Shown: piece after piece, positions 1 to 64,000 of the stretch
Numbering within the stretch: the first letter of the stretch is position 1
Layout: each line of letters begins with the position of its first letter
From: Escherichia phage JES2013
Strand: one strand, 5' to 3'
Length of the DNA stretch: 64,000 nucleotides
Sequence record: KC690136
The notes under the pieces: model-generated
What the model was told of the DNA's origin: nothing
Seen by the model: the letters and a program-made list of their open reading frames with translations, nothing else
Database searches by the model: none
Position numbers and translations under genes: made by a program

Positions 1-775
1 AGCTAATGCAGTCCTTAATTATCTCGGTATTCCGGAAGATCGGTGCGTGGGGGTACTTGGAGGCACAGGTAATTTCAGACTAGATCTTCCCATGCCGGAA
101 AGATATAAAGCCAACCGTAACAATACTCTTCGACCACTGCTGCTTGGAGATGCAAGACAGTATCTCCAAAAGCAGTATAATGCTCAAGTGATCAACGGTA
201 TCGAGGCTGATGACTGGTTAGCTATCCAGCAATTTGAAGGTTGGAACCACTACCAAAAAACAGGTAAGTTCAACAAGTTTATTATCTCTATTGATAAGGA
301 CCAAAGAACACTACCGGGGCTTGTGTTCGATCCCATGCGAAACGATAAGGGAGATTTTGTAAGGGAAACCCCTATGCTGATCGATAACGGTATGGGTAAC
401 ATCTTCATGAAGCCTAATGGAGAGGTTGGTGGTTACGGAATGCTGTTCTTCGGATACCAAATGCTGTGTGGTGACTCTGCTGACAACATCAAGCCGTATC
501 AAGGACTTATCGGTAAGGGTAAGTTCGGGGATGCCTCAGCATTCTACCTGCTGTCTCAGTGCAGCACTCCAAAGGAGATGTGGGTGGCTATTATTGATCA
601 GTACAAGAAGTGGTTCCCGAAAGGTGTTGTTAAGTATACTGATTTCAATGGTATTGATCGTAGAATTTCCGTAGGTCAGTGGATGAGTATAATTTTTGAC
701 TGTTTGTATATGAAGCGAACATTCAATGATCAAACAAAACTTGTTAACGTTCTTAGAAATGTTGGAGCAATTTGA
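1..775 (+). CDS. 5'-3' exonuclease / flap endonuclease (FEN, RNase H-like), 5'-partial
   Basis: Frame is open from window start; YKANR motif and H3TH-like GDSADNIKPYQGLIGKGK; stop TGA 773-775. Confidence 0.6.
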   Translation, partial: ANAVLNYLGIPEDRCVGVLGGTGNFRLDLPMPERYKANRNNTLRPLLLGDARQYLQKQYNAQVINGIEADDWLAIQQFEGWNHYQKTGKFNKFIISIDKDQRTLPGLVFDPMRNDKGDFVRETPMLIDNGMGNIFMKPNGEVGGYGMLFFGYQMLCGDSADNIKPYQGLIGKGKFGDASAFYLLSQCSTPKEMWVAIIDQYKKWFPKGVVKYTDFNGIDRRISVGQWMSIIFDCLYMKRTFNDQTKLVNVLRNVGAI

Positions 776-1107
776 TGACTAAAAACTCTGTAGATAGTGC
801 AATTATGGAAGCTGTTTTTGAGGATGATCATACAACAGGGGCCCTTAAAACAAAAAATACATTCGTTGTTGCCACAGGTATGTGGCGGTTGTATGAAGAT
901 GACACCATTTCATACATCCTGTACACAGATGATTACGCAGATGACCGTGTATGGTCTGCTGTTTTAAAAGAGGATTGTGAGTTGATTGAGGGCGAGCGGT
1001 TATGCATGTTCACCAGTGTGGAAACAGATGTTAAGCTTTGCTCTCTCGTCTTGTTCAAAGATAAGGCTTATGCTCCTGATGAAGGAGAGGAGGATGAGGA
1101 AGCATGA
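775..1107 (+). CDS. hypothetical acidic protein
   Basis: ATG overlaps upstream stop (TGATG); GGAG RBS; acidic C-terminus. Confidence 0.45.
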   Translation: MTKNSVDSAIMEAVFEDDHTTGALKTKNTFVVATGMWRLYEDDTISYILYTDDYADDRVWSAVLKEDCELIEGERLCMFTSVETDVKLCSLVLFKDKAYAPDEGEEDEEA

Positions 1108-1733
1108 GAGAGCGTCTATTATCCATAGACCAGTCGTTGACACACACAGCTTGCGTTGTATGGGACGATGGAAAGCCTGTTCACAAGGTTGTGTTACGAA
1201 CTCAAAGCTCATCTGCAAAAGAGAAGAAACCAGGGACGGTTTCTTTTGCAACAGCTGCTGAGCGTATTGACTGGATCTGCAAACAGGTCAGATATTATAT
1301 CCACACGCACGGCGTTGACACCGTGGTTATGGAAGGGCTTTCCTTTGGATCACGCGGGGATGCCACACGTGAACTGGCTGGGTTGTTTTACGGTCTTGAA
1401 GTTATGCTTTGGGATGCTTTGGCTGATTGTGAAAATGACGGCCTGTTTAAGGTCCACACAGTGACACCAACAACTGCCAAAAAGTTTGCTCGTAGTCATC
1501 TTCCTGAGGAACTTGCTTTTGAGGAGAAGAAAAAGCTTGACAAAAAGACAGGTAAAGAGCATACTGTGAAGAAACCTGTTACGATGGATAAAAAGTTGAT
1601 GGTTAAGGCCTGCGAAGTATCTGAACCTGGGTTCCTAGACGGGATCAATTTGGTACAAGGTAAGGCCGATCTCGCAGATGCTTATTGGATAGGCAGGGCG
1701 CATCTGGAGGGATTATCGCAAAGCGTAAAATAA
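1104..1733 (+). CDS. putative RuvC-like (RNase H-fold) nuclease
   Basis: ATGA overlap with upstream stop; purine-rich RBS; weak resemblance to RuvC-type resolvases (SIDQSLTHTACVVWD ... VVMEGLSFG). Confidence 0.35.
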   Translation: MRERLLSIDQSLTHTACVVWDDGKPVHKVVLRTQSSSAKEKKPGTVSFATAAERIDWICKQVRYYIHTHGVDTVVMEGLSFGSRGDATRELAGLFYGLEVMLWDALADCENDGLFKVHTVTPTTAKKFARSHLPEELAFEEKKKLDKKTGKEHTVKKPVTMDKKLMVKACEVSEPGFLDGINLVQGKADLADAYWIGRAHLEGLSQSVK

Positions 1734-2290
1734 GAAAGAAAGCTGTCAAAGCACCCGTTCATAACGGGTGGCTAAAAGATTCTAAGGACATAGCCAACTT
1801 TCGAAAAGAATTGTCAGAGGAGCAGGATGGTCTTGATCCGATCTTGTGCGAGCCACTTCGTAAGCCTTGTTTAGATCATGATCATCTGACTGGTCGTTGC
1901 AGGGGTGTTTTGTCTCAGTGCACTAATACCTTTGAGGGGTATGTGCTTAAATACTGGATGAAATACTGTAACGAGTATACAGATTGCAGTTTATCAGAGG
2001 CGTTGCGCCGGATGGCTGACTATTTGGAGAAAGACTACAGCGACTTCCCGCTCCACAAAAACTACAGAGATGATATGACAAAGTTCTTGAGGAGATGCTC
2101 TAAAGCTACGATCATTGCACGAGCAGAATCAGATCTCAATCTTGTCATTAATCCAGAGTGCACCAAGCATGAGGCTATTGAGCTCTACATGCAGGAGTTT
2201 ATAAAGAAAACTGAGGAGAGAGATTTCTATGGGGATGAAAAAGGTATTCAATCCTTGCGACTCAGTCCTGATCAGGATGAAATACCGTAA
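1685..2290 (+). CDS. Endonuclease VII-like junction-resolving nuclease
   Basis: CLDHDHLTGRCRGVLSQCTN matches the T4 endo VII core (LDHDH...G..RG.LC..CN); exact start uncertain. Confidence 0.6.
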   Translation: MDRQGASGGIIAKRKIRKKAVKAPVHNGWLKDSKDIANFRKELSEEQDGLDPILCEPLRKPCLDHDHLTGRCRGVLSQCTNTFEGYVLKYWMKYCNEYTDCSLSEALRRMADYLEKDYSDFPLHKNYRDDMTKFLRRCSKATIIARAESDLNLVINPECTKHEAIELYMQEFIKKTEERDFYGDEKGIQSLRLSPDQDEIP

Positions 2291-2450
2291 CTGGAAAGGT
2301 GTTGTTGCAGATCGCTGCGTTACTGAGCCCAATTTATGGTTTGGCTCTACAGAGTATCATAAAGAAGAGCAGTGGTTGATGCGTGCCTTCGATGTAGACA
2401 AGGGCGAATATCGTGACTTCGCTTTAAAAGACATTCTTCAGTTTTACTAA
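2277..2450 (+). CDS. hypothetical small protein
   Basis: Internal ATG of track ORF 2229-2450 chosen to limit overlap with upstream gene. Confidence 0.3.
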   Translation: MKYRNWKGVVADRCVTEPNLWFGSTEYHKEEQWLMRAFDVDKGEYRDFALKDILQFY

Positions 2451-2462
2451 GGAATCTTAACG

Positions 2463-3446
2463 ATGATGACAAAGTTAACTCTTGAGCAAATTTTAACACT
2501 AAAGCAACAAGGATACACTAATAGACAAATTGCTCGTGAATTTTTAGGCCGTGAGTCACGTGAGAGCTGGATCCGACTACAGCTTAAACGTGCACAAGAG
2601 AATATGTCAGAGATTGTAGGAGAAGCAACGGAGCGCTTCCTTGAAGAGCACAAAGGTGCTAAAGTTTGGGTGTATGATACAGAGACATCCCCAACAAACG
2701 GCTGGTTCTTTGGGCACTATAAGACCAACATTCAAACCTGTGGTATTGAAGTTATGCCCTATATGCTAACTTTCGCAGGTAAGTGGTTAGACAGCCCTAG
2801 TGTGGTTGACTGCGCTCTTCCAGATTACAAAATGTGGGATGAGGATATTCACAATGATCTCGAATTGATTCAGGATTTGTGGTATTATCTGGATAAATGC
2901 GATGTCGCAGTAGCCCACAATTCAGGTTTTGACTGCGGGTGGGCCAACCAACGATTTGCATTTCACGGGTTGCCTCCAACAAGCCCCTACAAAGATGTTG
3001 ACACCCTTAAAATGATCAAAAAGGCATTCCGTTTGAATGCAAACACTTTGGAGTATGCATGCAAATACTTCCAACTGGCCCGACAGAAACTTATTGATCA
3101 CACATTTGAAATGTGGATCAAGTGTGTCCATGGTGATCTTGAGGCATTTAAACAGATGCGGGAGTATAATGTTGGTGATATCCTGTCTCTGGAAGGACTG
3201 TATTTGCTGGCTCGCCCGTTTGCTAAGCAGCACCCAAACATGTCATTGTACTACCAGGACGAGGAGCCAAAGGTTCGTTGCCCACGCTGTGGTGGAGAAC
3301 ACCTTCACGAGGAAGAAGCTTTGGCATATACTCAGCTGAGTGCATTTAAAACATACCGCTGTGAAGGTTGTGGATCTGTTGTTCGTGATCGTAACAACAT
3401 CCGTACCCGAGAAGAGATGAAAAACACCCTGATTCAGATAATCTAA
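2463..3446 (+). CDS. DEDD-family 3'-5' exonuclease with C-terminal zinc ribbon
   Basis: Exo motif I YDTETS, motif II AHNSGFDCGW; C-terminal CPRCGG...CEGCGS. Confidence 0.6.
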   Translation: MMTKLTLEQILTLKQQGYTNRQIAREFLGRESRESWIRLQLKRAQENMSEIVGEATERFLEEHKGAKVWVYDTETSPTNGWFFGHYKTNIQTCGIEVMPYMLTFAGKWLDSPSVVDCALPDYKMWDEDIHNDLELIQDLWYYLDKCDVAVAHNSGFDCGWANQRFAFHGLPPTSPYKDVDTLKMIKKAFRLNANTLEYACKYFQLARQKLIDHTFEMWIKCVHGDLEAFKQMREYNVGDILSLEGLYLLARPFAKQHPNMSLYYQDEEPKVRCPRCGGEHLHEEEALAYTQLSAFKTYRCEGCGSVVRDRNNIRTREEMKNTLIQII

Positions 3447-3454
3447 CAAGTATA

Positions 3455-3482
3455 GGGAGGCGCAAGCCTCCCTTTTCCTTTT
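3455..3482 (+). terminator. intrinsic terminator (GNRA-loop hairpin + T-run)
   Basis: GGGAGGC-GCAA-GCCTCCC followed by TTTTCCTTTT, directly after exonuclease stop. Confidence 0.7.
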
Positions 3483-3491
3483 GGAGGCACT

Positions 3492-4310
3492 TTGAGTAAG
3501 AAAGAGTCCAACGACAAATATTACACAAACCCTGAGTATGCAGAATATCTTGTTGGTAAAGTAAAAGATAAGTATGGGAATTGTGCATACGTTGAGCCTT
3601 CTGCTGGAAGAGGTTCTTTTTCAAAACTATTTTCAGAGATACTGTCGTACGATTTAGTACCAGATCCTGAATTTGAAGGACCAACACCGTGCATTCAGGC
3701 AAACTTCTTGGAGGTGCACCCCAAGGCAGATGTCTTCATAGGTAACCCACCGTTTGGTAAGAATTCATCTTTAGCTTGCAAATTCTTTAACCATTGTGCA
3801 TCATTGCTAGAGCTTGGCGGGGCTATAGCCTTCATCTTGCCACGGACATTTGAAAAAATATTTTTTTCAAACAAACTGGACATGTCTATGCACCTTGTCT
3901 ACAGCGAAAGGTGCCCTAAGAACTCGTTTTTACTTAATGGCAAACCTTATGACGTGCCATGTGTTTTCCAAATTTGGGAGAAAAAGGCGTGCAATAGGGA
4001 TCCTGTAGATATTGGAGAGAATAAGTTATTTTCTTTTAGCACACCGGATGACTACGACTTCTGTGTAAGACGTGTTGGGTATAACGCTGGAAAAGTATTG
4101 GGTGATGATGATCCAAAATCTGAAGAATCTACATATTTCATAAAATCTTTAGTTGACGGTGTTGACAGAGTGTTTGCTGAATGCTATTCTTCTTTTCAAG
4201 AAGAAGCAGGTAAGACTGCTGGAATGAAGAGTATAGGCAAGAAAGAACTACAATACATTTTGGAGACCCGGTATGATCAAAAGCATAGACTTGACCAAAG
4301 AACTTACTGA
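3492..4310 (+). CDS. DNA N6-adenine methyltransferase (gamma-class-like)
   Basis: TTG start; motif I EPSAGRGSF then motif IV NPPF. Confidence 0.55.
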   Translation: MSKKESNDKYYTNPEYAEYLVGKVKDKYGNCAYVEPSAGRGSFSKLFSEILSYDLVPDPEFEGPTPCIQANFLEVHPKADVFIGNPPFGKNSSLACKFFNHCASLLELGGAIAFILPRTFEKIFFSNKLDMSMHLVYSERCPKNSFLLNGKPYDVPCVFQIWEKKACNRDPVDIGENKLFSFSTPDDYDFCVRRVGYNAGKVLGDDDPKSEESTYFIKSLVDGVDRVFAECYSSFQEEAGKTAGMKSIGKKELQYILETRYDQKHRLDQRTY

Positions 4311-4731
4311 TGCAAAAGCTTTTGGTGAGACAGCGGTACAAAGAGGCCAGGCTATGGGACTGGCACTACCTTTCGTCTTAAAAGAGCACTTTACAGATTT
4401 TCAACTTATCAAGGGTGATAAGGGAATTCTTATCCTGGAGCATAAGTTGAGTAAGAAACGCTATAAAGTTGTTTTTAATTCTAAAGCTCCAACAAAACTG
4501 GGATTCAGAACTTACAATCTTAACCCATCCTACACTAAGGGTGTAGGAAGAGTAGAACAACAGCATTTCAGTGCTAGAGCTTCTTTAGCTCCCTTGATGC
4601 TAAATTTTTCAGGGGTGGCTTTAGGATACCTTGACAAGAAAAGAGTTCTTCATGTCCGTTTCACAGACTTTGTAACGCTTTTAGCTAACAATGAGGTAGA
4701 TGAAAAGGGACGTGTAAAAACAAACTTCTAA
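4273..4731 (+). CDS. hypothetical protein
   Basis: Track ORF on coding strand; start uncertain (overlaps MTase end). Confidence 0.4.
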   Translation: MIKSIDLTKELTDAKAFGETAVQRGQAMGLALPFVLKEHFTDFQLIKGDKGILILEHKLSKKRYKVVFNSKAPTKLGFRTYNLNPSYTKGVGRVEQQHFSARASLAPLMLNFSGVALGYLDKKRVLHVRFTDFVTLLANNEVDEKGRVKTNF

Positions 4732-4746
4732 TAACGCATAGTATGA

Positions 4747-4950
4747 TTGGAGACCGCAATGACACTAAAGTTAACAGTTCCAGACAGCTTTTCAGAAAAC
4801 TTTATCCCAGAAATGATGGATAAGATGCGATCATTGCTTGATCAGATTGAAGAGGCTGTTTGGGAAGACGATGCTGTAGTGGCTAACGAGCTGGTAGATA
4901 AGTGTAAAAGTATTATTGATGCAGTTGAAGAATACCACGGAGGTTTTTGA
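4747..4950 (+). CDS. hypothetical small acidic protein
   Basis: GGAG RBS upstream; ATGA overlap with next gene. Confidence 0.45.
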   Translation: METAMTLKLTVPDSFSENFIPEMMDKMRSLLDQIEEAVWEDDAVVANELVDKCKSIIDAVEEYHGGF

Positions 4951-5564
4951 TGGATATTATTGTTCTTAACGCCCCACCTAGTAGTGGTAAGGATCACATT
5001 GCAGATCTCTTGTTGGAAGCTATTCCTAACTCACACCATCGTGAGGTTAAGGAGATGCTCTTCAGCGTGGCAATTAAGGCAGCTGGTGTAACTCCTCAAC
5101 TCTGGAATGCACTTTATGACCGCCACTACAAAGAAGAGCCTTGCCCTTTCTTAATGATAGACGGTAAGCATGTTTCTCCGCGAGAGTGGATGATCCATTG
5201 TAGTGAAAATCTGATTAAACCTATCTTTGGTGAAGATGCTTTCGGTAAGGCCGCAGTCACATCCTTGAAGAAAGATTTCCCTAAAGGTAAAGGGGTTGTT
5301 GTTTACTCCGATGGTGGATTCAAAGAGGAGCTGGCATGCCTTAGTGAGTACGCATACAGCACAGGTGGAGATCTGTTGTTGTTCCGTATTCACCGTGTTG
5401 GATATGACTGGGGAAATGATTCCAGAACCTATCTAAGTCTGGAAAAGAACGGAATAAAAGGGATTGAGTTCGATGTTGTAAATCCTGAAGGTGCACCTTG
5501 GGAATGTGCATCGGAGATTGTGTGCAAGTATATTGATGCTAAAGAGGCCCAAGAAGAATGTTAA
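4947..5564 (+). CDS. deoxynucleoside monophosphate kinase (T4 gp1-like P-loop kinase)
   Basis: N-terminal P-loop NAPPSSGKDHIAD resembles T4 dNMP kinase SGKDT. Confidence 0.45.
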   Translation: MMDIIVLNAPPSSGKDHIADLLLEAIPNSHHREVKEMLFSVAIKAAGVTPQLWNALYDRHYKEEPCPFLMIDGKHVSPREWMIHCSENLIKPIFGEDAFGKAAVTSLKKDFPKGKGVVVYSDGGFKEELACLSEYAYSTGGDLLLFRIHRVGYDWGNDSRTYLSLEKNGIKGIEFDVVNPEGAPWECASEIVCKYIDAKEAQEEC

Positions 5565-6152
5565 TCGGAATTGATGTAGATTTGACACTGGTAGATTCAG
5601 GAACAGCATGGTGGGAGTGGTTGGAGCGTTTGTATGGTCCAGCCAGTAAGACAGTCGTTAAACCTTCTAATGGGCTGATGTATTACGATCTGTCAAAGTA
5701 TTGGCCTGATCGCCCCAAAGAAAACATCATAGGACCTTTTGATTTCTGGAGTGATCCGTTCCTCTACGACTTTCTTAAGCCTGAAGAGGGGGGCTATTGA
5801 GGTTATGAAAGATTTGGTGGCTCGCGGTCACAAGCTCGCATTTATCTCGGTATGCAAGAAAGGTCACCTTGCATCTAAATCAAGGTTCTTAAAGCGTTGG
5901 ACCAGTGATTTTATGGATCTGGATGATCACACCCAGGGTCACGGCTTCTACGCCACACATTTTAAAGGAAATGTGGCTGTAGATGTTATAATTGACGACA
6001 GGCATGAATACCTGAACCAATTCGCTTCACGACCTGAAGTTATTAAAATCCTAAAAGATACGCCTTATGAGCAATTTGAGGAGTTAAAGGTCAGTGTTGA
6101 CTATACCGCTGATAGCTGGTATAAAATAGGAAAGTTTTTAGAAGGTATTTGA
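5558..6152 (+). CDS. 5'(3')-deoxyribonucleotidase (NT5C/HAD family), reading frame broken at G6 homopolymer 5788-5793
   Basis: Track ORFs 5558-5800 and 5739-6152 in different frames; DVDLT motif I in the first, K...W and DVIIDD in the second; removing one G restores LKPEEGAIEVM. Confidence 0.5.
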
Positions 6153-6153
6153 A

Positions 6154-6354
6154 ATGGGCAGATGTTCTAAAGGTGGCGATCCTGTAGTCAGATACGGTGA
6201 CTGGCTAGAGGTGTATGATCTGGGAGGTAAGCTAGTGTATGCCTCCAGGATCACCCAAGATATGTGCTCTGACATGTTTAACAGATACCTTGCATTTAAG
6301 GCCAACATAAACCCAGACGAAATTTCCAAAATTAAAACAAGGAGAGCTAAATAA
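6154..6354 (+). CDS. hypothetical small protein
   Basis: Track ORF; stop overlaps thyX start (TAATG). Confidence 0.4.
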   Translation: MGRCSKGGDPVVRYGDWLEVYDLGGKLVYASRITQDMCSDMFNRYLAFKANINPDEISKIKTRRAK

Positions 6355-7337
6355 TGCTAAAACTGTGCACTGCAAAGATTATTGCTGACAGCATTTCCGA
6401 GAAAGGTAAGCGTATCACCACTTTTGAACTAGAGTATCCTCGAATTATTCACTCAGAGCTTATGACGCACCGAGTGTTCAGCCGAAACGCCATGTCTTCC
6501 CGTGCAGTGCCTGTCGGCAAGATGCTGCAACAGATTGTGGAGAATCCGGCAATGCCAGTTCGCTTCGGTGTAAATAAGCGAGGGATGGAAGATGGTGGGG
6601 AACACGATCAAAAGATCCGTGTAGAGTACACTGACATGGAGTTAACTCCTGAAGAGTTTTGGAAAGAAGCTGCAAAAAACGCCGCTTGGCATGCAGAGAA
6701 GTTCGCCCTTGCTGGTTACCATAAGCAAGTATGTAACCGTTTAGTGGAGCCGTTTCAGCGCATGAAAACAGTTGTAACAAGCACAGAGTGGAATAATTTC
6801 TTCCATCTCCGTTGCTGGCACGATGCTGACCCTACTATTCAGATGTTAGCGAATTGCATGTGGGAGGCTCTTATGAATAGCACTCCTGAAATCCTTAAAC
6901 CTGGTCAATGGCACACACCATATGTAGAGCACGTTTATTTGGACGGCGAGTTTAACTATGCTGTACGTGACACAGAAGGAAAGCTTTGCATTCTCGATAC
7001 TGGAGAAGCTCTGTCTATTAGTGCTAGTTGCTGTGCACAAGTATCTTATCGAAATATTGACAGCACGTTTGAAAAGGCAGACAGTGTGGCTAAAAAACTA
7101 ATTGGTGGGGATCGTATTCATGCAAGCCCTTACGAGCACCAGGCAACACCTATGGATCATGATAACGCAATGGAACGTTTAAACTACTACCTGTCTTCAT
7201 GTGAAATCACACAAGACATTAGTACTTGGCAGGAAGGTGTAACCCATCAAGACCGTGATGGTAAATTCTGGTCTGCCAACTTTTGTGGGTGGGTTCAGCA
7301 CAGACAGCTGCTTAATAACCACTTCGTGAAAGGTTAA
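6354..7337 (+). CDS. thyX: flavin-dependent thymidylate synthase ThyX
   Basis: ThyX-like signature HRVFSRNAMSSRAVP; AGGAGAG RBS. Confidence 0.6.
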   Translation: MLKLCTAKIIADSISEKGKRITTFELEYPRIIHSELMTHRVFSRNAMSSRAVPVGKMLQQIVENPAMPVRFGVNKRGMEDGGEHDQKIRVEYTDMELTPEEFWKEAAKNAAWHAEKFALAGYHKQVCNRLVEPFQRMKTVVTSTEWNNFFHLRCWHDADPTIQMLANCMWEALMNSTPEILKPGQWHTPYVEHVYLDGEFNYAVRDTEGKLCILDTGEALSISASCCAQVSYRNIDSTFEKADSVAKKLIGGDRIHASPYEHQATPMDHDNAMERLNYYLSSCEITQDISTWQEGVTHQDRDGKFWSANFCGWVQHRQLLNNHFVKG

Positions 7338-7367
7338 TCCTATCACAGCGATAGGTAACTTTTGTGT

Positions 7368-7396
7368 TGACTAATAGTATCAGATAATCTATAATA
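7368..7396 (+). promoter_or_regulatory. sigma70-type promoter
   Basis: TTGACT (7368-7373), 17-nt spacer, TATAAT (7391-7396). Confidence 0.6.
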
Positions 7397-7444
7397 ATGG
7401 CTCACTTTGTTAGTGAGCCAGAAATGGAGACAGATATGAGTAAT

Positions 7445-7897
7445 GTTATGATTCCTAAAAAGACATTTATTTCAGTTACTTTGGATTTCCTATCTACCGT
7501 TCCCGGGTTTAACGTTCGCACACGAAACGGTCTCCGAGCTGCACTCTTTGCCGTAGGGTTTGATTTAAAAAGTATTGATGTTCTTCGTGGAAAAAACGTT
7601 CGATGCAAAAATAAGCCAACACATTATCGAAAGGCAGATGTATTTGCTGGTGTCATGCGTGCAGACTTTAGATACCCGCAAATGTATAACGGTGTAGATA
7701 TTTTAGATGTAGATAAAGCACCCGGTGAGGCAATGCTTGTTCAAGATCTTCCGTATGATATCCCTGTGGAGGATCGTGTTAATGTAAGAAAGTATACAAA
7801 ACAATCTGAAAAGGCTGAAGATATTCATATTGTTGATGAACCTTTCAATTTTGAAGATCTGCATCGCCTGGAAAAATTATTCGGTATTGAAAGCTAA
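7445..7897 (+). CDS. hypothetical protein
   Basis: Start moved to ATG 7445 (GGAG RBS) because the track start 7397 abuts the -10 box. Confidence 0.45.
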   Translation, partial: VMIPKKTFISVTLDFLSTVPGFNVRTRNGLRAALFAVGFDLKSIDVLRGKNVRCKNKPTHYRKADVFAGVMRADFRYPQMYNGVDILDVDKAPGEAMLVQDLPYDIPVEDRVNVRKYTKQSEKAEDIHIVDEPFNFEDLHRLEKLFGIES

Positions 7898-7907
7898 GGT
7901 GGTGAAG

Positions 7908-8138
7908 ATGAGTCATAACTCCAAGTGGAAGGATCTTGGTTTTGCAAGTCGGGCAGAGTATGTTGGTTGGCTTTGGTTCAATGGCCTGACAAACGATATT
8001 AAAATGTATGATGATGTCTATTATGACGAGTATACAGGTAAAATTATAAATATCTCTGTAGAAGAGGATACTTTTATCCAGCAAGATACTGATACCTGCC
8101 TTGATAAATACGTTAGTGAAGTGGAGGAAGCAAATTGA
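7908..8138 (+). CDS. hypothetical small protein
   Basis: AAGGTGG RBS then ATG 7908; internal start of track ORF 7830-8138. Confidence 0.45.
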   Translation: MSHNSKWKDLGFASRAEYVGWLWFNGLTNDIKMYDDVYYDEYTGKIINISVEEDTFIQQDTDTCLDKYVSEVEEAN

Positions 8139-10450
8139 TCACCAAGGTAATTAAAAGCAACGGATGTGAAGTGGCATTCGATCCAGAACGTTTAAATAAG
8201 GCAGCTATTTTCGGTGACGACGGTAACGGCAATTGGTCACACATTGCACTGGATGCATACAAACGACTGTATGATGGATGTACAACCAAAGAAGTTAACC
8301 AAGCTATCATAGACTCCTGTGTTAGCCGTAAAGACGAAGCACATTCCCGTATGGCTGGTCGTGTTCTTATTGGTCAGATTTATAAAGAGGCTTTTGGAGG
8401 GTTTACAAAGATCCCTTCCTTACCATCATTTTACAATACCATGGTTGAGAAAGGGTATTGGGAGGATATGGGATATAGCTTTACCGAGCTAAACACTTTA
8501 GACGCTGTTATTGACCACAGTAAAGATCTCGGTTATGGCTATGCAGTCCTTAAACAGTTTCGCGACAAATACGGGATCAAGGATACTCTTAAAGACACCT
8601 TGTTTGAATCTCCCCAGATGATGTTTATGGGGATAGCAATGGCTGTCATGAAGAATATGCCGAAAGAACGTCGTATCAACGATGTTGTAAAATTATACAC
8701 TTATCTGTCCGACTTAAAGATCAATGCCCCAACACCGTACTTAAACGGGCTGCGCACAGGTAAGACAGGGTATGCATCTTGTTGTGTAATAAAAGCTGAC
8801 GATACAGCAAAATCTATTGGTGTGGCACGTGAAGTTGCGTACACAATGACGGTTAACCAAGCAGGTATCGGCTACTATTTATCATCAAGATCTGCAGGCG
8901 ATGGTGTTCGTGGTAACACTATTAAACACATGGGTAAGATTCCATATTATCGAGGTATTGATGCTGGGGTTAAGGAGAACAGACAACAATCACGTGGCGG
9001 TTCTGCAACAGTATCATTCCTTGCACTAGACCCACAGATTGATGAGCTAATCCGTTTGAGAAACCCTATGACTGTTGCTTCAAAAAGAATCAACACCATG
9101 GACTACTCTATAGGTATTAACAGGTCGTTTATCAACCGTGTGGCTAAGAATTTAGATTGGATGCTTGTTTCTTATAAGCACGCGCCTCAACTGCATGAAG
9201 GTATCTTCACCATGTCTATGGAGGAGTTTGATGCAGAGGTTGATCGTATCGCTAAAGATGACAGTATTCCTAAAACATGGATCCGAGCTAGAGATCTTGC
9301 TGTTGAGCTGATCACGCAGCGTACCGAAGTGGGAAGGCTGTACGTATACTGGACAGATGAGATGAATAGACATACACCTTTTAAAGATGTGATCTATTCA
9401 AGTAACCTGTGTGCAGAAATAGCCCTCCCGACAAAAGGCTATTCAGATATGCGTAATATCTTCAAGTACGATGTTGATGATGGTGAGGTTGCATTGTGCT
9501 TCCTGTCATCTCTTGTAGCTGGAAGGGTTACCCCAGAGGAGTATGAGGATGTTGCATACTATACGGTGCTTATGATTGACAATGTTATGGAAATCATGAC
9601 ATATCCATATGAAAATATGGAGAGCACTGTTAAAAAACGCAGATCCATCGGGGTTGGCCTTACCAATGTTGCACATTTTATTGCCAGCCACAAGGTTACT
9701 TACGGATCTCCTGAAAGTAAACAGCTTGTTCACGATCTTGCAGAACTTCACAGCTACAGCTTGCATAAGGCAAGTTTACGGTTGGCAAAAGAGCGTGGTG
9801 TCTGCGAGTGGATGCATAAAACAAAATATCCAGAAGGTTGGTTACCAATCGACACCTATAACAAAGAGGTAGATAGCGTGGTGAAAGATCCTTCTCTTAA
9901 ACAGGATTGGGAAGGGTTACGTAAAGAAATCATTGAAAATGGTGGGCTACGTAATAGCGTTCTTGAAGCATATATGCCTAATGAAAGCTCTTCGCTGGCA
10001 ACAAACACCACTAATGGGGTTTATCCTGTCCGTGAGCACATCATCTTTAAAAAATCGCCACAAGGGCAGGTGCTGTTTATCGTTCCTGACTATGATGAGT
10101 TGAAAGAGTATTACACCTCGGCTTGGGACGTTGATACTAACGACATGATCGATATGTATGCTGTGATTCAAAAATTCACAGGTCAGGCAATCAGCGCGGA
10201 TTTATACATAGACTACACCAAGTTGAAAGATGGTAAAATTTCAATGAAGGAGCAGCTAGGGTACCTTATCCGTGCCACTAAATTTGGGATGAAGACATGG
10301 TATTATTTAAACTCTAGGGTTGGTGCTGGTGACTCCTTGGCAGAGGAACTTCATGCCAAGAAACAGGCTGAAGATGAAACCAGAAAGAACTACCCTTTGA
10401 TTGCAGATAGTTCAGTTGAAGATCCGTATTGCGAAAGCTGTGCACTATAA
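8135..10450 (+). CDS. nrdA: ribonucleotide reductase class Ia large subunit NrdA
   Basis: TTG start with GGAGG RBS; N-terminal ATP-cone; active-site NLCAEI; 771 aa. Confidence 0.9.
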   Translation: MITKVIKSNGCEVAFDPERLNKAAIFGDDGNGNWSHIALDAYKRLYDGCTTKEVNQAIIDSCVSRKDEAHSRMAGRVLIGQIYKEAFGGFTKIPSLPSFYNTMVEKGYWEDMGYSFTELNTLDAVIDHSKDLGYGYAVLKQFRDKYGIKDTLKDTLFESPQMMFMGIAMAVMKNMPKERRINDVVKLYTYLSDLKINAPTPYLNGLRTGKTGYASCCVIKADDTAKSIGVAREVAYTMTVNQAGIGYYLSSRSAGDGVRGNTIKHMGKIPYYRGIDAGVKENRQQSRGGSATVSFLALDPQIDELIRLRNPMTVASKRINTMDYSIGINRSFINRVAKNLDWMLVSYKHAPQLHEGIFTMSMEEFDAEVDRIAKDDSIPKTWIRARDLAVELITQRTEVGRLYVYWTDEMNRHTPFKDVIYSSNLCAEIALPTKGYSDMRNIFKYDVDDGEVALCFLSSLVAGRVTPEEYEDVAYYTVLMIDNVMEIMTYPYENMESTVKKRRSIGVGLTNVAHFIASHKVTYGSPESKQLVHDLAELHSYSLHKASLRLAKERGVCEWMHKTKYPEGWLPIDTYNKEVDSVVKDPSLKQDWEGLRKEIIENGGLRNSVLEAYMPNESSSLATNTTNGVYPVREHIIFKKSPQGQVLFIVPDYDELKEYYTSAWDVDTNDMIDMYAVIQKFTGQAISADLYIDYTKLKDGKISMKEQLGYLIRATKFGMKTWYYLNSRVGAGDSLAEELHAKKQAEDETRKNYPLIADSSVEDPYCESCAL

Positions 10451-10457
10451 TTTTAAA

Positions 10458-10476
10458 GGGGCTTCGGCCCCATTTT
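10458..10476 (+). terminator. short hairpin (UUCG tetraloop) + T-run between nrdA and nrdB
   Basis: GGGGC-TTCG-GCCCC followed by ATTTT. Confidence 0.4.
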
Positions 10477-10488
10477 AGAGGTAGAATA

Positions 10489-11577
10489 ATGGCTGTATTT
10501 AATGCTGAGAACACCGCTCATAAAACTGGTGACTATCCGCTGTTTCTGGGACAGCAAATGGGTATGTACGACTCTATCAACAAAAAATATCCACAACTGT
10601 TCGAACTGTACAAAAAACAAAAAGAACAAGACTGGGCAGAGGATGAAGTGGATTTGTCGCAATCTATTTCAGATTTTGTAACATGCTCCAAGTCAACTTA
10701 TGATGTGATGGTGCAGACCTTGATGTGGCAATGGGAGGCTGATAGCGTTGCGGCAAGATCGATCATCTGCCTCTTTTCACCATTCATCACTAATAGTGAG
10801 CTTTTCACTCTATTGATGAAACAGTCAGAGATTGAAGTTCTTCACGCACTAACTTACTCAGAGATTGTTAGACAATGCCTCCCCAATGCCCGTGAGATTA
10901 TAGAAGAGATTCAGGAAAACCAAAACGTTCTGAGCAGATCTGGCGTTATTGTCAAATACATGCAAGAGCTTGAGGTTATTGGTGCAAAATACCGACTGGA
11001 TCCTTCTAGTGTTGAAGAAGATATTGTGCGGAAATGCATTCTTAGAGCGCTTTTTGCACTTTTAGCCCTGGAAAGTATTGAGTTTATTGCAAGTTTTGCA
11101 TGCACTTTCGCAGTAGCTGAACAGGGTATTTTTGTTCAGGTGGCGCAGCTTGTTCAAAAAATCATGCTTGACGAAATGCTACATTCGAAAGGTGATTTTG
11201 CCATCATTGATATCCTGCTTAATGATCCGGCATGGGAGAAAAGCTTCCTTGAGATAAAAGGGGAGTTAAAAGAGATTCTTGATGAAGTACGAACCAAAGA
11301 GTACGGTTGGAGTGACTATATTTTCAGCGAAGGAAGAGCGATTATAGGTCTTAACTCACCGTTGCTTAAAGAATGGGTTGACTATAACTGCTCACCGATT
11401 TATGATTACTACGGCATCGACAAAGACTTTGTGCCGCCAACAAAGGACCCTCTACCGTTTATGCAGGTGTGGATGAAACCTTCATTGCAACAGACGGCGA
11501 ACCAAGAAATGTCGAACACTGACTACCGCGTCAACACAACTGTTAATGACGCTGAAGAAGAAATTTGGGAGTTTTAA
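10489..11577 (+). CDS. nrdB: ribonucleotide reductase small subunit NrdB
   Basis: Operon position after nrdA; ATG 10489 after GAGG RBS; ferritin-like E/H-rich protein. Confidence 0.85.
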   Translation: MAVFNAENTAHKTGDYPLFLGQQMGMYDSINKKYPQLFELYKKQKEQDWAEDEVDLSQSISDFVTCSKSTYDVMVQTLMWQWEADSVAARSIICLFSPFITNSELFTLLMKQSEIEVLHALTYSEIVRQCLPNAREIIEEIQENQNVLSRSGVIVKYMQELEVIGAKYRLDPSSVEEDIVRKCILRALFALLALESIEFIASFACTFAVAEQGIFVQVAQLVQKIMLDEMLHSKGDFAIIDILLNDPAWEKSFLEIKGELKEILDEVRTKEYGWSDYIFSEGRAIIGLNSPLLKEWVDYNCSPIYDYYGIDKDFVPPTKDPLPFMQVWMKPSLQQTANQEMSNTDYRVNTTVNDAEEEIWEF

Positions 11578-11580
11578 TAC

Positions 11581-11859
11581 ATGAGCTGTGAAAAATCTTT
11601 TTTCTTTATTATTTACGGTAAAGATAACTGCCCACATTGTGTAAGAGCAAAAGAATTTGCAGTCAGTAAAGGTCTGCCTTTTGTATATAAGACACTTGGC
11701 GAGGGTTACACAAAAGAAGAGCTTATCGAGAAGTGCAGTCCAATCGTACCCAGAACGTTGCCGCAGATCTTCTTAGAAAGCAATCTTGAAAGTGTCCATA
11801 TAGGCGGTGCCGACGATTTCATCTCTTTTGTTAAGAATGGTTTTGGAGAGAAAAAGTGA
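11581..11859 (+). CDS. glutaredoxin-like protein (RNR reductant)
   Basis: CPHC active site; TLPQIF...GGADDF glutaredoxin signature. Confidence 0.7.
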   Translation: MSCEKSFFFIIYGKDNCPHCVRAKEFAVSKGLPFVYKTLGEGYTKEELIEKCSPIVPRTLPQIFLESNLESVHIGGADDFISFVKNGFGEKK

Positions 11860-13979
11860 AAGTTGTAAAACGGGACGGTAGAGAAGAGGTCTATAACGGA
11901 ATTAAGGTGATCAAGGCGGCAGAGTCCGCCTTACTTGAGTCTGGACATACTGAAGAAGAAGCTTACCGGATCGCCTGCGCGGTTAATGAAGTTGTTGCTA
12001 ACAATCTACCAACCGACCAGTGCACGATCTCTGTAAAAAATATCCATATCCTTGTTGAAGACGCTCTTATGGATATGGGTTTAAAATGTGCAGCCAGAGA
12101 ATACATCCAGTATAGGCAGACAAGAGATAATAACAGAGAGGCAGGTGGAAAACTGCTTGCAGATATTAGTGGCTTCTTGGATCGCACTTGTGATGAATTT
12201 ACAAAAGAAAACGCAAATAAGCCTACCAATCATGTACACACTCATCGTGACCTGCTTGCAGGCATCCTTAGCAAACACCTTGCATCAACACAGATCCTGC
12301 CAGACCGTGTCTCAGAAGAGCACAATAAAGGCTTCATCCATGTGCATGATCTTGACTACTTGATCAGTCCGTTAACAAACTGTTGTTTGGTAAATTATCC
12401 AGATATGTTGGAAAACGGATTCAACATTGGCAACGCCCATGTCAGTAAGCCGAAGTCAATAGGGGTTGCAACAACAATCCTTAGCCAAATCTCTAGTGCA
12501 GTAGCTAGTGCTCAATATGGAGGTCAGACTATGAGCCATATTGATCATTATCTGGCACAGTATGCTGAGGCGACCTATGAGAAGAATCTTAAATTTTGCC
12601 AGGAACACTGGTTGCCAGATGCTGAGACTGTTGCAATGCAAATGACAGATAAAGACGTATTTGACAGCATGCAGACTTTGCTCTATCAAATCAATACGTT
12701 AACCTCTGTCAACGGGCAAACTCCATTCATCACATTAAGTTTAGGACTGGATACCTCGGTCTTTGGTAGAATGATTACCAAAAACTACTTGAAAGTCCAC
12801 AAAATGGGTCTTGGTGAAGAACGTATCACACCTGTGTTCCCTAAAGTGCTGTTCTTCCTAGAAGAGGGTGTCAACATGAGCCCTGGAGATCCCAACTATG
12901 ATTTGAAACGATTAGCTCTGGAATGCTCTGCAGAGCGGATTTATCCTGACTTTGTTTCTGTTCCACTAAATCGTAAAGTGACAGGCTCGACAGATGGCAA
13001 AGTAACGAGCATGGGTTGCCGGAGTTTTCTTAGCAAATACAATGACTTGGAAACAGGCGAGGAGAAATACCTTGGTAGATTTAACTTAGGCGTTGTTAGC
13101 CTTAACCTGCCAATGATTGCGGCAAAAGCTAAAACGGAAGGTGTTGATTTCTTTGCAGTTCTTGACGAATACCTGGATCTTGCATACGAGGCTCACCTTG
13201 TAAGGGTTAACCGTCTAAAAGGAACAAAGGCAGGGCAGAACCCTATCATGTGGTGTGAAGGCGCTCTTGCTCGCCTGGATCCTGAAGAGAGTATTGATAA
13301 ACTCTTCTATGACGGGTACGCTTCCATCAGTATTGGGTATATTGGTGTGTATGAAACCTGTCAGATTTTGGGCAGGGAGGGTGACAAGGCTTTAGCTCTT
13401 GGAATACTCCAGCACATGAGAGATGCTTGTGAGCGATACAAGAAGGAAAGTAGACTAGCGTTTAGCTTGTACGGCACCCCTTCTGAGAGTCTATGCTATA
13501 AAGCTGCAACCTGTCTGGATCGTGAATATCCTGAAGTGTTGAAGCATGAGCATGAATACCTCACCAACAGTTTCCATCAGCCAGTATGGATAAATAGCTC
13601 TCCTTTTGATAAGTGGGAATACGAGGAAGGTTTTGCTATGATCTCCTCTGGTGGCAACATCGGATACGTAGAGACACCAAATCTGAAAAACAACTTAGAT
13701 GCTTTAGAGGCTCTTGTTGACTTCGGGTATAAACACATTATGTATTTTGGTATCAACCAGCCTGTGGATAAATGTCTTAAGTGTGGTTTCTCTGGTGAGT
13801 TCAGTGCAACAGCTAAGGGATTCGTATGCCCGGAGTGTGGAAACCATGAAGAGGGAACGATCAGTGTGATCAGACGTGTATCCGGGTACCTGTCTAGTCC
13901 AAACTCCCGTCCTTACAATAAAGGTAAGCAAGCGGAAGTTATAGAACGGGTTAAGCACTACGGAAGTTGTGGTTGCTGA
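11856..13979 (+). CDS. nrdD: anaerobic ribonucleoside-triphosphate reductase NrdD
   Basis: C-terminal glycyl-radical motif RVSGYL and CPECG zinc site; 707 aa. Confidence 0.85.
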   Translation: MKVVKRDGREEVYNGIKVIKAAESALLESGHTEEEAYRIACAVNEVVANNLPTDQCTISVKNIHILVEDALMDMGLKCAAREYIQYRQTRDNNREAGGKLLADISGFLDRTCDEFTKENANKPTNHVHTHRDLLAGILSKHLASTQILPDRVSEEHNKGFIHVHDLDYLISPLTNCCLVNYPDMLENGFNIGNAHVSKPKSIGVATTILSQISSAVASAQYGGQTMSHIDHYLAQYAEATYEKNLKFCQEHWLPDAETVAMQMTDKDVFDSMQTLLYQINTLTSVNGQTPFITLSLGLDTSVFGRMITKNYLKVHKMGLGEERITPVFPKVLFFLEEGVNMSPGDPNYDLKRLALECSAERIYPDFVSVPLNRKVTGSTDGKVTSMGCRSFLSKYNDLETGEEKYLGRFNLGVVSLNLPMIAAKAKTEGVDFFAVLDEYLDLAYEAHLVRVNRLKGTKAGQNPIMWCEGALARLDPEESIDKLFYDGYASISIGYIGVYETCQILGREGDKALALGILQHMRDACERYKKESRLAFSLYGTPSESLCYKAATCLDREYPEVLKHEHEYLTNSFHQPVWINSSPFDKWEYEEGFAMISSGGNIGYVETPNLKNNLDALEALVDFGYKHIMYFGINQPVDKCLKCGFSGEFSATAKGFVCPECGNHEEGTISVIRRVSGYLSSPNSRPYNKGKQAEVIERVKHYGSCGC

Positions 13980-14042
13980 TACTTGACAAAAGCCACAAGG
14001 ATGTGGCATATTATTGACACACAGTGAGCTAGGAGGTACAGT

Positions 14043-14159
14043 ATGTCTACAGGTATTTATAAAATTTGCAAGTGTGGTTGTCGTTGCAATCTTCGTTGGT
14101 GCAAGGCACTGGACGATTTTATTTGGCATTGCCCTAAATGTGATGCGGAGTATCTATGA
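14043..14159 (+). CDS. small Cys-rich zinc-ribbon protein (38 aa)
   Basis: AGGAGG RBS 6 nt before ATG; CKCGCRC...CPKC; stop overlaps nrdG ATG. Confidence 0.4.
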   Translation: MSTGIYKICKCGCRCNLRWCKALDDFIWHCPKCDAEYL

Positions 14160-14629
14160 ATATTGCCGGATACACAGAAATATCTTACACCGAAGGGCCA
14201 GGTATTAGAACTGCCTTATGGGTATCTGGGTGCCCACACGCTTGCCCTGGTTGCTTTAATCAGGCATTTTGGTCAAAAGATAAGGGGAGAGAGTTTACTG
14301 AAGAAGACTTGCAAAAAATCTTGTCAGATTTAGATAACCCGTCTGTGTGCGGTATCTCTCTGCTGGGTGGAGAACCCTTAGCATACTATAATGAGCCAGA
14401 TATTATTAGCCTGATGGAGAAAATTAAGGAAAAATTTGGTGACAAGAAAACTATTCTTGTATATACTGGGTTCACATTTGACCATATCTCTAGTGATGTT
14501 CTTAAACTGGCTGATATCATCATTGACGGTAAGTATGTAAAAGATTTACCAACCAAGAAACCGTTCCGAGGCAGTGATAACCAAAGAATGTTTAAAAAAG
14601 TATCAGGCGGTTGGGTCCAGGTAGACTAG
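14156..14629 (+). CDS. nrdG: anaerobic RNR activating enzyme NrdG (radical SAM)
   Basis: CxxxCxxC motif GCPHACPGC; directly downstream of nrdD. Confidence 0.85.
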   Translation: MNIAGYTEISYTEGPGIRTALWVSGCPHACPGCFNQAFWSKDKGREFTEEDLQKILSDLDNPSVCGISLLGGEPLAYYNEPDIISLMEKIKEKFGDKKTILVYTGFTFDHISSDVLKLADIIIDGKYVKDLPTKKPFRGSDNQRMFKKVSGGWVQVD

Positions 14630-14632
14630 CTG

Positions 14633-14662
14633 TTGACAAAGCTTTGTTTAGATAGGTATAAT
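14633..14662 (+). promoter_or_regulatory. sigma70-type promoter
   Basis: TTGACA (14633-14638), 18-nt spacer, TATAAT (14657-14662). Confidence 0.6.
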
Positions 14663-14694
14663 TATCGTAAAATGAAAGCAGAGGAGGTGCCAAA

Positions 14695-14805
14695 TGGCTA
14701 AAAAAGCCTTGAAGAAGGCGTACAAAAAAGAAATTGCGCTTGAGCTCAAGAAAAAACACAAGCGTGAAAAGAAACATCATGAGGATGAAGAGGGGGTGCA
14801 ACAGT
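14695..14805 (+). CDS. small lysine-rich peptide (36 aa)
   Basis: GAGGAGG RBS then ATG 14695; MAKKALKKAYKKEIALELKKKHKREKKHHEDEEGVQQ. Confidence 0.4.
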
Positions 14806-15154
14806 GACACAAGAACGTATCGATTTGGCTAATAAGTTTGTAGATCTCATTTTGCCACGGTTAGTTACTCAACATGCAGACGCTATTTCTACTAATCTTG
14901 ATGGCTTACGCCTAATGCTGAATCGCACAGATGACCCTCGTATTCGGGCTGATTTAGAAGCCTCTGCCAACAAACTGGAAAAGTTCTTGCAAGTAGACAC
15001 GCAAGAAGCCTTACACAAGATTATGGTGGAAGGTTTCTCTAAAGAATTTACCATTAAAGAGCTTAAGGAGCTGATCCACCAAGAAGAGATGAATATCCGA
15101 GTTCAGGCTGTTGCAAGCAGCATGGAAGCGGCTATTGAAAAACTGTTGCAGTAA
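14804..15154 (+). CDS. hypothetical protein
   Basis: GTG start overlapping upstream stop; GAGGGGG RBS. Confidence 0.45.
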   Translation: MTQERIDLANKFVDLILPRLVTQHADAISTNLDGLRLMLNRTDDPRIRADLEASANKLEKFLQVDTQEALHKIMVEGFSKEFTIKELKELIHQEEMNIRVQAVASSMEAAIEKLLQ

Positions 15155-15192
15155 AAGTACTTGGCACATCTCAATCTGAAAGGAGTCCCAAC

Positions 15193-15981
15193 ATGGGTCG
15201 AGCTAAAGAAACAAAACGCATGCGTGATGAAGCTAGAGAGGCTCGCAAATCTGATCGCCTGCGTAAGGCTGCTGAGAAATTTGCTGACGAAAGAGAGCAC
15301 ACCGCTCCAGCTCTCCGACCAATGAATAAGAAGCAGCAAAAGTATCTTGATTATCTAGGGTCACGTAAGATTATCATTGTAAACGGTGTGTTTGGATCTG
15401 GTAAGACATTCATGGCATCTGCCTATGCAGGTGATCTTCTGCGTAAGAACGAGATTGATAAGATCATTGTTGCACGTCCTTACGTTCAGACAGGAAAGAC
15501 TTCAGGATTTAAACCTGGAAATGCAATGCAGAAACTGTGGCCCTATCTTCGAAGCATGATGGACACGATTTGTCGTCGTGTTGGCAAAGGTGCTTTTGCC
15601 GCAATGCTGGGAGACGGTCAGAACAGCCGTATCGAGATTTGTGAGGTTGAAAGCATTCGTGGTCGTAGTTTCGATGAGCGATGCTTTGTCCTGATTGACG
15701 AGGCACAGCAAACTAACCCTGAAGAAATGTTGTCAATTATCACAAGGATCTCTGATCAGGCCACCCTTGTAATTATGGGCGATAATAGCCAACGTGACAT
15801 CCCTGGTAAATCTGGCCTTGCATGGGTGACGGATTTCTTTACTCGTCATCCAGATCCTGAGGTTGGAATGATCAGCTTTGATAGTCCAGACGATGTTGTT
15901 CGTTCCGGGTTGGGTCGTCAGATTGCACTCAATCTTATTGAGGATCGTGCAAATCATATTTGGACCCCTGTTTCCGAGTAA
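15193..15981 (+). CDS. phoH: PhoH-like ATPase
   Basis: Walker A GVFGSGKT in PhoH context; GGAG RBS. Confidence 0.75.
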   Translation: MGRAKETKRMRDEAREARKSDRLRKAAEKFADEREHTAPALRPMNKKQQKYLDYLGSRKIIIVNGVFGSGKTFMASAYAGDLLRKNEIDKIIVARPYVQTGKTSGFKPGNAMQKLWPYLRSMMDTICRRVGKGAFAAMLGDGQNSRIEICEVESIRGRSFDERCFVLIDEAQQTNPEEMLSIITRISDQATLVIMGDNSQRDIPGKSGLAWVTDFFTRHPDPEVGMISFDSPDDVVRSGLGRQIALNLIEDRANHIWTPVSE

Positions 15982-16025
15982 TACAGAAGGGTGGTTATTC
16001 CACCCTTAGATATCTAAAACAGTTG

Positions 16026-16054
16026 TTGACAAACAGGTAAGATTTAGATATTAT
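16026..16054 (+). promoter_or_regulatory. sigma70-type promoter
   Basis: TTGACA (16026-16031), 17-nt spacer, TATTAT (16049-16054). Confidence 0.6.
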
Positions 16055-16084
16055 TACCGGACAAGACAAGGAGAAGGAGATAGT

Positions 16085-16396
16085 ATGGCTACAATACAAG
16101 AGAGACTGAATAAAATATACTGCCTGTTTGTCTATAACGGCGAGACAATTTTGGCAAATAAAGGATCCAAGAATGTGTGGATCAAGGACAGGGGTGGTAA
16201 TATAATCAACTTAGCGTTGCTACGTGAGCGCCGACACAGATTCTTTATCGAGTCTCGGATTATTGAAAGCAGCACCTGCTACAGAACAGGCGATAAAGTA
16301 ATTGTTGACAATGATACGTGGTATGTGGTAGACTGGCAATCATTGAGCTGTGATGCTTCTGACAATCGTAAGTATTCCCTAGTGATTGCTAAATAA
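16085..16396 (+). CDS. hypothetical protein
   Basis: AAGGAGAAGGAGA RBS then ATG. Confidence 0.5.
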   Translation: MATIQERLNKIYCLFVYNGETILANKGSKNVWIKDRGGNIINLALLRERRHRFFIESRIIESSTCYRTGDKVIVDNDTWYVVDWQSLSCDASDNRKYSLVIAK

Positions 16397-16456
16397 AGGT
16401 AAATGTGAATCAGGTTTAAATAAATAGCTTTCAACTTCCAATATTAAGGATTTCTC

Positions 16457-17506
16457 ATGAATTTAACACCTCGCAGCACCATGGTACACGGCATGAAAGA
16501 AAAACAGAACGGTTTCGAACCTATGAGTAATAAAATGTTTGGTATGCCGGGTGGTATTATGGAAACATACAGCTACCCAACACCTGTTGTTGACCACGTT
16601 CTTTATATCGACGATTTGGAAGACTTACAAGATCATATGTCTCGTCTGCAGACGATCCGTATGGCTCAGCCGGAAGAAAGCATTCGGGTGATCATCAATA
16701 GCCCTGGGGGTTGCGTGCACATTGCAATGGCTTATCTGCAGGCATTCCGCGAGTCTCAGGCAAGCGTTGTTGCACATGCTGAAGGGATGTGCTGCTCTGC
16801 TGGAACAATCTTATGGCTTGGTTGTAAAGAACGTACTGTGGCTCCGGACACAGAGTTTATGTTCCACTACTATCAAGGTGGCACTTATGGTAACGGTGTG
16901 AACATGAATACTCAGGTCAGCTACTGGAAAAAACGTTTTGAACGCCTGATCGAAAAATACTACGGTGGGGTGCTGACAGAAGATGAGATCGCATCCATCA
17001 CAGCTGGTGGCGAAGTGTGGTTGGACGGAGAAGAGCTGGCAGCACGCACTGGAGCTATTATTCTGGATGAAGGCAACATACAACGCATCCAGAACGGACA
17101 AAAACCGAAAAAGCTTCTGGCAAAAGGTGATGAAGAAGGCGTGTTAGGTGAAGCAGGTCTTCCGGAGATTCACCAGTGCACATCTTTAGATGAGTTAGTT
17201 CATGCTGTTGAATCTGCAAAAGCGGGTGGTTCGAAAGGTGATGTTCACACTGTGTTCCTGAATCTGCAGATGGAAAGTGGCGAGACCGTCAGAATTGCCC
17301 TGGGTGAGATTACTTCAGAAGATCTGCAGAGATTCTCTGTCGTTGAACTTCAGGATATTCTGTCTCAATTGAAGACTACTCTGAACGGCGGTGAAGAGGT
17401 TAAGGTGAAAGATAAGACGCGCAAGCGTCTGGTGGACAATATTATTAAAACAGCAAAAGAGCTCAATGAAAAAATCCTGGGTGCAGGAATTGTCGAAGAA
17501 GCTTAA
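16457..17506 (+). CDS. ClpP-like serine protease (S14 family) with C-terminal extension
   Basis: INSPGG motif, Ser in CCSAGT, His in MFHYYQGG, aligning with ClpP catalytic residues. Confidence 0.6.
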   Translation: MNLTPRSTMVHGMKEKQNGFEPMSNKMFGMPGGIMETYSYPTPVVDHVLYIDDLEDLQDHMSRLQTIRMAQPEESIRVIINSPGGCVHIAMAYLQAFRESQASVVAHAEGMCCSAGTILWLGCKERTVAPDTEFMFHYYQGGTYGNGVNMNTQVSYWKKRFERLIEKYYGGVLTEDEIASITAGGEVWLDGEELAARTGAIILDEGNIQRIQNGQKPKKLLAKGDEEGVLGEAGLPEIHQCTSLDELVHAVESAKAGGSKGDVHTVFLNLQMESGETVRIALGEITSEDLQRFSVVELQDILSQLKTTLNGGEEVKVKDKTRKRLVDNIIKTAKELNEKILGAGIVEEA

Positions 17507-17517
17507 ACATTAATTCT

Positions 17518-17541
17518 AAAGCCCTCTTCGGAGGGCTTTTA
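17518..17541 (+). terminator. intrinsic terminator
   Basis: GCCCTC-TTCG-GAGGGC followed by TTTT. Confidence 0.65.
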
Positions 17542-17557
17542 TGATCTGGAGATTTGC

Positions 17558-18091
17558 ATGACTTGTGCTAGAAAACCTGATGAACAACGTAACGCCTACG
17601 ATGAGTATGTGACACCGGAGTGGTGTGCAGAAGGGCTGTATGACCTTATTCCGTTCCCAGAAGACTGGACCTACTTAGAGCCTTGCAGGAATAGTGCCTC
17701 AGGTGTGTTCTACTCCCGTATGCCGTTAGGATCTGCATGGGGAGAAATCCAAGAAGGTGTTGACTATCTGAATACAGAATACAACCATGTTGACTGTATT
17801 ATCACCAACCCGCCGTACAGCCTGGCTCGTGAGTTTGTGGACAAGGCGTTGAAAGATGCCGACGTAGTTATTATGCTTTTGCGTCTTAATTTTCTGGAAA
17901 GCAAGGCCAGATTTGAATGGTGGCTTGATAATGCACCTACCACTGTGATCACAATATCTAAGCGCCCGTCATTCCAATCCAATGGTAGAACGGATGGGCA
18001 GGCATATGCATATTTTGTATGGGACAAGAAAAACCGTCTAGACTTGCCGCCATTTATGTGGTTGGCACCACCAGAGGCAGATTTGAAATGA
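17558..18091 (+). CDS. small DNA N6-adenine methyltransferase-like protein
   Basis: Motif IV NPPY (CIITNPPYSLA); 177 aa. Confidence 0.45.
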   Translation: MTCARKPDEQRNAYDEYVTPEWCAEGLYDLIPFPEDWTYLEPCRNSASGVFYSRMPLGSAWGEIQEGVDYLNTEYNHVDCIITNPPYSLAREFVDKALKDADVVIMLLRLNFLESKARFEWWLDNAPTTVITISKRPSFQSNGRTDGQAYAYFVWDKKNRLDLPPFMWLAPPEADLK

Positions 18092-18372
18092 AAATGAGTG
18101 CTAAGGACAAGTTGCACCAGTTAGCGCTAAAACGTCCTGTAACGCTCCCTGACGAGCTTAACTCCATTTATGATGCGATTGTAGGGGAGATACAAAATAA
18201 AGCGTTAGCAGGCTTTCTGGGATGCGGATTTTCGATAAATCTACCCTCACATCTCTCAGATTACTTCCCGCATATTGTTGGGGATTTGAGGGCAGGAGGT
18301 CTGCAGGTAGATGTTGTTGGCATCTCTCCAGAGAAAAATAACACGGTTGCCTACTTGACAGTAACCTGGTAG
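18088..18372 (+). CDS. hypothetical protein
   Basis: ATGA overlap with MTase stop. Confidence 0.4.
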   Translation: MKMSAKDKLHQLALKRPVTLPDELNSIYDAIVGEIQNKALAGFLGCGFSINLPSHLSDYFPHIVGDLRAGGLQVDVVGISPEKNNTVAYLTVTW

Positions 18373-18407
18373 TTATGTATTGTTGTTCTCAACAAGGGGG
18401 GTCATTT

Positions 18408-18647
18408 ATGTACAAGTCATTTTCAATTTACTCAAGACAGGCGAAACACTACACAGAGATCCTGATTACTCAGAAAAAATCTGTAGAAGGTGAGTGGGAA
18501 TATCACCATAAAATGTTGCGTCCAGATTGGGTTTTTGATAGACTTATTGCTATGATCCCTCTTGGAGAAGTATACCCTCTGACAGGTCATAGGGATGCTT
18601 GGGATTTAATTGATTACATAGATTCATTTAAGGAGCCCAGTGTATGA
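18408..18647 (+). CDS. hypothetical protein
   Basis: AGGGGGG RBS then ATG 18408. Confidence 0.4.
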   Translation: MYKSFSIYSRQAKHYTEILITQKKSVEGEWEYHHKMLRPDWVFDRLIAMIPLGEVYPLTGHRDAWDLIDYIDSFKEPSV

Positions 18648-19042
18648 AGATTGAGATCACTAAAGAAGGTAAGAAAGTGTCTGGAGACTATGCAACAGTA
18701 ATTCGAGATTTAATGTTTGAAACCACCAAGTTCGGCACATCTAAAGTTGGTCAAACGGTGAGTGTGCAAGGTAATATCACCTCAGGAGAGAAGATAATCA
18801 TCGTGATCAAAGGACAAGATCCTGTGGAAGGAACAGTGGGCCGAGGAGGCTACCTGTGCATTTCTGAAGAACCGCGCATGCTGGTTGCTGATGACTCCAC
18901 AGGTAAAAAGCGGGTATGTAACACTGACGAGGTGATGATTATCTATCCAGTCAACCCAGATGATCCTGCAACATGGATTGTGGGGAATGAAATCTTCTCT
19001 TTAGAAGAGTTATCATTCCCAGCTCCGCGCTCTGTTCAGTAA
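18644..19042 (+). CDS. hypothetical protein
   Basis: Track ORF; ATGA overlap with upstream gene. Confidence 0.45.
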   Translation: MKIEITKEGKKVSGDYATVIRDLMFETTKFGTSKVGQTVSVQGNITSGEKIIIVIKGQDPVEGTVGRGGYLCISEEPRMLVADDSTGKKRVCNTDEVMIIYPVNPDDPATWIVGNEIFSLEELSFPAPRSVQ

Positions 19043-19081
19043 TAATTTATCTTACCAGGGACGGTAGAAGTAGGAGGTAGC

Positions 19082-19315
19082 ATGAAAGTTAAATTTCTTA
19101 CAGATTTAGGGTACCCTTCCTTGGTTGACTGCGTTGGTAAAATTGTGGAAGCAAAACGACTATCTGCAAACGATAATGTTGTCATGGTTAAGGGAAAAGA
19201 TTTACTATCTGCAGGTGCAGAGTCTGGCAGGATCTCTCCTGACTATACGTATTACCTGTCTTTAAGTAATCTACCAGAACGAGGCGGCAAAGGCCTTGAA
19301 GTTGTGGAGGAGTGA
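19082..19315 (+). CDS. small acidic protein, MKVK family paralog
   Basis: AGGAGG RBS; MKVKFL start; KGKDLLSAGA and C-terminal EVVEE shared with paralogs. Confidence 0.5.
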   Translation: MKVKFLTDLGYPSLVDCVGKIVEAKRLSANDNVVMVKGKDLLSAGAESGRISPDYTYYLSLSNLPERGGKGLEVVEE

Positions 19316-19839
19316 CAGGTATGCTACTGGTTGATTGGAAAGATTTTTATGGCGATAAAGACCCGAAAGCATTTATATATAAGCCTTGGAGATACTCAGA
19401 GAGTCAAATTGCTGCAATAAACCTTACAGCAAAGCGCCGAAAAATTATTGAAAGTAAATATAGATACGCCCAGCTAGTGGCTGGTGTTTCTCCACAGGTA
19501 GAGGGTTTTGTACTTAAACTGTACGAAAAGTTTATGAATTACGATTTGTCATTCGTGAAGGTGGGCGAGGATTTATCCCCTGGTAACAACGTAACTCGTT
19601 GGAAAGTTTCGTGTGACAAAAAACTCCCGATCAGTATTGAGGTGTGTCGATACTGGGGGTATCATGATTGTGGATTGTATGACTACCATGATGTGGAAAT
19701 AAAGCCACGCAATCATCTAAGCGACACAGAAAAAGATTACTTGAAGCATGTGATTCTTTCCATGTTTGGAGGGTATATCACAGAGAAAAATAGCGAAGAC
19801 AGAGTATCCTTTCTTAACAGTTTGAACCAGGAGATGTAA
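19312..19839 (+). CDS. hypothetical protein
   Basis: Track ORF, translationally coupled. Confidence 0.45.
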   Translation: MTGMLLVDWKDFYGDKDPKAFIYKPWRYSESQIAAINLTAKRRKIIESKYRYAQLVAGVSPQVEGFVLKLYEKFMNYDLSFVKVGEDLSPGNNVTRWKVSCDKKLPISIEVCRYWGYHDCGLYDYHDVEIKPRNHLSDTEKDYLKHVILSMFGGYITEKNSEDRVSFLNSLNQEM

Positions 19840-19840
19840 T

Positions 19841-20077
19841 ATGGCCATAGATACTGTGTTGGTTTGGTATTGCGCATTGACCTTTCTGACAATGGTTGTT
19901 TTAGCAACTCTTTGCATCATATCTTGTAGAAAAATTAAGTTTGACGACTTTATAACTATAATCACTGCCGCACCTTTTTGGCCTGTCGTTCTCTTCATTG
20001 TTGTTATGTGCTTGGTAGATCACTGTAAAACCGTCAGAAAAATGAAGGAGGCAGATAAGAATGGTAACAGTGACTGA
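19841..20077 (+). CDS. small membrane protein
   Basis: Two hydrophobic segments. Confidence 0.45.
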   Translation: MAIDTVLVWYCALTFLTMVVLATLCIISCRKIKFDDFITIITAAPFWPVVLFIVVMCLVDHCKTVRKMKEADKNGNSD

Positions 20078-20192
20078 AACTGTTTATACTGTTCTTAGGG
20101 AGATTGCATTCTATACAGACCTTAGTTCAGTATCTTCATGGGAAAAGAGTGTGTATTTAAAATGGTGCGTGAAATTAGAGGGGACCTTCTAA
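20061..20192 (+). CDS. hypothetical small protein (43 aa)
   Basis: AAGGAGG RBS 9 nt before ATG 20061. Confidence 0.3.
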   Translation: MVTVTETVYTVLREIAFYTDLSSVSSWEKSVYLKWCVKLEGTF

Positions 20193-20308
20193 TGTTTCAA
20201 GCCATGTTTATTGAAATGCTCTCCGGAGTATTACTGCTGGTAGCCATTTTGGGTGGTGCGGCACTAATGTATAATTATCTTGAAAAAGGAGACAGCAATG
20301 GTAAAAAA
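20192..20308 (+). CDS. small hydrophobic peptide (38 aa)
   Basis: GAGGGGA RBS then ATG 20192; one predicted TM helix. Confidence 0.3.
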
Positions 20309-20483
20309 TAAATCTTTAGAGCAGGCTGAAAACCTTCTCCACGAGCTGGTAAAGGAGTGGAAAGTTGAATACTCAGATTTTAATGCACGAGAGGGTGAAG
20401 ATTATTGGCCTACGGAGCGCTCAGAGGGTGAATGGTATCAAGATTTTATAGAGTGGTTATATCAGACGTGCGATGAGGGGTGA
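20298..20483 (+). CDS. hypothetical small acidic protein
   Basis: AAGGAG RBS then ATG 20298. Confidence 0.4.
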   Translation: MVKNKSLEQAENLLHELVKEWKVEYSDFNAREGEDYWPTERSEGEWYQDFIEWLYQTCDEG

Positions 20484-20941
20484 CGATGTTTGTTAAATAT
20501 GTAAAAACGTGCCTCAACAGCCTTGGCAGAGAGCATTGGTACACCTTGCTTGAAAAAGGAGAGATTTTAACAAAATCTGGAAAGATAACTTTGATACCTC
20601 TTGACAGTAAAGACCCGTCACTACTTGTTATAGATGATTACGTTACAGGTGTGACGTTCGAGGTCTCTGTGGAGAGGTTAATACGCAGAGCTGGCGGCCC
20701 TTGTGATCAAAGAGAGTATGTTTTCGATTCCGTTACAGAGAGGGATCATCCGTCTTTAATGTTCAGGATGGTAATCAGAGATATGAGGTCATCTATAGAT
20801 AGGATCGTAAAGGACATTAAGGAACCTTTTAGAGTAAAAGTTAAGAAGTTTTTTGATTCTAAGATTAACATACTTGCCGTTGTGCTAGGCGTAATTCAAC
20901 TTCTGTTAATTTTGCACTATTTTGAACTGTTGTCTAAGTAG
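20480..20941 (+). CDS. hypothetical protein with C-terminal TM helix
   Basis: Track ORF; hydrophobic C-terminus. Confidence 0.45.
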   Translation: MTMFVKYVKTCLNSLGREHWYTLLEKGEILTKSGKITLIPLDSKDPSLLVIDDYVTGVTFEVSVERLIRRAGGPCDQREYVFDSVTERDHPSLMFRMVIRDMRSSIDRIVKDIKEPFRVKVKKFFDSKINILAVVLGVIQLLLILHYFELLSK

Positions 20942-21001
20942 TGTGCAACAAGGCACAAAGGATGTGCCATAATTAAACAAATTAAGAAAGAGGTAGAGAG
21001 A

Positions 21002-21349
21002 ATGTCAAAGATTAAATCGATATTAATGTGGGTAGCTGTTGTGGCTTTTATAGGGTACTGGGTTTGGGAAACTGAATTAAAAGATATCGGATATACCAGT
21101 CTTGAGAGCAAGGCGTGCATTGGCATAACCGATGCGTTCAGGCAAAACGCTATGGATCACGAATGTGTTGATGCAGATATAGATGAGAAACTGTCTAAGG
21201 ACAAAGATTTTTACCATGGGCATGCTTTGCTTGATAGTGGTGACACTGTAGAGTTCTGGTCGTGGTTCCGTGAAGATGGAACAATAAAAACAGCAGTAAA
21301 GATCTCTAACAAAGAGTTAATGCTGTTGCAGCAGAAGGAGGCTCAATGA
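21002..21349 (+). CDS. membrane-anchored hypothetical protein
   Basis: AGAGGTAGAGAGA RBS; N-terminal TM helix. Confidence 0.5.
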   Translation: MSKIKSILMWVAVVAFIGYWVWETELKDIGYTSLESKACIGITDAFRQNAMDHECVDADIDEKLSKDKDFYHGHALLDSGDTVEFWSWFREDGTIKTAVKISNKELMLLQQKEAQ

Positions 21350-21633
21350 TCTGGATATCCTATACTGATGGCACCATGCTGTATACTGCAGGTACCCGAT
21401 ATGAGGTTCAGGAGGACGATAAAAAATTTATCGTAAAAACATTTGACAAGGACGACAACCTTTTGCTAGAATTGACTTACAAGGTTGGAGAGGTATCCGA
21501 TATCCAATTGGATTGTGGTCATAAAGATAATCCACTCAAAAAACCTGGAATAGGCAAGGCTTCAGAAGAACGTTTGTCTCGTATTGCAGAAAGCGTTTCT
21601 CCCCAAAAATCTAAGAAGAGGAGTAGAAAATGA
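21346..21633 (+). CDS. hypothetical protein
   Basis: ATGA overlap with upstream gene. Confidence 0.45.
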   Translation: MIWISYTDGTMLYTAGTRYEVQEDDKKFIVKTFDKDDNLLLELTYKVGEVSDIQLDCGHKDNPLKKPGIGKASEERLSRIAESVSPQKSKKRSRK

Positions 21634-21830
21634 GTGACAAAATTCTTAAATTTAATACCTACTATGAGAATGATTTGAACGATCTGTATTATATAGTGCG
21701 TAGCGAAAACCCGAATGTAGTACTGTTTTGCCGAGAACCTTTCAAAGGAGAGGAGATTGAATCTACCATGAATGTGGATCAGATTTCACACCTGCTGCTC
21801 CTTGGATCATTAAAAGAGGCTGTATTCTAA
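21630..21830 (+). CDS. hypothetical protein
   Basis: Translationally coupled. Confidence 0.45.
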   Translation: MSDKILKFNTYYENDLNDLYYIVRSENPNVVLFCREPFKGEEIESTMNVDQISHLLLLGSLKEAVF

Positions 21831-21849
21831 ACCAGGGTGGAGGGTTTTT

Positions 21850-22035
21850 ATGAAGCACTATTGTCTGTCTGGTAGAATGGGTGCAGATTGTGATTGGGTT
21901 TTCTTAAAACTTGTCAGTATTCGAGAGTTCATTCCAGAGGAAGAGCAAGAAAGTGAGCTGATGTCATGGATCAACCATTACGGTAACACTTTTCGGCATG
22001 TTAAGGTGGAAGAGTTGCCAAGCGAGGCTGATTGA
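21850..22035 (+). CDS. hypothetical protein
   Basis: Track ORF. Confidence 0.4.
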   Translation: MKHYCLSGRMGADCDWVFLKLVSIREFIPEEEQESELMSWINHYGNTFRHVKVEELPSEAD

Positions 22036-22130
22036 CTATGATTGCATCAATATTAACGTTTATGGGTGGCGTGGCATTCGGATTCATTGTTTGCCTGTTT
22101 ATAGTGATTATGTCTATGCGAGGCTGAATT

Positions 22131-22424
22131 ATGAAACTTTTTGAGTGGTTTAAAAAGTTTAAATATAAAGCTGTAGCCATCGTGCCGTGGTCCATTCAGT
22201 GGGTGGACGATGAGGGATTACCAATTCCAGGTGATAAAGACACGGGATACTGGATCATGCTTGAGAACGGGTTCGGTAAACGGAAATATTCCTGCACGGA
22301 TACCTCAGGAGCATCTTTTAGGAGAATTCCTGGGTATAAATGTATGATTGTGTGGAAGATGTCTGGTGTACCTCCGGCCAATGCACAATATCTTACTACC
22401 AATCCAACCACAGAAGAGGACTAA
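22131..22424 (+). CDS. hypothetical protein
   Basis: Track ORF. Confidence 0.45.
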   Translation: MKLFEWFKKFKYKAVAIVPWSIQWVDDEGLPIPGDKDTGYWIMLENGFGKRKYSCTDTSGASFRRIPGYKCMIVWKMSGVPPANAQYLTTNPTTEED

Positions 22425-22427
22425 GTA

Positions 22428-22709
22428 ATGAAAAAGATTTGCGATACAGATGTGGAGTTCAAGGTGTGTAGTAAGGAGACCTATTGGGAAGTGAGACAAA
22501 AGGTATATTTGTTTGGACTTATCCCATATTGGTCTAAATTCTACTGGGGAGCAGATGAATTAGGGAGATATGCCACCAAAGCTATGGCGCTTATAGGTAT
22601 AGCTGAATATATTGCTGCTAGGGACAGGGCTGGAAAAACCTGCTACTACACTGCTGACGAGATTCGTAACAGTGTTTACGTCCCCCAACCACCTGAAGGA
22701 GACCGTTGA
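22428..22709 (+). CDS. hypothetical protein
   Basis: Track ORF. Confidence 0.45.
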   Translation: MKKICDTDVEFKVCSKETYWEVRQKVYLFGLIPYWSKFYWGADELGRYATKAMALIGIAEYIAARDRAGKTCYYTADEIRNSVYVPQPPEGDR

Positions 22710-22933
22710 TGAAAGTTAAAGTTTTAGATTCAAGCTTCTATATTGGTCAGGAGCCTTTAGTGGGTAAAGTGTTTACCGCTGTCCCTAACGAAGATTATCC
22801 TGATCTTTTAAAAATAAAGGGCGCAGATCTTATTGCCGCTGGTGCATCTCAGGACTGCTTTGACAGCCAGTGGACCTACAACTTTGCCCTAGGTGAGGAT
22901 GTAGAGATAGTGGAGGATGATCATGAAGGTTAA
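22706..22933 (+). CDS. small acidic protein, MKVK family paralog
   Basis: MMKVKVLDSSFYIGQ...IKGADLIAAGA...EIVE; closest paralog is the next gene. Confidence 0.55.
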   Translation: MMKVKVLDSSFYIGQEPLVGKVFTAVPNEDYPDLLKIKGADLIAAGASQDCFDSQWTYNFALGEDVEIVEDDHEG

Positions 22934-23177
22934 AATTCTTGACTCTAACGTCTACTTGGGGCAATCCTTCCTGAAAGGAAAGGTCATCCCTGCGGTATAC
23001 TTTGAAGGGTTGCCGTGGGATGATCCTGTGCGGCAACATCACAGTTATGTAGGCCACAACGTGGTGTTTATCTTAGGATCAGACCTGATCACCGCTGGTG
23101 CACCTGAATATTATTTCGGGGAAGAGTCCTATTATGCCTTTGGGGTAGGGTCAGATGCAGATATTGTAGAGCTGTGA
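22917..23177 (+). CDS. small acidic protein, MKVK family paralog
   Basis: MIMKVKILDSNVYLGQ...LGSDLITAGA...DIVE. Confidence 0.55.
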   Translation: MIMKVKILDSNVYLGQSFLKGKVIPAVYFEGLPWDDPVRQHHSYVGHNVVFILGSDLITAGAPEYYFGEESYYAFGVGSDADIVEL

Positions 23178-23189
23178 TGGGTAACCGTT

Positions 23190-23588
23190 GTGAAAAATAA
23201 ACTGTTCAAAGTTACAATGAAAATTCGCGGAGCTTGGAGCGTAAAGCAAGGGCGTATCCCAGAATTTGAGAAAGATTTCTACGTAGTCTCCACCTCGGAG
23301 GAGGCTGCATGCTGGCAGGCTGGCTATGCCTATGCAAGAACCTGGTACGAAGGATACCAGACTGGGGGCTATGACGGAGAAATTATCAGCAAGGGTGTAG
23401 AAGAAATTAATGTGTTGACAAGTGAAAAAGTTTTTGTTATAGTGCATCCAGATTCCAGAGTGAAGCATTACTGGAATGCCAGAACAAAAACTTGGACACC
23501 GTTTGCAGATTCTGCTACGCCACTTTTAAACCAGAAAGCTCTTGACTCTGCCCCAAGTTATGGGGTTGTTGAAGAAAAGCTAAACTGA
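23190..23588 (+). CDS. hypothetical protein (paralog of 25399-25794)
   Basis: VIVHPDSRVKHYWNARTKTWTP vs VMRHPHSNIAYYWDVLNNEWTP. Confidence 0.5.
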   Translation: MKNKLFKVTMKIRGAWSVKQGRIPEFEKDFYVVSTSEEAACWQAGYAYARTWYEGYQTGGYDGEIISKGVEEINVLTSEKVFVIVHPDSRVKHYWNARTKTWTPFADSATPLLNQKALDSAPSYGVVEEKLN

Positions 23589-23605
23589 AACAGTGAGGTG
23601 TCACC

Positions 23606-23896
23606 ATGATGGATTTAATTCTAAATATTGATAACGCAGAAGAATTTAAAGACGATGGTGTAACAAGCATGGGCAAACCATGCTCTGCTAAGGTTGACTC
23701 AAAATGGACCTACAAGTTTGACGGAGAGATCTTCGCAAATGATGAGAAGGTTGTAGATGCTGCAGCCATTTTAAACGCTCTAGGGTACGACCCTGTGAAT
23801 TCTTTGATCAAGGATCCTGTTGAGTTTGCAGAGTATGTTCGAAAAATGGCAGATCTTGCTGTGGATATTTTAAAAACTATCGACAACAAGCTGTAA
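23606..23896 (+). CDS. hypothetical protein
   Basis: Track ORF. Confidence 0.45.
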   Translation: MMDLILNIDNAEEFKDDGVTSMGKPCSAKVDSKWTYKFDGEIFANDEKVVDAAAILNALGYDPVNSLIKDPVEFAEYVRKMADLAVDILKTIDNKL

Positions 23897-23902
23897 AAAC
23901 TG

Positions 23903-23931
23903 TTGACACAACGCTTCAGATTTAGTATCAT
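23903..23931 (+). promoter_or_regulatory. sigma70-type promoter
   Basis: TTGACA (23903-23908), 17-nt spacer, TATCAT (23926-23931). Confidence 0.45.
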
Positions 23932-23978
23932 TGTTTTCAAAGAGGGTTTGGTTCCCTCTTCTTTAAAAGGAACATGTT

Positions 23979-24296
23979 GTGCAAATTGAAATCACTGGCA
24001 ACGTAGAGATCACTGAAGGTATGGTGTCTTTCATTTCCCACAAAATGTCTAAGCTGGAGCGTTTGCACCCCTCTGCCAACTATGCACGTGTGAGTGTAAA
24101 AGTTGAAAATGATCACCAGGAAGTCATGGCGTTCATTTTTGACACTTCCGGAAAAGAAGTTATTGCCAAAGCTAAAGGCAGTAACGCTTACGAGGCAACT
24201 GACCGTATGGTAGATGTTGCAGCACGTCAGTTGGCTAAATGCGGTGGAAAGAAAGGTAAAGGGAAAGGCAAAGTAAAGATTGACTTTGGAGAATGA
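23979..24296 (+). CDS. hpf: ribosome hibernation promoting factor homolog (HPF/RaiA, S30AE family)
   Basis: GTG start; MQIEITGNVEITEG...KLE...VKVEN...ARQLAK aligns along its length with E. coli HPF MQLNITGNNVEITEA...KLE...LKVEK...ARQLTK; Lys/Gly-rich tail. Confidence 0.75.
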   Translation: MQIEITGNVEITEGMVSFISHKMSKLERLHPSANYARVSVKVENDHQEVMAFIFDTSGKEVIAKAKGSNAYEATDRMVDVAARQLAKCGGKKGKGKGKVKIDFGE

Positions 24297-24305
24297 GGTG
24301 CTACA

Positions 24306-24407
24306 ATGGGCGTGATTAAGAAATTAGTCCCAAATGTAGAGATTGCATGCTTTGAAATTATGTTTGCAATCGCAGTTGTAGTTAATGTGTTAGGTTACGG
24401 CTATTAA
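24306..24407 (+). CDS. small hydrophobic peptide (33 aa)
   Basis: GAGGTG RBS then ATG 24306; one TM helix. Confidence 0.3.
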   Translation: MGVIKKLVPNVEIACFEIMFAIAVVVNVLGYGY

Positions 24408-24433
24408 TATCAAATAATTGAGGAGACCTCTAA

Positions 24434-24703
24434 ATGAAAATTAAATTATTCAAAACTGAGCTGGCAGACAAAAACTGTGGACTGGTTGAAGGCATGATCG
24501 TTGAAGCACAACCAGTGGACTACATGAAGGTAGTTCGTGATGCCTTGGGTGAAGGCTTTGATCTGATGGAGCCAGCTCTGCGAGAAGATGTTATCGAGAT
24601 GGCTAAAAAGCACACACCTGAAGGCTTGGTGGTGTTTGTTGCACCGGGTAACGGAGAAGAGTTGATTGTAACTCCTGATGTGTATGAGATTGTAGAAGAG
24701 TAA
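24434..24703 (+). CDS. small acidic protein, MKVK family paralog
   Basis: MKIKLFK start, C-terminal YEIVEE; GAGGAG RBS. Confidence 0.5.
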   Translation: MKIKLFKTELADKNCGLVEGMIVEAQPVDYMKVVRDALGEGFDLMEPALREDVIEMAKKHTPEGLVVFVAPGNGEELIVTPDVYEIVEE

Positions 24704-24798
24704 TCCTGCTCGGATTAGCATACTTCTCTCAATAAAAAGAAAAGTTTGTAATTATTTGTGGGAAAGGAATCCCCATCTCTTGCCAGAGGTGATACTAT

Positions 24799-25062
24799 AT
24801 GATTGTTTATTTTAAAACTTCAGGTGGATACCCTGATTCTCAAAGCTTGATCGGAAAAACGTGCACAGCATACTCACCTCTTGATGAGGAGGTAAGCGAT
24901 ATTCTACGAGATATGTATCGGATTGATCCCCAAAAAGCTTTTGATCAAAACCTTGTATTTGTCAAGGGCTCAGACATGAAGTCTTTGGGAGCATTCCCTG
25001 AAGCAGATGATGATGCCGTTTATTCGTTCATGACTCCTTTTGAAGCTATGGTTGTTGGGTGA
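24799..25062 (+). CDS. small acidic protein, MKVK family paralog
   Basis: VFVKGSDMKSLGA motif shared with family. Confidence 0.5.
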   Translation: MIVYFKTSGGYPDSQSLIGKTCTAYSPLDEEVSDILRDMYRIDPQKAFDQNLVFVKGSDMKSLGAFPEADDDAVYSFMTPFEAMVVG

Positions 25063-25066
25063 GAAT

Positions 25067-25399
25067 ATGAAAGTACGATTTATTGGTGAAACAATTCCTG
25101 TGCATCTCCGGTCGCCTGAAGATTCTGCAGATCTTGCATCTCAGAAGGCGAGAGGTTATGATAAGAAAGTAATCTCAAACGCTGTAGAACTTGAGGCTAC
25201 TAGTTTACCTGACCCTGCCGCATTCTTTAATCATTATGGATACTATTTCAGCAATCTGATGAATATCGGTGAGCTTGTGTTTATTAGTGGTGGAGAAATT
25301 GTTAGCAAGCTTGGCGGCGATCCGGATGTCTTTCATGAAACCTGTCCTTTTGCATTTGTGGTAGGTTCAGATGTGGAAGTTATTGAGGAGGTGCGGTAA
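25067..25399 (+). CDS. small acidic protein, MKVK family paralog
   Basis: MKVRFIG start (internal ATG of track ORF 25040); C-terminal VEVIEEV. Confidence 0.5.
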   Translation: MKVRFIGETIPVHLRSPEDSADLASQKARGYDKKVISNAVELEATSLPDPAAFFNHYGYYFSNLMNIGELVFISGGEIVSKLGGDPDVFHETCPFAFVVGSDVEVIEEVR

Positions 25400-25794
25400 T
25401 GGTAAGACTATACCGTGTTGAGTATAGCTCAGATACTGTATACAACGTAAGAAGCAAAGATCGCAGCGACAGAGTGCAAGAAATGTATGTTCTTGCCGAC
25501 AGTCCGTTATCTGCAGCGTTCAAGGCAGGGTCTCTTGCATCTCGTTGGAAATTTGAAGGTGGATCTTTCTATGAAGAAACCCTTGAAGATTCTGTTGTTA
25601 TTTCTTCTGCAGAGGTTTCAGATGACTACGAAGGGAAAAAGTTCGTAATGCGGCACCCACACAGCAACATTGCGTACTACTGGGATGTTCTGAACAACGA
25701 GTGGACCCCAGATCTTCAGAAGGCCACTGTGCTAACACCGTTTTTGGCAGATAAGTTTCCACCAGAAGGTAATTTATCCGCACTGTTTCAGTAA
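25399..25794 (+). CDS. hypothetical protein (paralog of 23190-23588)
   Basis: Shared HP.S...YW...N.WTP core. Confidence 0.5.
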   Translation: MVRLYRVEYSSDTVYNVRSKDRSDRVQEMYVLADSPLSAAFKAGSLASRWKFEGGSFYEETLEDSVVISSAEVSDDYEGKKFVMRHPHSNIAYYWDVLNNEWTPDLQKATVLTPFLADKFPPEGNLSALFQ

Positions 25795-25812
25795 TTTTCT
25801 TGCACACAGGTG

Positions 25813-25841
25813 TTGACAACGCCAACCCTGTGTGAAATAAT
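25813..25841 (+). promoter_or_regulatory. promoter-like element flanked by an 8-bp inverted repeat
   Basis: TTGACA 25813-25818 with AATAAT about 17 nt downstream; CACACAGG (25803-25810) / CCTGTGTG (25827-25834) bracket the -35 box. Confidence 0.4.
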
Positions 25842-25870
25842 ACCTTCATCTTAACAAGACAGGAGACCGA

Positions 25871-26131
25871 TTGATGAAGATTAAATTGAAAAACCTTGAA
25901 ACGGCAGAGATTCAGGACGGTGTGGATTTCCGTTCTAAAGATGGTGACATCTTAGAGGTAAATATTCCAACCTACGAGCTGATCAAAGGTTTTGGCAACG
26001 TCCCCGAGGAAGGTATCGCAGACGTTCTTATAATGTTAATCGTTAGTGGGACAGTGTTCTTGGGGGAAGGTGAGAACGCTATTGCAATCCCAAGCCATTT
26101 TTATGAAGTAGTTGACGAAGAGGCGCTGTAA
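25871..26131 (+). CDS. small acidic protein, MKVK family paralog
   Basis: MMKIKLKNL start, C-terminal EVVDEEAL. Confidence 0.5.
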   Translation: MMKIKLKNLETAEIQDGVDFRSKDGDILEVNIPTYELIKGFGNVPEEGIADVLIMLIVSGTVFLGEGENAIAIPSHFYEVVDEEAL

Positions 26132-26482
26132 ATGAAAGTAGAAATTACTGGTTTTGATGTGAATGTGGTTCCGGAAGATATTTTAGCTAAACTCCCGGAA
26201 GGTTTTGGTAACGGTGTTGTGGTGGATGCTGTTCCTCCTACCAAAGACATTCTGCTGCAGTATGGTGTAGCAGAGGAAGATGTTGATAAAGTTCTTACAA
26301 TGATGGCAATCGATCGTGTTGTCGTTGTTAAAGGTCTCGATAATTTTGAGAGTGATCCTCTGATTATTCGTGGAGATGACTACAAAATCATCGATAATGA
26401 AGGCCAAGAGTTCTATGAGCCTTGTGCAGAAGATATTCTTAACTTATTACTGGAAGCAGGCACCGAAGAGGAGGACGAATAA
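26132..26482 (+). CDS. small acidic protein
   Basis: MKVEITG start, acidic C-terminus EEEDE. Confidence 0.5.
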   Translation: MKVEITGFDVNVVPEDILAKLPEGFGNGVVVDAVPPTKDILLQYGVAEEDVDKVLTMMAIDRVVVVKGLDNFESDPLIIRGDDYKIIDNEGQEFYEPCAEDILNLLLEAGTEEEDE

Positions 26483-26811
26483 TGAAGATTGACCCGTTAC
26501 TGAAGGCTCGTGCAGAAAAAGCGTACACCATTAAGCTGACCAACCTGGTTCCTACTTGTCATCCAGATGTAGGTTGGCCCGAAGGTTTGGTGGAGGGAAC
26601 TGTAACAGCTGCATACCTTCCTAACATCAAATACCTCATGGAGATCTTAGAGATGGATGAGGAAACTGCAGAACAGTTCCAGTTGGATATGAAACAGAGT
26701 GGGACTCTGGTTATTCACGGGTGGTATAATACTAAAGATGCAGAAGACCCTCTGGTAACTTCTAATCTGGCATATGAAATCTTAGGGCCTTTGAACCTGG
26801 AGGAAGACTAA
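26482..26811 (+). CDS. small acidic protein
   Basis: Track ORF, translationally coupled. Confidence 0.5.
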   Translation: MKIDPLLKARAEKAYTIKLTNLVPTCHPDVGWPEGLVEGTVTAAYLPNIKYLMEILEMDEETAEQFQLDMKQSGTLVIHGWYNTKDAEDPLVTSNLAYEILGPLNLEED

Positions 26812-27098
26812 TGAAAGATCTGGTTAAGATTAAGATTAAAGATACCAATGGGGAGCTCAGCCATTTTGGAATTAATGATGGTGACGAGCTGATCGCACAC
26901 CTGCCTACCAAGGAGGTTGTAAGCAAAGCAGTTGCCGGAGAAGAAGCTGCAATGCAGGCTGCAGGTGTGGATGAAAACTATGTAGCTATGTGCATGTGCC
27001 GAGATCAGGTTGTTCTGTATAAAGCGTATCGACCAAACGGAGCCACGGAGTGGCTTGTATTCCGACCCGAAGGATATGAAATCTTAGAGGCACTATGA
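26811..27098 (+). CDS. small acidic protein
   Basis: Track ORF, translationally coupled. Confidence 0.5.
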   Translation: MKDLVKIKIKDTNGELSHFGINDGDELIAHLPTKEVVSKAVAGEEAAMQAAGVDENYVAMCMCRDQVVLYKAYRPNGATEWLVFRPEGYEILEAL

Positions 27099-27187
27099 TA
27101 AATCTTGCCAAGGTTGCAACGGCACTGTTAATTATTTGCTGGTCAGTAACCTTAACACTGTGTCTTGTATTTCAGTGAGGTGCTTGT

Positions 27188-27451
27188 ATGAACATCCTGA
27201 TGTGGGTTATAGCAGTGGCGTTTGTTGCATGTTTTTGCTGCTGGGTTGCGGTGAGGATTTCTGTAGCTACCCTTCGGAAGTTGGGGTTCTCAGAATGGGA
27301 TATTAATATCCTTTCTTTTCGCAATGAGACAATATCAGCCGCCCTGCTTTGTAAGAAATTCAAGTGGGAACCTTGTGAGGTCATGAACTATCTAAGAACG
27401 GGAGATATCCCTGAAAGATTTAAAAAAGTTCTTGACGGTAAGGATAAATGA
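27188..27451 (+). CDS. small membrane protein
   Basis: GTGAGGTG RBS; N-terminal TM helix. Confidence 0.45.
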   Translation: MNILMWVIAVAFVACFCCWVAVRISVATLRKLGFSEWDINILSFRNETISAALLCKKFKWEPCEVMNYLRTGDIPERFKKVLDGKDK

Positions 27452-27479
27452 TAGTATAGTGACTAACAAGAGGTGAGGA

Positions 27480-27620
27480 ATGACAGATTTTACTGAAGCT
27501 TTAATGATGGCCTTGTCTGTTTTAGCGCTATCGGTGTGTTTTGGGGCGTTATTCACATCTCTGGTTAAAGTTTTACATACAGTATTATTACCCAAGGAGC
27601 GCAGTAATGACGAAGATTGA
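27480..27620 (+). CDS. small hydrophobic protein (46 aa)
   Basis: AGAGGTGAGGA RBS then ATG 27480; one TM helix. Confidence 0.3.
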   Translation: MTDFTEALMMALSVLALSVCFGALFTSLVKVLHTVLLPKERSNDED

Positions 27621-27858
27621 CTTGAATGCTGGCGACCATGTTGTTGTCAAATGCATCGGAGATTATCTTGGATTCACAATCGGCAATACTTACGAGGCGG
27701 TAGTGGCGAAGGTTTATCATGATAAAGTCCTCAGTCTTGTATTTGACTGCGATGATGATGGGGATGACCGATACGTCTGTGAGGTGCTGGCACGAGACGA
27801 TAGTGAAGACCAGAAATTCCTGGTTATTGAACTGAACGGTATTTTTGTAGAACGTTAA
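27607..27858 (+). CDS. small acidic protein
   Basis: ATG 27607 (internal start of track ORF 27541); AAGGAG RBS. Confidence 0.45.
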   Translation: MTKIDLNAGDHVVVKCIGDYLGFTIGNTYEAVVAKVYHDKVLSLVFDCDDDGDDRYVCEVLARDDSEDQKFLVIELNGIFVER

Positions 27859-27886
27859 TTTAAAACAACATAAGGAGACTCTTACT

Positions 27887-28192
27887 ATGGCTAAATCTAA
27901 AGTTGAACTGTTCACCTCTCTTCCTTCTGACACTGCAGAGCGTGATCGCCTTCGCAAAACAATCGAAGAACTGGTGGAACTCCAACTTCAGATTAAAGAT
28001 CTGAAAGATGCCATCAAGGATATCATTCTTGTTGAGAAGCAGGATCATCTGTATTCTCCTAAATTCATCAAATCTCTGGTGGCTACCGAGTTCGATATTC
28101 GATATGAGGCTGAAAAACGTCGAGCTAAAATCGAAGAAGAGGTTGAGCACATGTCCGAGGCAGACATTCTGTTCAAACGCTCTGTAGAATAA
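27887..28192 (+). CDS. hypothetical coiled-coil protein
   Basis: AAGGAG RBS; followed by terminator. Confidence 0.5.
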   Translation: MAKSKVELFTSLPSDTAERDRLRKTIEELVELQLQIKDLKDAIKDIILVEKQDHLYSPKFIKSLVATEFDIRYEAEKRRAKIEEEVEHMSEADILFKRSVE

Positions 28193-28200
28193 TGACAAAG

Positions 28201-28225
28201 AGAGGGGCTTGGGCCCCTCTTTTTA
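28201..28225 (+). terminator. intrinsic terminator
   Basis: AGAGGGGC-TTGG-GCCCCTCT followed by TTTTT. Confidence 0.7.
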
Positions 28226-28247
28226 CTATCTATGAAGGAGATTTGAG

Positions 28248-28574
28248 ATGGGTATACCGATCACTGTAAAAGAATTGAATGAACGTGATGCAGGTGGTCT
28301 ATGGCCTGCACGAAAAATACGCTGCGTCTACATGAAAGAGAACCTTGAACATCTTGATCAACAGATCAAGGTCGGTGATATTTTCGAGGTCTTCTATTCC
28401 AATCGTCGCAACTGGGAAACCATTCAGCCTTCTGGTTTTGTTCTTGCCAAACTTGACACTGGAGAAGTGATTATCCCAGGGTTGGATATTGTCTTCGAAA
28501 TTATCCAGGAGTGGGATCCGGATAAGATTAGATATGAAGAGTTATTCGGTGAAGGTATTATCAAACCTGTGTGA
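28248..28574 (+). CDS. hypothetical protein
   Basis: GAAGGAG RBS. Confidence 0.5.
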   Translation: MGIPITVKELNERDAGGLWPARKIRCVYMKENLEHLDQQIKVGDIFEVFYSNRRNWETIQPSGFVLAKLDTGEVIIPGLDIVFEIIQEWDPDKIRYEELFGEGIIKPV

Positions 28575-28582
28575 GGTGGATT

Positions 28583-28882
28583 ATGTCTACAAAGACGGCT
28601 AAATACTCCTACATGCCATCAACCTCTGCAGAGGTAGATTTTAGTTTCGATGTGTTTCCACTGTTTGAGGTGGTTCTGGCATACCCAACAATACTATCTA
28701 CTCCGGAATCACTTGTGCCTGTTAAGTTGCAGAACGCCATGCATTCTATGCACTACAACAATAAATGCAGGCACAGATGGTGTCAGGACGAGGAAAAAGA
28801 TCTGGATAGTTTGAGAGATTTTGACAGTCACCTTTTGACACCTTTCAGCTACTCCAACCTTGATAAGCCATCATGGGTATAG
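28583..28882 (+). CDS. hypothetical protein
   Basis: GAGGTGG RBS then ATG 28583 (internal start of track ORF 28571). Confidence 0.4.
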   Translation: MSTKTAKYSYMPSTSAEVDFSFDVFPLFEVVLAYPTILSTPESLVPVKLQNAMHSMHYNNKCRHRWCQDEEKDLDSLRDFDSHLLTPFSYSNLDKPSWV

Positions 28883-28906
28883 CAAAATATCAAATTTAAG
28901 ACACCT

Positions 28907-28933
28907 AGGACGCTCTGTGGCGTCCTTTTCTTT
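28907..28933 (+). terminator. intrinsic terminator
   Basis: AGGACGC-TCTGTG-GCGTCCT followed by TTTTCTTT. Confidence 0.65.
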
Positions 28934-29095
28934 ATCTGGTGCACGATTGCATACCTTGGACAGATAATCTCCTTACAGAGCGTTTAAGAGCTTCCTACAA
29001 ACAACTCTCTTTTTCGAGCGTAGCGAGAACGCACGTCCGTTTTGACCAAAATCACCATACGCTCGGATTTTAACCAAACCCTCGCGGCGTTTCTG

Positions 29096-29124
29096 TTGAC
29101 ACATTGCCGCTCCAGTGATAATAT
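29096..29124 (+). promoter_or_regulatory. sigma70-type promoter
   Basis: TTGACA (29096-29101), 16-17-nt spacer, GATAAT/TAATAT. Confidence 0.5.
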
Positions 29125-29144
29125 CCACACATCATTTGGAGAAT

Positions 29145-29246
29145 ATGGAATACACAATGAAAACATTGTCCGAAGTTTTAGTGGTGATCCTGATGATCAT
29201 TACGTCCATAGCGGCTGTTGCCGGAATACTCACGGGTGGAACATGA
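29145..29246 (+). CDS. small hydrophobic peptide (33 aa)
   Basis: GGAG RBS then ATG 29145; MEYTMKTLSEVLVVILMIITSIAAVAGILTGGT. Confidence 0.35.
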   Translation: MEYTMKTLSEVLVVILMIITSIAAVAGILTGGT

Positions 29247-29455
29247 TCAACACACATGCATCTGAAGAGACATCAAAAGGAGTGACTATATGTCCCTTGG
29301 CTGAGCCAGTGAAAGAGGAAAACTTCGATTCTGAAGATTCTCCATCTTCGCTCCAGGTAGACCCTGAGGCTGATGACCTAACGTGGGAAGACATCGTAGA
29401 TATCTGGTTCTCTGTTATGCCTGAGCACGAAGAGTTCAGGGGTGGTAGACTATGA
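29243..29455 (+). CDS. small acidic protein (70 aa)
   Basis: Internal ATG of track ORF 29042-29455; the upstream part overlaps a promoter and the small peptide gene. Confidence 0.3.
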   Translation: MINTHASEETSKGVTICPLAEPVKEENFDSEDSPSSLQVDPEADDLTWEDIVDIWFSVMPEHEEFRGGRL

Positions 29456-29495
29456 AGCACCGAGCCCACACAAGTTCCTCATGCTAAAGCATGGC

Positions 29496-30682
29496 CTGAA
29501 GAGGCAAACGTGCATAATTCCTGTGCATCGGAACGTATGAAACCTTGTTCACACTCTCATTTCCAGAGGAGATTTTATGAAGATAGAAATATTTGGTGGA
29601 GCTGACAACACTCGTGGCCTGATTTACCTTGAATTCGATGAATCATACCTACCAGAGGTGTTAAATATAGACTCTGTTGCGGAGGCTTTGGGAGTAAACC
29701 CTAAAGAACTCCACTCTTGTGCTGAGATCGATGGTTGGGAAGAGACCATGAACATTGATTTCAGTGAAGTAGAGGATGAACCGCTGGACTGACACACAAT
29801 TAGCTGCCCGGCTAAAGTGCTGGAAGCACCTATAACACATCTTTCAACTAAATTTCCCACCACAACAATCACTTACCTCCCATACATGACTGTTTGCTTG
29901 TTTAGTGAGCAGTCATGCCTTGACATTCTTGCCTATCCTGATAAAATTAAGTTCTTCTCTTTTCTTTTACCGAGTAATTCGGGTTTTCTGTTCTCTTCGG
30001 TTTGAAGGGGTATGGAGATACACCTGAGTGAACAGGGTGAACAACCGAACATTTGGCTATGGCATTAGCATGGCGAAGCGGACGGGTGACGAAAGAGGGG
30101 CCGGAGGACACCAGTCACTGCCATATGGTATATGGGTGATAACCTGAAGAGTCTGAATAAGTGTTTAAGTACCAGTCAGAGGAAAAGGTGAATGGTAGCC
30201 GAAGGGGGAGGGGGGTTTCTTGTATCTTTAATTTGTATATTATGTATACACTTGTAAACCAATCTCATTTGAATTTGTTTACCACACAAAGTGGATAGAG
30301 ACAAATATTACCTATTAAACTTGAATTATTTATAGAAAATACCACAACACTACTTAAGTCTTTGATTTTACACACAAATCCTGCAGATATTCACCCTCCA
30401 TATTTAACATACTTGTAACATATTCCATACTCTACCTGCCCGATCAATTCACCCAACTACATCCCCATATTTTCCCTGTCTGTACTACCCCTGCCCCGCC
30501 GGGAGTCCCGTCATATCTGGCTTTCCAGCAAATATCACACCCACAAATATCATTGCCTGAAGAGGGTTTCGTCCCATAATACATGCCTTACCTGAAGAGC
30601 GCTTCATATACCCCGTAAATTTTTTAATTGACCCCCTCCCCGCCGCCGGAGGGGTCGGCTTTTCCCACACAGACCTGAAGAG
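29496..30682. repeat. five dispersed copies of 9-mer CCTGAAGAG
   Basis: Exact copies at 29496, 30143, 30556, 30591, 30674. Confidence 0.5.
29577..29792 (+). CDS. small acidic protein
   Basis: GAGGAG RBS; MKIEIFGG start; last gene of the + block. Confidence 0.5.
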   Translation: MKIEIFGGADNTRGLIYLEFDESYLPEVLNIDSVAEALGVNPKELHSCAEIDGWEETMNIDFSEVEDEPLD

Positions 30683-31210
30683 TCAGCCAGAAATATCTGA
30701 ATGGACCCAATTCTGCCCTGTTATGAGCCGTAGCGACTGGAGTGCTGCCAGGCGGACGAAATGGGAATACTTCTCATTCTTATAACAATTCTCAAATATC
30801 GAGGCAGTGAGGCAAATTAATAGGTAAGGCCGTTCACATAGTGGCACAACATTTGCAGTCTATCTGATGTGGTTGAATGAGAATACCTATCATTGTGAGA
30901 ATAGTTATCATTACGGGCAATTTAACATAATACCCATTATGCGCACCACTGGCGATACATACAGGGATTGATAACATGAGTTACTGTTTACGCATATAAC
31001 AATTATATTTCTTATCATTTGTGTGGGATATAGTTAGCAGCCGATAGATTAGATATTGACCTGCGGACTTCTGACCGTCTAGACGTCTAAACGCCCACAC
31101 AACAAGGCTTATACATACATCGCTGAATGTAAACATGGCCGCAAAAATGCTACCATACAAGATTGTAAATTTTTCATGCAGCACTTGACAAAGAGGAGAA
31201 AAACTTGTCT

Positions 31211-31440
31211 GACACTTTAGACATACTGGTGACACAATATGACACTTTAGACTTAATTGACATGCCTGACTGTTTACGCTGTCACTATTCGCGCTATTAC
31301 TATTCACTCCCTTTACTGTTCACGCTCTTACTGTTTACATGCTTAATGGTTTACATGCTTAATAGACTGCATGTCTAATAGTTTACATAGCTAACTGTTC
31401 ACATACTTATCATTTACATGATTGACTGTTTACACAGAGA
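31211..31440. repeat. iteron-like array: GACACTTTAGAC x2, about 8 copies of TGTT(T/C)ACA, 16-bp tandem GTTTACATGCTTAAT
   Basis: Direct repeats read in sequence (31211-31222, 31241-31252; 31273-31435). Confidence 0.55.
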
Positions 31441-31447
31441 TGATAAG

Positions 31448-31731
31448 CCATGACATTCGTTTGCATGACAATAATTAACAAGATAACAATTGACAAGCTA
31501 ACAGCCAACAAGCTGACAATTAACTTGTTTACAATAGATGACATAATATAAAAGCAGGGCAACTATTAGAAGATCTATAGTTGCCTTGCTTGTTATGTCA
31601 TGATTAACTAAATACAAGGCAACTATGATCTGATTAATAGTTTGCAAACAAACTATCACGGGGGTGATGGTTACTGCTTTTATATTATGTCGCGACTCCG
31701 TCGCGCCATGCCATTCGTTTGCATAGTTGCC
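31448..31731. repeat. GGCAACTAT inverted/direct repeats and duplicated GCCATG(A/C)CATTCGTTTGCAT
   Basis: Palindrome GGCAACTAT-N10-ATAGTTGCC (31558-31586); further copies at 31618, 31723; 19-bp repeat at 31448-31466 and 31706-31724. Confidence 0.5.
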
Positions 31732-32340
31732 TTATTGTTACAGATAAAATAATTGTATTGTTAATTATTTCTTATCTTTCTATTAGTCATCTAATGATTC
31801 CAGTCAATATAGTAATGTACAGTAAACATTAGACGACTAAAGATTTATCTGCTTATAATAACTTACCGTGACAATTTCGGACTGTTTACGAAAAATGTTG
31901 GCACCTAAGCTGATTTATGTTATGCAGTTTACACGAATAATTATTTTATGCAGGTATTGACTATTCCATTATTCTATGGTTGGAATAAATACTTAGCAGA
32001 CTATAGAATGGTGAGCGTACGTAAATTCTGAGATCTGGCGGCTATAGTTATACTCGATTTTTCACGTAGAGCACGCTTTTGTGGTTATGTAAGTGTATGA
32101 CTTATAAAGATTTTTAGTTGTTGACAAGACACTGAAGATATGCATCAGGTTAAATTTTGTGCAATAGCTGCATTACGTGCAATTTTGGAAGGAAAAACGG
32201 GTAAAAATAGCCCTGCTACCACACAATGAAAAGTTATGCAATAGTTATTTTACATGTATATTTGTACAGTGTGTGGGGTTGATGGCTCGTCAATTATTCC
32301 ACTTGCCAGGTAGGGCCGTTTATGGTAGGGGGAAGATCAG

Positions 32341-32367
32341 ACAAAAAGAAAGGGGCCTAAGCCCCTT
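32341..32367 (-). terminator. intrinsic terminator ending the - strand block
   Basis: Minus strand: AAGGGGC-TTAG-GCCCCTT followed by TCTTTTTGT, just after stop of 32386-32805. Confidence 0.65.
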
Positions 32368-32385
32368 GATAATTCAGTTAAAAAA

Positions 32386-32805
32386 TTATAATGATTCGTA
32401 TATTTCAAAAATCCGATTTGCCAGGTCGTTACGGTACCGGAATTTTTCATCACGTTTGATCATAAGATCTTTATAGCCGTACTCTTTAAGCACTTCATTA
32501 ACTTTATGGCGGCACACCTTCATATTATCCTGAGCGTCACCAATAAACCTGTTGCTATGGTGCATGGCTTTAATTTCTTCTTCCAGGACCAGGGCAACTA
32601 TGCGGACCGGATCAAGCTGATAGGCGGTAACATCAATGCGGCATTGTAAACGGCTTTTTACGTCTGCCACCGGATATACTGCAACCTCTTCCCCGTCAAC
32701 ATTGACAATAATTAGTTTACCATCGATTTCGAATCCTTTCGCCGCCGGACCGTGACAAAAAGCGTTATCAAAGCTATATGCCGGATTATTAGATTTAATG
32801 TTCAT
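32386..32805 (-). CDS. hypothetical protein
   Basis: Track ORF; AGAGGTAAAAACACC RBS; last gene of - block. Confidence 0.5.
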   Translation of the reverse strand: MNIKSNNPAYSFDNAFCHGPAAKGFEIDGKLIIVNVDGEEVAVYPVADVKSRLQCRIDVTAYQLDPVRIVALVLEEEIKAMHHSNRFIGDAQDNMKVCRHKVNEVLKEYGYKDLMIKRDEKFRYRNDLANRIFEIYESL

Positions 32806-32854
32806 GGTGTTTTTACCTCTTAGTTAATTTTCTTACAACTTCCCTTTAAAAAAG

Positions 32855-32883
32855 AATATAGCAAAACTGCCGATCCTTGTCAA
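32855..32883 (-). promoter_or_regulatory. sigma70-type promoter (minus strand)
   Basis: Minus strand TTGACA (32883-32878), 17-nt spacer, TATATT (32860-32855). Confidence 0.5.
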
Positions 32884-32950
32884 TAAGGATAGCATAATTT
32901 TTATGTGATCAAGGGGCTTTATTGCCCCCCTGACCATGTAACTTGTTGTA

Positions 32951-33214
32951 TTATTTGTTATTCATCCAGTTTTCCCAAGCTGCCTGATAATCTGCTTCAC
33001 TGCGGCGGATCTCTTCTTGCTCTTCAAGTCGGATCTCTTCTTCCAGGTACCCCAGGATATCGGCTTTTTTGGTCTGGCGTAACATCCAATCATCTTTTTT
33101 ACGGGTAAAGATCTTATATGCTTTCTCGCAAACCTCTTTTTTGCTACCTTTTTGGACTTCAAGAACTTTGTAGGCCATGTACTGAACTAGTTTGAGCTGA
33201 TCAAGACGTTTCAT
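32951..33214 (-). CDS. hypothetical Lys/Glu-rich protein
   Basis: Track ORF. Confidence 0.45.
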   Translation of the reverse strand: MKRLDQLKLVQYMAYKVLEVQKGSKKEVCEKAYKIFTRKKDDWMLRQTKKADILGYLEEEIRLEEQEEIRRSEADYQAAWENWMNNK

Positions 33215-33274
33215 GATGTTTACCTCTTTATGCGGTTCTGATTAGTGGGCCTTTTGGCCCGTGTCATTATCTTA

Positions 33275-33547
33275 TTACTTATGGCGGCAGAATTCAAGCG
33301 TTTTTAATTGATAATCTTCCTCAGCCTGGAGTACGACCGCCTCGATCATTTCGTTGGCATTGTTAAAGCCATAACCTTTAGCGAAATCATCCGCGCCACC
33401 TTCGTGATCATGTTCTGCGTTCATCGCTTCCACAAAATGGAATTCCAAATTGTTGAGGTAGGGGCTTGATGTTCCGTCCTCTTTTTCGATGAGATCCCAA
33501 ATAGCATTAAAACGTGATTCTACTTCTTGATTAATCCAGCTTGACAC
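33275..33547 (-). CDS. hypothetical acidic protein
   Basis: Track ORF. Confidence 0.45.
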   Translation of the reverse strand: MSSWINQEVESRFNAIWDLIEKEDGTSSPYLNNLEFHFVEAMNAEHDHEGGADDFAKGYGFNNANEMIEAVVLQAEEDYQLKTLEFCRHK

Positions 33548-33758
33548 AGTGTTTTCCTCTCTTCTGGTTGTTGTGTGGGCACTTTTGCCCCTTCAAGATA
33601 AATGTTACCCCACCCCATGGCAGATGTCAACGGTTTTTATAGTTCTTATATGACAGGCAGGCCCGGTGATTGTCTCCCCCCGTCGCCAGGTGCCTGCCGT
33701 GAAACAAGTATAACAAAAAACAGGACCATTGCAAGCCCTGTTTTGTAGTTTATAAATA

Positions 33759-33950
33759 TTATATTTTTTCGCCTATGTAGTCCGGTCGGTTTTTCTCTGT
33801 CATGCGCTTTAGCAATTCTTGCATGTTGCTTATGGCTTGTAGTGTATCCCCTTCCAGGCTTGAATCGACATAATCAGGATCGTCTATGACCTTTCTATGA
33901 TTATGATAACGCAGTACCGCCAATACCTTTCTGACTTGTTCGATATTCAT
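33759..33950 (-). CDS. hypothetical small protein
   Basis: Track ORF. Confidence 0.4.
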   Translation of the reverse strand: MNIEQVRKVLAVLRYHNHRKVIDDPDYVDSSLEGDTLQAISNMQELLKRMTEKNRPDYIGEKI

Positions 33951-34099
33951 TTTTACCGCTCTTTAAAACAAGGTGCCAACCGTTTCCAATAGATCACTGA
34001 CTGCCAGGACAATACCGATCAGCACATATCTAACCATAAGGGGAAAGAGCGCCAATATTGCCACCACAATCCCCAAGGTGATAATTATCTTTCTCATGG

Positions 34100-34393
34100 T
34101 TAACGGTTCACGTAAGTTTTCCCGTTCACGGTTATGGGCAGATCCTCCAGGTCTGGATCTTCCTTAAGGTCGCGAGCAAGCTCACCGCACCGGATACCCT
34201 CGAATCCGTAGTACTCTGTTGTGCCGTCCTTAAAAGTTTTAGCGGCAAGGCATAAGCGATAAGTAACCCCGATTTGATTGACGGCATGAATATCCGTTAG
34301 ATTAACCTCTTTTGCCAGCTCTTTAGCCATTACAGGCGCATTAAGTCCAACAACCAGGGCAACCACTGCGATCATCTTTTTCATTGTGTCCAT
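34100..34393 (-). CDS. secreted/periplasmic small protein
   Basis: N-terminal signal peptide MKKMIAVVALVVGLNAPVMA. Confidence 0.5.
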   Translation of the reverse strand: MDTMKKMIAVVALVVGLNAPVMAKELAKEVNLTDIHAVNQIGVTYRLCLAAKTFKDGTTEYYGFEGIRCGELARDLKEDPDLEDLPITVNGKTYVNR

Positions 34394-34475
34394 CCTCTTT
34401 CTGCTACGTTTAAGGCGGCGGTAACCGCCTGTTTATGCTTTGTTGGTTAATTTTCGGGTATAGGTATAAATTAAA

Positions 34476-34691
34476 CTATGCTGTACGCTCAACTATAACA
34501 ACGGCTTGAGGGATCTCACCTTCAACCACTATCAAGGCTTTTTTCTGCGTGATAGATATCTTTACCCGCTTCAGCGTGGCGGTAAAATCTTTCATTTCGT
34601 CACGTGGTGTTTTAGTGCAATACCAGATCTCAGGCTTGCCGATCTGTAAGTTGCGTAAAAATTCTGTTTTGCCTGTTTTGTTAGTGATCAT
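34476..34691 (-). CDS. hypothetical small protein
   Basis: Track ORF. Confidence 0.4.
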   Translation of the reverse strand: MITNKTGKTEFLRNLQIGKPEIWYCTKTPRDEMKDFTATLKRVKISITQKKALIVVEGEIPQAVVIVERTA

Positions 34692-34700
34692 TTGGCAACC

Positions 34701-34805
34701 TCACCCGATACCGTTGGAAGACAAGATCGCATTAGCCATGGTTGCAATCAGGCCAATACCCAGGGCAATAACCAAGATCACTGCATCGATTAATTTCTGT
34801 TTCAT
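34701..34805 (-). CDS. small hydrophobic peptide (34 aa)
   Basis: ATG at 34805; single TM helix; weak RBS. Confidence 0.25.
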   Translation of the reverse strand: MKQKLIDAVILVIALGIGLIATMANAILSSNGIG

Positions 34806-34882
34806 GGTGTTTATTCTCTTCTGTTAGTAACCTTATTCATGGGGCCGCTACCACAGCCCCAAGGTAAGGCAGCTATGTGCTT

Positions 34883-35128
34883 TTAGTGTTTCATTCCAAC
34901 CATCGCGGCACGGATCGCCGTAGTGCTGTACTTGAAGCCGTCCGGGGTCTTATCTTGTCCGGTTAGCTCCAGAAAAAGCATCATATCCCGCGCCGCATCA
35001 TTACGATTAGCATTGGCGTTAATAAAGCCTTGGGCCAACCGGTACAATGACTCATCGTTATTAATCCAAAGGCTTACATTCCAATGAGTTTTGTTTTTGT
35101 AACCGTTATAACCTTTATTGCTTTTCAT
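34883..35128 (-). CDS. hypothetical protein
   Basis: Track ORF; AGAGGTAAACACC RBS. Confidence 0.45.
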   Translation of the reverse strand: MKSNKGYNGYKNKTHWNVSLWINNDESLYRLAQGFINANANRNDAARDMMLFLELTGQDKTPDGFKYSTTAIRAAMVGMKH

Positions 35129-35219
35129 GGTGTTTACCTCTTCTTTGTTCCAGGTGGCGGATCATTCTACCACCTTATGTATTATGCTTTGTTAGATGGT
35201 TGTTTGTTGTCAAACTATT

Positions 35220-35399
35220 TTACCGATAATCATCATATGCTTTATTTACCTGGCGAATATAACATTCAAAAGCCAAATCAATAGATTTATATTCACGGAT
35301 ATACTCACCATAGGAAACCACATACATTTCTATAGCTTCCTCATATGCGAGGAGAATAGAATCTAAGCCTACGATCTCAGTCTTTGCAATAATAGCCAT
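35220..35399 (-). CDS. hypothetical small protein (59 aa)
   Basis: AGAGGA RBS then ATG 35399; just under the track's 60-aa cutoff. Confidence 0.4.
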   Translation of the reverse strand: MAIIAKTEIVGLDSILLAYEEAIEMYVVSYGEYIREYKSIDLAFECYIRQVNKAYDDYR

Positions 35400-35475
35400 G
35401 ATTTTTTATCCTCTTTGTGGTTGGTGGGGTTCGTTGCCCCCTTTGATTTATATATTACAGTCTTATATGGTCATG

Positions 35476-35709
35476 TCAACTATTTTCAAAAAATTTTTCT
35501 GCTGTGATATTCTTCCCGGTAGGGTTCGCTACTTTCAAAATTTTATCATGCACTGGACGCCCAAAAGAATAAGCGCCGTACACAGTAAACCAATAATCGC
35601 CGTCAGGTTGTACTATTACTGCCGCATATGGTACGCCTTTTTCGTTTTTGCTGACAAAATAGATCACGTTGCCATTAATAGCCTCGGCGCGTTTAATTTG
35701 TTCCATCAT
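35476..35709 (-). CDS. hypothetical protein
   Basis: Track ORF. Confidence 0.45.
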   Translation of the reverse strand: MMEQIKRAEAINGNVIYFVSKNEKGVPYAAVIVQPDGDYWFTVYGAYSFGRPVHDKILKVANPTGKNITAEKFFENS

Positions 35710-35765
35710 GATGATTTGCCTCTCTTTATTTTCATAATTGGGGGGCCTTTTCGGCCCCGCCAGGT

Positions 35766-36116
35766 TTATTTATTGATAGCGTGCAGCGGGAAAGGTACGC
35801 CAGGTTGATAGATAACCTTTACAACCTCATCAGGACAAAAGAAGTTGCAGAACTCACCGCAATAGGCCTCATCCTCTTTCAACTCTTCATCAACATACTC
35901 AAAAAAGTAGTCGATGCTTGGATAATCTTGACCAGGGTTATAATCAACCATAGTGAGGACCAGTTCAAGATCATTGCGGATGATATGCATACCAGCTTTT
36001 AAATACTTCGCTTCCATTTTTACTACATCGCCAGCGGTAACAATAGCCATGGTTTTAACTCCTGTTTCTGTTAATGATTGGAGGCATAACCCCCCTCGAC
36101 AACTCTTATTATCCAT
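35766..36116 (-). CDS. hypothetical protein
   Basis: Track ORF. Confidence 0.45.
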   Translation of the reverse strand: MDNKSCRGGLCLQSLTETGVKTMAIVTAGDVVKMEAKYLKAGMHIIRNDLELVLTMVDYNPGQDYPSIDYFFEYVDEELKEDEAYCGEFCNFFCPDEVVKVIYQPGVPFPLHAINK

Positions 36117-36275
36117 ATTGTAGGGCTTGATGCAAGTACTTCTTTAAAAAATTTTTAAGTGCCTTGGAGGCCGCTGTAACGCCAAAATAATAAAGGCCAT
36201 GCAACCGCATAGCCTTTATGTGATTATATCGCTGCAGGCCCTGCTAGGGGCCTTATTTTGCATCATTTGCCGGAA

Positions 36276-36584
36276 CTATACAGAGAAAACATCGTTCACA
36301 ATAGCGATCACAATGCCGCCCACCTTGTCACGGTCAACAATGCACAAATCACCATAGATCATGTGGTAGTCTGGATGATCTTTCACGGAATAGTCAATGA
36401 GCGTTTTCTTGTCGTCCAGCTTTGTAACTTCCATTCTCATAACGATATGAGAATCATCAAAGGCATTATTCCGAAAAGTCATAGCCTGACCACCAGGGCA
36501 CCCAGTGATCTCCACTTCCACACCGTCTACGATCTGACCATCAAAGAAATAAAGATTATTAGCCAGGATAAACATGTTTATCAC
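36276..36584 (-). CDS. hypothetical protein
   Basis: AAGGAG RBS before ATG 36584. Confidence 0.5.
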   Translation of the reverse strand: MINMFILANNLYFFDGQIVDGVEVEITGCPGGQAMTFRNNAFDDSHIVMRMEVTKLDDKKTLIDYSVKDHPDYHMIYGDLCIVDRDKVGGIVIAIVNDVFSV

Positions 36585-36623
36585 TCCTTGTTAACTGCGT
36601 GTTATTTTACCACGATTAAAATT

Positions 36624-36668
36624 TACTTTACTGATGGCCCTGGCGTCAAGGCCATCTAAAAATAAATT
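36624..36668 (-). repeat. 45-47-bp repeat with hairpin GATGGCC...GGCCATC, copy A
   Basis: TTTACTTTACTGATGGCCCTGGCGTCAAGGCCATCTAAAAATAAA; directly after stop of 36668-36868. Confidence 0.6.
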
Positions 36669-36868
36669 TACAGGCCTACAATCTCTTTGATTCGTTTAAC
36701 TGCTGCCTCAGCGCCTTGGGGGTAGAAATTATGGTAACCGATCACGCGAGTGATACTAATCGCAGTTTGATGATCTTCATAATAGCCCTTGAAGATTTCT
36801 TGACCGTCAATCAGCACGGCAATTTTTTCTTCTTTTTTGAAGTTAATAACGCGGATATTGTTGCTCAT
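36668..36868 (-). CDS. hypothetical small protein
   Basis: Track ORF. Confidence 0.45.
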   Translation of the reverse strand: MSNNIRVINFKKEEKIAVLIDGQEIFKGYYEDHQTAISITRVIGYHNFYPQGAEAAVKRIKEIVGL

Positions 36869-37009
36869 TTTGTTTCTCCTTTCTGGTTTTTGTGTTGGTG
36901 GGGATTAGCTCCCCGTTGATTATTATTATCCATATTTCGGACCGGATTGCAACACCCCGGAAGAAAAATTTTTTGAAAAAGTTAGGCCCCCAGGGATCGG
37001 GGGCCGTTA

Positions 37010-37129
37010 TCAGTTACTTACAGCGATAAAATACATCCCTACGCCTAACAATATTTCAAGGGCGATGATCTCAAGCCATACCATAACCCGGCGCACCTTA
37101 TCGGTGCGGGGCTTATCCTTGGTTGTCAT
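37010..37129 (-). CDS. small membrane peptide (39 aa)
   Basis: GGGGGAG RBS then ATG 37129; C-terminal TM helix. Confidence 0.3.
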   Translation of the reverse strand: MTTKDKPRTDKVRRVMVWLEIIALEILLGVGMYFIAVSN

Positions 37130-37371
37130 CGTCTCCCCCTTTCATCCTGGTAGTAGTGACGTGGTTTACAATGGCCCCCAGGAGTACCATCACCACGCAC
37201 ATCACAAGAAAAATTATCTCTGTCGTTGTTCGATCCATTGTTATAAAATTCCTTAAGATCAGGCCTGAAAATAAAGCGTTCGTTATTGAATCCATCACGC
37301 CAGGCGGCTGGCTTCAAATCTTCATCAAAGGGATTAATTAACGTGGTATTATTTAAACGGCTGGCCCACAT
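37126..37371 (-). CDS. hypothetical Asn/Asp-rich protein
   Basis: ATG 37371 (internal to track ORF 37126-37389). Confidence 0.35.
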   Translation of the reverse strand: MWASRLNNTTLINPFDEDLKPAAWRDGFNNERFIFRPDLKEFYNNGSNNDRDNFSCDVRGDGTPGGHCKPRHYYQDERGRR

Positions 37372-37720
37372 ATTTTCTATTCCTCTCAAATAGGCGATCC
37401 GCCTCAGTTAAACAAATCTCATGGGCGTGATCTCTGGTTTTAGCTTCATCGAAAACCTGTTGTGCAAGGCTGCAGCGTAGGGAGACTGGAAGATCACTAT
37501 AATAGGCGTTGACAAATGTTTGCGCGTCATACAGGTCGGAAAATACTTTACCCTTTCTATTATCGCCTTTGTCAACAATTGCAAGGATAACAAGTACAAT
37601 AGTTGCAACCACCCCCAGGAAAATAGATATAATAAACCATAAAAAGGCGGATCTACCCATCTTGCCAGCGATCCAGGCGTTAAACAAGGCAACTAATACG
37701 GCCAAAATAATAAATTCCAT
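37349..37720 (-). CDS. membrane protein (two TM helices)
   Basis: AAGAGGT RBS then ATG 37720 (MEFIILAVLVALF). Confidence 0.5.
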   Translation of the reverse strand: MEFIILAVLVALFNAWIAGKMGRSAFLWFIISIFLGVVATIVLVILAIVDKGDNRKGKVFSDLYDAQTFVNAYYSDLPVSLRCSLAQQVFDEAKTRDHAHEICLTEADRLFERNRKYVGQPFK

Positions 37721-37784
37721 TCTATGTACCTCTTTTGCAGTTCTGTTTAACAATAAGGCGGCAAATATGCCGCCTGTTACCTGA

Positions 37785-38165
37785 TTAAAAATTATCGCCG
37801 TAAATCTTTCCGCTTTCTGCCCACACCACCACGCGGGGCATACTATCCCACACGTCTTGTTTTAGATTGAGCGCGTGCAATTCTTCGGTGGTGCCCATAC
37901 CAGGCACGGGCTGATTGTATACTGCAAAACGACCACCTGCATAATCATAGGCCAGGGTTAAATCACACTGAATCATCTTTTTGATCATGGCGTTGAGCAT
38001 AGCGTTAGCCGCATACTGGTCACGTTTTAAAGGCAACTCTTTGATTAGTTTGCGATAGTTTTCAATGTGATCGCACACTGTTTCACGTGGAAGATCTTTC
38101 ATATCCTCGCGAAAGGTAACCAGGTTAAACATAACGGTGTCAATAGCTTTAGTAGTGTTTTTCAT
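37785..38165 (-). CDS. hypothetical protein
   Basis: AAGAGGAAAA RBS; 5' hairpin upstream. Confidence 0.5.
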   Translation of the reverse strand: MKNTTKAIDTVMFNLVTFREDMKDLPRETVCDHIENYRKLIKELPLKRDQYAANAMLNAMIKKMIQCDLTLAYDYAGGRFAVYNQPVPGMGTTEELHALNLKQDVWDSMPRVVVWAESGKIYGDNF

Positions 38166-38256
38166 AATGTTTTCCTCTTTGTTTTGTGTGGGGCAAACGT
38201 CTTGCCCCCCCTTGAGTTTTAATATAGCAAGTTTTTAGATTATTGCAACACTTTAT

Positions 38257-38880
38257 TTATGAAAAACTCATCTCTCCATATTCATCCACATCAAACCGCC
38301 AATCATTGGCCTCAATAAGGCCGATCAGGTTTTCGGTAGTGAACTGTTCTAGATAGGCCTCCTCCAGGTCTACGTAAACCTTGCGGGATAGCTCCCGTAC
38401 CGTCTCGGTGATCAGCTCTTCCAGGTCTTCCACTTTGTTTTCTTGTTTGGCGGTCAGATCTAGCCAGGTGGTATCAATGTATCCGCTTACAGTGTTTTCA
38501 TGGCTGTAATGGCTGTACTTGTCGCGTTCAATACTGGCTGATAACTCGCCATCGTGCATTGTGCCAAACAAGTGACGAATTGATCGGAACTTGGTCAGGG
38601 CCTTTACTTTACGCAAGAATTTTTCTAAATCCACGTTTTCAGCACTGATTGACGCGCCGTCACCCTGGCACCAAAAGCCGGACCAATGTACATCGGTATC
38701 TTCAAGGCCGTACTCTGGAAAAACTTGCTCTTTATAATATTCAATTACACTTTCTGCGAAAAAATCCTCTCCGCTGTGTTCTTCTCTTTCGCGGACCATT
38801 TCAATAGCTTTTTCTTTTTGTTCGTCGGTCAGCACGTCGAAAGATAAATTGCAACCTGTGGTAATGTTAACGGTGGTCAT
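38257..38880 (-). CDS. hypothetical acidic protein
   Basis: Track ORF; promoter and 5' hairpin upstream. Confidence 0.5.
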   Translation of the reverse strand: MTTVNITTGCNLSFDVLTDEQKEKAIEMVREREEHSGEDFFAESVIEYYKEQVFPEYGLEDTDVHWSGFWCQGDGASISAENVDLEKFLRKVKALTKFRSIRHLFGTMHDGELSASIERDKYSHYSHENTVSGYIDTTWLDLTAKQENKVEDLEELITETVRELSRKVYVDLEEAYLEQFTTENLIGLIEANDWRFDVDEYGEMSFS

Positions 38881-38937
38881 GATATTTTCTCCTGTTTTCT
38901 TTGTTAGTGGCGGGAAGTTTTCCCGCCTGTGTTTTTA

Positions 38938-38965
38938 ATTATACTTATTGAGATTTACTTGTCAA
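38938..38965 (-). promoter_or_regulatory. sigma70-type promoter (minus strand)
   Basis: Minus strand TTGACA (38965-38960), 16-nt spacer, TATAAT (38943-38938); 5' hairpin 38909-38927 follows. Confidence 0.55.
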
Positions 38966-39215
38966 CACTATTTTTTAAATTATTGTGGCGCAAAATGTTT
39001 AAAATCTCTTCAACGTCATCAACACGGCGGCAATTTTTAAACGCTACCAATTGCCCCATGATTTTAATCACTGGGCGGCCTTGCCAGTGCCCCTGGAGAA
39101 AGCGCGCCTTGACTTTATCAGTGGAACTATCACGCCACCAAACGGCCTTGTTATTGCAGTAGTAAAAATTATTCAGGACAATATCAACTTTATCAAAATT
39201 TTTTAATTTACGCAT
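38955..39215 (-). CDS. hypothetical protein
   Basis: Track ORF. Confidence 0.45.
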   Translation of the reverse strand: MRKLKNFDKVDIVLNNFYYCNNKAVWWRDSSTDKVKARFLQGHWQGRPVIKIMGQLVAFKNCRRVDDVEEILNILRHNNLKNSVDK

Positions 39216-39250
39216 AGTGTTTACTCCTTCCTTCTTGCTTTGATGTGGTT

Positions 39251-39279
39251 AGTATATCCGGACTATTCCAAGGTGTCAA
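39251..39279 (-). promoter_or_regulatory. sigma70-type promoter (minus strand)
   Basis: Minus strand TTGACA (39279-39274), 17-nt spacer, TATACT (39256-39251). Confidence 0.45.
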
Positions 39280-39460
39280 GCTTTAAATAAAATCACTGTC
39301 AATGATATTTTTAACACCATAAAACGGCCCTGGGTGATGTTTTCAGGCTAAGAAAGGGGATTGCATAGGTAGGGGCTTTTGTGGCGTTTGTGGGGCCAAC
39401 CAGGGGCGCTATTCGTAGGATAGAAATAAAAAGCCCCGCACAATGGCGGGGCGTTGGTTG

Positions 39461-39658
39461 TTATTTGTCTTTATGGCGGTATCGTTCCGCTTGTCGTTCA
39501 CGTTCCAAAAGTAGGCCCGGCAATTTACGATCATAATGATTCCGCCAGATCTTCCCAAATCTTTTTGGCTTATTCAGTTTATTGTTGCGCTGGCGGCGTT
39601 CCGGCAACTCTTCGGAATCATGAGATCGCTTTACAATTTTCTCAAAATTAATCTTCAT
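39461..39658 (-). CDS. small basic protein
   Basis: Track ORF; Arg/Lys-rich. Confidence 0.4.
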   Translation of the reverse strand: MKINFEKIVKRSHDSEELPERRQRNNKLNKPKRFGKIWRNHYDRKLPGLLLERERQAERYRHKDK

Positions 39659-40020
39659 ATATTCCCACCCTTGCTAACTTCAATATTGGCCTGAATCGCC
39701 CGGATACGGCGTTTTATAACCTCCTGATCCGTGCAATCGTATCCCCAAAAGTCTACAATTTTCGCGCCGCCAGCTTTTAAGCGGTATAATGTTTCTTGCA
39801 TTTTGTAAGCTGGGATCGGTCGCGGTGTTACCTGGTCGCCTTTTTCATCCTTGTACTTGATTATGTAGTCCTCGTTGTCGTTGAATACCCAAAAAGGGTA
39901 CTCTGTAAGGGCGTTGCTTTCTTTTTCGTTTTTAGATTGGATCTTGTTTACAATTAAAGCCGTAGCAATAGCGCCAATAATAAAACTAGCCCCGCTGATC
40001 ATGTTACTTTCTCCTTTCAT
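39655..40020 (-). CDS. membrane-anchored protein
   Basis: N-terminal TM helix. Confidence 0.45.
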   Translation of the reverse strand: MKGESNMISGASFIIGAIATALIVNKIQSKNEKESNALTEYPFWVFNDNEDYIIKYKDEKGDQVTPRPIPAYKMQETLYRLKAGGAKIVDFWGYDCTDQEVIKRRIRAIQANIEVSKGGNI

Positions 40021-40077
40021 TGTGTTGATAAACTATCTTTATAGATGGCCCTGTTACCAGGACCACCGAAAAAATAA

Positions 40078-40323
40078 CTATTTCACAATGCCTACAAAAC
40101 AGATCCCGCCTTCACCTATATAGGCAATATCGGTAATTTTATAATTTGTCAAGATCCGCGTGTTCAGATCATTAATAAAATCGGTCATCGCGTTGGTGTA
40201 GTTGTCTTCCGTGTCTAAGGCATAATCCCAGGTGTAAACCTTTTTACGTCCGAAGCCTTTTACCATGATACGGGCGCTTTTGGTGTTGGTAGGGGCATAA
40301 TATTTGGTGATTAGTGCTGCCAT
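40078..40323 (-). CDS. hypothetical protein
   Basis: Track ORF; GAGGAG RBS. Confidence 0.45.
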   Translation of the reverse strand: MAALITKYYAPTNTKSARIMVKGFGRKKVYTWDYALDTEDNYTNAMTDFINDLNTRILTNYKITDIAYIGEGGICFVGIVK

Positions 40324-40366
40324 GGTTTTAACTCCTCTGAATTAGTTCAGTGTTAACAGTATAAAG

Positions 40367-40413
40367 TTTACTTTATTGATGGCCCTGAAGTCAAGGCCAT
40401 CTAAAAATAAACT
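40367..40413 (-). repeat. 47-bp repeat with hairpin GATGGCC...GGCCATC, copy B
   Basis: TTTACTTTATTGATGGCCCTGAAGTCAAGGCCATCTAAAAATAAACT; directly after stop of 40413-40754. Confidence 0.6.
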
Positions 40414-40754
40414 TACTCGTTTTCTTCCAGCTCCGCAAGCTCTTCTTTTGCTTCTTCTAACTCTGTCTGTAGTTCCTGGTATTCTTCATCGTCCTCAATA
40501 TCCAGGCTGTCGATGTAGTCGCTAAATCCGCAGCGGTAAGCGATAGGATCTAGCTCCTTGAGGATACGCGACGGAAGAAAAGAAATGTTTCCGATCATAA
40601 TTTCGCCGTAGATCTCGTCTAACCATTCATCATAGTTTTCGTCGTACTTGTCCTCGTCGATTTCAAAGTTATCGATCTTGTTCTCAAGGTCTGCGATCTG
40701 TTTTTTCAGCGCGGCGATCTGCATAGCTTTTTCTGCGGCGGTCATAGTAGTCAT
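40413..40754 (-). CDS. highly acidic coiled-coil protein
   Basis: Track ORF; Asp/Glu-rich. Confidence 0.5.
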   Translation of the reverse strand: MTTMTAAEKAMQIAALKKQIADLENKIDNFEIDEDKYDENYDEWLDEIYGEIMIGNISFLPSRILKELDPIAYRCGFSDYIDSLDIEDDEEYQELQTELEEAKEELAELEENE

Positions 40755-40805
40755 GGTGTTTTCTCCTTTTGTGTGCTCTGGGAAGTTTTCCCGTTTACGT
40801 GTTTA

Positions 40806-40833
40806 AGTATAGCGATCTAAGTTAGTTTGTCAA
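40806..40833 (-). promoter_or_regulatory. sigma70-type promoter (minus strand)
   Basis: Minus strand TTGACA (40833-40828), 16-nt spacer, TATACT (40811-40806); hairpin 40780-40792 in 5' UTR. Confidence 0.45.
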
Positions 40834-40953
40834 TTAAAAATTTAAGAAAAATTTTGCAAAACTGTTAGCGCTACTCATTAACATTTGCGCCAGGATGTAA
40901 CCAATGATGCAAACGATAATAGTTACCTTTGTGTGCTGGCGTGTAGTACTCAT
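40834..40953 (-). CDS. small membrane peptide (39 aa)
   Basis: ATG 40953; MSTTRQHTKVTIIVCIIGYILAQMLMSSANSFAKFFLNF. Confidence 0.3.
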   Translation of the reverse strand: MSTTRQHTKVTIIVCIIGYILAQMLMSSANSFAKFFLNF

Positions 40954-40987
40954 CTTTAAGCCCCCCTTTCCGCTCAACTGTGGTTAG

Positions 40988-41034
40988 TTTACTTTATTGA
41001 TGGCCCTGGAGTCAAGGCCATCTAAAAATAAACT
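40988..41034 (-). repeat. 47-bp repeat with hairpin GATGGCC...GGCCATC, copy C
   Basis: Near-identical to copy B (one mismatch in loop); directly after stop of 41034-41429. Confidence 0.6.
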
Positions 41035-41429
41035 CAGTACGTTTTCAGTACTTTCCCGTCCAACCTGTCTAACTGAATCTCAATAGCTGCAGAAAACCTA
41101 TTGTAAACCACATCGCCCAAGGAGTCCAGCCAATCTATAACGTTATACACCTGCTCTTTATTCTTGCAAGTCCGGATCCGTTTCATTACGTAAGACGGAT
41201 CAATATTAGTACTCCCGTTGTTGTGGTCATGCGCCTGGCCTGCTGCACTGGTTATAGATTTTACAACCACCTGAAAGGGCTTTAAGGTGCCTTTTGCGTT
41301 CATCTCACGCGCTTTTGCGGCGCGGTTGTTATATGTTACACAACGGCGGCAAATGTTGAATAAATGCATGTCAATAATTTTTTCATCGTTTGCCAGTTCG
41401 TTCATGATGCGGCGTACGTTCTTATTCAT
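41034..41429 (-). CDS. hypothetical protein
   Basis: Track ORF; 5' hairpin 41447-41464 upstream. Confidence 0.5.
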   Translation of the reverse strand: MNKNVRRIMNELANDEKIIDMHLFNICRRCVTYNNRAAKAREMNAKGTLKPFQVVVKSITSAAGQAHDHNNGSTNIDPSYVMKRIRTCKNKEQVYNVIDWLDSLGDVVYNRFSAAIEIQLDRLDGKVLKTY

Positions 41430-41512
41430 AGCTTTTCCTCTGTGTTGGCGGGATGTTTCCCGCCTTTTGTGTCTAGTTTACTTGAATTTTGCAGCGTGTC
41501 AATAATTTTTTT

Positions 41513-41911
41513 TTATTCGTGGGCACATGTTACAATGTGCTTTTTATAGCCCAGGTGGGCAGCAAGTGCCGCCAAAAACTCATCTTCATAGATCCAGCCG
41601 TTGGCAGTGATCCCCATAGCATTTAATGCGCTCTCAAGTGCTGCGTTAGCTTTATCATAACCGTGACCGCTCGCCTTGCCGCCAGTATAACCGTACTTAT
41701 TGTTCTTGTTGTCGTGTATCCAAAAAACGCAGTAGTTAGTGTTACCGCTGGCGGCGGCATAGTACCGGATCTCCGCTACTTCGTGCAAATTATTATCATC
41801 GTCCAGGCCAACCAGATTATAAGCCTTGTAAAATCCACGATCACGGCGGCAGTTCTTGACATCAGAAAAAGAGAAGTCGGCATTGTCAAAATTAAAGGTT
41901 GTGGTTTTCAT
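41513..41911 (-). CDS. hypothetical protein
   Basis: Track ORF. Confidence 0.5.
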   Translation of the reverse strand: MKTTTFNFDNADFSFSDVKNCRRDRGFYKAYNLVGLDDDNNLHEVAEIRYYAAASGNTNYCVFWIHDNKNNKYGYTGGKASGHGYDKANAALESALNAMGITANGWIYEDEFLAALAAHLGYKKHIVTCAHE

Positions 41912-41975
41912 GATTTTATCCTCTTAGTGTCTTTTGTGATTTCAGTATATTTTGTGTCGGGGCGTATGTCAATAC

Positions 41976-42173
41976 TTATTTTTTATTAAACCAGTGATTG
42001 ATCTGACCTTTTGTCAGGGCGCAACGATTAAGCTGTTGCAGGGTATAGCTATGACCGCGACGAAATTTATAAAGGCCTTGCCCGTTGTTGATGGTTACAT
42101 CCACCAGGCAAACCACTTGATCGGTGACCACCTGGCGAGTGTTGCGACGTACTTTGATTCCGTATGCGTTCAT
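41976..42173 (-). CDS. hypothetical small protein
   Basis: Track ORF. Confidence 0.4.
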   Translation of the reverse strand: MNAYGIKVRRNTRQVVTDQVVCLVDVTINNGQGLYKFRRGHSYTLQQLNRCALTKGQINHWFNKK

Positions 42174-42251
42174 GATTTTTTATCCTCTCTGTTAATTAGT
42201 GTGGTGTTGTTCACCTTGCGAGGATAAGAATAACAAGAACTGTCCGAGCTG

Positions 42252-42413
42252 TCAACCATTAGTTAAAATTATTTTTGCCCCTGCCAGGTTAACCATCATT
42301 TTTTCGTACTCTTCTTTATGTTCCAACGCTCCCGCCATAGCCTTTTCAACCAGGGCGATAGCCTCAGCGTCATTAATAGCTACATTTTCCAGGGGGATCA
42401 TATTACCTTTCAT
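42252..42413 (-). CDS. hypothetical small protein (53 aa)
   Basis: GGAGGTAC RBS then ATG 42413. Confidence 0.4.
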   Translation of the reverse strand: MKGNMIPLENVAINDAEAIALVEKAMAGALEHKEEYEKMMVNLAGAKIILTNG

Positions 42414-42945
42414 TTTTGTACCTCCCCTTCAATTGTTACCTATCCTATAGCATAGGCCCACCAGGTTTACAAGCCTTCATTCTCTCCTGCCTGGTCAGTT
42501 AGGTCCTGCCAGGCTGGCCCCGCCAGGTTGCAGCGGTTAGCGCATCAGGTTAGAAAAATTTTTTGAAAAGTGTTGACAGCGGCCCCGCCAGGTGGCACAA
42601 TATACCTATCGAAAGGACGGCAGGCACCGGTGACGGGGGAGGCAACCACCGGGGATGGACGCTGCATAAAATGAGAACGGTTATCATTATCATTTAAAAA
42701 TTTATGCAAAAAATCCTTGCTTTCTTTGTCCTGTGTGATACTATAATAACAAGCCGGGGCAACAGGGGCCGGGAGACAATCACCGGGCCTGCCCGTTATT
42801 CTGCAAACGAGAATGATTATCATTCAAAATTCTAAATGAGAACTCCTCGCATTTAATAAATTTAATTAGCATGCTAATTACCCTCCGTAACAATTTCCTA
42901 TAAAACAGTATCCCATAAAATATTTCCATATAGAAATTTTAAAAA

Positions 42946-43387
42946 TCCATTTCTGAAAACGAAAAATCGATTTCGTCCCCAAAAATTTCAGGTCGAGATC
43001 CGGAACGATTTCCAGAAAATCCGATTTAGAAAACGAAAAACAGATCGAGTACTGAGAAATTTATCGAGAAAAATTTTCAGAAAATTCAATCTTTGAAACG
43101 AAAAACAGATCGAGTACCTGGAAAGCTGCACTGCAACTTCAAGATAGTGGTTAGATTATTACCATAAAAGGTCAAGGGTAAGTGGAGGAAGTTCTAGTAG
43201 AAGGATGTGAGCATGTGTGGGAAATCTATAATGGTGGCCTGGAATATGGTGCAAACGATAGGATGAGTTATTCAGCTTGTCGCGCCTACTCTGAAAAATC
43301 CATTTTAGTTTTCGATCCATTTTCTGATTTTCTAAGAATTTTAAAATATCCAGCCCGGTGAAATATCAAAAGGAGGAAATCCATTTT
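42946..43387. repeat. iteron-like repeats: ATCCATTT(T/C) x4 and 23-bp direct repeat GAAA(A)CGAAAAACAGATCGAGTAC x2 plus a partial copy
   Basis: Copies at 42946, 43298, 43316, 43379; 43029-43052 and 43095-43117; partial 42955-42971. Confidence 0.55.
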
Positions 43388-43429
43388 AGAAATCCCCCTT
43401 ATACTTGATATGCCAGGAATTTTCAAGTA

Positions 43430-43759
43430 TCAGTTGTCTTTGTTTTTAGGTTTGTACATGCGCAGAGGTATGGTCTTTGTAACATTCCATTTCCTCAACC
43501 CTTCCCAGCTCCAGTTGTGGGCGTGGTATCCGGTTATGCATGCACTACTGGAGTGATCGTAAGCATAAGAGAACGCTAAGCGCACCAGGTGGGGCCAGTC
43601 CTTCCATGGTTGTGGACCGTAAGCTTTTCTCCAACACCGACACAAACTAAATGTCTCAAGGATAGGAAGGATAACAAACCCATACACTGTCACCAAAATA
43701 GTCAGTGCAATGATTGTCAGGAACACATACCCTGCAGTTGAAATGATGATCTCTGTCAT
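43430..43759 (-). CDS. membrane protein
   Basis: N-terminal TM helix. Confidence 0.45.
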   Translation of the reverse strand: MTEIIISTAGYVFLTIIALTILVTVYGFVILPILETFSLCRCWRKAYGPQPWKDWPHLVRLAFSYAYDHSSSACITGYHAHNWSWEGLRKWNVTKTIPLRMYKPKNKDN

Positions 43760-43959
43760 TTGTCGTCCCCTTTCTTACGGATATAGATGTGAGAACCTGC
43801 CTGTATATAAATTTCTCGACCATCTTCTGCGAAGATGTGGAATACACGGTCACCTTCGTACTCAATACGAGATATCTTCATAATGGTCTTTCCACCTGGG
43901 ATACGGATCTCGTCCCCCACAGCGATGTTCCATGCAGATTTAAGCTTAAACATCTGCAC
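43756..43959 (-). CDS. hypothetical small protein
   Basis: Track ORF. Confidence 0.45.
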   Translation of the reverse strand: MQMFKLKSAWNIAVGDEIRIPGGKTIMKISRIEYEGDRVFHIFAEDGREIYIQAGSHIYIRKKGDDK

Positions 43960-44191
43960 CCTCCTTTGGGAACTTGAACTCTGGCATAGCCATATACGCT
44001 ACAACAGGGTTGTGATCAAAGTAGAACTGACCGTTAATTATCCCGGTTTTACTCACATAGTTACCAGATCCTGCAAGAACAACCTCGCAAGCTCCGAAAT
44101 CTACATTGCCATCCTCATCAGCCATGGCTACGATATACTTTCCTAGAGGCATGTTTTTAACGCCGTCTACAAATGTCCACCCTTTGTTCAT
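43946..44191 (-). CDS. hypothetical protein
   Basis: Track ORF. Confidence 0.45.
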   Translation of the reverse strand: MNKGWTFVDGVKNMPLGKYIVAMADEDGNVDFGACEVVLAGSGNYVSKTGIINGQFYFDHNPVVAYMAMPEFKFPKEGADV

Positions 44192-44211
44192 ACTTTATCT
44201 CCTGCACTTTC

Positions 44212-44544
44212 TTAAGGTAACCAGTAAACAATCTCGCCTTTCAGCTTCATGTCGTTTCCAACATAAATTTCCCAGCCATCCATCTTAGCAACTGTAGGCC
44301 CAAAGTCATCCGCACCCCTTACCTCTTTCCAGGCTCCGTAGTCAGGTTGCCAGATATAGAATCCACCTTCTTTGTCCCATGCTCCGTACACTACGTTTAA
44401 CAGGTTTCCCATTGCAACAATGGTGGGCCGTGGGAATAATACATCTACAGATGCGCCACAATTTCGGGTATCTTTTAAGTTGCAATCCCAAAAGATGTCT
44501 GCCAGTGTGGCGGCGATAGCTTTACGTCTTTCCAATGTTACCAT
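44212..44544 (-). CDS. hypothetical protein
   Basis: Track ORF. Confidence 0.45.
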   Translation of the reverse strand: MVTLERRKAIAATLADIFWDCNLKDTRNCGASVDVLFPRPTIVAMGNLLNVVYGAWDKEGGFYIWQPDYGAWKEVRGADDFGPTVAKMDGWEIYVGNDMKLKGEIVYWLP

Positions 44545-44554
44545 GGCACGATAC

Positions 44555-44746
44555 TCACTTGTTGTTAATAAGTTCTAAAACTTTCTGTCTTACTTTGTCA
44601 AGGTCTGTTGATTCAAAAACTGTGCGATATCCCCAACTTTGCCCATAGGAGTGACTGCAATCTCCGTAGCACCATTGCTCAATTTGATAGTATTCAAGGA
44701 AGGGGTGCTGTCTAACTATGATGCCATCCCGGTTAAAAATTACCAT
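44555..44746 (-). CDS. hypothetical small protein
   Basis: Track ORF. Confidence 0.4.
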   Translation of the reverse strand: MVIFNRDGIIVRQHPFLEYYQIEQWCYGDCSHSYGQSWGYRTVFESTDLDKVRQKVLELINNK

Positions 44747-44809
44747 AATACGTCGCTCTCTGTTAGTCTGTGCGTATATTATACACTGTAGTTTTCAGAT
44801 GTCAATCTT

Positions 44810-45061
44810 TTACAGGTTACTCCAGTATACTCGGCATTTACATTTCGGGCAATGAGGCTCTTTTATGTAATAACCATCAGTCTTTGGAACACTTTTTGGT
44901 GCAGTTTTAAGATTGTACCGAGTAAAACACCGGAAGCAGGTTACCTCTCCAACCTGTTGATCGTTTATCCACTCGCCAGAGTAAAGCTCTCTCTTGTTTC
45001 TCATAATTCTCTCCCAAATCCTCTGCAATCTTATACCAAAATCTCCAGCCAGAAAGCACAC
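44810..45061 (-). CDS. small zinc-ribbon protein
   Basis: CFRC...CPKCKC; start may be internal. Confidence 0.4.
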   Translation of the reverse strand: MCFLAGDFGIRLQRIWERIMRNKRELYSGEWINDQQVGEVTCFRCFTRYNLKTAPKSVPKTDGYYIKEPHCPKCKCRVYWSNL

Positions 45062-45254
45062 GGGAACACTTTGATGATTGAATCTTTACCTGGTTCAGCA
45101 GTTCTTTTTCCGTAGGGTAGGTAGAAATACCCTCCTGCAGATTCGAACACAGCCCCTTCGGTTGTATCTATCACAGCCAGAATTAAGATTTTAGTCTCCA
45201 TAGTGCTCCCTCTCTCAATCGTTGTGGTGACTATACCATCTCAAAAACCCGCTG

Positions 45255-45752
45255 TCAACACTTTTTGTACTCCACCACGATAATATTCATATCAAAAGTG
45301 GCAAGGTTAATAACGTCCTCTACGTGCTCCCACTTCAAACCGCCTATGCCGCACCCGATCTTAGGGATGTAGAATGGTAAAGTCGATCCACTGAATACCT
45401 CATTGACTAGCTCAAAGCCTTTCAGGATTGAGAAATATTCAGCATTAGGTCCTGGGTAGAACTGAGTATACAGATTGATTCCGTAGACAATACCTCTCGG
45501 AGATAAGTGCTCCCATCGGGAGAACGCACCCAGTTTACTTAGGCAACCGTGTCTGGTCTCTTTGTCAGCTGCCAATGCTTGAGGGAACTCACGGGCAATC
45601 TGTTTTGCTATCCCCTTGCCCATTGTGTGGAAGCAGTTACAACCGTGGATCAGGTGACCAGCACCGCTCTTAAAAAGGGAGATTAAATCTCCCTCTACAG
45701 TATCAATAATCACGGTATGCCAGCTCCTCTTCCGCAATTTCAAAAAACTCAT
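45255..45752 (-). CDS. macrodomain-like protein (TARG1/DarG-type ADP-ribose hydrolase candidate)
   Basis: HGCNCFHTMGKGIAKQIAREFP resembles the NC..MG.GIA...F motif of TARG1/DarG macrodomains; start chosen at internal ATG 45752. Confidence 0.4.
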   Translation of the reverse strand: MSFLKLRKRSWHTVIIDTVEGDLISLFKSGAGHLIHGCNCFHTMGKGIAKQIAREFPQALAADKETRHGCLSKLGAFSRWEHLSPRGIVYGINLYTQFYPGPNAEYFSILKGFELVNEVFSGSTLPFYIPKIGCGIGGLKWEHVEDVINLATFDMNIIVVEYKKC

Positions 45753-46128
45753 CCCAACCTTGTGGCATATTTGAGTTGCCGAAGTGGCTTTCATAGTAAA
45801 GGTTCTCACCACTTGGGAGATAGAAATCTGTTACCTCGTAGAATCCACAATCGTCGCACTCGCCTTCTTCAAACTTGGCCTCAACCTTAATACCGAGGAA
45901 GGTGAAAAGTTTATGAATATCTTCAGTTTCGAACTCCCAGTGAATGTTGTTTTCCGCATCGGTGTAGAACTGGATCAGCAGACCATTGTCCAGTTTACCA
46001 AAATACTCTGTGAAGTAACTTCCTTCCCAGAAATCTCTATGACAAATAATATCCATGCGTTTGCCCATAATAATGGTGTGAGCGTTTTGGGCATCGTCGC
46101 GAATCAGTTTTGGCATTTCATAGATCAT
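45703..46128 (-). CDS. hypothetical protein
   Basis: Track ORF. Confidence 0.45.
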   Translation of the reverse strand: MIYEMPKLIRDDAQNAHTIIMGKRMDIICHRDFWEGSYFTEYFGKLDNGLLIQFYTDAENNIHWEFETEDIHKLFTFLGIKVEAKFEEGECDDCGFYEVTDFYLPSGENLYYESHFGNSNMPQGWDEFFEIAEEELAYRDY

Positions 46129-46196
46129 CTTAGTTCTCCGGGTTCAACAGGTGGTGGTGCTACAGGAAGATCATAAAACATAGCTATCACAGTCTC

Positions 46197-46394
46197 TTAC
46201 ACAGGAATTGCTTCAAACAGGCCGTTATCTATACCGTCCTTCAGATAGAGATTATATTCTATATCGGTATCTGTATAAAGGGCAGCATCCAGCATTCTAT
46301 CTGTGAGTCCATCCATTGGGTGGAGAAACCACCACCCACGCCAGTCAAAGTAACAGCCTGGTGCATCTTCTCTTACACGGATTCGATAAATCAT
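46197..46394 (-). CDS. hypothetical small protein
   Basis: Track ORF. Confidence 0.4.
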   Translation of the reverse strand: MIYRIRVREDAPGCYFDWRGWWFLHPMDGLTDRMLDAALYTDTDIEYNLYLKDGIDNGLFEAIPV

Positions 46395-46490
46395 GGGCAG
46401 TGGCCTCCTGTTAGTTATACATCCCAGTTTTCTTCGTTCATCGCGTCCTCCCGTTATATGAAGTTATAATTGCACACCTTTCAACCTGTG

Positions 46491-46907
46491 TCAACAGAAA
46501 ACTTCAACAAATTCTTCCACAGTTTTAATGTCGTGGGAAAAAGGTTTACGGCTATAACGGGCAATAGCACTATCAACCACCGCCCGGTACTCCAAATCTT
46601 CAGAATATTTCATGAAGCATTGCAGCGTCTCTGGGCAGATAGCTAAATAGCTCCACCACCCCTCTTCAGATTGGTAGTCGAATCCCATACTCTCCAACCA
46701 TGAAGCATATACTCCTGCACCCTCTAGCCAGTGGGTATTTTCATCAAGAAATTTATTCACCGACATGTGTGCTTCCAGGCACTCGTCAAGCTCTTTTCCG
46801 TTAACCAGCCATGCACTGACTGTGGCGCATCCGAGGTCTACAGATTGAGTTGACAGGTTGTATTGGTCATAGTTCTCAGGTTTAACAATGATATCTTCTA
46901 ATGTCAT
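46491..46907 (-). CDS. hypothetical protein
   Basis: Track ORF. Confidence 0.45.
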   Translation of the reverse strand: MTLEDIIVKPENYDQYNLSTQSVDLGCATVSAWLVNGKELDECLEAHMSVNKFLDENTHWLEGAGVYASWLESMGFDYQSEEGWWSYLAICPETLQCFMKYSEDLEYRAVVDSAIARYSRKPFSHDIKTVEEFVEVFC

Positions 46908-46969
46908 TTTTCAGATCTCCTTATACAAAAATGCCCCACCCTTTCGGGCAGGGCTATGTCAGTTAGGTG

Positions 46970-47593
46970 CTAAAAGTATTCATAGAGGTATCCATCGGGA
47001 GCTGGAATTTTTTCATGAATGTAGTAATCAACACATATTCCGGTTTCTCTTCTACAAGAATTGTGGGATACCCATTCTTTAAGAACGTTGCCATTCATGT
47101 CCAGCCTCCTTACATTTTTACACCGTCTACCGCTGGTGCTTCTATGCAACAGAATATCCTCCGTCTGCTTGTCTTTATTTTCTCCCCAGGTCGTTAAACG
47201 GATATTATCAAAAGAGTACCCTTTGAAATCATCTATCCTGTCACAAGAAGGCTTTTTCCTTTTGTCGTATCCGCTGGCTACCCACTGGTCATACAACTCT
47301 TTGTAACCGTTCAGGTATAGCCACTCCTTAAACTCTTTTTTGGTGTAAGTCGGAGGAGGGTGACCTCTTTGCTTGCTGTTGCACTTTTGAGCCTTGTACA
47401 ACACGCGTATTACACCTTTTTCTGAAGAGTCGTGGGAAAACTGGTCAGCCTCCCTACTGGCCTTCTTACAACACTCTTTGCACTTATTAAGATGACCGTC
47501 AGACATCTTTGGGTGTTTGTAGAACTCGGAGAGGTTTTTCACCTCTCCGCACTTGATGCATCTCTTACAATGCGTAGATTCTACTTTTGCCAT
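46970..47593 (-). CDS. HNH-like endonuclease with N-terminal zinc finger (degenerate DRID motif)
   Basis: CKRCIKCG...KCKEC; [23 protein letters not shown] resembles HNH_3 DHID...N.RL.T..EN. Confidence 0.4.
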
Positions 47594-48836
47594 ATTGCAG
47601 ACCTACCGGAGCGAAAGGAATGTCATCACAGAAGTCATACTGTGCTGGATTCTGATCCATCGGGTCATCTTCCTCATCATTTACAGGAGGAGCGTCTACA
47701 GTGTTTTGCTGTGGAGCTGTTTCCTGTTTGGCAGCCTGAGGTTCTTGATGGTCAGTTGACCCAGCACCGTTCTTGATCCAATCGTACAACGGCTCAGCCA
47801 GATTAGTCAAGACATCTTTTGCTTCTGCAGTAATTGCCGCTGCAAAATCATCAACTTTCGTTTTCTTGTCAATACGGCGACAAGCGTTCAACACCGCATT
47901 ACCGACACTGGCACCTACTTCATCTTCAGTTCGGTTGGTGGCTTGAGCATACTCTTTCTTAAGCTCAATGGTGACTACGTGCAGTGTTTTAGCCACGCCC
48001 AGTGGGTCGTCTACCTTAAACCCGCGATCCAGGATGATCTGCAACGCATTGATGCTATGCCCCGTTTCCACACCGATAGGGTCGTAAGAGGATTTACGCT
48101 TGCCACCAGAGCCTTGAGTGCCGTTCTCTGCCTTAGGAGGATAGGCCTTGAAACCACTGATAATGTTTCCGGTGTCTTTGTCAACAATGGCTGCAACACG
48201 ACCACCTACCACCAGGTCTTTAAGCTGCTCATCAGTTACAACCATAGCACCTTCGCCAATCTTGTGGTCATTAACAGTAACCACGTTGCCAACAATCTGA
48301 GTCACATCACCATAGATGCGTAAAACGTCCTGATTGGCATTCTGCTGAGGTTTCTGCTTCTGGCCTTGTGATTGTGCACCTTGTTGCTGTTTTTGCTGCT
48401 GAGTCGCTGCTGGAGCCTCTCCTGCACCCAGCTTAACCATCTTAGCCAGTGAGCCCTTGTAATAGGTCTTACCGTTATGCTCGTTTGCCTTCAAAGGGAT
48501 ATTTACGATCCATCCTGGCGTTACGGTTTCCCACTTGTCATCAATCTTAACAGAGACAGAGTCTTGATGACCTGGTTTAAGCAGCTTATCACCCATGCTG
48601 ATCCAGACTTCTTCACCACCTTGAAGCAGGTTATCAGAGGAATCCAGTTCAGAAATCAGTAAAGAGATGGTGTGGCTGGATTCAATTTTCTTACCTTGCC
48701 ACACAGTGGTTTTAATACCTGTTGTAGGATCAGCACCTTTGATAGGCTTGATGCTAACACGTTTAATCATGCCGTGAGCCAGTAAAACAGTTTCACGCGG
48801 ATTCATTGGGTTAGCGAATTGTTGAATAACGCTCAT
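47565..48836 (-). CDS. putative ssDNA-binding protein (SSB-like DDIPF motif, Gln-rich linker)
   Basis: YDFCDDIPF near C-terminus resembles SSB acidic tail; long Q-rich segment. Confidence 0.3.
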
Positions 48837-49201
48837 TATTTGTCTCCTTGTTCTTCGTTAGTGCTTGCCGTGTGTGCGAACCCTGCTTGAATTAATTTGT
48901 CCTGAACTTGAGCCAACAGGCCCATTGCAAAACTTGTGGTCCCAGAGAGGGCCATCAGCATATCCCGTTGTTGAGCTACCCAACCTAAGGCATAGTCCAA
49001 ACGACGATATTTTTCTTCTTCACGCAAAGCTTGGAATAATTGTTCAGCCTCTGGCTGTTGTGTGAGCTCCTGAAGTCTTCCCATGAAAGAAGAAAGCACT
49101 AGCAAAAGAGACACTTGATCTTTACTTAACCCTAAGAAAAATTCTTGAGGTTGTTCTTGCTCGTTCATCGCAACCGACTCTTGATCGTTCATTTGTTCCA
49201 T
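48836..49201 (-). CDS. hypothetical protein
   Basis: Track ORF, coupled to upstream gene. Confidence 0.45.
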   Translation of the reverse strand: MEQMNDQESVAMNEQEQPQEFFLGLSKDQVSLLLVLSSFMGRLQELTQQPEAEQLFQALREEEKYRRLDYALGWVAQQRDMLMALSGTTSFAMGLLAQVQDKLIQAGFAHTASTNEEQGDK

Positions 49202-49284
49202 TATGGAATCTCCGATTTTATTTGAACAACATAGAAGGAGACACTATTTTAGCATCCCCTTCTGTAAATTACAATAGGTATTTG

Positions 49285-49530
49285 TTAGCCAATCACTTCG
49301 AAAGTTCCCCAATTCCCGTCCAGCAGGCAGGTGATCGGATCCCCATCGTCGTCAAAGATTTCAAAGTTTTCAGCATCCAGGATGTGGCCCTCGAACACAA
49401 TACTTTCGTCGCCACCACCAGAGATAACAGCGTATTCCTTACCTTGAGTCAAGTTTTGACACCCTTTGCCACCAAAACCTACTTCAACACAACGTACTTT
49501 CTGTCCTGCGCGAGCAACTACTTCAGTCAT
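49285..49530 (-). CDS. hypothetical small protein
   Basis: Track ORF. Confidence 0.45.
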   Translation of the reverse strand: MTEVVARAGQKVRCVEVGFGGKGCQNLTQGKEYAVISGGGDESIVFEGHILDAENFEIFDDDGDPITCLLDGNWGTFEVIG

Positions 49531-49547
49531 CTTAAGGTCTCCTGATA

Positions 49548-49868
49548 TTAATCGTCAAGTTCAAAATAGATTTTAACAGCTTCATCGAAGATTGGAATCC
49601 CGATGTTGTTGATAAGCTGCCAAACTACCATATCTTTACCTGGATCTGGGAGAATGTCAACCTTTCTCCATGCGCTGTATACCCAGTTCGGACCGCCTTC
49701 TGCACTAACTGGCAGATTTTCACCAGCCTCCTGTAGATACTTATACAGCAAAAGATATTCTGGATACTCCAGAACACTGTCCTCTGTAGTATATAGCAGT
49801 TCACGGTATACTTTTAAGAACCCTGCTGGGGTGATGTTTTCAGTCTTCATTTGCTGCTTCTCCTGCAT
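49548..49868 (-). CDS. hypothetical protein
   Basis: Track ORF. Confidence 0.45.
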   Translation of the reverse strand: MQEKQQMKTENITPAGFLKVYRELLYTTEDSVLEYPEYLLLYKYLQEAGENLPVSAEGGPNWVYSAWRKVDILPDPGKDMVVWQLINNIGIPIFDEAVKIYFELDD

Positions 49869-50229
49869 TCATCAGATCTGCCATAGCGTCACCCACGAAG
49901 AGAACAACCACATCGTTTACCGCGTCAGCATCATCTTTGTTGACGTTGCTGAATTTAGGACACACAGCAATAATCATATAGACACCGTTACCCACCTGAA
50001 CTGTCCGTGTGGTGCACATCATGGCGGTATTTGTGCCTTCTTTGAAGGCGAAGCCTTGAAGACGCTCCTCTAGAGTGTTACCGGTAGACTTCAGAAGCGC
50101 CAGCTCGTCCAAGGCATAGATGATATCTCCGGAAGTTAGTGTTGCCTTGCCATCAGACACCATAATCACTTCATCAGCACCGTCAAGCTTAGAGGCTTCA
50201 AAGATATCAATATCCCAAATATTTTTCAT
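49840..50229 (-). CDS. hypothetical protein
   Basis: Track ORF. Confidence 0.45.
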   Translation of the reverse strand: MKNIWDIDIFEASKLDGADEVIMVSDGKATLTSGDIIYALDELALLKSTGNTLEERLQGFAFKEGTNTAMMCTTRTVQVGNGVYMIIAVCPKFSNVNKDDADAVNDVVVLFVGDAMADLMNAGEAANED

Positions 50230-50561
50230 TACGCTTCCTCGTCGTCTAAGTAATCATCAAGAGAGGTGAAGATTTCACCGAAGTATTCTAAGATTTCTAG
50301 CTCACGTGTGGTGCAGCAAACATAATCGCCTTGGTCGTCCTTAATAGTGGCCTCTTTACCCAGAATATCTACTTCAAGTTCATCGTTCAACAGGACGGCC
50401 CCTGTGTAAACTTTGTCAGCTGTGCAGTCCCGAAAAGCAGAGTCCTTCTCCAGATAGTCTGGCTTAACCTTGGCTTTAATTCGTTGGTATTGTTTGGTCA
50501 TTGTTGTGGTCCCCTTTCGTTTTGATAGGACCATTGTATTAGGTCCTATCGCTGTTGTCAA
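50229..50561 (-). CDS. hypothetical protein (paralog of 50565-50819)
   Basis: KPDYLEKDSAFRDCTADKVY / IKDDQGDYVCCT vs KPECVANDRAFKDCTVGAIY / FKDDEGDSVWCT. Confidence 0.5.
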   Translation of the reverse strand: MTTAIGPNTMVLSKRKGTTTMTKQYQRIKAKVKPDYLEKDSAFRDCTADKVYTGAVLLNDELEVDILGKEATIKDDQGDYVCCTTRELEILEYFGEIFTSLDDYLDDEEA

Positions 50562-50564
50562 GTA

Positions 50565-50819
50565 TTAATGTTCAGGTTTTACAAAAACGACTTCATTAAC
50601 AGTGCACCAGACAGAGTCTCCTTCATCATCTTTAAAGGTAAGGCACTGTGCTGAGTTTTCCAGCTCATCGATCTCTTCTTGTGATAAAGGGGCCCCTTCT
50701 TCCAGAAGGGCTTTTACCAGAGGGTTCTCACAAAACTCTGCTTCATAAATTGCACCGACTGTGCAATCTTTAAAAGCTCGGTCATTTGCAACGCATTCTG
50801 GCTTCAAAGTAATTTTCAT
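50565..50819 (-). CDS. hypothetical protein (paralog of 50229-50561)
   Basis: See paralog. Confidence 0.5.
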   Translation of the reverse strand: MKITLKPECVANDRAFKDCTVGAIYEAEFCENPLVKALLEEGAPLSQEEIDELENSAQCLTFKDDEGDSVWCTVNEVVFVKPEH

Positions 50820-50895
50820 CTTGGCAGTCTCCTTAGTTATTTAAAAATCACCGATCTGTTTGTGTGAAGCATCTTATATCTAATCTTACTTCTTG

Positions 50896-51294
50896 TCAAT
50901 GGCTATTTTCAATCAGCCACACAGGGTCGAGGTAAATTTGTTGGCGTGTTGCCCAATGACAAACTTCATTGTACATCTGAATCTCTTTGTCCGTCAGTTC
51001 ACGAATAGGCTCATCTATACCCTCATTTTTGTGGTAATCCCAGTCGGCATCGATTTCCCACAGCCATGACTTGTTGTCACCACGCTTACGCACACAGAAG
51101 TCACCGGGACGGCCTGCCAATGCATTTAAGAACTCGTTCTCCGCTCGCTCTTGGAGAATACTAAGGAGCAAAACGTTAGAACATGACCGTAGAATATGCT
51201 TCAGCTCACAATCATCAATCTCAACTTCAATACGTTGTTTGACTGTGTGGGTACCTTTTACTAACATCCTACCTCCTCTAAACGAACTCTGCAA
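50896..51294 (-). CDS. hypothetical protein
   Basis: Track ORF. Confidence 0.45.
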   Translation of the reverse strand: MQSSFRGGRMLVKGTHTVKQRIEVEIDDCELKHILRSCSNVLLLSILQERAENEFLNALAGRPGDFCVRKRGDNKSWLWEIDADWDYHKNEGIDEPIRELTDKEIQMYNEVCHWATRQQIYLDPVWLIENSH

Positions 51295-51472
51295 GGGTTG
51301 TGTTGTTCACTGCACCGCAGTAAATGGAGTATCCCAGCCCATTAGAGTGCAGAAACCACGGCGTGCCGAAATTATCTTTCACGTAGACATCACCGTTGCT
51401 TGTAAAGGGCCAATATTCTTCACCAAGGGTGAAATACCTACTCATACCCTCAGCCAGATACTTTACTTTCAT
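51278..51472 (-). CDS. small protein, KDxxG..WF family
   Basis: KDNFGTPWFLHSNGLGYSIYCG...LAEFV; paralogous to next two genes. Confidence 0.45.
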   Translation of the reverse strand: MKVKYLAEGMSRYFTLGEEYWPFTSNGDVYVKDNFGTPWFLHSNGLGYSIYCGAVNNTTLAEFV

Positions 51473-51696
51473 AGGCCCTCTTCAACAGCTACAAACTTGG
51501 CAAGCAGGGTGGTTCCGTAGATATGATACTCACCGTTTGCCAGATGGGAGATAAACCAGGCAATCCCTTCCTCGTCTTTAATCATCTTGTTTGCACGATT
51601 TTTATCGTAATAAACCTCGTAGGTCTTTCCTTCTTTAAAGAATGACAGGTCTGTCATCTTTTCTTCTACAAAAGTAGCTTTAACCAAAGTTGTCAT
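51469..51696 (-). CDS. small protein, KDxxG..WF family
   Basis: KDEEGIAWFISHLANGEYHIYG...LAKFV. Confidence 0.45.
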   Translation of the reverse strand: MTTLVKATFVEEKMTDLSFFKEGKTYEVYYDKNRANKMIKDEEGIAWFISHLANGEYHIYGTTLLAKFVAVEEGL

Positions 51697-52067
51697 TGAT
51701 CGGTCTCCTTCTTGTTAAGTCTGAATACTGCAATAATAGCATTCCCAAGGTGCAGTGTCAAATCATTTCCAAGATACCACAACATTCCACGGTCATCTTT
51801 AATGAAAGGGTAACAATCTGGTGCCTTCCAGACATTGTACACTTTCCCAACCTGAAAGAAATCAGGCCCTGTTGGGATTTTGGTGCCAGGCCACACTTGG
51901 GATACCTGAACACACTCCACCTGCATAATAACAGGAATAGTCATGGATGTAAATGTTTTTGTTGGTTCTACTACCATAAAAGTCTCCTCTTTGCTTAACA
52001 GCACCTCCCTGTGCTGATAGTTTACATTAGTGACAATCACCCCAGTTACGACCACACAAGTATTCAC
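51693..52067 (-). CDS. small protein, KDxxG..WF family
   Basis: KDDRGMLWYLGNDLTLHLG. Confidence 0.4.
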   Translation of the reverse strand: MNTCVVVTGVIVTNVNYQHREVLLSKEETFMVVEPTKTFTSMTIPVIMQVECVQVSQVWPGTKIPTGPDFFQVGKVYNVWKAPDCYPFIKDDRGMLWYLGNDLTLHLGNAIIAVFRLNKKETDQ

Positions 52068-54804
52068 CTGTGATCTGGAACGGGACTCCCATCATTTTAG
52101 AAGCTTGCCAGAAGCAATGTACCACCATCTCGCCCACAGGGCTCCAGATAAGTTCAAGCTTTCCGTCATCGTTCAGGATAGGATCGTACACCGTGTTTCC
52201 GTCTCTGTCAACCACTTCGTTTCCGTTTTCATCCTTGCGTGCCTTTTTGTACTTATGACCGTCGAACACATGAAGTTTGGCCTCCTGCTCTGCCTTAAAT
52301 GCTTCCAATTCTTCAATTGTGTCGAAGGTGTACACAGTCTTATACTTCGGTGTGTCAGGTACTTGAAGCTGATATTCGTCATGGTAATAGATAATACGAC
52401 GAACACCTTCATCGTACCACCCACGCTTCACCATTTGGTGGTGCATAAGTATCCCAACTAAGTCACACAGCGATGCACCACCATTCTGTTGGTATGCATT
52501 AAGTAAAGAGTGTTTAGATCGGGTCCAGATGGCATGACCATCAAAAGAGTAGATAAACTTCTTACCCGTTGCTTCCCAGAATTTCTCCAGATCCTCTTTA
52601 CGCCCCTTAAGACCAGGGTTGGCATCCCAAAGTGCATCGATCACCCTTTGTCCCAACTCTGGAGAGATGTCCAGCATATCTGCAACTTTATCTTTTTGTG
52701 CCCCGTACATAACCCCATACGTGATAGGTTTACCGTCGTTACGAGACACCTCTCTGCCTGCTACTTTTGTATATGCCTCAGCATTGTTTTGGTGTGCGTC
52801 CCCGTTACTTACAACATCATAATACAAGCCGTTGTCGAACTCAAAGGCACCCCAAGCCCCGATAAGCTGCTCTAAGTTGGACCCGTCAATACCGATCTCA
52901 AAGTATCCTGGAGGAACACCCCACAAGCTACGCATCTCTTTACCCATAACCACTTTAGGAGAGGGTTTAGGCATGTTTGCACAAATACTGTGTTTCTGTC
53001 TGGAAGTGTTTGTTAATCCAGAGCTTTTAGCAGGAAGCTTATGGTCAATCTTCAAACGTGGGTGATTAAGAAGACCAGTGTCAACCTTATCCTCCTTGAT
53101 TGGATCAAGTACCGATCTGCGGTTTCGCAATGATAACCATAAGACGATATCTTTAGCCATCTCTCCGTTCAATTTTTCAAGATTCGGACACAGGTGTCCA
53201 AACGTATCTTTCAGTTGCGGAGAAGTAATAAGTGCCCTAGCTTTTCTACGTATTTTCCCGAATACTTCCTTTTTAATCCTTTCGGAGTTAGGAAAGCTTC
53301 GGAACTTGTGCACGGTTGTCTGGAACTTAGCATCAGTTTTGTTCCAGAAGTTGATAATTAGGTCACAATACTCTGACTCTAAAAGCTCGTCCATATATGC
53401 ATATACTCGTGCATCAACATCTGCATCAGGTAGAGCTTTCTTCTTGCTGTCTTTAGTTACATCCTTAGTTCTCCACATTGTCGGAAGCCAACCAGCACTG
53501 ATCAGGTATCGCTTAATGTCGTCCTGATTGCTGATTTTCATAGGTATCTTGCAGTCCGGCATTCGCTTCTGCTGTAGATCACTTATTGCCTGATCCATTA
53601 GCTCTTTAGGTAAAGGTTGTGGTGTGGAGGTGCCCTTAATATAACCTCTCAAGAAATCAGCCATCTTGTCGGGGTCTTTGCAGCCCATCTCTTCGCACCA
53701 TTTTATCCCCATCTTGCTGACATCTCCTGTGGAGGTAAATGCTCGCTTAGGCGGGGCTTTGAACTCTAAAGCGCTCATGTCTACAGGATAGCCAAGCTTA
53801 TCTTTTAACCATTTCCAACCATTATTGGAGATTGTCCCATCTTGGTTAAACGGCTTTTCAGGGAACTTGGGCCGCTGAGACATTGACAGCTCTTTTAAAG
53901 GTAGTTGTGGTTCAACACGATCAGCTATTTCTTTCATCCACGCATCACAACGGTCACGTAAAGCAATAGCTCCATCTATGTCAAAATACACACCCTGACG
54001 GGCCTGCAGCTCCATCAGGAAGTGCTGCAGCATGCCTCGGCGTAGTGCGTTCTTCCAGGTGATCTTCTTGAACCCTTTCGGCTTCTCTTTGGCAGGATCG
54101 TACATAAAGTTCTGCATGTCAGATTTGCCGTAGAATACACCTTTTGATTCCGCTACCAGCTCTTTCCAGAGCAGCTCCTGGATGATAACGTCCTCGAATA
54201 CACGATCCACATACTTCCACAATGGAAGATCGCGCCAGTCATCAATTTGAACTTTCTGGTTACCAAGGGCGTAGCCCCATGCCATAAGGCCGTGAGGACC
54301 AACAGGCTGCATTTTCTTAGTAACCGGGTTGAATACAGAGTCCGGACAACCTTTTGGTAAAGGGCGATCAGGCCACAAGATTCGGCTCATCGCCAACGTA
54401 TCAAACAGATTAACCTGGTGGTCGTTGATAGTCCCCATGCATTTAGGATCACGGAACATATCAAAATGAATACCGGATAATCTTTCCATCAGCATAAAGT
54501 CATAACTGTAGCAGTTATGGCAGTTCAAAGCTGTTGGTGACCAGTCGGAATTTCCTGTAAGCCAACCTTCCAACTCCGAAAAATCTGCTATGCGAACTTC
54601 AAAATCTTTATAAAGAGTTTTCTTTGCCAGAATAAAGTTCTTAGCCTTCTCTATATCCTCCTCGGAGTAGTGTGTGCGGTCATTTAGAGGAAGGAACAGC
54701 ATAAAACGGTTCTTATTCAGCTCTTTAAACAGGCCGCAATGATAATAAAGATCTGGGTCTTCCAAGAGCCCGGAGGCCTCCAGATCGAAGCACCAATTAC
54801 TCAT
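52027..54804 (-). CDS. DNA polymerase, family A, with 3'-5' exonuclease domain
   Basis: N-terminal FDLEASG (Exo I); motif B R..GK...YG..YG (RNDGKPITYGVMYG); motif C YYHDE; 925 aa. Confidence 0.85.
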   Translation of the reverse strand: MSNWCFDLEASGLLEDPDLYYHCGLFKELNKNRFMLFLPLNDRTHYSEEDIEKAKNFILAKKTLYKDFEVRIADFSELEGWLTGNSDWSPTALNCHNCYSYDFMLMERLSGIHFDMFRDPKCMGTINDHQVNLFDTLAMSRILWPDRPLPKGCPDSVFNPVTKKMQPVGPHGLMAWGYALGNQKVQIDDWRDLPLWKYVDRVFEDVIIQELLWKELVAESKGVFYGKSDMQNFMYDPAKEKPKGFKKITWKNALRRGMLQHFLMELQARQGVYFDIDGAIALRDRCDAWMKEIADRVEPQLPLKELSMSQRPKFPEKPFNQDGTISNNGWKWLKDKLGYPVDMSALEFKAPPKRAFTSTGDVSKMGIKWCEEMGCKDPDKMADFLRGYIKGTSTPQPLPKELMDQAISDLQQKRMPDCKIPMKISNQDDIKRYLISAGWLPTMWRTKDVTKDSKKKALPDADVDARVYAYMDELLESEYCDLIINFWNKTDAKFQTTVHKFRSFPNSERIKKEVFGKIRRKARALITSPQLKDTFGHLCPNLEKLNGEMAKDIVLWLSLRNRRSVLDPIKEDKVDTGLLNHPRLKIDHKLPAKSSGLTNTSRQKHSICANMPKPSPKVVMGKEMRSLWGVPPGYFEIGIDGSNLEQLIGAWGAFEFDNGLYYDVVSNGDAHQNNAEAYTKVAGREVSRNDGKPITYGVMYGAQKDKVADMLDISPELGQRVIDALWDANPGLKGRKEDLEKFWEATGKKFIYSFDGHAIWTRSKHSLLNAYQQNGGASLCDLVGILMHHQMVKRGWYDEGVRRIIYYHDEYQLQVPDTPKYKTVYTFDTIEELEAFKAEQEAKLHVFDGHKYKKARKDENGNEVVDRDGNTVYDPILNDDGKLELIWSPVGEMVVHCFWQASKMMGVPFQITGEYLCGRNWGDCH

Positions 54805-55535
54805 ACTGTCTCCTCCTGTGTCTTCTCAGCATTCTTTCTTGCAGCTATTGCATCGTCCCTGTTCTTGAAATACCCAAGGCATTTCCTTTTACCATCTACA
54901 TAAATTCTGGCTACCCATCTTTCATGGGTTTTATCCCAATTCACCCCTGAGCAACCGCTGGTGTTATTATACTGCACGGCTCTTCCACTCTTGTGCGAAA
55001 AACCATTATCTTCGAAGAACTTTCTTGCCCACTCTGCCTCTTCAAAAGTTCTGTACTGGCCTAGCCAGACCCTTTCACCTACAGAGTCTGTGCCTTGAGC
55101 TACCCACGCCTCTCTTTCTTCAGAATAGTGCACCCCGACCCTGCCAGATTTGTTGTTGCTACGAGGTATCTTGCAACTTTTCTTTTTGTTATCTGTAGGT
55201 TCGAGTAGTTGCAAATTTTGAATACTGTTGTCAGCCACACCACCTGTTTCCCTTATCTCCTTGATGTGGTCAACCTCATACCCTTCTGGTACAGGACCGT
55301 TAAACATTTCCCAGATTATAACGTGGGCACCTTTAGTGCAATGCTTTCCTAGACTAACCACAGGCCTGCCATCAGCATCTTGCCCCTTGTCAGCTCTGGA
55401 GCCTGCTGAAGTTTTAACATATCCTACACCGCTGCCTGCCAGAATGTCTATCTTCCAAAAAAGATTTTGACCGTCATACTCCAATATTTCTGACCACAAG
55501 TGATTGGCTACACAGTGATCTCTGAACTCGTTCAT
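54801..55535 (-). CDS. HNH homing endonuclease with AP2-type DNA-binding repeats
   Basis: HNH core EVDHIKEIRETGG...NLQLL; two AP2-like repeats (GVHYSEEREAWVAQ..., GVNWDKTHERWVARI...); sits between polymerase and primase-helicase. Confidence 0.6.
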   Translation of the reverse strand: MNEFRDHCVANHLWSEILEYDGQNLFWKIDILAGSGVGYVKTSAGSRADKGQDADGRPVVSLGKHCTKGAHVIIWEMFNGPVPEGYEVDHIKEIRETGGVADNSIQNLQLLEPTDNKKKSCKIPRSNNKSGRVGVHYSEEREAWVAQGTDSVGERVWLGQYRTFEEAEWARKFFEDNGFSHKSGRAVQYNNTSGCSGVNWDKTHERWVARIYVDGKRKCLGYFKNRDDAIAARKNAEKTQEETV

Positions 55536-55593
55536 AAAGTGTTCTCCTTAAAGGGGAGGCGGTTGTACTACCCCTCCCACTCTTTGTTAAACA

Positions 55594-57672
55594 TTAAAAA
55601 GGTGTTTCATCATCCTCAAAACCAGGAACATGGTCAGAGGACGGATCATCGTACTGGAGGTCTTCCTGCGTGTCAACAGGCTTAACAGTAGGAGTTACAA
55701 CCTTATCAGCCACAACCTTACCCATAGGTGTTTCTACAACTGCATGCTCCTGATCCTCAAACATAGCCTGAGGTCTCCAAACAACCTCCCCACCTTCTCC
55801 ATCTGTAAACATTTGCATTTCTTTGTCCCAGTACCAATTACTGGCATCATGGAACTTACCTGTATGTGGGTCCATAACCAAAGTGTCTGCAATACCTAAA
55901 GTTTTTGCTGGACGGTTTTTAAGACCTACCAGTCGGACACGCCCACGAGAACGATCCACCATTTCTTCGGCCTCGACACCTATGACTACCCAACTCAACT
56001 GTTCAAGCCCAGCCGATCCTCGCAAATTCTCTTTTCGCACAGGATACCAGAAAGGTAACGGGTTACCATCCTTGTCCTTAGGAGGCACAATCTCTGTACG
56101 TTTGAGGTGAGCGATCACCAAGATAAACACATTGAACTGCTTACAAAACGCAGCCAGCTGGGTCATAGCCATGTCCAGTTCTTTTCGCTCATCCTTAACA
56201 TTAAGCCCCGAAATTACCATGGACAGGTGATCCAGCACAATATAACGGCAATGGTACAGGCAAACCATTTGCTTAAGCTTGGTAATCAACTCGTCCACCG
56301 GAATAGACCCGAAATGTTTGAACACTTTGATTTTTCCAGCTTTTGCCCATGATTGGTGAATCTCTGCGTGTTCTTGATCAGTTAAAAACTGGCTAGGATC
56401 TTCAACAAACTCTTTAACATCAAACCCTAGCTGGTTTGCATACAAGGAGTTAATTGCTTCCTCTGGGTCCTCCTCAAGATGGATCATGCATAGACGATCA
56501 TCCTCTTCATAGTCATCGGCCTTCGGGCATGTCGGGTCCATCAAGTATCTTGCAATACAATGTTCCAGTTTTTTAGCTACAGTTGTTTTACCGCCCCCTG
56601 ATGGCCCTGTAAGCATTACGAGTGTCCCTTTGTGCAAGCCTTTTAGCATTTTTTGCAGTTTTGGAAACTCTGCGCTGATATCTACCCCGTTGGAAGTCTT
56701 TTTCCGCAAAGATTCGATAGAGAAGTCTTCTAAATCCGACACAGCATCAGGCACATACTTAACAGGATGCCGGAACATGTTTACAATATCTTCCAGCTTT
56801 TTAGCCTTTAGCATGTCACGGATATCTTTTACACCGTCAGGATCGTTTACCTCACCGGGGTATTCTACGTGGTAAACGTTATCAGCCATCAAAAATGCTG
56901 CGATATTGTGCGTGGCCTCAACACCTTTAATGACGTGTTTTTGCTTCTCTACCTCGTTAGCTGCATCGTTATCCATTGCCAGCACAACTGTTCCATAGCT
57001 ACGGATAAACTTCTCATTGTTTGCAAAAGTATCTACTGCGTTTGCACATCCACAGTTAATTCCAACAAAAGGCAGGCATGGTTTTCCTGCCAGATCGCCA
57101 CCGTTGATAACTGCATCGATCCCGTCCTGGACCTCTTTAGCCCACTGTTTCACCTTTGCCGGGGCTTTAGCGTTGGTGAGAATCCCTTTTACTTGTATCT
57201 GATATGCAGCCTGCCATGCTGCAATAACATCACCTTCTCCCTCACAAACGTTAATCTGCTTACGGTTGTTGGAAGATGCACACAGCTTTTGACCAAACAT
57301 CTGAGAGTTAGCCTTTACTATGCCAACAACGGAGAAATGGCCTCTTTGCTCTTTAGGAATCGTCCAGTCACGCTTTTTGAAACCGGACAGATTTCCGTAG
57401 CGGTCGTAATATGGGAAATATGTTGCAGTGACTGTCACACCATCTTCTTGGGATAATGCTGATCGCACACCAAAATATTGTGCAGCCATCAGACCGATAT
57501 TTTGTTGTGGGACAGGGACAATTTTAGTATTTTCTAAAACAGTCTCTACAGTTTCAACTTCTTTTTCATCACGATAGTCTCGTTTCACACTTCCCCCACT
57601 TTTATACTTAGTTGCTTTCGGGTTTGGCTCACCGAAACGGTTGTATGCAGATGCCATAAATTTACTTCCCAT
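55594..57672 (-). CDS. bifunctional primase-helicase (Toprim + DnaB-like helicase)
   Basis: Toprim-like EGEGD; Walker A GPSGGGKTT in C-terminal half; 692 aa. Confidence 0.7.
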   Translation of the reverse strand: MGSKFMASAYNRFGEPNPKATKYKSGGSVKRDYRDEKEVETVETVLENTKIVPVPQQNIGLMAAQYFGVRSALSQEDGVTVTATYFPYYDRYGNLSGFKKRDWTIPKEQRGHFSVVGIVKANSQMFGQKLCASSNNRKQINVCEGEGDVIAAWQAAYQIQVKGILTNAKAPAKVKQWAKEVQDGIDAVINGGDLAGKPCLPFVGINCGCANAVDTFANNEKFIRSYGTVVLAMDNDAANEVEKQKHVIKGVEATHNIAAFLMADNVYHVEYPGEVNDPDGVKDIRDMLKAKKLEDIVNMFRHPVKYVPDAVSDLEDFSIESLRKKTSNGVDISAEFPKLQKMLKGLHKGTLVMLTGPSGGGKTTVAKKLEHCIARYLMDPTCPKADDYEEDDRLCMIHLEEDPEEAINSLYANQLGFDVKEFVEDPSQFLTDQEHAEIHQSWAKAGKIKVFKHFGSIPVDELITKLKQMVCLYHCRYIVLDHLSMVISGLNVKDERKELDMAMTQLAAFCKQFNVFILVIAHLKRTEIVPPKDKDGNPLPFWYPVRKENLRGSAGLEQLSWVVIGVEAEEMVDRSRGRVRLVGLKNRPAKTLGIADTLVMDPHTGKFHDASNWYWDKEMQMFTDGEGGEVVWRPQAMFEDQEHAVVETPMGKVVADKVVTPTVKPVDTQEDLQYDDPSSDHVPGFEDDETPF

Positions 57673-58456
57673 TAATTCTGCTCCTTACTACAGGCTCGTT
57701 TGCTAAGAATACGGCTTTTGCCCAGCCACGTGGTGTGAGGCTTCGAATCATCTTCGTTCTTGCACTCTTTCCACCCAGCTTGGCGTGTTGCATGGAATAC
57801 CCGCTAACCACGTCAACTATTTGCGGGACAGGTTTTGTGGCCGGGATTATAAATCCATTACCTATCCAGCCGCAAGTTATTTTTGGATAGGCATCACGTG
57901 GAGCTATAAATTCAGGAAACCATGGGTTTACATCATCTTCCGGTAAATACCCGCCATAGTCAGAAGGATGAAAACGGTAATCAGGTTTGCGCCACAGTGT
58001 GGACATAACACCTACAGGATTCTCTACATGCCACGGGCAATCGTAAATCTCTCCCAGCTCTTCCGCAACCCGAGCATCCCTTACAGCATTAATTTGGATC
58101 ATGGGGTCCTTAGCCAGCTTTTTCTTAAAATGTGCAGCACCTGATACCGCTAAATGCGTGCACGGAGGAAATGCAAGAATAAAGTCTGGAGCTGGGTACA
58201 TGCAAAAAGTTTCCTGAGGGAACCATGGGTCAATCCAATAATCCACATAGTGAATGTTGGGATGATCGGTTATCACCTCTGCATAACTGCCGTGATCAGC
58301 ACCTTCTGCATTAAAGCACAGGCACAGATACCCAGCTTTTGCCCAGTCAATGACTGCACCACCAGATCCGTCAAATAGGCTCCACACAACACCTTTGTGG
58401 TAGTGTTCTTTGTAGATAAATTTCAATTTGCTGTCTCCTAATGCAAAAAGCCCCAC
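57662..58456 (-). CDS. DNA cytosine-C5 methyltransferase-like protein
   Basis: Motif I FDGSGG, motif IV PPCTHLAVSG (catalytic Cys), motif VI HVENPVG, in canonical order. Confidence 0.45.
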   Translation of the reverse strand: MGLFALGDSKLKFIYKEHYHKGVVWSLFDGSGGAVIDWAKAGYLCLCFNAEGADHGSYAEVITDHPNIHYVDYWIDPWFPQETFCMYPAPDFILAFPPCTHLAVSGAAHFKKKLAKDPMIQINAVRDARVAEELGEIYDCPWHVENPVGVMSTLWRKPDYRFHPSDYGGYLPEDDVNPWFPEFIAPRDAYPKITCGWIGNGFIIPATKPVPQIVDVVSGYSMQHAKLGGKSARTKMIRSLTPRGWAKAVFLANEPVVRSRINGK

Positions 58457-58477
58457 CCTTTCGGGCAGGGCCTAGTG

Positions 58478-58960
58478 TTAAACCCGGATACCTATTGTAT
58501 ACTCGGTGGATACCAATGTCAAATCTAAATTTAAAATTTCTTGCATCTCATAATATGCGTCCAGGGTGAGATACATTTCCCCATCCTTTTCTACATACTT
58601 GTCCAAGTGCTTGAGGCATTTCGGATAACTATCGAGTGCAGCTTTCAGACACTCAAACTCTGTGCTGTTGATGAGTCCTTCCATCTTGGCTACCCGTTCT
58701 GGGGTAACGATAGCACTGTAGTGAGATTTAGCTTCCTGAATGCAATGGGTCCAAGCATCAACTTTCTCTTCGAAAAGCCCGAAGAATTTCTTTTTGGTGA
58801 GCTTCAGATTCTTTAAGTGCTTAAGCACTCGGTTGCCGATCACAGCCACATCACGAAACTTAAGGATCACTTTGTCGATATCCTCGCGGCCTATTTTCAC
58901 AAAGCAAGCCTCACACATTTCAGGAGCTGCGTAACCTACTTTCCACATAAAATCTGACAT
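58478..58960 (-). CDS. hypothetical protein
   Basis: Track ORF. Confidence 0.45.
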   Translation of the reverse strand: MSDFMWKVGYAAPEMCEACFVKIGREDIDKVILKFRDVAVIGNRVLKHLKNLKLTKKKFFGLFEEKVDAWTHCIQEAKSHYSAIVTPERVAKMEGLINSTEFECLKAALDSYPKCLKHLDKYVEKDGEMYLTLDAYYEMQEILNLDLTLVSTEYTIGIRV

Positions 58961-58972
58961 AACACTATCTCC

Positions 58973-59371
58973 TTATTCTTCCTGAAAAGCAACGATATCA
59001 TATGAACTTGCAGACGATCCTGGTGAAGAATGACTCCAGTCTAGGTCATCAGAGTAGTCAGCGTACTGTGCACCACTACGTAGTTTATATTTTACCCACT
59101 TACCTGGTGCAGGGTTTTCACCACCTTCCCATACTTCCCAGCCTTCTGGCAGGCCGTCCTGGGAATAGTCATCCACCTCACTAATAATCTTAGGGTTTGG
59201 CACCAAGATCCCTGCAGGCTCTTCCTTCCGGATAAGTGTCCACACAACGTAGGTGTCTGAGCAGGCGCATGATAGCAAAGTATATCCACTATTCAGAACT
59301 TCTGCAAGCTCTTTTTCAGCATCTTCCAATTTGGTTAAGTGGTATTGGAGAATCTTCACACCTGTAATCAT
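58973..59371 (-). CDS. hypothetical protein
   Basis: Track ORF. Confidence 0.45.
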   Translation of the reverse strand: MITGVKILQYHLTKLEDAEKELAEVLNSGYTLLSCACSDTYVVWTLIRKEEPAGILVPNPKIISEVDDYSQDGLPEGWEVWEGGENPAPGKWVKYKLRSGAQYADYSDDLDWSHSSPGSSASSYDIVAFQEE

Positions 59372-59715
59372 CAGAAACCTCCCACTTCTTCGGCAAATGC
59401 AGCTGCTGTCGTCGCTGCATCCAGATAGGACTCTAGTTCACGGGCTGCACGTTTGTAAATTGAGTGGCGAATATCGTTTGGCAGTTGGTGGAAGTCCACC
59501 TCTTCACCGTTGTGGTAAACATGCACATCAGTGATCTGTCTAAATCCGTAATAGTCAACATCAGAATCACGGCACTCCGGGTCTGGCAACTGGACAACTG
59601 CCTGAGCTTCTACAGTGAACATATCGTCAAGTTCGAAATCGATTTCAAAAGTGTATGGTTTATAACGTTTCATCATTTGATTGTACTCTTTATTGATCAG
59701 ACTTATCTTTCGCAA
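59371..59715 (-). CDS. hypothetical protein
   Basis: Track ORF. Confidence 0.45.
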   Translation of the reverse strand: MRKISLINKEYNQMMKRYKPYTFEIDFELDDMFTVEAQAVVQLPDPECRDSDVDYYGFRQITDVHVYHNGEEVDFHQLPNDIRHSIYKRAARELESYLDAATTAAAFAEEVGGF

Positions 59716-61015
59716 TTAAGGTCGGGGCAAGTTTGTAATAACGGAAGCCACCACCACCTTGCCAGTTTACAGACTTAGAAATACCACCTTGATCTTCCCC
59801 ATCGATCACTTTTTCCAAGCGCGGAATAATATGGGTATGGCAATGATCACCAATCTCGATGGAGATCCAACGTCTTTTCATCTTGTGAGCTACAGCGGCA
59901 GTAGTTCCCGAACCACCGAATGAATCCAATACCAAATCACCTTCTCGCGTACACATTTCGAAAATCCGCTTCAAAAGCGCTTCTGGTTTTTTCCCATTTT
60001 TGAAACTAACGCCGCCTTCATTTGCTATTCCATTCCAACTAATGTCTGTCCAAACATCAGTTATTAGTTCCGCAGGTTGCATATCACCGTCAATTTCCAA
60101 AAGCCTGTTGGAGTAAAAGACCATTTGCCTACCATTTGCGATATAAAATCCTTCAACATCCTCATTTGGATGTACATAAACCTTATCCCTATCTTTCTTT
60201 GACTTCTCTATAGTTTCTTTTCTCTTTATTTTAGCACCACCACCAATTGCAACAGATTGAAATACACGTTCTGCATTATCAATTGCAAATTGTGCTAATT
60301 CATCATCGAATGTGTCAGGCAGTTTTTTCTTGGCTTCTTTTGCATCTTTATAGCCATTGGCCTTTGCAAACGCATCGGCAATACCGCACCACGTCCAATT
60401 TTTATAATGATCATCCGGGTTTAATAGGTATTTGTTATATCCGGTATCATACCCTTTAGGTATATAGATTTTGTTAAGCGGTTTCTGGGTGCGATCTTTT
60501 GCATATACAAGCAAAAAGTTTGCTGTGGAGAAAACTGTGGCTCCTGTTGCCTTAAATCCCGAAGGGGAATTTGTGGTCATCGATATGGTATTTAACTGAT
60601 TTGCACGACCAAAAATCTCGTCCATCAAAACTTTTAAATACGCCATTTCGCAATCATCTAAGTGAACGAATATTACCCCGTCATCACTTAGAAGATTACG
60701 AATTATTTCTAACCTATCCCTCATTAAGCCCAACCAAATGGAATGCTCCAGACTATCATCGTAGTGCTCAAAAGCCCTCCCGGTGTTGAATGGTGGGTCT
60801 ATGTAAACACACTTCACTTTGCCTGCGTACTCTTGCTCTAGCGCCTTCAATGCTAATAAGTTATCTCCAAAAATCAGCTTATTATCAAAAATATCGTTTT
60901 CGGTAACTCTCTGGCTGTGGTAAGACTTACTCGAATCTTCTAACAAAATGTGCGGCTCTAATTTTTTGCGCTCGTTTTTACCTATCCAGGTAAGTTCTAA
61001 TTTGGTTTTGCTCAT
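59690..61015 (-). CDS. DNA methyltransferase, beta-class (N6-adenine or N4-cytosine)
   Basis: Motif IV DPPF (VYIDPPFNTG) precedes motif I FGGSGTT. Confidence 0.7.
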   Translation of the reverse strand: MSKTKLELTWIGKNERKKLEPHILLEDSSKSYHSQRVTENDIFDNKLIFGDNLLALKALEQEYAGKVKCVYIDPPFNTGRAFEHYDDSLEHSIWLGLMRDRLEIIRNLLSDDGVIFVHLDDCEMAYLKVLMDEIFGRANQLNTISMTTNSPSGFKATGATVFSTANFLLVYAKDRTQKPLNKIYIPKGYDTGYNKYLLNPDDHYKNWTWCGIADAFAKANGYKDAKEAKKKLPDTFDDELAQFAIDNAERVFQSVAIGGGAKIKRKETIEKSKKDRDKVYVHPNEDVEGFYIANGRQMVFYSNRLLEIDGDMQPAELITDVWTDISWNGIANEGGVSFKNGKKPEALLKRIFEMCTREGDLVLDSFGGSGTTAAVAHKMKRRWISIEIGDHCHTHIIPRLEKVIDGEDQGGISKSVNWQGGGGFRYYKLAPTLIAKDKSDQ

Positions 61016-61076
61016 CGTTTGGTGCTCTCCTTAGTTTTTTGTGGGGAGGAGGCCTCCCCTTTATACTCACATCTTA

Positions 61077-61418
61077 CTACTCAAGGTCTTCAGAGTCAAG
61101 CTCAAAAAGAATCAAACTGTGCATGCCTGCAGAGAGATCAACACACCCTGCAACAATAAGGGTCTGATAGTAAGGTTCAGCACCCTCGATGTCTTCGTTA
61201 AAATCCACAACAAGGTAGTCACCTTTGTTAAAGGTGTATTTGTCCGATGTGAATGCAAAACCTGCCCAGTCCCCTACTGCAGGATCTTTATCAGTCACCT
61301 TTGTTAGCAGTAGATCTTTTTCACGAGATCTTTTAGTAAAATCGTGAATCACAACATCCTTCTCTTCAGGAGTTGGATTGCCACACACGTAGTTAACGAT
61401 ATTTCTCCACAAACTCAT
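61077..61418 (-). CDS. hypothetical protein
   Basis: Track ORF. Confidence 0.45.
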   Translation of the reverse strand: MSLWRNIVNYVCGNPTPEEKDVVIHDFTKRSREKDLLLTKVTDKDPAVGDWAGFAFTSDKYTFNKGDYLVVDFNEDIEGAEPYYQTLIVAGCVDLSAGMHSLILFELDSEDLE

Positions 61419-62785
61419 ACGTCCCCCTCTTCGGCTCTGGTTTCAAAATCTTTCCTGACAATTTTGTCTAAGTCAGGGAATGTTGTATTGTAAAACTCTA
61501 CGACTCGCGGGTCAACAATAATGTCAACTTCTCTTAGTGGACGCAACAAGTTTATTCCTTGTATTGTCTTAACTCTGCTCAAAGCGACATACGTCATCCC
61601 AGGAGAGAAAGCTCCGTTCTTTCCAAGGTCTAGGTTGTAACAATCTAGCGTAAGTCCTTGACTTTTATGAGATGTTACGGCGTACCCAGATTTCAGAGGA
61701 AGTTGCTTGTATGACCCAATCACTACCCTCTCTATAAACTTCTCCATCTTCCTTTCTGCAATGTTGTATCTCTGAGATGGCTTATACTCGTTATTCTCCC
61801 ACAACCTCTGCTCTATGTCAACCTGTGTTCCATCTTCAAGCTCTACCACCACCGCCTTGTTCTTAAATTTAACAATTGTGGCACGTGTTCCGTTAACATA
61901 ATAAGGTACTTTGTGCGTCGGGTCAACATCGTTGGCGGTTATCATAACTTTCATGCCAATTTTCAACTTCATCTCCTGCTCAACTGGCAGGGTGGAGGGA
62001 AACTTACCCTTCATTTCCCCAGTGTATACCTTCTCCGGGGCGTTGATGGCATCATAGAACCTTCTGTTCACTTCCTCTGCTTGTTTGTTGGTGGCGCAAA
62101 TTGTGAGAGCGTCTGTTGGTACACCGCCTTTGTAACAGCGAGCATTAAGTTCTGCTACAACCTCTTTTATGCGACGACCCTCACGAACACAGTTGAGCAT
62201 TGTGGCAAATCGAATAGACTCCTGTCGGAACTGATCTATTAGGGCTATGTTGTGGAGGTCAAGCTCTTTCCAAGATTCGGTATAGCAACACAGGTCTGTA
62301 TGGTAGAAGTTGAAGTAGGCTTCCTTCTCCATAGAAGAGACAACAGGAGGTGCCTGGTAAAAATCGCCAAACAATATGACCTGTATGCCTCCGAAAGGTT
62401 TGTCATTTTTTCGAAGGAAGCGAAGTTTCCTATCCATCTCTATAAACTTATCAGCACGGATCATAGAGATTTCATCGATAATCAGGATGGTAAATGCCTT
62501 GCTTTTCAAAGGCTTTGCTGTTTTTGCCCTTATTGCGGTCCAGTCTGACTCCATGCTCACACCTGCTGCAAGATCGAAGGTTCGGTGTGCTGTTGCTCCA
62601 TTAACGTTTAAAGCGGCTACCCCTGTCGGGGCAACCGTTATGCAAGAGTCTCCATACATTGACTGGATCATGTTGATGAGGTACGTCTTCCCACAACCTG
62701 CGGGTCCTGAAACGAAGACATTCTCACCGCTCATGATTGCAACGAGGGCAGCATCTGTGCCTACATCATACTGCCCTTTTTCCAT
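61415..62785 (-). CDS. SF1 DNA helicase (Pif1/RecD/Dda-like)
   Basis: Walker A GPAGCGKTY; Walker B IIDEISM; C-terminal SQGLTLD. Confidence 0.7.
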   Translation of the reverse strand: MEKGQYDVGTDAALVAIMSGENVFVSGPAGCGKTYLINMIQSMYGDSCITVAPTGVAALNVNGATAHRTFDLAAGVSMESDWTAIRAKTAKPLKSKAFTILIIDEISMIRADKFIEMDRKLRFLRKNDKPFGGIQVILFGDFYQAPPVVSSMEKEAYFNFYHTDLCCYTESWKELDLHNIALIDQFRQESIRFATMLNCVREGRRIKEVVAELNARCYKGGVPTDALTICATNKQAEEVNRRFYDAINAPEKVYTGEMKGKFPSTLPVEQEMKLKIGMKVMITANDVDPTHKVPYYVNGTRATIVKFKNKAVVVELEDGTQVDIEQRLWENNEYKPSQRYNIAERKMEKFIERVVIGSYKQLPLKSGYAVTSHKSQGLTLDCYNLDLGKNGAFSPGMTYVALSRVKTIQGINLLRPLREVDIIVDPRVVEFYNTTFPDLDKIVRKDFETRAEEGDV

Positions 62786-63990
62786 TACGCCTCCTCGTAA
62801 AGAATGTCGATAGTGTTACCGTCTCGGTCAACCACGTATTCAATCGGGTCTCCGTCCTTGCGTGCTTCCGGAGCTACCACAATCTCATAGCGGCATGCAC
62901 GGCACTTAGCGCTATTGTGTTGGTATGGCACACTAACCACATCTGCAGGGTCAACCATGACAGTCATTACAGTGCCGTAGCTCTTCGCATACTCTTTGCT
63001 GGCGCAGTGTAAGCCATAGGAGCACGCAGCTTCAGGATCATCCTCTACAAAGTTACGAGGCATGGATACAAAAGCACCTTGGTATTGTGGGACTTTACCA
63101 CTGTGCCAATCCACCCACTTGCTACCGTTAAACTGAACCCCTTTGTAGCAAATGATTCGACCATCTTCTGCAATCTGAATATCATTGGCCTGCATAAAAT
63201 CGTAGAGCATGTTTACAGATTTTGCAGAAGGATTGCGTAGCAGGCGAACGAGGAATTTCACATAGCGGTCATCCAGCGTTCCGTCTGCATAATCTTTCTC
63301 AATTTTCTTTGCAATGGTGGATCGCATCTCTACACCGTAGTAGTAGAGCTTACCATCTTTCATGATCAGGTTGTCTGCAAGTGTGGTGAACTCATTCTTG
63401 CGTTCCAGCCAGACAAGGATTTCACCAATTGCCTCGTCATATTCCTGAACAGAGATATGGTCGAAGACTTTCTGGTAAACTTCCTCACTTTCGCTGCGGC
63501 GAATTTCAAAAATGCCTTCGTTGCAGGTGATCTGGAGGAGTTCACCACAAATAACTACCAAAGGCTCGATGCTTCGAGTCTGTTGCTGAGACACACTGCT
63601 CACCACCTCCAGCACCGGATCTTTGACTTCTACTAAAGGTTCTTCTGACTTGATTGCTACCCCAGTGAACCCCACACCGTGAACAACACACAGTGGGTAT
63701 ACCACGCCCCAACGTTTAACGGAACCTTCGCCTAAATCTAAGATCATAGCGTACTTACCGTTATCTTCCAGACCGTATCGAAATAAACGGGCCTCTTCGC
63801 GGGTTTCAAAATCCTCACGGGTGTAGCAGACGCTGTCACGGTCAGGATCGAACAACTCTGGGGCACCAACTGCCAGTGTCCAGGTTGTGTCGCCTTTCTC
63901 AATGGCACATGTGAAACCCTTCTTCTCAAGTTCTGCACGGCGGTCTCGTGCTTCTTTACGGGTTTTGAAATGTTCGTAGATGAAAATCAT
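62785..63990 (-). CDS. hypothetical protein (401 aa), first gene of replication block in window
   Basis: GGAG RBS 6 nt before ATG 63990; no motif recognised with confidence. Confidence 0.5.
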   Translation of the reverse strand: MIFIYEHFKTRKEARDRRAELEKKGFTCAIEKGDTTWTLAVGAPELFDPDRDSVCYTREDFETREEARLFRYGLEDNGKYAMILDLGEGSVKRWGVVYPLCVVHGVGFTGVAIKSEEPLVEVKDPVLEVVSSVSQQQTRSIEPLVVICGELLQITCNEGIFEIRRSESEEVYQKVFDHISVQEYDEAIGEILVWLERKNEFTTLADNLIMKDGKLYYYGVEMRSTIAKKIEKDYADGTLDDRYVKFLVRLLRNPSAKSVNMLYDFMQANDIQIAEDGRIICYKGVQFNGSKWVDWHSGKVPQYQGAFVSMPRNFVEDDPEAACSYGLHCASKEYAKSYGTVMTVMVDPADVVSVPYQHNSAKCRACRYEIVVAPEARKDGDPIEYVVDRDGNTIDILYEEA

Positions 63991-64000
63991 CTTGGTCTCC

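Follow-up and report, generated by a model that had tools for sequence, protein, structure and literature searches.

A G-run frameshift, probably a recent insertion, in an NT5C-like phosphatase gene of Escherichia phage JES2013

The locus and its reading frames

The window analysed here is a 64,000-nucleotide stretch of Escherichia phage JES2013 (record KC690136). A frameshifted gene for an NT5C-like HAD phosphatase, the ortholog of rV5 ORF104, lies on its plus strand at 5558–6152 and measures 595 nt, against 594 nt in rV5. Upstream is a dNMP kinase-like gene (4947–5564, plus strand; PHROG 139, E 2.6e-44), whose last 7 nt overlap the beginning of the nucleotidase gene. Downstream is the gene for the thymidylate synthase ThyX (6354–7337, plus strand; Pfam Thy1), followed in the annotation by nrdA, nrdB, grx and nrdD. 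Because the gene adjoins the dNMP kinase-like gene, ThyX and the nrd genes, it is natural to suppose that its enzyme would dephosphorylate dNMPs and so balance the dNMP pool within this cluster.

Read directly, the sequence has six G at 5788–5793, in the context CCTGAAGAGGGGGGCTATTGAGG, and positions 5780–5800 are CCT GAA GAG GGG GGC TAT TGA. Relatives have five G (GAG GGG GCT), a difference of one inserted base. The insertion brings a premature UGA into frame at 5798–5800. The resulting N-terminal ORF (5558–5800, plus strand, 80 aa) covers strand 1 with motif I and the cap region. It begins MLIGIDVDLTLV (MLIGIDVDLT...) and terminates LKPEEGGY*, where GGY is out-of-frame sequence before the UGA. 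HAD motif I, DVDLT, with the nucleophile Asp6 and Asp8, is at 5573–5587 (plus strand).

The remaining motifs are found in another frame. A C-terminal fragment of 115 aa, present in the JES2013 annotation and in Logan assemblies, runs from an ATG at 5805 to 6152 (plus strand) and contains motif II (FIS, with the S at 5847–5849), the invariant lysines and motif IV. Motif IV, DVIIDD, is at 5982–5999 (plus strand); when aligned with human mitochondrial deoxyribonucleotidase (mdN), it falls on LIDDR. A TTG-start ORF in the ORF table (5739–6152, 137 aa) overlaps this fragment and includes AFISVC, LKRW and DVIIDD. No uninterrupted frame joins the four motifs, as the G6 run puts motif I and motifs II–IV in separate frames. 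If one G is deleted, a fused product of 197 aa results, containing LKPEEGAIEVMKDL.

The initial annotation had described this arrangement from the sequence, and its reading of the frames is borne out. The ORF table has motif I in the ORF at 5558–5800 and both the K..W motif (as LKRW) and DVIIDD in that at 5739–6152. Removing one G fuses the two and restores LKPEEGAIEVM. The proposed one-base insertion in the G run also agrees with direct alignment to rV5, 241Ecol014PP and phiWec193, in which the extra G is the sole length difference. This alignment and the Pfam match of the repaired protein, given below, show that the likeness is not due to chance.

Family and likely fold of the repaired protein

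The repaired 197-aa protein matches Pfam NT5C (PF06941) at 27.7 bits (E 3e-6), where the gathering cutoff is 24.8. Neither fragment reaches this level: the N-terminal fragment alone has no Pfam match, and the C-terminal fragment scores 17.1 bits on NT5C. PHROG 420, described as 'unknown function', also matches the repaired protein (E 1e-46), and the homologs P0001 and P0004–P0008 carry a precomputed PF06941 assignment.

In an alignment of seven homologs (47–95% identity), the expected catalytic positions are invariant. These are D6, D8 and T10 of motif I; S97 of motif II; K107 and K112, either of which could be the catalytic lysine of motif III; and D146–D147 of motif IV, which align to LIDDR of mdN. 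A phmmer search of PDB sequences with the single repaired protein found nothing. The profile of the seven homologs, through which alone mdN was reached, has human mdN and cdN as its top matches (1mh9, 4mwo and 1z4i at E of about 1.5e-3). The profile alignment crosses the interrupted segment, with LKPEEGAIEVMKDL set against LEPLPGAVEAVKEM of mdN.

For structure we used an AF2 model of the intact ortholog P0001, which is 95% identical (pLDDT 81). The model has a Rossmannoid core fold, with motif I at the end of strand 2–6 and S97 at the end of strand 92–97. Residues 14–72 are placed where the small helical C1 cap, which shapes nucleoside specificity in this family, is expected between motifs I and II; they are modelled with low confidence (pLDDT 61–75) and with only three short helices. 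Foldseek with this model gave 41 PDB matches at E<=1e-3. The best were 3bwv (deoxyribonucleotidase-like) and mdN 4mwo, at TM 0.63–0.73, and those among the matches listed (ranks 1–50) are HAD-type proteins or designed enzymes, some on an mdN scaffold. The NT5C-type label of the initial annotation thus holds at the level of family, with a Pfam score just above threshold and 5'(3')-deoxyribonucleotidases as the nearest structures. At that level we regard the protein as a putative NT5C-type HAD phosphatase, for which Mg-dependent dephosphorylation of dNMPs would be the predicted activity.

Human NT5M/mdN and NT5C/cdN (PF06941; 1mh9, 4mwo, 2i7d) and the Staphylococcus epidermidis protein 3bwv have the HAD fold in common with this protein, along with the DxDxT, S/T, K and DD motifs, at only about 15% identity. 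Human mdN also conserves the L-x-P-x-x-G-A-x-E segment, the one that the frameshift interrupts here.

Among phages, Bacillus phage PBS1 has a characterised dTMP phosphatase of family PF06941, Dtm, which acts on the dNMP pool and which PBS1 uses to keep thymine out of its dU-DNA (PMC12697855). Our gene is likened to Dtm through their common Pfam family. Removal of dTMP for base replacement is unlikely here, since ThyX is encoded next door. The deoxynucleoside-5'-monophosphatase Dmp of phage T5 (T5.001; 124–858, minus strand) is a possible functional analogue and also has a DxDxT motif, DLDGT, near its N-terminus. No homology to T5 Dmp was detectable: hhalign gave a probability of 0.14 with only a 9-residue stretch at motif I aligned, and Dmp has no Pfam family match at E<=0.01. 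The two genes also differ in setting, as Dmp belongs to the pre-early genes of the terminal repeat and the gene here to a nucleotide-metabolism cluster.

Run length in relatives and the origin of the sixth G

At this locus the window matches KP869102.1, E. coli O157 typing phage 4, with 100% identity, as it does over its first 30 kb; typing phage 4 is a Vequintavirus, an rV5-like myovirus. More than 100 further rV5-like phages are 97–98.6% identical to the region. In each of the 39 other matches listed, the match spans 900 bases against 901 here. The rV5 ORF104 product (ABI79170.1; rv5_gp100), annotated 'HAD-like hydrolase domain' and also 'haloacid dehydrogenase', and its Vequintavirus orthologs are found at the same locus, flanked by the dNMP kinase-like gene and ThyX. 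With the extra G taken out, the gene here is about 98% identical to them in DNA and 98–99.5% in protein. They have one 594-nt ORF with G5, where JES2013 has G6 and ORFs of 80 and 115/137 aa; rV5, 241Ecol014PP and phiWec193 all carry the locus as a single 594-nt CDS.

We compared run lengths across records with 22-nt flanks, chosen so that the 28-nt megablast word must cover the entire G run. In the phage collection searched, which does not include JES2013, the G6 50-mer has an exact match in KP869102.1 only, and the G5 49-mer matches at least 106 phage records; about 10 of the 118 related records gave no run-length call, because flank SNPs block the 28-mer word match. The other match to the G6 query is phage Gotham (MT682716.1; 1001–1049), which reads GAAGGGGGGGCT. 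There an A-to-G substitution (Glu to Gly) gives an in-frame G7 within a single annotated ORF, so the run can grow without loss of frame. Searched as 27-mers, G6 gave no match and G5 one match in IMG/VR; in JGI metagenomes the counts were 0 for G6 and 3 for G5, and in GTDB genomes 0 for both. A tblastn search with the repaired protein found homologs in 698 phage records (Vequintavirinae, Phapecoctavirus-like, ICP1, Vi1-like and others), and 60 of 60 sampled matches are in a single piece. The comparison with orthologs that the initial annotation had proposed therefore gives at least 106 records with G5 and one intact ORF in every relative examined.

Between about 19 and 24 unannotated 'Campylobacter phage' records (MG0656xx, host C. 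jejuni) are 97–98% identical to the E. coli rV5-like phages here, which looks like mislabelling or contamination.

The G6 call is a consensus-level one, made from GenBank records and assemblies. The exact 80-aa and 115-aa products are annotated in JES2013 (AGM12487.1 and AGM12488.1; 136,910 bp), and the exact 80-aa product is annotated in typing phage 4 (AKE45448.1). The 80-aa product occurs on five contigs: a GenBank record, the Logan assemblies SRR1391163, SRR1391165 and SRR8399272, and one more long contig. All five are 100% identical to the window and have G6. SRR1391163 and SRR1391165 are probably runs of the typing-phage project, since their accessions are adjacent; SRR8399272 belongs to a distinct accession series. 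JES2013 and typing phage 4 are identical save for clustered variant patches at typing phage 4 contig ends. Being nearly one genome, they count as independent sequencing efforts and not as independent lineages.

The initial annotation had left three options: a sequencing error, a genuine inactivating mutation or slippage-dependent expression. The first would mean that the phage truly has G5 and an intact gene. Its appeal is that the lesion lies in a homopolymer, that no relative shares G6, that the gene has no further decay, and that the scaffold of the typing phage 4 record is rough, its contigs separated by 100-N gaps and ending in redundant variant sequence. Against it, two GenBank genomes deposited by different submitters both have G6, and so do three read sets assembled independently through a different pipeline. 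The typing phage 4 data are 150-bp Illumina MiSeq pairs, with Velvet as the assembler (PMC4429339). In typing phages 5 and 14, sister phages sequenced in that project, the run is G5. Illumina MiSeq is not known to miscall a run of 5–6 nt at the consensus level. A tblastn search with the ORFs of relatives found this to be the sole broken annotated gene above 100 aa in about 48 kb, which indicates an assembly without general homopolymer noise. Relative to rV5 and ECML-10, the conserved first 14 kb contain three indels whose length is not a multiple of three: the one described here and two intergenic ones, at 3447 and 10482. We therefore consider a homopolymer sequencing or assembly error quite improbable. 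The genuine mutation is the favoured option. None of the relatives examined carries the shift site, and this refutes slippage-dependent expression as a conserved feature.

A second apparent homopolymer frameshift, at 42176–42182 in the homolog of rV5 ORF196, was rejected once the minus strand had been read. At 42170–42182 on the minus strand, A6 (A7 in rV5 and ECML-10) separates the ribosome-binding site GAGAGGA from the ATG of a 65-aa gene, so the difference is a change in 5'-UTR length. The 94-aa annotation of ORF196 in rV5 begins farther upstream, within sequence that overlaps the promoter annotated for it; it is probably over-extended. Outside coding sequence, a second variable G run (18397–18403) sits between ECTP4_00591 and 00592, just ahead of a small gene; it exceeds that of ECML-10 by one G and also differs from rV5.

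In KP869102.1, 100-N gaps link contigs whose order is not colinear with the window and whose ends are redundant. The window has no N gaps, and KP869102.1 shows its 100-N gaps exactly where the window runs on. The variant patches against KP869102.1 are dense SNP clusters, at window positions 28958–29883, 46662–46833, 48424–49055 and 63544–63868. They suggest that the typing phage 4 library was a mixed population or was cross-contaminated with a sister phage. Together with the redundant contig ends, this would account for the inflated 141.7-kb length of the typing phage 4 record.

Consequence of the insertion and other lesions

We think it likely that the sixth G is a genuine, recent and strain-specific G5-to-G6 insertion in the NT5C-like gene of the JES2013/typing phage 4 strain, and that the enzyme is inactivated by it. 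That the insertion is recent follows from the repaired protein, which is 99–99.5% identical to intact orthologs and differs from them by 1–2 residues. Translation from the normal start would stop after 80 residues, at the UGA two codons beyond the run, and the product would retain the cap region as well as the catalytic Asp-x-Asp motif. Motifs II–IV are in the other frame; the most that could be translated from them is a separate fragment of 115 aa, started at ATG 5805, which would lack the nucleophile. Such a fragment could arise by reinitiation, because ATG 5805 is 4 nt past the UGA and the G-rich run lies 11 nt upstream of the ATG. Since neither fragment has a complete active site, enzyme activity in the G6 strain is most likely lost or nearly so.

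Two readings would keep the enzyme active. The full-length protein might still be produced if ribosomes shifted by +1 or if RNA polymerase slipped at the run. Within G6, a Gly-tRNA reading GGG can re-pair perfectly on GGG in the +1 frame and would yield exactly the wild-type sequence, and the in-frame stop two codons downstream would make ribosomes pause. Superficially, the layout AGGGG-GGC-UAU-UGA also resembles that of E. coli prfB, whose site is AGGGGG-UAU-CUU-UGA, so that a prfB-like event would be an alternative. Here too there is an SD-like G-rich element (AGGGG), a short spacer (3 nt), a sense codon (UAU) and an in-frame UGA. In prfB, however, the P-site codon is the slippery CUU. The UAU that stands before the UGA here has a tRNA that is unable to re-pair on AUU, and GGG is followed by GGC, a common codon. 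Efficient transcriptional slippage typically takes a homopolymer of about 8–9 nt or more, and the run of 6 nt is well short of that. The shift site is missing in every relative examined, which refutes an evolved device; the prfB-like layout, not conserved in relatives, arose by accident from the insertion. With an expected yield of a percent or so at most, continued production of the full-length enzyme is improbable.

The other reading is a split enzyme, in which the 80-aa fragment and a 115-aa fragment reinitiated at ATG 5805 would associate non-covalently and keep activity. In the P0001 model the break falls at residues 78–79, a domain boundary just before helix 79–88, where the chain returns from cap to core. 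Termination–reinitiation at the nearby ATG is plausible, and gene callers predict both fragments. But the relatives are all fused and offer no precedent, the split is confined to one strain with no selection for it to be seen, and the first fragment finishes with two out-of-frame residues. We rate a functional split enzyme as very improbable indeed. On the preferred reading, a genuine insertion, the lesion amounts to unremarkable pseudogenisation within a known enzyme family.

The paired entries AGM12487/8 in JES2013 and AKE45448/9 in typing phage 4, listed as 'hypothetical proteins', are better merged into a single frameshifted pseudogene belonging to the rV5 ORF104 family. The G6 strain was propagated as a typing phage, so the gene would appear to be dispensable under those conditions. 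The G6 allele would then be a natural knockout, showing that an rV5-like phage can grow on laboratory E. coli O157 without this widely conserved NT5C-like phosphatase. As homologs of the enzyme occur in those 698 phage records, the G5/G6 pair could serve for a clean comparison of its role. Beyond the corrected annotation and the value of the natural knockout, the finding matters little.

There is a small chance that the case goes further: the accidental G6-GGC-UAU-UGA context may give appreciable +1 read-through, for instance by Gly-tRNA re-pairing on the overlapping GGG with help from the SD-like G run and the close stop, or the gene may be repeatedly knocked out in rV5-like phages. With read-through, the strain would be a leaky hypomorph and not a null, and would hold a natural, freshly born recoding site. 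Repeated knockout would be a hint that selection acts against the enzyme in some settings.

A look-up with the 115-aa fragment of a sister allele returned other Vequintavirus contigs with independent lesions in the same nucleotidase gene. SRR9866658 has W49* (TGG to TGA), ERR13318355 has a C4-to-C3 deletion near nt 156, and vB_Eco_Alma (OV101294.1) has a +A insertion at nt 178. The vB_Eco_Alma record is probably error-prone, because ThyX is also split there, into 93 and 233 aa. An apparent fourth lesion, a 28-nt deletion in an ENA contig, was an artefact: a run of N from scaffolding. The ThyX cluster also has truncated members, such as one of 191 aa on a 138.8-kb contig, so the nucleotidase gene cannot be claimed to be hit more often than its neighbours. 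In this small sample, no enrichment of nucleotidase over ThyX disruption is evident.

Further along the cluster, ECML-10 has insertions of about 0.8 kb and 1.2 kb (13197–13993 and 15287–16491) relative to the window, at window positions of about 12715 and 14010–14030, inside or after nrdD. The nrdD of ECML-10 is annotated as truncated, and the insertions may be introns or homing-endonuclease insertions.

What the first reader, a model, noticed from the sequence alone, without database searches (positions are those of the whole stretch)
16457..17506. ClpP-like protease with long C-terminal extension in the early/DNA-metabolism block
ClpP catalytic Ser/His context (INSPGG, CCSAGT, MFHYYQGG) is followed by about 140 extra residues. 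The gene lies between phoH and a methyltransferase rather than among head genes, suggesting a role other than prohead maturation.
Basis: partly seen in the sequence, partly recalled or inferred. Interest (0 to 1): 0.45.

Follow-up and report, generated by a model that had tools for sequence, protein, structure and literature searches.

The report
Non-structural ClpP-like protease of rV5-like phage
This is the already-annotated "ClpP-like protease" gene of an rV5-type E. coli phage: a real ClpP-fold serine protease with an extra tail domain that is almost certainly not the capsid-maturation protease, and belongs to a very common phage gene family whose job nobody has yet worked out.

Summary
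ORF 16457-17506 (+) encodes a 349-aa protein. Residues ~45-212 are a ClpP fold with Ser114 and His137 in place and Glu186 at the Asp position. About 140 further residues form a flexible linker and a small clade-specific beta-hairpin/three-helix domain.

The window is a Vequintavirus (rV5-like coliphage). The gene is rV5 gp117, annotated "ClpP ATP-dependent protease" in more than 100 GenBank genomes.

- The head module lies 31-36 kb away on the other strand and has its own XkdF-type (S78_2) protease next to the portal.
- That protease, not the ClpP-like protein, is reported in virion proteomes of related phages.
- Homologues sit among early and nucleotide-metabolism genes in T5-like, KVP40-like, ICP1, Pakpunavirus, Otagovirus and Barbavirus phages. 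At least the T5-likes have a proven separate prohead protease.

"ATP-dependent" is unsupported: seven of the eight positions of E. coli ClpP's ClpX/ClpA docking pocket carry polar or small residues.

The function is unknown, and a 2023 T5/BF23 paper says so explicitly. One lead is a PhoH-like ATPase gene just upstream in 9 of 15 lineages sampled.

This is a known, catalogued family, so novelty is low and the open question is moderate.

The parts
16026..16054 (+). Sigma-70-type promoter-like site (TTGACA-17-TATTAT, 11/12) ahead of the small ORF and the ClpP-like gene. It corresponds to rV5 promoter P121.
   Evidence: Consensus scan. The rV5 annotation has a 'Sigma70-type promoter; P121' at the equivalent place. 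Function not demonstrated.
16085..16396 (+). 103-aa ORF of unknown function (rV5 gp116 homologue) between phoH and the ClpP-like gene.
   Evidence: phrog_5456, E=5.4e-39, unknown function; no Pfam hit.
16457..17506 (+). ClpP-like serine protease gene (rV5 gp117 homologue), 349 aa plus stop codon.
   Evidence: ORF list; 100% identical to KP869102.1 'clpP'; phrog_5410 full-length E=4.9e-155; Pfam CLP_protease 2.1e-12.
16457..16588 (+). N-terminal region (res 1-44). Variable up to about res 22, then conserved within the clade (N25, Y40, P41). No confident structure. The model predicts no helix before the first strand, where ClpP has helix A and the axial loop.
   Evidence: AF2 pLDDT <50 for res 1-44; family alignment.
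16589..17092 (+). ClpP-fold core (res about 45-212), including the handle helix (res 150-169).
   Evidence: AF2 model with pLDDT mostly 75-89; Foldseek against PDB ClpPs E=3e-10; PDB profile search 8e-13.
16796..16798 (+). Codon of Ser114, the predicted nucleophile. It aligns with E. coli ClpP Ser97.
   Evidence: Invariant in 14/14 sequences, 13 phage lineages plus E. coli ClpP.
16865..16867 (+). Codon of His137. It aligns with E. coli ClpP His122.
   Evidence: Invariant in 14/14 sequences.
17012..17014 (+). Codon of Glu186, at the position of E. coli ClpP Asp171 (third triad residue).
   Evidence: D or E in 13 of 14 aligned sequences, Q in Barbavirus. Within the rV5-like superfamily, E or Q.
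17093..17248 (+). Variable, mostly disordered charged linker (res 213-264) with one clade-specific helix (res 244-257).
   Evidence: pLDDT <50 for res 223-241 and 258-262; poorly conserved and indel-rich in the family alignment.
17249..17485 (+). C-terminal domain (res about 265-343): beta-hairpin plus three helices, with invariant F293, E297 and R322. The last two helices resemble a helix-extended-loop-helix (Rho-N/SAP-like) pair, tentatively.
15193..15981 (+). PhoH-like P-loop ATPase gene, a recurrent upstream neighbour of this protease family.
   Evidence: Pfam PhoH 3.6e-47. PhoH lies upstream on the same strand in 9 of 15 lineages sampled.
17558..18091 (+). 177-aa NPPY-motif DNA methyltransferase-like ORF immediately downstream.
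   Evidence: phrog_799 'DNA methyltransferase' 5.1e-67; Pfam EcoRI_methylase and Dam hits below cutoff; the sequence shows ITNPPY.

Best explanation
The gene encodes a non-structural ClpP-fold serine peptidase with a Ser114-His137-Glu186 triad. It belongs to a large family found in big virulent phages (PHROG 5410/1827, usually labelled 'ATP-dependent Clp protease').

Inferred: it is transcribed by host RNA polymerase from a sigma-70-type promoter together with the nucleotide-metabolism genes (RNR, NrdDG, PhoH, methyltransferase). It acts in the infected cell's cytoplasm, not in the prohead. Head maturation in this phage is done by the XkdF-type S78_2 protease encoded next to the portal.

The retained handle helix suggests it still forms ClpP-like rings (inferred, not tested). 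The hydrophobic pocket that cellular ClpP uses to dock ClpX/ClpA is replaced by polar or small residues, so it probably does not work as a canonical ATP-dependent ClpXP/ClpAP core.

The extra ~140 residues are a flexible linker plus a small domain specific to rV5-like phages. They most plausibly act as a targeting or adaptor module for a partner protein or nucleic acid (inferred). The substrates are unknown.
For: Shown by tools:
- ClpP fold and homology.
- Ser and His invariant and an acidic third residue in 13/14 sequences across 13 phage lineages plus E. coli ClpP.
- The head module with its own Peptidase_S78_2 protease lies 31-36 kb away on the other strand in the same genome.
- Best family match is phrog_5410 'ATP-dependent protease' (4.9e-155, full length) and phrog_1827 (2.6e-40), far above any head-maturation PHROG (<=8.7e-22).
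- Homologues lie in early or DNA-metabolism contexts in ICP1, KVP40-like, T5-like, Pakpunavirus, Otagovirus, Barbavirus, Certrevirus and several Vibrio phages, never beside portal or MCP.
- The family is seen in 972-1435 phage records.
- A sigma-70-like promoter lies upstream.
- Docking-pocket positions Y60/Y62/F82/I90/M92/F112/L114/L189 of E. coli ClpP align to R77/I79/E99/H107/E109/T127/A129/Q215.

From the literature:
- Virion MS of the Vequintavirinae phages CB7 (PMC7344957) and W70 (PMC11370258) lists the 21-kDa head-module protease and no Clp entry.
- The rV5 virion MS table of 19 proteins has no 38.5-kDa entry.
Against: - No experiment addresses this protein.
- The protease domain scores higher against NCBIfam 'head maturation protease, ClpP-related' (NF045542, 2e-16, 60 bits, but cutoff 120) than against cellular ClpP models (5e-10), so it is evolutionarily close to head proteases.
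- The BF23 homologue was detected at low intensity in purified virions.
- Expression timing is inferred from promoter type and neighbours only.
- Ring assembly, activity and loss of ClpX/ClpA docking are inferred from a monomer model of moderate confidence (pLDDT 70) and from alignment. The list of pocket residues comes from my own knowledge of E. coli ClpP; only the residue letters at those positions were checked.
- The XkdF family's own protease role is 'putative' in Pfam.
- I did not check that W70 encodes a ClpP-like homologue, and for CB7 it is inferred only from the same-genus phage phiTE, so their negative MS evidence is weaker than it looks.
Confidence: 0.62

Rival explanations
1. It is the real head-maturation protease, or a protease-scaffold fusion like lambda gpC/Nu3, merely encoded far from the head genes. 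The C-terminal extension would be the capsid-targeting or scaffolding part.
For: The best NCBIfam hits are ClpP-related head maturation protease (2e-16) and ClpP-like prohead protease/MCP fusion (5e-14). There are PHROG hits to several head-maturation protease families. A ClpP-like domain followed by a helical extension is the usual layout of such fusions (general knowledge of lambda gpC/Nu3). The MCP is lambda-E-like. The BF23 homologue is detectable in virions.
Against: Both NCBIfam hits are far below their cutoffs (60 vs 120; 52 vs 475). The head module already has an S78_2 protease next to the portal, which is the protease reported in CB7 and W70 virions. The ClpP-like protein is absent from the rV5, CB7 and W70 virion lists. 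Family members coexist with the distinct prohead protease of T5-likes. KVP40-like T4-type phages also carry a family member, and T4-type phages normally encode a gp21 prohead protease (general knowledge, not checked here). The gene sits behind a sigma-70-type promoter among DNA-metabolism genes on the opposite strand from the late genes. The extension is not conserved across the family, with total lengths of 182-349 aa.
Confidence: 0.1
2. It is a phage-encoded substitute or extra proteolytic core for the host AAA+ unfoldases ClpX/ClpA, as the database name 'ATP-dependent Clp protease proteolytic subunit' implies. It would redirect host ATP-dependent proteolysis.
For: ClpP fold with the handle region retained and the catalytic residues conserved. 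The annotation is used in most GenBank records.
Against: Seven of eight docking-pocket positions are polar or small, and E99, H107 and E109 are invariant within the rV5-like group. No helix is predicted N-terminal to the first strand, where ClpP has helix A and its axial loop (low confidence). The TIGR00493 clpP equivalog scores 33 bits against a cutoff of 308. The name is an annotation carried over from Pfam similarity, not from an experiment.
Confidence: 0.07
3. It works together with the neighbouring PhoH-like ATPase, either as a two-component phage-specific ATP-dependent degradation machine or in a common RNA/protein turnover pathway. The C-terminal domain would mediate the contact or bind nucleic acid.
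For: PhoH lies upstream on the same strand within 3.5 kb in 9 of 15 lineages sampled: Vequintavirus, Certrevirus, ICP1, two other Vibrio phage groups (with PIN-PhoH fusions), Otagovirus (8-nt gene overlap), Barbavirus (54-nt gap), an Acinetobacter phage and IMG/VR contigs L027/L028. T5-like and KVP40-like lineages without adjacency still carry PhoH.
Against: In T5-like and KVP40-like phages the two genes are about 23-150 kb apart. PhoH occurs in many phages without this protease, in 2864 records including cyanophages. Both genes are typical cargo of large virulent phages and of the nucleotide-metabolism module, so linkage may reflect module structure or shared ancestry. PhoH is not an AAA+ unfoldase, and its studied relatives act on RNA (general knowledge). 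No interaction test was possible.
Confidence: 0.1

Closest known systems
Cellular ClpP (MEROPS S14), e.g. E. coli ClpP (PDB 1tyf, 2fzs)
   Same: Same fold over about 165-175 residues (Foldseek E about 1e-9, TM about 0.7). The INSPGG oxyanion region, Ser and His are at homologous positions, and a handle helix is present.
   Different: About 20% identity. Glu replaces the triad Asp. The AAA+ docking-pocket residues are replaced by polar or small ones. No helix A or axial loop is predicted N-terminal to the core. There is a ~140-aa C-terminal extension. The clpP equivalog HMM scores far below cutoff (33 vs 308 bits).
ClpP-related phage head-maturation proteases (NCBIfam NF045542; lambda gpC-type protease-scaffold fusions)
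   Same: This is the closest curated HMM (2e-16). It shares the ClpP-like domain followed by a non-catalytic C-terminal region.
   Different: Its score is half the family cutoff. The gene is not in the head module, it is not the only protease in the genome, and the protein was not seen in Vequintavirinae virion proteomes.
'Clp protease' of T5-like phages (BF23 ORF45 and its Demerecviridae homologues)
   Same: Same family. rV5-like genomes are hit by the T5-like KEY protein at E about 1e-14, 27-28% identity. Both are non-head genes in the early region, they coexist with a separate prohead protease, and the function is stated as unknown.
   Different: The T5-like proteins are about 200-290 aa without the rV5-type C-terminal domain. 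They sit between dNMP kinase and holin/endolysin rather than next to PhoH. The BF23 protein was detected at low level in virions. I did not align BF23 ORF45 itself; membership is inferred from other Tequintavirus-type records labelled 'Clp-like protease'.
Vibrio phage ICP1 ORF211 'ClpP ATP-dependent protease subunit' (326 aa)
   Same: 36% identity over the protease core. It also has a long C-terminal extension and the same RNR / PhoH / small ORFs / ClpP-like / ligase neighbourhood.
   Different: Its extension is not detectably homologous (hhalign probability 0.3%), although by eye both end in a similar helix-loop-helix pattern. It has Asp rather than Glu at the third triad position.
XkdF-type phage protease (Pfam PF14550 Peptidase_S78_2), rV5 gp063
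   Same: It is the other predicted serine protease of the same phage.
   Different: It has an unrelated (HK97-protease-like) fold family, is encoded directly after the portal, and its homologues are found in the CB7 and W70 virions. It is the likely true prohead protease.

Membership tests
ClpP / MEROPS S14 (canonical ATP-dependent Clp protease proteolytic subunit) | ClpP alpha/beta fold with handle region | tested here: met
   AF2 model (pLDDT 70 overall, 75-89 in the core) matches solved ClpPs: Foldseek E=3e-10, TM(target) 0.65-0.73. Pfam CLP_protease scores 47.7 bits, above the 20.2 cutoff, but covers only profile positions 32-143 of 182.
ClpP / MEROPS S14 (canonical ATP-dependent Clp protease proteolytic subunit) | Ser-His-Asp catalytic triad at homologous positions | tested here: inconclusive
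   Ser114 and His137 are invariant. The Asp171 position is Glu186 here, D/E in 13 of 14 lineages and Q in some. This is a conservative change, but activity was not tested.
ClpP / MEROPS S14 (canonical ATP-dependent Clp protease proteolytic subunit) | Hydrophobic pocket that docks the IGF/LGF loops of ClpX/ClpA (E. coli Y60, Y62, F82, I90, M92, F112, L114, L189; list from my own knowledge) | tested here: not met
   The aligned residues are R77, I79, E99, H107, E109, T127, A129 and Q215, so 7 of 8 are polar or small. E99, H107 and E109 are invariant in the rV5-like group.
ClpP / MEROPS S14 (canonical ATP-dependent Clp protease proteolytic subunit) | Equivalog-level HMM score (TIGR00493 clpP) | tested here: not met
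   33.2 bits against a cutoff of 308.6.
ClpP / MEROPS S14 (canonical ATP-dependent Clp protease proteolytic subunit) | Heptameric rings stacked into a tetradecamer; ATP-dependent degradation with an AAA+ partner | not testable with these tools
   Only monomer prediction was available. No AAA+ unfoldase gene lies nearby.
ClpP-related phage head-maturation protease (NCBIfam NF045542; lambda gpC-like) | HMM score above the family cutoff | tested here: not met
   60.4 bits against a cutoff of 120, although it is the best NCBIfam hit.
ClpP-related phage head-maturation protease (NCBIfam NF045542; lambda gpC-like) | Encoded in the head module between or next to portal and major capsid protein | tested here: not met
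   The head module is 31-36 kb away on the opposite strand in KP869102.1 and NC_011041. The same holds for homologues in at least 14 other lineages.
ClpP-related phage head-maturation protease (NCBIfam NF045542; lambda gpC-like) | It is the phage's prohead protease, with no other candidate present | tested here: not met
   A Peptidase_S78_2 (XkdF) protein is encoded right after the portal, E=1.1e-17 and 8.7e-18, and homologues are reported in CB7 and W70 virions.
ClpP-related phage head-maturation protease (NCBIfam NF045542; lambda gpC-like) | Present in proheads or virions; cleaves scaffold or capsid protein | not testable with these tools
   Literature only. It is absent from the rV5, CB7 and W70 virion MS lists. 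The BF23 homologue is weakly present in virions.
Phage 'ATP-dependent protease' families PHROG 5410 / 1827 (non-structural ClpP-like proteins of large virulent phages) | Full-length match to the family profile | tested here: met
   phrog_5410 E=4.9e-155, residues 24-345 on profile positions 4-322 of 323; phrog_1827 E=2.6e-40 over the core. Forty-one close and 7674 distant cluster representatives.
HeH / Rho-N / SAP-like helix-extended-loop-helix motif (C-terminal domain only) | Significant sequence or fold match to a HeH-type domain | tested here: inconclusive

The most novel reading that the evidence does not exclude
The PhoH-like ATPase and the ClpP-like peptidase, neighbours in 9 of 15 phage lineages sampled and overlapping in Otagovirus, form a phage-specific functional pair. 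This would be a previously unrecognised ATP-driven degradation or RNA-protein turnover machine acting early in infection. The lineage-specific C-terminal domains, possibly HeH-like, would serve as the coupling or nucleic-acid-binding element. It would give a function both to the long-enigmatic phage PhoH marker gene and to the 'Clp protease' of T5, ICP1 and rV5-type phages.
Probability: 0.1. Interest if true: 0.7.

Novelty: already known. Interest (0 to 1): 0.3.

Why it matters
The gene itself is ordinary database content. It is 100% identical to a deposited genome, annotated since the rV5 record, and covered by two PHROG families.

What remains of value is a clarification and an open question. 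The clarification is that the protein should not be read as the prohead protease, nor as a true ATP-dependent ClpP subunit. The RefSeq label of the real head-module protease (gp063, 'DNA methyltransferase') also looks wrong.

The open question is what a conserved, catalytically intact ClpP-fold protease does in the early or nucleotide-metabolism programme of many model and therapeutic phages (T5-likes, ICP1, rV5-likes, Pakpunavirus, KVP40-likes). Answering it could reveal a host-takeover or anti-host activity. The recurrent PhoH linkage offers a testable starting point.

Tried and rejected
1. Identity of the C-terminal ~140 aa.
- Pfam and NCBIfam at permissive E-values gave only noise (MpsC 0.0016-0.0057, below cutoff).
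- The PDB sequence profile gave nothing below E=0.06.
- The only BFVD hit at E<=0.001 is an unnamed 303-aa viral protein, probably a family member.
- hhalign against the ICP1 extension found no homology, and against phiTE only a weak match (E=0.0011, probability 21%).
- The HeH/Rho-N resemblance is kept only as a lead.

2. The AFDB50 fold library was not available.

3. Literature search for a function of phage non-head ClpP-like proteins used nine full-text searches. The only relevant result was the BF23 statement that the function is unknown. The rV5 paper does not discuss the gene at all.

4. Defence or anti-defence link: there was no PADLOC match.

5. The IMG/VR relatives at 25-32% identity (L029-L088) are a mixed lot. 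L049, checked here, is a near-canonical full-length ClpP (Pfam 106 bits) next to GTP cyclohydrolase I and a phosphoribosyltransferase. L029 looks like an ordinary head-module protease by ORF sizes only. None has PhoH within 10 kb. I treated them as outside the narrow family rather than as counter-examples.

6. Lambda Nu3-style internal start for the extension, considered and rejected. By reading the sequence, the only Met in the extension is M272, inside the beta-hairpin, so this was not pursued.

Full report
**What is there.** The window carries an ORF at 16457-17506 on the + strand. It has an ATG start preceded by AAGGA six bases upstream and encodes 349 aa. A 4-kb stretch around the gene is 100% identical to E. 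coli O157 typing phage 4 (KP869102.1) and 96-99% identical to many rV5-like coliphages of the genus Vequintavirus. In those records the gene is annotated 'ClpP ATP-dependent protease subunit' or 'ClpP-like protease'. It is rV5 gp117 (ORF122).

**Is it ClpP-like?** Yes, well beyond chance.
- Pfam CLP_protease gives E=2.1e-12 (47.7 bits, cutoff 20.2) over residues 59-168.
- A profile of 14 family members hits solved ClpP chains at E=8e-13.
- An AlphaFold2 model (mean pLDDT 70; 75-89 in the core) superposes on solved ClpPs with Foldseek E=3e-10 and TM(target) about 0.7 over 165-175 residues, including the long handle helix.
- In an alignment of 13 phage lineages plus E. coli ClpP, Ser114 and His137 are invariant. 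They fall on E. coli Ser97 and His122.
- The Asp171 position is Glu186 here, and D or E in 13 of 14 sequences.
It reproduced all the expected residue letters at the textbook positions, which supports the numbering.

**The extension.** The ClpP core ends around residue 200-212.
- Residues 213-264 are a variable, charged, largely disordered linker.
- Residues ~265-343 form a small beta-hairpin plus three-helix domain (domain-only model pLDDT 77, pTM 0.67). F293, E297 and R322 are invariant across the rV5-like superfamily.
- No curated family, solved structure or viral model outside the family matches this domain significantly.
- Across the wider family, total lengths range from 182 to 349 aa and the extensions are not alignable. 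For example, the ICP1 protein is 326 aa but hhalign gives probability 0.3% against the rV5-type domain.

**Is it the prohead protease?** The evidence says no.
- *Position.* In rV5 and in the genome identical to the window, the head module runs terminase, portal (Pfam Portal_Mu), a small protein, a 325-aa protein, decoration protein, and major capsid protein (Phage_cap_E). It lies 31-36 kb from gp117 on the opposite strand.
- *A second protease.* The small protein right after the portal matches Pfam Peptidase_S78_2, the XkdF-type phage serine protease, at E about 1e-17.
- *Virion proteomes.* Published virion proteomes of two other Vequintavirinae, CB7 (PMC7344957) and W70 (PMC11370258), list this 21-kDa head-module protease and no Clp entry. 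I did not verify that W70 encodes a ClpP-like homologue. For CB7 it is inferred from the same-genus phage phiTE. The rV5 shotgun table of 19 virion proteins contains no 38.5-kDa entry.
- *Family scores.* The protein matches PHROG 5410 full length (4.9e-155) and PHROG 1827 (2.6e-40), both labelled 'ATP-dependent protease'. Matches to head-maturation PHROGs are much weaker.
- *A caveat.* The best NCBIfam model is the ClpP-related head-maturation protease (2e-16). It scores only half its cutoff, though better than any cellular ClpP model. The domain is therefore evolutionarily close to head proteases, but membership is not met.

**The family elsewhere.**
- A tblastn of the core finds 972 phage records, and the T5-like member finds 1435.
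- A full HMM scan of 1.8 billion representatives gives 1790 clusters below 1e-10.
- I inspected annotated contexts in 14 further lineages. None is next to portal or capsid genes.
  - ICP1 and related Vibrio phages: RNR, PhoH and ligase nearby.
  - KVP40-like phage: between dihydrofolate reductase and a DNA repair protein.
  - T5-like phages: after dNMP kinase in three of the four examined, and before the lysis genes in all four (holin/endolysin, or lysozyme in VCPH).
  - Pakpunavirus and Otagovirus: dCMP deaminase and ligase nearby.
  - Also Barbavirus, an Acinetobacter phage and Certrevirus.
- T5-likes have an experimentally established separate prohead protease. [quoted passage not shown]
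- Nine full-text searches found no functional study of this family.

**How it probably works.**
- *Shown:* ClpP fold, conserved Ser and His with an acidic third residue, non-head location, and a near-consensus sigma-70-type promoter at 16026-16054 that matches rV5's annotated P121.
- *Inferred:* the protein is made with the nucleotide-metabolism genes by host RNA polymerase. It is an active peptidase that may still form rings through the retained handle, and it acts on cytoplasmic targets.
- *ATP dependence.* The 'ATP-dependent' label is not supported. The eight positions that form the ClpX/ClpA docking pocket in E. coli ClpP (list from my own knowledge) align to R77, I79, E99, H107, E109, T127, A129 and Q215. 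E99, H107 and E109 are invariant in the rV5-like group. No helix is predicted N-terminal to the first strand, where ClpP has helix A and its axial loop, though this region has low confidence. No AAA+ unfoldase gene is nearby.
- *C-terminal domain.* It is under conservation within the clade and is best read as a targeting or adaptor module. Its ligand is unknown.

**A lead noticed on the way.** A PhoH-like ATPase gene lies upstream on the same strand in 9 of 15 lineages sampled:

| Lineage | Arrangement |
|---|---|
| This phage (Vequintavirus) | one small ORF between |
| Certrevirus | 3.4 kb upstream |
| ICP1 | two ORFs between |
| Two other Vibrio phage groups | 466-aa PhoH gene upstream, confirmed as a PIN-PhoH fusion in one |
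| Otagovirus | 8-nt overlap |
| Barbavirus | 54-nt gap |
| An Acinetobacter phage | four small ORFs between |
| IMG/VR contigs L027/L028 | about 2 kb upstream |

Sources.
- T5-like and KVP40-like phages carry both genes but about 23-150 kb apart.
- PhoH is also present in many phages that lack this protease: 2864 records, including cyanophages.
- The linkage may reflect shared module architecture rather than function. I rate a functional pairing at about 10%.

**Verdict.** The gene is nevertheless already known and catalogued. The only new content here is negative: it is not the head protease, and probably not a ClpXP-type core. There is also the PhoH neighbourhood lead. Interest is modest.

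Noticed in passing
window 15193-15981 and 16457-17506; loci L004, L008, L027, L028, L089, L090, L091, L092, L094: A PhoH-like ATPase gene lies just upstream, on the same strand, of the ClpP-like gene in 9 of 15 phage lineages sampled. In Otagovirus the two genes overlap by 8 nt, and in one Vibrio phage group it is a confirmed PIN-PhoH fusion (a second group has the same 466-aa gene). T5-like and KVP40-like phages have both genes but far apart.
   Followed up: partly
L002:5883-6455 (-) = rV5 gp063; L093:7210-7629 (-): The RefSeq product name for rV5 gp063 is 'DNA methyltransferase' (as is the PHROG 1530 label). However, the protein matches Pfam Peptidase_S78_2 (XkdF-type phage protease) at E about 1e-17 and sits directly after the portal. 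It is probably the prohead protease and is mis-named.
   Followed up: partly
window about 30000-32300, especially 30983-31889: This is a gene-poor stretch where the + strand and - strand gene blocks converge (an unannotated 2.6-kb gap in rV5, 104.0-106.6 kb). All five exact copies of ACTGTTTAC in the 64-kb window cluster here, along with 41-nt direct repeats and several inverted repeats (for example a perfect 18-nt pair at 31540-31557 / 31674-31691). It looks iteron-like, possibly an origin or regulatory region.
   Followed up: partly
search hits H7-H9, H15, H16, H24, H25 (GenBank MG0656xx): About 19 records named 'Campylobacter phage' with host C. jejuni are 97% or more identical to rV5-like coliphages over this region. 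This suggests mislabelled or contaminant assemblies.
   Followed up: no
window 17558-18091; L091:4750-5562; L095:2615-3370: A DNA adenine methyltransferase-type gene is adjacent to the ClpP-like gene in three unrelated lineages: downstream here and in Barbavirus, and upstream in Vibrio phage 1.161.O.
   Followed up: no
L005, L009, L096, L097 (T5-like Demerecviridae): In T5-like phages the family member sits immediately upstream of the lysis genes. In Vibrio phage VCPH it overlaps the lysozyme gene by 8 nt. This is a different conserved neighbourhood from the PhoH one.
   Followed up: no
window 16751-16786 (residues 99-110): E99, H107, A108, E109 and G110 (the 'HAEG' strand before the catalytic Ser) are invariant in the rV5-like group. 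They occupy positions that are hydrophobic docking-pocket residues in E. coli ClpP. The reason for such strict conservation of charged residues there is unexplained.
   Followed up: no

What the first reader, a model, noticed from the sequence alone, without database searches (positions are those of the whole stretch)
18644..29792. Tandem array of diversified small acidic paralogs (MKVK...IVEE family)
At least seven genes (19082, 22706, 22917, 24434, 24799, 25067, 25871) share an MK(V/I)K(F/L/V) N-terminus, a central (K/L)G.DL..AGA block and an acidic (I/V)VEE C-terminus, while diverging strongly elsewhere. Further small acidic genes of similar size (26132-27098, 27607, 29577) may be distant members. 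Expanded, fast-diverging small-protein families in phages are typical of host-takeover or anti-defence proteins.
Basis: partly seen in the sequence, partly recalled or inferred. Interest (0 to 1): 0.7.

Follow-up and report, generated by a model that had tools for sequence, protein, structure and literature searches.

The report
Two small beta-barrel paralog families
An rV5-like E. coli phage carries ten conserved, tightly packed genes for small acidic proteins predicted to form SH3-like beta-barrels; they fall into two paralog families of five, their function is unknown, and they are reasonable but unproven candidates for proteins that bind host or defence proteins.

Summary
The window is E. 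coli O157 typing phage 4 (Vequintavirus, rV5-like). Five genes (19082, 22709, 22923, 24799, 25067) form family A, which carries the MKVK…G.DL..AGA…IVEE pattern. The other two named genes (24434, 25874) lack the AGA block. They belong with 26132, 26482 and 26811 to family B. Leave-one-out HMMs recover every member at rank 1. 18644 and 27607 are not members; 29577 is marginal.

AlphaFold models are confident (pLDDT 91.5 and 93.9). Family A is a five-stranded SH3-like barrel. Family B has the same strand order, with a three-helix insert where A members carry their insertions. A–B homology is plausible but unproven.

"Fast-diverging" is not supported. Orthologs show dN/dS of 0.02–0.21, and a divergent 128-kb relative keeps all ten genes one-to-one in synteny.

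Neither family matches Pfam, NCBIfam, PADLOC or PDB sequences. Family A is rare but scattered as one to three copies in temperate and T4-like phages. Family B was found only in rV5-like phages.

The genes sit behind sigma-70-type promoter-like sites, and none of their products was found in rV5 virions. The best guess is intracellular binding modules aimed at host or defence proteins. This role is inferred, not shown.

The parts
19082..19315 (+). Family A member, 77 aa (rV5 ORF127); groups with the prophage-type subfamily
   Evidence: phrog_5009 at E 8.5e-36. Left-out HMM rank 1, E 1.1e-5. Shares a C-terminal insertion (…NLPERGGKGLEVVEE) with the prophage homologs P0031/P0068 and clusters with them in the NJ tree.
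22709..22933 (+). Family A member, 74 aa (rV5 ORF140); minimal form of the domain and the one modelled
22923..23177 (+). Family A member, 84 aa (rV5 ORF141); tandem duplicate of 22709 with a ~14-residue insertion between strands 2 and 3; overlaps 22709 by 11 nt
   Evidence: BLASTP against 22709 E 1e-14. Alignments A1/A2. Left-out HMM E 7e-14.
24799..25062 (+). Family A member, 87 aa (rV5 ORF147), with a longer insertion between strands 2 and 3
   Evidence: Own phrog_13920 plus phrog_5009 at E 1.2e-4. Left-out HMM E 4.6e-5. Its Shigella phage CM1 ortholog is hit by the 22709 model in BFVD (E 5e-4, TM 0.80).
25067..25399 (+). Family A member, 110 aa (rV5 ORF148), with insertions in the first loop and between strands 2 and 3
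   Evidence: BLASTP against 22709 E 1e-4 and against 22923 E 2e-4. Left-out HMM E 5e-6.
24434..24703 (+). Family B member, 89 aa (rV5 ORF146); the one modelled
   Evidence: AF2 pLDDT 93.9, pTM 0.75: strands 2-5 and 22-27, helices 30-38, 40-44 and 47-60, strands 66-69, 76-79 and 84-88. Left-out HMM E 1.6e-3, rank 1.
25874..26131 (+). Family B member, 85 aa (rV5 ORF150); first gene after a promoter-like site
   Evidence: Left-out HMM E 1.8e-4, rank 1. Alignments A4/A5.
26132..26482 (+). Family B member, 116 aa (rV5 ORF151), with a very acidic C-terminal extension (25% D+E)
   Evidence: Left-out HMM E 2.6e-4. Composition.
26482..26811 (+). Family B member, 109 aa (rV5 ORF152), with an N-terminal extension
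   Evidence: Left-out HMM E 6.3e-3, rank 1. BLASTP against 26132 E 0.015.
26811..27098 (+). Family B member, 95 aa (split into ORF153/154 in the rV5 record)
   Evidence: Left-out HMM E 3.9e-5. Its ECP32 ortholog is the only BFVD hit of the 24434 model below E 0.1 (E 5e-3). Split ORFs in rV5.
29577..29792 (+). Doubtful relative of family B, 71 aa
   Evidence: hhalign B profile against this protein: P 0.002, probability 13%, N-terminal 44 columns only. Not counted as a member.
23903..23931 (+). Near-consensus sigma-70 promoter-like site (TTGACA-17-TATCAT) upstream of hpf, 24434, 24799 and 25067
   Evidence: Corresponds to promoter P144 annotated in rV5.
25813..25841 (+). Near-consensus sigma-70 promoter-like site (TTGACA-17-AATAAT, with TG) upstream of the family B block 25874-27098
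   Evidence: Corresponds to promoter P150 annotated in rV5.
28197..28222 (.). Terminator-like hairpin downstream of the small-gene block (after 27887-28192)
   Evidence: A rho-independent terminator is annotated at the matching place in rV5.

Best explanation
The region encodes ten real genes for small (74-116 aa), acidic, non-virion proteins in two paralog families of five.

Family A is a five-stranded SH3-like small beta-barrel. The basic N-terminal strand (MKVK) and the acidic C-terminal strand (EIVEE) most likely pair as neighbouring strands. That would explain why both termini are conserved together.

Family B has the same strand order, with a three-helix insertion between strands 2 and 3. 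This is the same loop (equivalent to the n-Src loop of SH3 domains) where family A members carry insertions of different length. B is probably a lineage-specific derivative of A.

The genes are packed with overlapping or abutting stop and start codons (TAATG, TAAATG) behind promoter-like sites of the host sigma-70 type. They are therefore most likely made by host RNA polymerase before the virion genes.

Proposed mechanism (inferred): each paralog is a stoichiometric binding module. Its variable loop or insertion and its acidic surface recognise a different partner. The most likely partners are host proteins or host defence proteins, which are inhibited or redirected during takeover.

Shown here: gene reality, the two families, purifying selection, age of the duplications, predicted fold, absence from virions, and lack of any characterised relative.

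Inferred: early expression, strand pairing of the termini, a binding function, and the nature of the targets.

The confidence of 0.45 is for the whole statement. The shown part alone I would put at about 0.85, and the proposed host- or defence-binding role at about 0.35.
For: Families.

Gene reality and constraint: dN/dS is 0.02-0.21 for all ten against FV3 and ECP32. One-to-one syntenic orthologs at 29-74% identity occur in a divergent 128-kb relative. The region is conserved in 116 of 117 Vequintavirus records.

Insertion site: it is shared by A members and B.

Modular behaviour of the A domain: two or three copies within one polypeptide (P0076, P0080, P0099), copies with C-terminal extensions, and one copy in frame after an HNH endonuclease. 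There are also two to three neighbouring copies in Vibrio phage CHOED, Proteus phage RS51pmB and an IMG/VR contig.

Expression context: promoter-like sites match those annotated in rV5.

Not structural: the 19 proteins found by mass spectrometry of rV5 virions include none of them (PMC3606486).

Accessory context of single copies: between Q and holin in mEp021-type prophages, and between gene 32 and frd in the T4-like phage Merlin.

Precedents for SH3-like phage proteins that block defence proteins: TifA (small and acidic) and Nip (279 aa) (PMC11322646, PMC11984713).
Against: There is no direct evidence for any partner, for toxicity, or for the time of expression.

The set is a stable core of the genus under purifying selection. 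As far as I know, known anti-defence genes are usually patchy and fast-turning-over.

The A-B relationship rests on topology and on a weak profile match confined to the N-terminal hairpin. That match weakened when more divergent B sequences were added.

Acidity is only slightly above that of neighbouring genes.
Confidence: 0.45

Rival explanations
1. The paralogs are specifically anti-defence proteins. Each would neutralise one bacterial immune system, for example as acidic mimics or direct inhibitors of restriction enzymes or TIR/NADase effectors. This is a narrower version of the best explanation.
For: The proteins are small, acidic and early-type, and single copies sit in accessory regions of other phages. 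TifA, a small acidic protein with an SH3-like domain, inhibits type IV restriction enzymes (PMC11322646). Nip, with two predicted SH3-like domains, inhibits the SpbK NADase (PMC11984713).
Against: All ten are kept in essentially every Vequintavirus and in a divergent relative, with low dN/dS. There is no sequence similarity to any named protein. No library of anti-defence proteins was available to search.
Confidence: 0.2
2. The proteins serve the phage's own machinery. They could be small accessory subunits or adaptors for phage replication, nucleotide metabolism, transcription or proteolysis. One possibility is adaptors for the ClpP-like protease encoded upstream, by analogy with the small-barrel adaptor SspB (from memory).
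For: They lie at the distal end of the transcription unit (rV5 genes 82-163) that holds the replication and nucleotide-metabolism genes (PMC3606486). They are a conserved core of the genus under purifying selection. A ClpP-like gene lies at 16457-17506.
Against: Family A occurs as isolated copies in unrelated temperate and T4-like phages that have different replication and protease machinery. In the rV5 record the 26811 ortholog is split, which suggests it is dispensable. Nothing links them to ClpP.
Confidence: 0.2
3. The proteins are nucleic-acid-binding small barrels, like KOW or Sm domains, that regulate transcription or translation.
Confidence: 0.07
4. Families A and B are unrelated. The shared MK(V/I)K start and (I/V)VEE end would be convergent features of small barrels, or of efficient translation starts.
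For: The profile match covers only the first ~30-48 columns and fell to probability 6-11% with a more diverse B alignment. The B model has no significant BFVD hit to an A member.
Against: The observed hhalign score of 25.6 exceeds all 120 column shuffles (maximum 14.0) and the reversed profiles (12-14). Strand order, first-loop length and insertion site are the same. The two families are interleaved in one gene block. Seven weak BFVD hits are shared between the two models.
Confidence: 0.35

Closest known systems
SH3-like small beta-barrel fold (Spt5/NusG KOW domain, PsaE, retroviral integrase C-terminal domain, eukaryotic SH3 domains)
   Different: Sequence identity is 4-25%, and there is no Pfam KOW or SH3 match. 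A short helix (DLIAAG) and a long loop lie between strands 3 and 4. The proteins are acidic, and Z stays below 5 for every solved structure.
PHROG families phrog_5009, 13920 and 13661 (family A) and phrog_11868, 12359, 12155, 12457 and 12794 (family B), all 'unknown function'
   Same: These clusters contain the same proteins (E 1e-32 to 1e-76). phrog_5009 already groups 19082, 22709 and 22923.
   Different: PHROGs splits the ten genes into eight clusters and records neither the two families nor a fold or function.
TifA (enterococcal phage Orf65) and Nip (Bacillus phage phi3T): phage inhibitors of defence proteins with predicted SH3-like domains
   Same: Both are phage proteins with SH3-like domains that act by binding and blocking a host defence protein. 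TifA is also small, with an unusually acidic surface (PMC11322646, PMC11984713).
   Different: No sequence relationship was tested or is claimed, and the hosts and architectures differ (Nip is 279 aa with an HU-like dimerisation domain). This is an analogy for how the paralogs might work, not a membership.
Clusters of small early 'host-takeover' genes in large virulent phages (T4 early ORFs, T5 pre-early genes, the SPO1 host-takeover module; from general knowledge)
   Same: These are dense runs of small genes of unknown function behind host-type promoters, outside the structural modules. A single family A copy lies in the 32-frd variable region of the T4-like phage Merlin.
   Different: As far as I know, those clusters are mostly unrelated singletons. 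Here ten of about forty genes belong to two paralog families with a common barrel architecture.

Membership tests
SH3-like small beta-barrel fold | Five antiparallel strands forming a closed or partly open barrel, in the order b1 - long loop - b2 - variable loop - b3 - b4 - b5 | tested here: met
KOW domain (Pfam PF00467) | The KOW sequence motif, detected by the Pfam model | tested here: not met
   No Pfam match for any of the ten proteins at E <= 1, nor for 35 family A members at E <= 5.
Any curated protein family (Pfam-A, NCBIfam) or solved structure by sequence | A score above the curated cut-off, or a significant profile match to a PDB chain | tested here: not met
   Pfam has none. NCBIfam gives only chance-level hits far below the cut-offs. 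Profile searches of PDB sequences give best E 0.088 and 0.29.
phrog_5009 | A full-length match to the PHROG profile | tested here: met
   19082, 22709 and 22923 match at E 7e-32 to 1e-38 over the whole profile. 24799 matches weakly (1.2e-4) and 25067 does not.
Known anti-phage defence system proteins (PADLOC) | A match to a PADLOC model | tested here: not met
   No match at E <= 0.01 for any of the ten.
Known anti-defence proteins (anti-restriction, anti-CRISPR, signal sponges) | Homology to a characterised inhibitor, or demonstrated inhibition of a defence system | not testable with these tools
   No anti-defence library was available. Literature searches found no mention of these genes. No characterised anti-defence protein was among the proteins returned by any search.
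Virion structural proteins | Detection in purified virions | tested here: not met
   The published rV5 virion mass spectrometry lists 19 proteins. The only one from this region is gp133 (20486-20941); none of ORFs 127, 140, 141 or 146-154 is listed (PMC3606486).

The most novel reading that the evidence does not exclude
The family A domain (consensus MKVKLL..GY.G....GK...A … I.G.DL...GA....F.....Y.F......E..E) would be an undescribed, phage-specific small-barrel module absent from Pfam. Vequintaviruses would have expanded it, with its helix-bearing derivative (family B), into a fixed battery of ten binders. Insertions in one loop would retarget each copy to a different host or immune protein. 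That would make a new modular class of phage-encoded host-protein inhibitors.
Probability: 0.25. Interest if true: 0.65.

Novelty: new member of a known kind. Interest (0 to 1): 0.42.

Why it matters
rV5-like phages are widely used for typing and biocontrol of E. coli O157, and about a third of their genes are small ORFs of unknown function. Ten of the roughly forty small genes in this block reduce to two families, possibly one superfamily. Both have a confident predicted fold, an obvious variable loop, and strict conservation across the genus.

That turns an anonymous gene desert into a tractable set for pull-downs and deletion screens. If the paralogs each bind a different host or defence protein, they would give ten new probes of E. 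coli physiology or immunity, plus a small scaffold that tolerates large loop insertions. If they serve the phage's own machinery, they would mark an unrecognised conserved component of this genus.

Tried and rejected
Searches that gave nothing:
- Pfam, NCBIfam, PADLOC and PDB-sequence searches of all ten proteins and of 35 family A members found nothing significant.
- The afdb50 fold library was not available.
A single-protein scan gave three loci.
- Literature searches found no description of these genes. They covered the rV5 genome paper, the typing-phage paper, Vequintavirus transcriptomics, mEp021 and accessory-gene screens.

Hits rejected:
- Three giant proteins (3624-5191 aa) in the exhaustive search are Thr/Ile/Asp-rich repeat proteins. 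Their per-domain scores are negligible, so they were rejected as compositional artefacts.

Ideas rejected:
- A segmental duplication of a three-gene block (A, A, phrog_7379) was considered, because 22709-22923-23217 and 24799-25067-25399 have the same layout. The NJ tree instead pairs the adjacent genes (22709 with 22923, 24799 with 25067), which favours local tandem duplications. The tree has no support values.
- 18644, 27607 and 28248 were considered as members and rejected. 28248 had one weak left-out hit at E 0.006-0.13.
- Adding divergent orthologs to the B profile weakened rather than strengthened the A-B link.
Full report
**Identity of the window.** Region 18644-29792 is 100% identical to Escherichia coli O157 typing phage 4 (KP869102.1). 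This phage is a Vequintavirus (rV5-like myovirus). The region is 91-98% identical to more than 100 other Vequintavirus genomes. GenBank annotates 36 hypothetical proteins and one ribosome hibernation factor here. In rV5 the corresponding genes are ORFs 126-163, with sigma-70-type promoters P121, P144 and P150 annotated.

All-against-all BLASTP links 19082, 22709, 22923, 24799 and 25067, with E from 1e-14 to 4e-3. It does not link 24434 or 25874 to them.

I then ran leave-one-out HMM searches against all 737 six-frame ORFs of at least 40 aa in the window. These recover two families:
- **Family A** (19082, 22709, 22923, 24799, 25067): the left-out member is always rank 1, with E from 7e-14 to 5e-5. 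The next ORF has E >= 0.13.
- **Family B** (24434, 25874, 26132, 26482, 26811): again always rank 1, with E from 4e-5 to 6e-3. The next ORF has E >= 0.12.

Pairwise identity is 26-49% within A and 21-37% within B. The 'G.DL..AGA' block is present only in A. B instead shares G.(I/V)..A..P, a helical segment, and L(I/V)......YE(I/V)(V/L/I)(E/D).

The HMMs find no further member anywhere in the window. 18644 and 27607 are not related to either family. 29577 is marginal to B (P 0.002).

**Are A and B related?** hhalign of the two profiles gives P 2.6e-4 to 3.8e-4 (probability 36-42%). The match covers only the N-terminal strand-loop-strand. The score of 25.6 exceeds all 120 column-shuffled controls (maximum 14.0) and the reversed profiles (12-14). 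When divergent B orthologs were added, the match fell to P 5.6e-3 locally and 7e-4 globally, with probability 6-11%.

The predicted structures agree in strand order (see below). I rate common ancestry as likely but unproven.

**Are they genes under selection?** Against FV3 and ECP32 (dS about 0.2-0.5), nine of the ten have dN/dS of 0.02-0.21. 19082, nearly identical in both phages, gives no usable estimate. This is similar to the surrounding genes. All 117 Vequintavirus records keep 24434-27098 at >=92% nucleotide identity.

A 128-kb metagenomic scaffold (L010) is a much more divergent relative: its neighbouring proteins are 34-97% identical to those of the window. It carries one-to-one syntenic orthologs of all ten. 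Identities are 74, 66, 44, 58 and 56% for family A and 58, 46, 29, 47 and 46% for family B.

The duplications are therefore old and every copy has been kept. 'Fast-diverging' describes the ancient split of the paralogs, not their present evolution. Occasional loss does occur:
- Some contigs encode a fusion of the N-terminus of 22709 with the C-terminus of 22923 (P0011, P0017).
- The rV5 record splits the 26811 ortholog into two ORFs.

**Structure.**
- *22709 model against BFVD:* Foldseek finds small uncharacterised proteins of many phages at TM 0.7-0.86. These include Merlin, RB49, Sf20, pSf-1, CS01, VpV262 and ZCKP1, plus the 24799 ortholog of Shigella phage CM1.
- *24434, with 19 sequences:* the model has pLDDT 93.9 and pTM 0.75. 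It has strands 2-5 and 22-27, helices 30-38, 40-44 and 47-60, then strands 66-69, 76-79 and 84-88. That is the same five strands, with a three-helix insertion exactly where 22923, 24799 and 25067 carry their insertions.
- *24434 model against BFVD:* the only hit below E 0.1 is the 26811 ortholog (E 5e-3). Seven non-significant hits are shared with the family A list.

I infer that the conserved basic first strand (MKVK) and acidic last strand (EIVEE) are neighbours in the barrel. That would account for their joint conservation without making them functional motifs.

**Distribution.** A profile of family A was scored against 1.84 billion representative proteins. It finds only 42 with E <= 1e-3. 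Three of these are compositional artefacts in giant repeat proteins.

The genuine hits are 63-87 aa proteins with the consensus MKVKLL..GY.G....GK...A…I.G.DL...GA....F.....Y.F......E..E. There are also proteins with two or three copies in one chain (P0080, P0099, P0076) and proteins with C-terminal extensions.

Single or few copies occur in the following places:
- E. coli mEp021-type prophages, between the Q antiterminator and the holin.
- Proteus phage RS51pmB, with two copies.
- Morganella phage Henu15, and the T4-like Citrobacter phages Moon and Merlin, between gene 32 and frd.
- An IMG/VR contig, with up to three adjacent copies.
- Vibrio phage CHOED, where one copy is in frame at the C-terminus of an annotated HNH endonuclease and a second follows directly.

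Family B was found only on rV5-like contigs. That search is seeded by shared words and could miss distant relatives.

In an unsupported NJ tree, 22709 pairs with 22923 and 24799 pairs with 25067. 19082 groups with the prophage-type proteins, with which it shares a C-terminal insertion.

**Known families.** There is no Pfam, NCBIfam, PADLOC or PDB-sequence match. PHROGs places the ten proteins in eight clusters, all of unknown function. The rV5 genome paper does not mention paralogs. Other literature searches found nothing on these genes.

**Context and likely role.** The genes are tightly packed, with overlapping or abutting stop and start codons (TAATG, TAAATG). Near-consensus sigma-70 promoter-like sites lie at 23903 and 25813, matching rV5 P144 and P150. 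The first precedes hpf, 24434, 24799 and 25067. The second precedes the family B block.

The rV5 paper assigns genes 82-163 to one transcription unit that begins with replication and nucleotide-metabolism genes. Its virion mass spectrometry detected 19 proteins. The only one from this region is gp133 (20486-20941), and no family member was detected.

All ten proteins are acidic (pI 4.05-5.4; 13-25% Asp+Glu), only modestly more so than their neighbours. Acidity and the lack of any KOW signature argue against nucleic-acid binding.

Small barrels of this kind commonly act as binding modules. Two phage proteins with predicted SH3-like domains are known to block defence proteins: TifA, which is also highly acidic, and Nip (PMC11322646, PMC11984713).

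My best explanation is that the ten paralogs are intracellular binding modules made early in infection. Each would be directed by its variable loop or insertion to a different partner, most probably host or defence proteins. Their stable, genus-wide conservation fits a fixed takeover function, or a role in the phage's own machinery, at least as well as an arms-race role. None of this was testable here.

**Verdict.** The finding is real but needs correction: two families of five, possibly one superfamily, and not fast-evolving. The families are uncharacterised and absent from curated domain libraries. They have a confident but generic SH3-like predicted fold. This is a useful, moderately interesting set of candidates for experiment, not a new kind of system.

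Noticed in passing
window 23217-23588 and 25399-25794 (+): A second paralog pair of 123 and 131 aa (BLASTP E 1e-9; both phrog_7379, unknown function). Each lies directly downstream of a pair of family A genes, so the layout A-A-X occurs twice. The NJ tree of family A does not support a block duplication.
   Followed up: partly
window 23979-24296 (+): A phage-encoded ribosome hibernation promoting factor lies in the middle of the small-gene block, just after a near-consensus promoter-like site at 23903-23931. It is annotated hpf or 'sigma 54 modulation factor', and its L010 ortholog hits PF02482.
   Followed up: no
window 20486-20941 (+): This is the ortholog of rV5 gp133 (phrog_7821, virion structural protein). 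It was reported as one of the predominant proteins in rV5 virions by mass spectrometry, although it is encoded among the small non-structural genes. It ends in a hydrophobic segment.
   Followed up: partly
window 22709-23177; proteins P0011 and P0017: Some rV5-like contigs encode a 70-aa hybrid with the N-terminus of 22709 and the C-terminus of 22923. This is the expected product of unequal recombination between the tandem paralogs, with loss of one copy.
   Followed up: partly
L002 (rV5, DQ832317) 11168-11471, ortholog of window 26811-27098: In the rV5 reference record this family B gene is split into two overlapping ORFs (153 and 154). That implies either a frameshift or a sequencing error. 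It is intact in typing phage 4, FV3, ECP32 and L010.
   Followed up: partly
L009 (Vibrio phage CHOED, NC_023863) 3557-4406: The annotated HNH endonuclease CHOED_040 continues in frame, with no stop codon, into a complete family A domain that begins with its own Met (MQVKLIG…). The next gene, CHOED_039, is a second family A copy. This could be a true fusion or a homing endonuclease inserted just upstream.
   Followed up: partly
window 16457-17506 and 17558-18091 (+): Upstream of the block lies a ClpP-like protease of 349 aa, long for a ClpP-family protein. Next to it is a 177-aa protein with an NPPY motif, annotated as DNA methyltransferase in ECP32.
   Followed up: no
window 27887-28192 (+) and 28197-28222: A 101-aa protein matches phrog_639 (transcriptional regulator, E 1e-21), with a weak GapR-like DNA-binding hit. 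A GC-rich hairpin that reads as a terminator on both strands follows it.
   Followed up: no
GenBank records MG0656xx: Eighteen records named 'Campylobacter phage', most listing Campylobacter jejuni as host, are about 95-98% identical to E. coli rV5-like phages across this region. The host label looks doubtful.
   Followed up: no
window about 28000-31500: GC skew changes sign and the coding strand switches near 30 kb. The stretch 29800-31500 has few annotated genes. This matches the convergent junction between rV5 genes 163 and 164.
   Followed up: no
protein P0066 (657-bp metagenome contig): A 98-aa protein joins an unrelated N-terminus to the C-terminal 53 residues of the 26482 protein; the protein is recorded as hitting PF24132. 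It may be a recombinant or an assembly chimera.
   Followed up: no

What the first reader, a model, noticed from the sequence alone, without database searches (positions are those of the whole stretch)
22706..25794. Duplicated three-gene cassette
The order two small MKVK-family genes plus a 131-132 aa gene occurs twice (22706-23588 and 24799-25794). The larger proteins share VIVHPDSRVKHYWNARTKTWTP / VMRHPHSNIAYYWDVLNNEWTP. This points to a segmental duplication followed by divergence, with the HPF gene lying between the two copies.
Basis: seen in the sequence. Interest (0 to 1): 0.5.

Follow-up and report, generated by a model that had tools for sequence, protein, structure and literature searches.

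The report
Two diverged paralogous gene modules flanking phage HPF
In an rV5-like E. coli phage, two small genes followed by a ~130-residue gene occur twice around the phage's ribosome-hibernation gene; the genes are genuine ancient paralogues of unknown function, but the history is stepwise duplication and deletion rather than one clean three-gene copy, which is ordinary for phage accessory regions.

Summary
The window is Escherichia coli O157 typing phage 4, a Vequintavirus (rV5-like). B (23190-23588) and B' (25399-25794) are true paralogues: 27% identity, profile-profile E 7e-17, both in phrog_7379. All four small genes belong to one family (A) of acidic proteins predicted to form SH3-like beta-barrels. 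The A-A-B order occurring twice is unlikely by chance (p about 1e-3 or less).

The simple "one three-gene segmental duplication" reading is only partly supported, for four reasons.
- A1 and A2 are each other's closest relatives (75-93% bootstrap). The pairings expected for an en-bloc copy, A1-A3 and A2-A4, get 14% or less.
- A fifth A gene sits alone at 19082-19315.
- Two more distant phage lineages carry A1-A2-X with no B, or X-Y-B with no A genes and no second module. The A2-B adjacency here is therefore probably secondary.
- Natural variants collapse A1/A2 into one hybrid gene, or delete module 1 entirely.

All copies are under purifying selection (dN/dS 0.05-0.16), and synonymous sites between paralogues are saturated. 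Both families are confined to this phage lineage and have no known function. A host-interaction role is inferred only. This is an ordinary accessory-gene paralogy, of low to moderate interest.

The parts
19082..19315 (+). A5: fifth, solitary member of the small-protein family A (77 aa). It is not followed by a B-type gene.
   Evidence: phmmer against A1 gives E 1e-5. Shuffle z is 16.3 against A1. hhalign A1-A5 gives 97% probability. It is conserved in the L002 and L005 lineages. The downstream g19321 is unrelated to B (probability below 1%).
22709..22933 (+). A1: first small gene of module 1 (74 aa from the ATG; the ORF opens at TTG 22706). Acidic (pI 4.05), predicted SH3-like beta-barrel.
22923..23177 (+). 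A2: second small gene of module 1 (84 aa), tandem paralogue of A1 with a loop insertion. Its start overlaps the end of A1.
   Evidence: phrog_5009, E 8e-32. A1-A2 z 23.7 and hhalign 98.8%. The (A1,A2) split has 75-93% bootstrap. dN/dS 0.16.
23190..23588 (+). B: 132-aa protein (GTG start), paralogue of B'.
   Evidence: phrog_7379, E 4e-74. 27% identity to B' over 128 columns. hhalign E 7e-17. The N-terminal strand aligns with B', P0013 and P0014, which supports the 23190 start rather than the annotated 23217. dN/dS 0.05.
23606..23896 (+). g23606: 96-aa gene between the modules. It belongs to neither family.
   Evidence: phrog_12029. Orthologues are present in the L002 and L005 lineages. Only a weak 11-column match to A1 (probability 22%).
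23979..24296 (+). HPF: ribosome hibernation promoting factor homologue lying between the two modules.
   Evidence: Pfam PF02482, E 7e-12. Annotated hpf in KP869102. Already described for rV5 in PMC6375957. Absent from the L005 lineage.
24434..24703 (+). g24434: member of a second, unrelated paralogue family (C) that continues downstream at 25874-27098.
   Evidence: hhalign g24434-g25871 95% and g24434-g26811 90%. A versus C 1%.
24799..25062 (+). A3: first small gene of module 2 (87 aa), the most divergent A-family member.
   Evidence: phrog_13920, plus a weak phrog_5009 hit at 1e-4. hhalign gives A3-A5 90%, A3-A2 85%, A3-A1 77% and A3-A4 only 13%. dN/dS 0.07.
25067..25399 (+). A4: second small gene of module 2 (110 aa from the ATG; the ORF opens at 25040). 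A-family member with two insertions.
   Evidence: phrog_13661. A2-A4 z 9.6 and hhalign 94% over the C-terminal 39 columns. A nucleotide patch 23132-23171 versus 25348-25387 is 75% identical. dN/dS 0.06.
25399..25794 (+). B': 131-aa paralogue of B. Its start overlaps the A4 stop by one base.
   Evidence: phrog_7379, E 8e-66. Orthologue P0013 lies in the same position in the L002 lineage. dN/dS 0.06.

Best explanation
The region holds two anciently diverged paralogous gene modules in the accessory, same-strand small-gene arm of an rV5-like myovirus. This arm lies downstream of PhoH and ClpP and is presumed, but not shown, to be early or host-takeover genes.

Each module encodes two small acidic proteins of family A (predicted SH3-like beta-barrels) followed by a ~130-aa protein of family B. 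The modules arose by duplication within this phage lineage, but stepwise rather than as one three-gene block.
- B was copied once, possibly together with its upstream A neighbour, before the rV5 and L002 lineages split.
- A1 and A2 arose by a separate tandem duplication.
- A fifth A gene sits elsewhere in the arm.
- Loss of two intervening genes (X and Y) later placed A2 directly next to B.

Both modules are kept by purifying selection, yet module 1 can be lost in the laboratory.

Shown here: the paralogy, family membership, gene orders in relatives, selection, and the deletion and fusion variants. Inferred: the order of events. Inferred with low confidence: the function. I take the proteins to be binders or inhibitors of host macromolecules, whose duplication let them diversify against variable host targets or defences.
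For: Identity: the window matches KP869102, a Vequintavirus, at 100%.

Paralogy.

Non-random order.

Stepwise history:
- The (A1,A2) split has 75-93% bootstrap, while the splits predicted by an en-bloc copy get 14% or less.
- A5 is solitary and is the only A gene shared by all three lineages.
- The L002 lineage has g22428-A1-A2-X-g23606-HPF-g24434-A3-A4-B'.
- The L005 lineage, in eight contigs, has g22428-X-Y-B-g23606-...-g24434-g25871.

Age: third-codon-position identity of every paralogue pair is 0.29-0.42, against 0.27 expected at random.

Selection: dN/dS is 0.05-0.16 against an 80-90% identical relative. About 115 Vequintavirus records keep both B and B'.

Plasticity and dispensability:
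- An A1/A2 hybrid gene joined at an 11-nt microhomology occurs in L022 and L023.
- A B-g23606 fusion exists as P0004.
- Phage EduardKellenberger lacks window ~19.7-23.5 kb, including A1, A2 and most of B, and still grows on K-12.

Protein character: A proteins have pI 4.05-5.4. The A1 model is a confident small beta-barrel.

Lineage restriction: no homologues exist outside these three phage types among 5.8 billion and 1.84 billion sequences, and none in the syntenic region of Seunavirus PVP-SE1.
Against: - A4's best match is A2 (the positional counterpart), and A2, A3 and A4 share an insertion in the same loop. This fits co-duplication of more than B alone.
- Relationships among A3, A4 and A5 are unresolved.
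- All pairs are saturated, so greater A1-A2 similarity could reflect constraint rather than a younger age.
- No genome with the inferred intermediate order A1-A2-X-Y-B was found.
- Whether the L005 state is ancestral or derived cannot be polarised, because outgroups lack both families.
- No expression, interaction or phenotype data bear on function.
- The promoter and terminator scans were not above chance.
Confidence: 0.55

Rival explanations
1. One en-bloc segmental duplication of a ready-made three-gene cassette (A-A-B) was followed only by divergence, and HPF and its neighbours ended up between the copies.
For: The A-A-B order occurs twice with p of about 1e-3 or less. B-B' and A2-A4 are collinear paralogues, including two collinear nucleotide patches. 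All inter-module pairs are similarly saturated. A variant in which A-A-X-Y-B was copied and X-Y was later lost twice needs about as few events as any other history (gene orders).
Against: The (A1,A2) split has 75-93% bootstrap, (A1,A3) 1-9% and (A2,A4) 2-14%. A3-A4 and A1-A3 are among the weakest pairs. Recent gene conversion cannot explain A1-A2 closeness, because their third-codon-position identity is 0.29. Module 1 is not inherited as a unit in the L002 and L005 lineages.
Confidence: 0.2
2. The two modules are not intragenomic duplicates. One module, or B' with A3-A4, was imported by recombination from a diverged relative. The like order reflects a functional A-B unit that travels together.
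For: Phage accessory arms are mosaic. The L005 lineage lacks module 2 and HPF altogether. Divergence is too deep to distinguish paralogues from xenologues. The genes are tightly packed, with A4 and B' overlapping by 1 nt and A1 and A2 by 11 nt, which is compatible with co-expression as units.
Against: Both families occur only in these three closely allied phage types among billions of sequences, so no external donor is visible. A1-A2 exists without B in L002, and B without any A gene in L005, which argues against an obligate A-B unit.
Confidence: 0.15
3. B-family proteins are ribosome-directed factors that work with the phage HPF. The modules cluster around HPF for that reason.
Against: Only one of the five AF2 models reached pLDDT 77; the others were 52-59. 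An independent BFVD model of the V18 orthologue superposes at only TM 0.47-0.50. PurS and other generic alpha/beta sandwiches score similarly. There is no sequence-level link in Pfam or among PDB sequences. The L005 lineage has B but no HPF. rV5 HPF itself was not recovered in ribosome fractions (PMC6375957).
Confidence: 0.05

Closest known systems
PHROG families phrog_7379 (B and B') and phrog_5009 (A1 and A2), both of unknown function
   Same: B and B' match phrog_7379 end to end (E 4e-74 and 8e-66). A1 and A2 match phrog_5009 (E 1e-38 and 8e-32). The pairwise paralogy is therefore already implicit in a public classification.
   Different: PHROGs splits A3 (phrog_13920) and A4 (phrog_13661) into separate families. 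It says nothing about order, history or the fifth member. Here, profile-profile comparison unites A1 to A5.
Lineage-specific paralogue arrays in accessory or early regions of large virulent phages, and viral 'gene accordion' expansions (general knowledge)
   Same: The genes are small, tightly packed, on one strand, lineage-restricted and multiplied by tandem or segmental duplication. Unequal-recombination collapse products (the A1/A2 hybrid) and deletions occur in natural isolates.
   Different: The copies here are ancient (synonymous sites saturated) and stably retained in about 115 genomes. This is not a recent copy-number response. No target or selective agent is known.
SH3-like small beta-barrel domains (PsaE, Spt5 KOW, eukaryotic SH3)
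   Different: There is no sequence relationship (12-15% identity). No Pfam hit and no convincing PDB-sequence hit (one marginal match, 3liu_A, E 0.028). The fold class is generic and does not imply a function.
Phage-encoded HPF (Ribosomal_S30AE) of rV5-like phages, Mizuno et al. 2019 (PMC6375957)
   Same: The gene between the two modules is this known HPF.
   Different: HPF is not part of either paralogue family. It is absent from the L005 lineage, which still has B.

Membership tests
B family (phrog_7379) | Full-length match of both 131-132-aa proteins to one family profile, and to each other | tested here: met
   phrog_7379 E 4e-74 and 8e-66, covering positions 1-131 of 131. hhalign B-B' 98.8% probability, E 7e-17, 123 columns. 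There are 15 invariant columns across B, B', P0013 and P0014, including the F..HP.S....W motif.
A family (phrog_5009 extended) | All four small genes of the two modules are homologous to one another | tested here: met
   A1-A2 98.8%, A2-A4 93.9%, A1-A4 86%, A2-A3 85%, A1-A3 77% and A3-A5 90%. Shuffle z 5.5-23.7. A3-A4 compared directly is weak (13%), so A3 joins the family only through A5, A2 and A1.
Single 'MKVK' superfamily covering all small genes of the array | Homology between family A and the downstream small genes (g24434, g25871, g26132, g26482, g26811) | tested here: not met
   hhalign of A versus C gives probability 1%, with only the 8 N-terminal residues aligned. Group-wise probabilities are below 7%. 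The C genes form a family of their own (84-95%).
En-bloc three-gene segmental duplication | Positional orthology: A1 pairs with A3, and A2 pairs with A4, in the family tree | tested here: not met
   Bootstrap support is 1-9% for (A1,A3), 2-14% for (A2,A4) and 75-93% for (A1,A2).
En-bloc three-gene segmental duplication | The module is inherited as a unit in related genomes | tested here: not met
   L002 has A1-A2-X without B. L005-type genomes have X-Y-B without A genes. Module 2 is intact in L002.
En-bloc three-gene segmental duplication | Residual nucleotide similarity or duplication junctions | tested here: inconclusive
   Only two short collinear patches remain (40 nt at 75% and 82 nt at 63%). 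Third codon positions are at random level. No flanking repeats were found. This is expected for any ancient event.
Ribosomal_S30AE / HPF (PF02482) | Match above Pfam's gathering score | tested here: met
   46.4 bits against a cut-off of 23.7, E 7e-12, for 23979-24296. This applies to the intervening gene only.
eL20/L18a/LX-like fold (for B) | Confident structural model that superposes specifically on LX domains | tested here: inconclusive

The most novel reading that the evidence does not exclude
B and B' could be a new class of phage ribosome-associated proteins with an eL20/LX-like fold. In this reading they act together with the phage HPF that they flank, and the small SH3-like A proteins act as their partners or adaptors. 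The duplicated modules would then be two variants of a translation-takeover device.
Probability: 0.05. Interest if true: 0.6.

Novelty: new member of a known kind. Interest (0 to 1): 0.22.

Why it matters
Twelve of the sixteen annotated genes between 22.7 and 27.1 kb, plus A5 at 19.1 kb, belong to three lineage-specific paralogue families: A with five members, B with two and C with five. This arm of rV5-like phages was therefore built largely by internal duplication, with ongoing fusion and deletion.

That gives a tidy natural series for testing what these orphan genes do: the full set, an A1/A2 hybrid, a module-1 deletion in a BASEL phage, and two lineages with B only or B' only. Vequintaviruses are used in phage-therapy cocktails and as model broad-host-range coliphages. 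Beyond that, the finding does not change current understanding.

Tried and rejected
- Chance similarity: rejected by shuffle z-scores and the permutation test.
- Nucleotide-level duplication: only two short patches survive, and synonymous sites are saturated.
- Recent gene conversion as the cause of A1-A2 closeness: rejected, because third-codon-position identity is 0.29.
- A single superfamily covering all 'MKVK' genes: rejected, because A versus C gives probability 1%.
- g19321, the gene after A5, as a cryptic third B that would make a third A-B unit: rejected, probability below 1%.
- A related to B: no.
- Pfam domains for any A or B protein: none at E up to 1.
- PDB sequence-profile searches: nothing significant.
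- Distant homologues were sought with two single-sequence searches, one profile word-index search and one full HMMER profile search. Only the three phage types were found. The large-protein hits P0016 and P0017 are repeat artefacts on a 'YYW' motif.
- GTDB species genomes: no locus.
- Search for an intermediate gene order (A1-A2-X-Y-B) using X as the probe, in IMG/VR and JGI metagenomes: only L005-type loci.
- The syntenic region of Seunavirus PVP-SE1: no A, B, C, X or Y genes.
- Promoter and terminator scan for repeated regulatory elements bounding the modules: counts not above shuffles, and no shared flanking repeats.
- The afdb50 fold library was unavailable.
- Literature: only the HPF gene has been discussed. 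Nothing was found on these families or on the expression timing of this arm.
Full report
**Identity and context**

The 3.8-kb region matches Escherichia coli O157 typing phage 4 (KP869102.1; Vequintavirus, rV5-like) at 100%. It matches about 115 other Vequintavirus records at 90-99%. In the GenBank record every gene here is 'hypothetical' except hpf.

The genes lie in a long same-strand array of small ORFs downstream of PhoH and a ClpP-like protease. The window contains no tRNA genes.

**Checking the observation**

- Module 1: A1 22709-22933 (ORF from 22706), A2 22923-23177, B 23190-23588.
- Module 2: A3 24799-25062, A4 25067-25399 (ORF from 25040), B' 25399-25794.
- Between them: g23606, HPF (23979-24296; Pfam PF02482, E 7e-12), a 33-codon ORF and g24434.

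Both quoted motifs are present.

It fails to refute. In an all-against-all Smith-Waterman comparison with shuffling of 28 array proteins, the eight best pairs are all within family A or are B-B'.

| Pair | z |
|---|---|
| A1-A2 | 23.7 |
| A5-A1 | 16.3 |
| B-B' | 16.2 |
| A2-A4 | 9.6 |
| A1-A4 | 7.9 |
| A5-A2 | 7.7 |
| A5-A3 | 6.9 |
| A2-A3 | 5.5 |

These values are. blastp and phmmer agree.

PHROGs puts B and B' in phrog_7379 and A1 and A2 in phrog_5009. A3 hits phrog_5009 weakly, and A3 and A4 have families of their own.

I then built profiles from orthologue groups. B-B' gives 98.8% probability (E 7e-17, 123 columns). The A genes are linked at 77-99%, except for the direct pairs A3-A4 (13%) and A4-A5 (12%).

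Given five A genes and two B genes in an array of 30-45 genes, 'AAB' occurring twice has p = 2e-5 to 1.5e-4. If tandem pairs are treated as units, p = 1-3e-3.

**What else is there**

- A fifth A gene (A5, 19082-19315) sits 3.4 kb upstream. The gene after it (g19321) is not B-like (probability below 1%).
- g24434, g25871, g26132, g26482 and g26811 also start with MK(I/V)K, but they form a separate family C (84-95% among themselves) with no detectable relation to A (1-7%).
- Twelve of the sixteen annotated genes between 22.7 and 27.1 kb therefore belong to three paralogue families. With A5 upstream, this arm was built largely by internal duplication.

**Age and selection**

At aligned codons, third-position identity between paralogues is 0.29-0.42, against 0.27 expected from composition. 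This includes A1-A2 (0.29) and B-B' (0.29). All duplications are therefore ancient, and there has been no recent gene conversion.

Only two short collinear nucleotide patches survive: the A2 end against the A4 end, and the B motif against the B' motif.

Against an 80-90% identical relative (L006), dN/dS is 0.05-0.16 for all six genes, like their neighbours. Both B and B' are present in essentially all Vequintavirus records. These are real, maintained genes.

**Testing the en-bloc model with trees**

A single three-gene duplication predicts that A1 pairs with A3 and A2 pairs with A4.

I ran neighbour-joining bootstraps on window, L006 and L002 orthologues under two alignment methods and two gap treatments.

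| Split | Bootstrap support |
|---|---|
| (A1,A2) | 75-93% |
| (A1,A3) | 1-9% |
| (A2,A4) | 2-14% |
| A3, A4, A5 relationships | unresolved |

Profile scores add a nuance. A4's best partner is A2, and A2, A3 and A4 share an insertion in the same loop. Co-duplication of B with one upstream A gene therefore remains possible.

**Testing the model with relatives**

Word-index and full HMMER searches of billions of proteins found both families only in three phage types. The gene orders were obtained.

| Phage type | Gene order |
|---|---|
| rV5 type (this window, L006) | g22428-A1-A2-B-g23606-HPF-g24434-A3-A4-B'-g25871 |
| L002 type (three contigs) | g22428-A1-A2-X-g23606-HPF-g24434-A3-A4-B'. No B is present; X is an unrelated basic 96-aa protein |
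| L005 type (eight contigs from five datasets) | g22428-X-Y-B-g23606-...-g24434-g25871. No A1/A2, no HPF and no module 2 |

A5 is present in all three types.

X is shared by the L002 and L005 types, and B by the rV5 and L005 types, at the same place. The simplest common ancestor therefore had ...(A1-A2)-X-Y-B-g23606... The rV5 lineage then lost X-Y and the L002 lineage lost Y-B. The A2-B adjacency seen in this window is thus probably secondary.

Whether the L005 state (single B, no module 2) is the single-copy ancestor or a loss cannot be decided. The unrooted B tree fits both readings. The next outgroup (Seunavirus PVP-SE1) has homologues of g20280 and g22131 in its syntenic arm but no A, B, C, X or Y genes. 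No genome with the inferred intermediate order was found.

**Ongoing plasticity**

- Some contigs carry a single A1/A2 hybrid gene (P0010; L022, L023) followed by B. It is joined at the 11-nt identity CCGCTGGTGCA shared by A1 and A2.
- P0004 fuses the B C-terminus to g23606.
- BASEL phage EduardKellenberger has an in-frame deletion of about 3.8 kb, from g19321 into B. It removes A1, A2, most of B and about a dozen other genes but keeps module 2. The phage plates on E. coli K-12.

Module 1 is therefore dispensable in the laboratory.

**What the proteins are**

No Pfam domain was found, and no PDB sequence relative.

The A and C proteins are strongly acidic (pI 4.0-5.4). B is near neutral and B' is acidic.

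**Most likely mechanism**

What is shown is two anciently diverged, selectively maintained paralogous modules produced by stepwise duplication within this phage lineage, with later deletions shaping the present order.

What is inferred, with low confidence, is the function. These appear to be accessory host-interaction proteins: small acidic binding modules plus a ~130-aa partner. They are dispensable on a permissive laboratory host, and their duplication allowed diversification of targets.

The promoter and terminator scans gave nothing above chance, and I found no expression data.

**Comparison with what is known, and verdict**

The pairwise paralogy is already implicit in PHROGs. HPF in rV5 is published. 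Paralogue arrays, unequal-crossover collapse and deletions in accessory arms of large phages are well known.

New here are the unification of A1 to A5, the separation of family C, the three-lineage gene-order comparison, and the natural deletion and fusion series. This is a new member of a known kind. Interest is low to moderate.

Noticed in passing
window 24434-24703, 25874-26131, 26132-26482, 26482-26811, 26811-27098: These five genes form a second paralogue family (C) of small, very acidic proteins (pI 4.0-4.8). Profile-profile probabilities are 84-95% among members. The family is unrelated by sequence to family A despite the shared MK(I/V)K start. Four members already exist in the distant L005 lineage.
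   Followed up: partly
L020 (MZ501061.1, phage EduardKellenberger) 3635-4102; corresponds to window ~19690-23503: A natural in-frame deletion of about 3.8 kb fuses the N-terminal ~122 residues of g19321 to the last ~26 residues of B. The product is annotated 'putative glycosidase'. The deletion removes about 14 genes, including A1, A2 and most of B, and the phage is a viable BASEL isolate.
   Followed up: yes
L022 and L023 3001-3213; window 22838-22848 and 23094-23104: Some relatives carry one 70-aa A1/A2 hybrid gene instead of the tandem pair. The crossover lies at the 11-nt identity CCGCTGGTGCA shared by A1 and A2, which indicates unequal recombination between tandem paralogues.
   Followed up: yes
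L002 8068-8358; L005 9343-9642 and 9652-10014; L019 5247-5981: Two genes absent from this window (X, a basic ~96-aa protein, and Y, 120 aa) occupy the slot upstream of B or g23606 in related lineages. In L005 Y overlaps B by 14 nt in another frame. In L019 Y and B are one fused 244-aa ORF.
   Followed up: partly
window 23190-23217: The GenBank annotation starts B at ATG 23217 (123 aa). Alignment with B', P0013 and P0014 shows the conserved first beta-strand lies upstream, which supports the GTG start at 23190 (132 aa).
   Followed up: partly
window 22860-22886 and 23694-23720: A 27-nt stretch of A1 (FDSQWTYNF) is 78% identical to a stretch of g23606 (DSKWTYKF). The profile-profile match is weak (probability 22%, 11 columns). 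It may be a remnant of an A-type gene inside g23606, or chance.
   Followed up: partly
P0004 (metagenomic protein, 107 aa): This is a fusion of the C-terminal half of B to the C-terminal half of g23606, joined around ...TPFAD/AAAILN... It is another deletion variant in this slot.
   Followed up: no
B model against BFVD: The second-best viral structural hit is a 185-aa protein of Escherichia phage 4MG (V5KSY8; E 0.014, 20% identity). It may be a remote B relative in another Vequintavirinae genus. The sequence could not be retrieved, and the query model is unreliable.
   Followed up: no
L005 13532-14644: The L005-type phage carries an IS605 OrfB / Cas12f-like TnpB gene (370 aa) inside the same small-gene arm, a few kb downstream of the B locus.
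   Followed up: no
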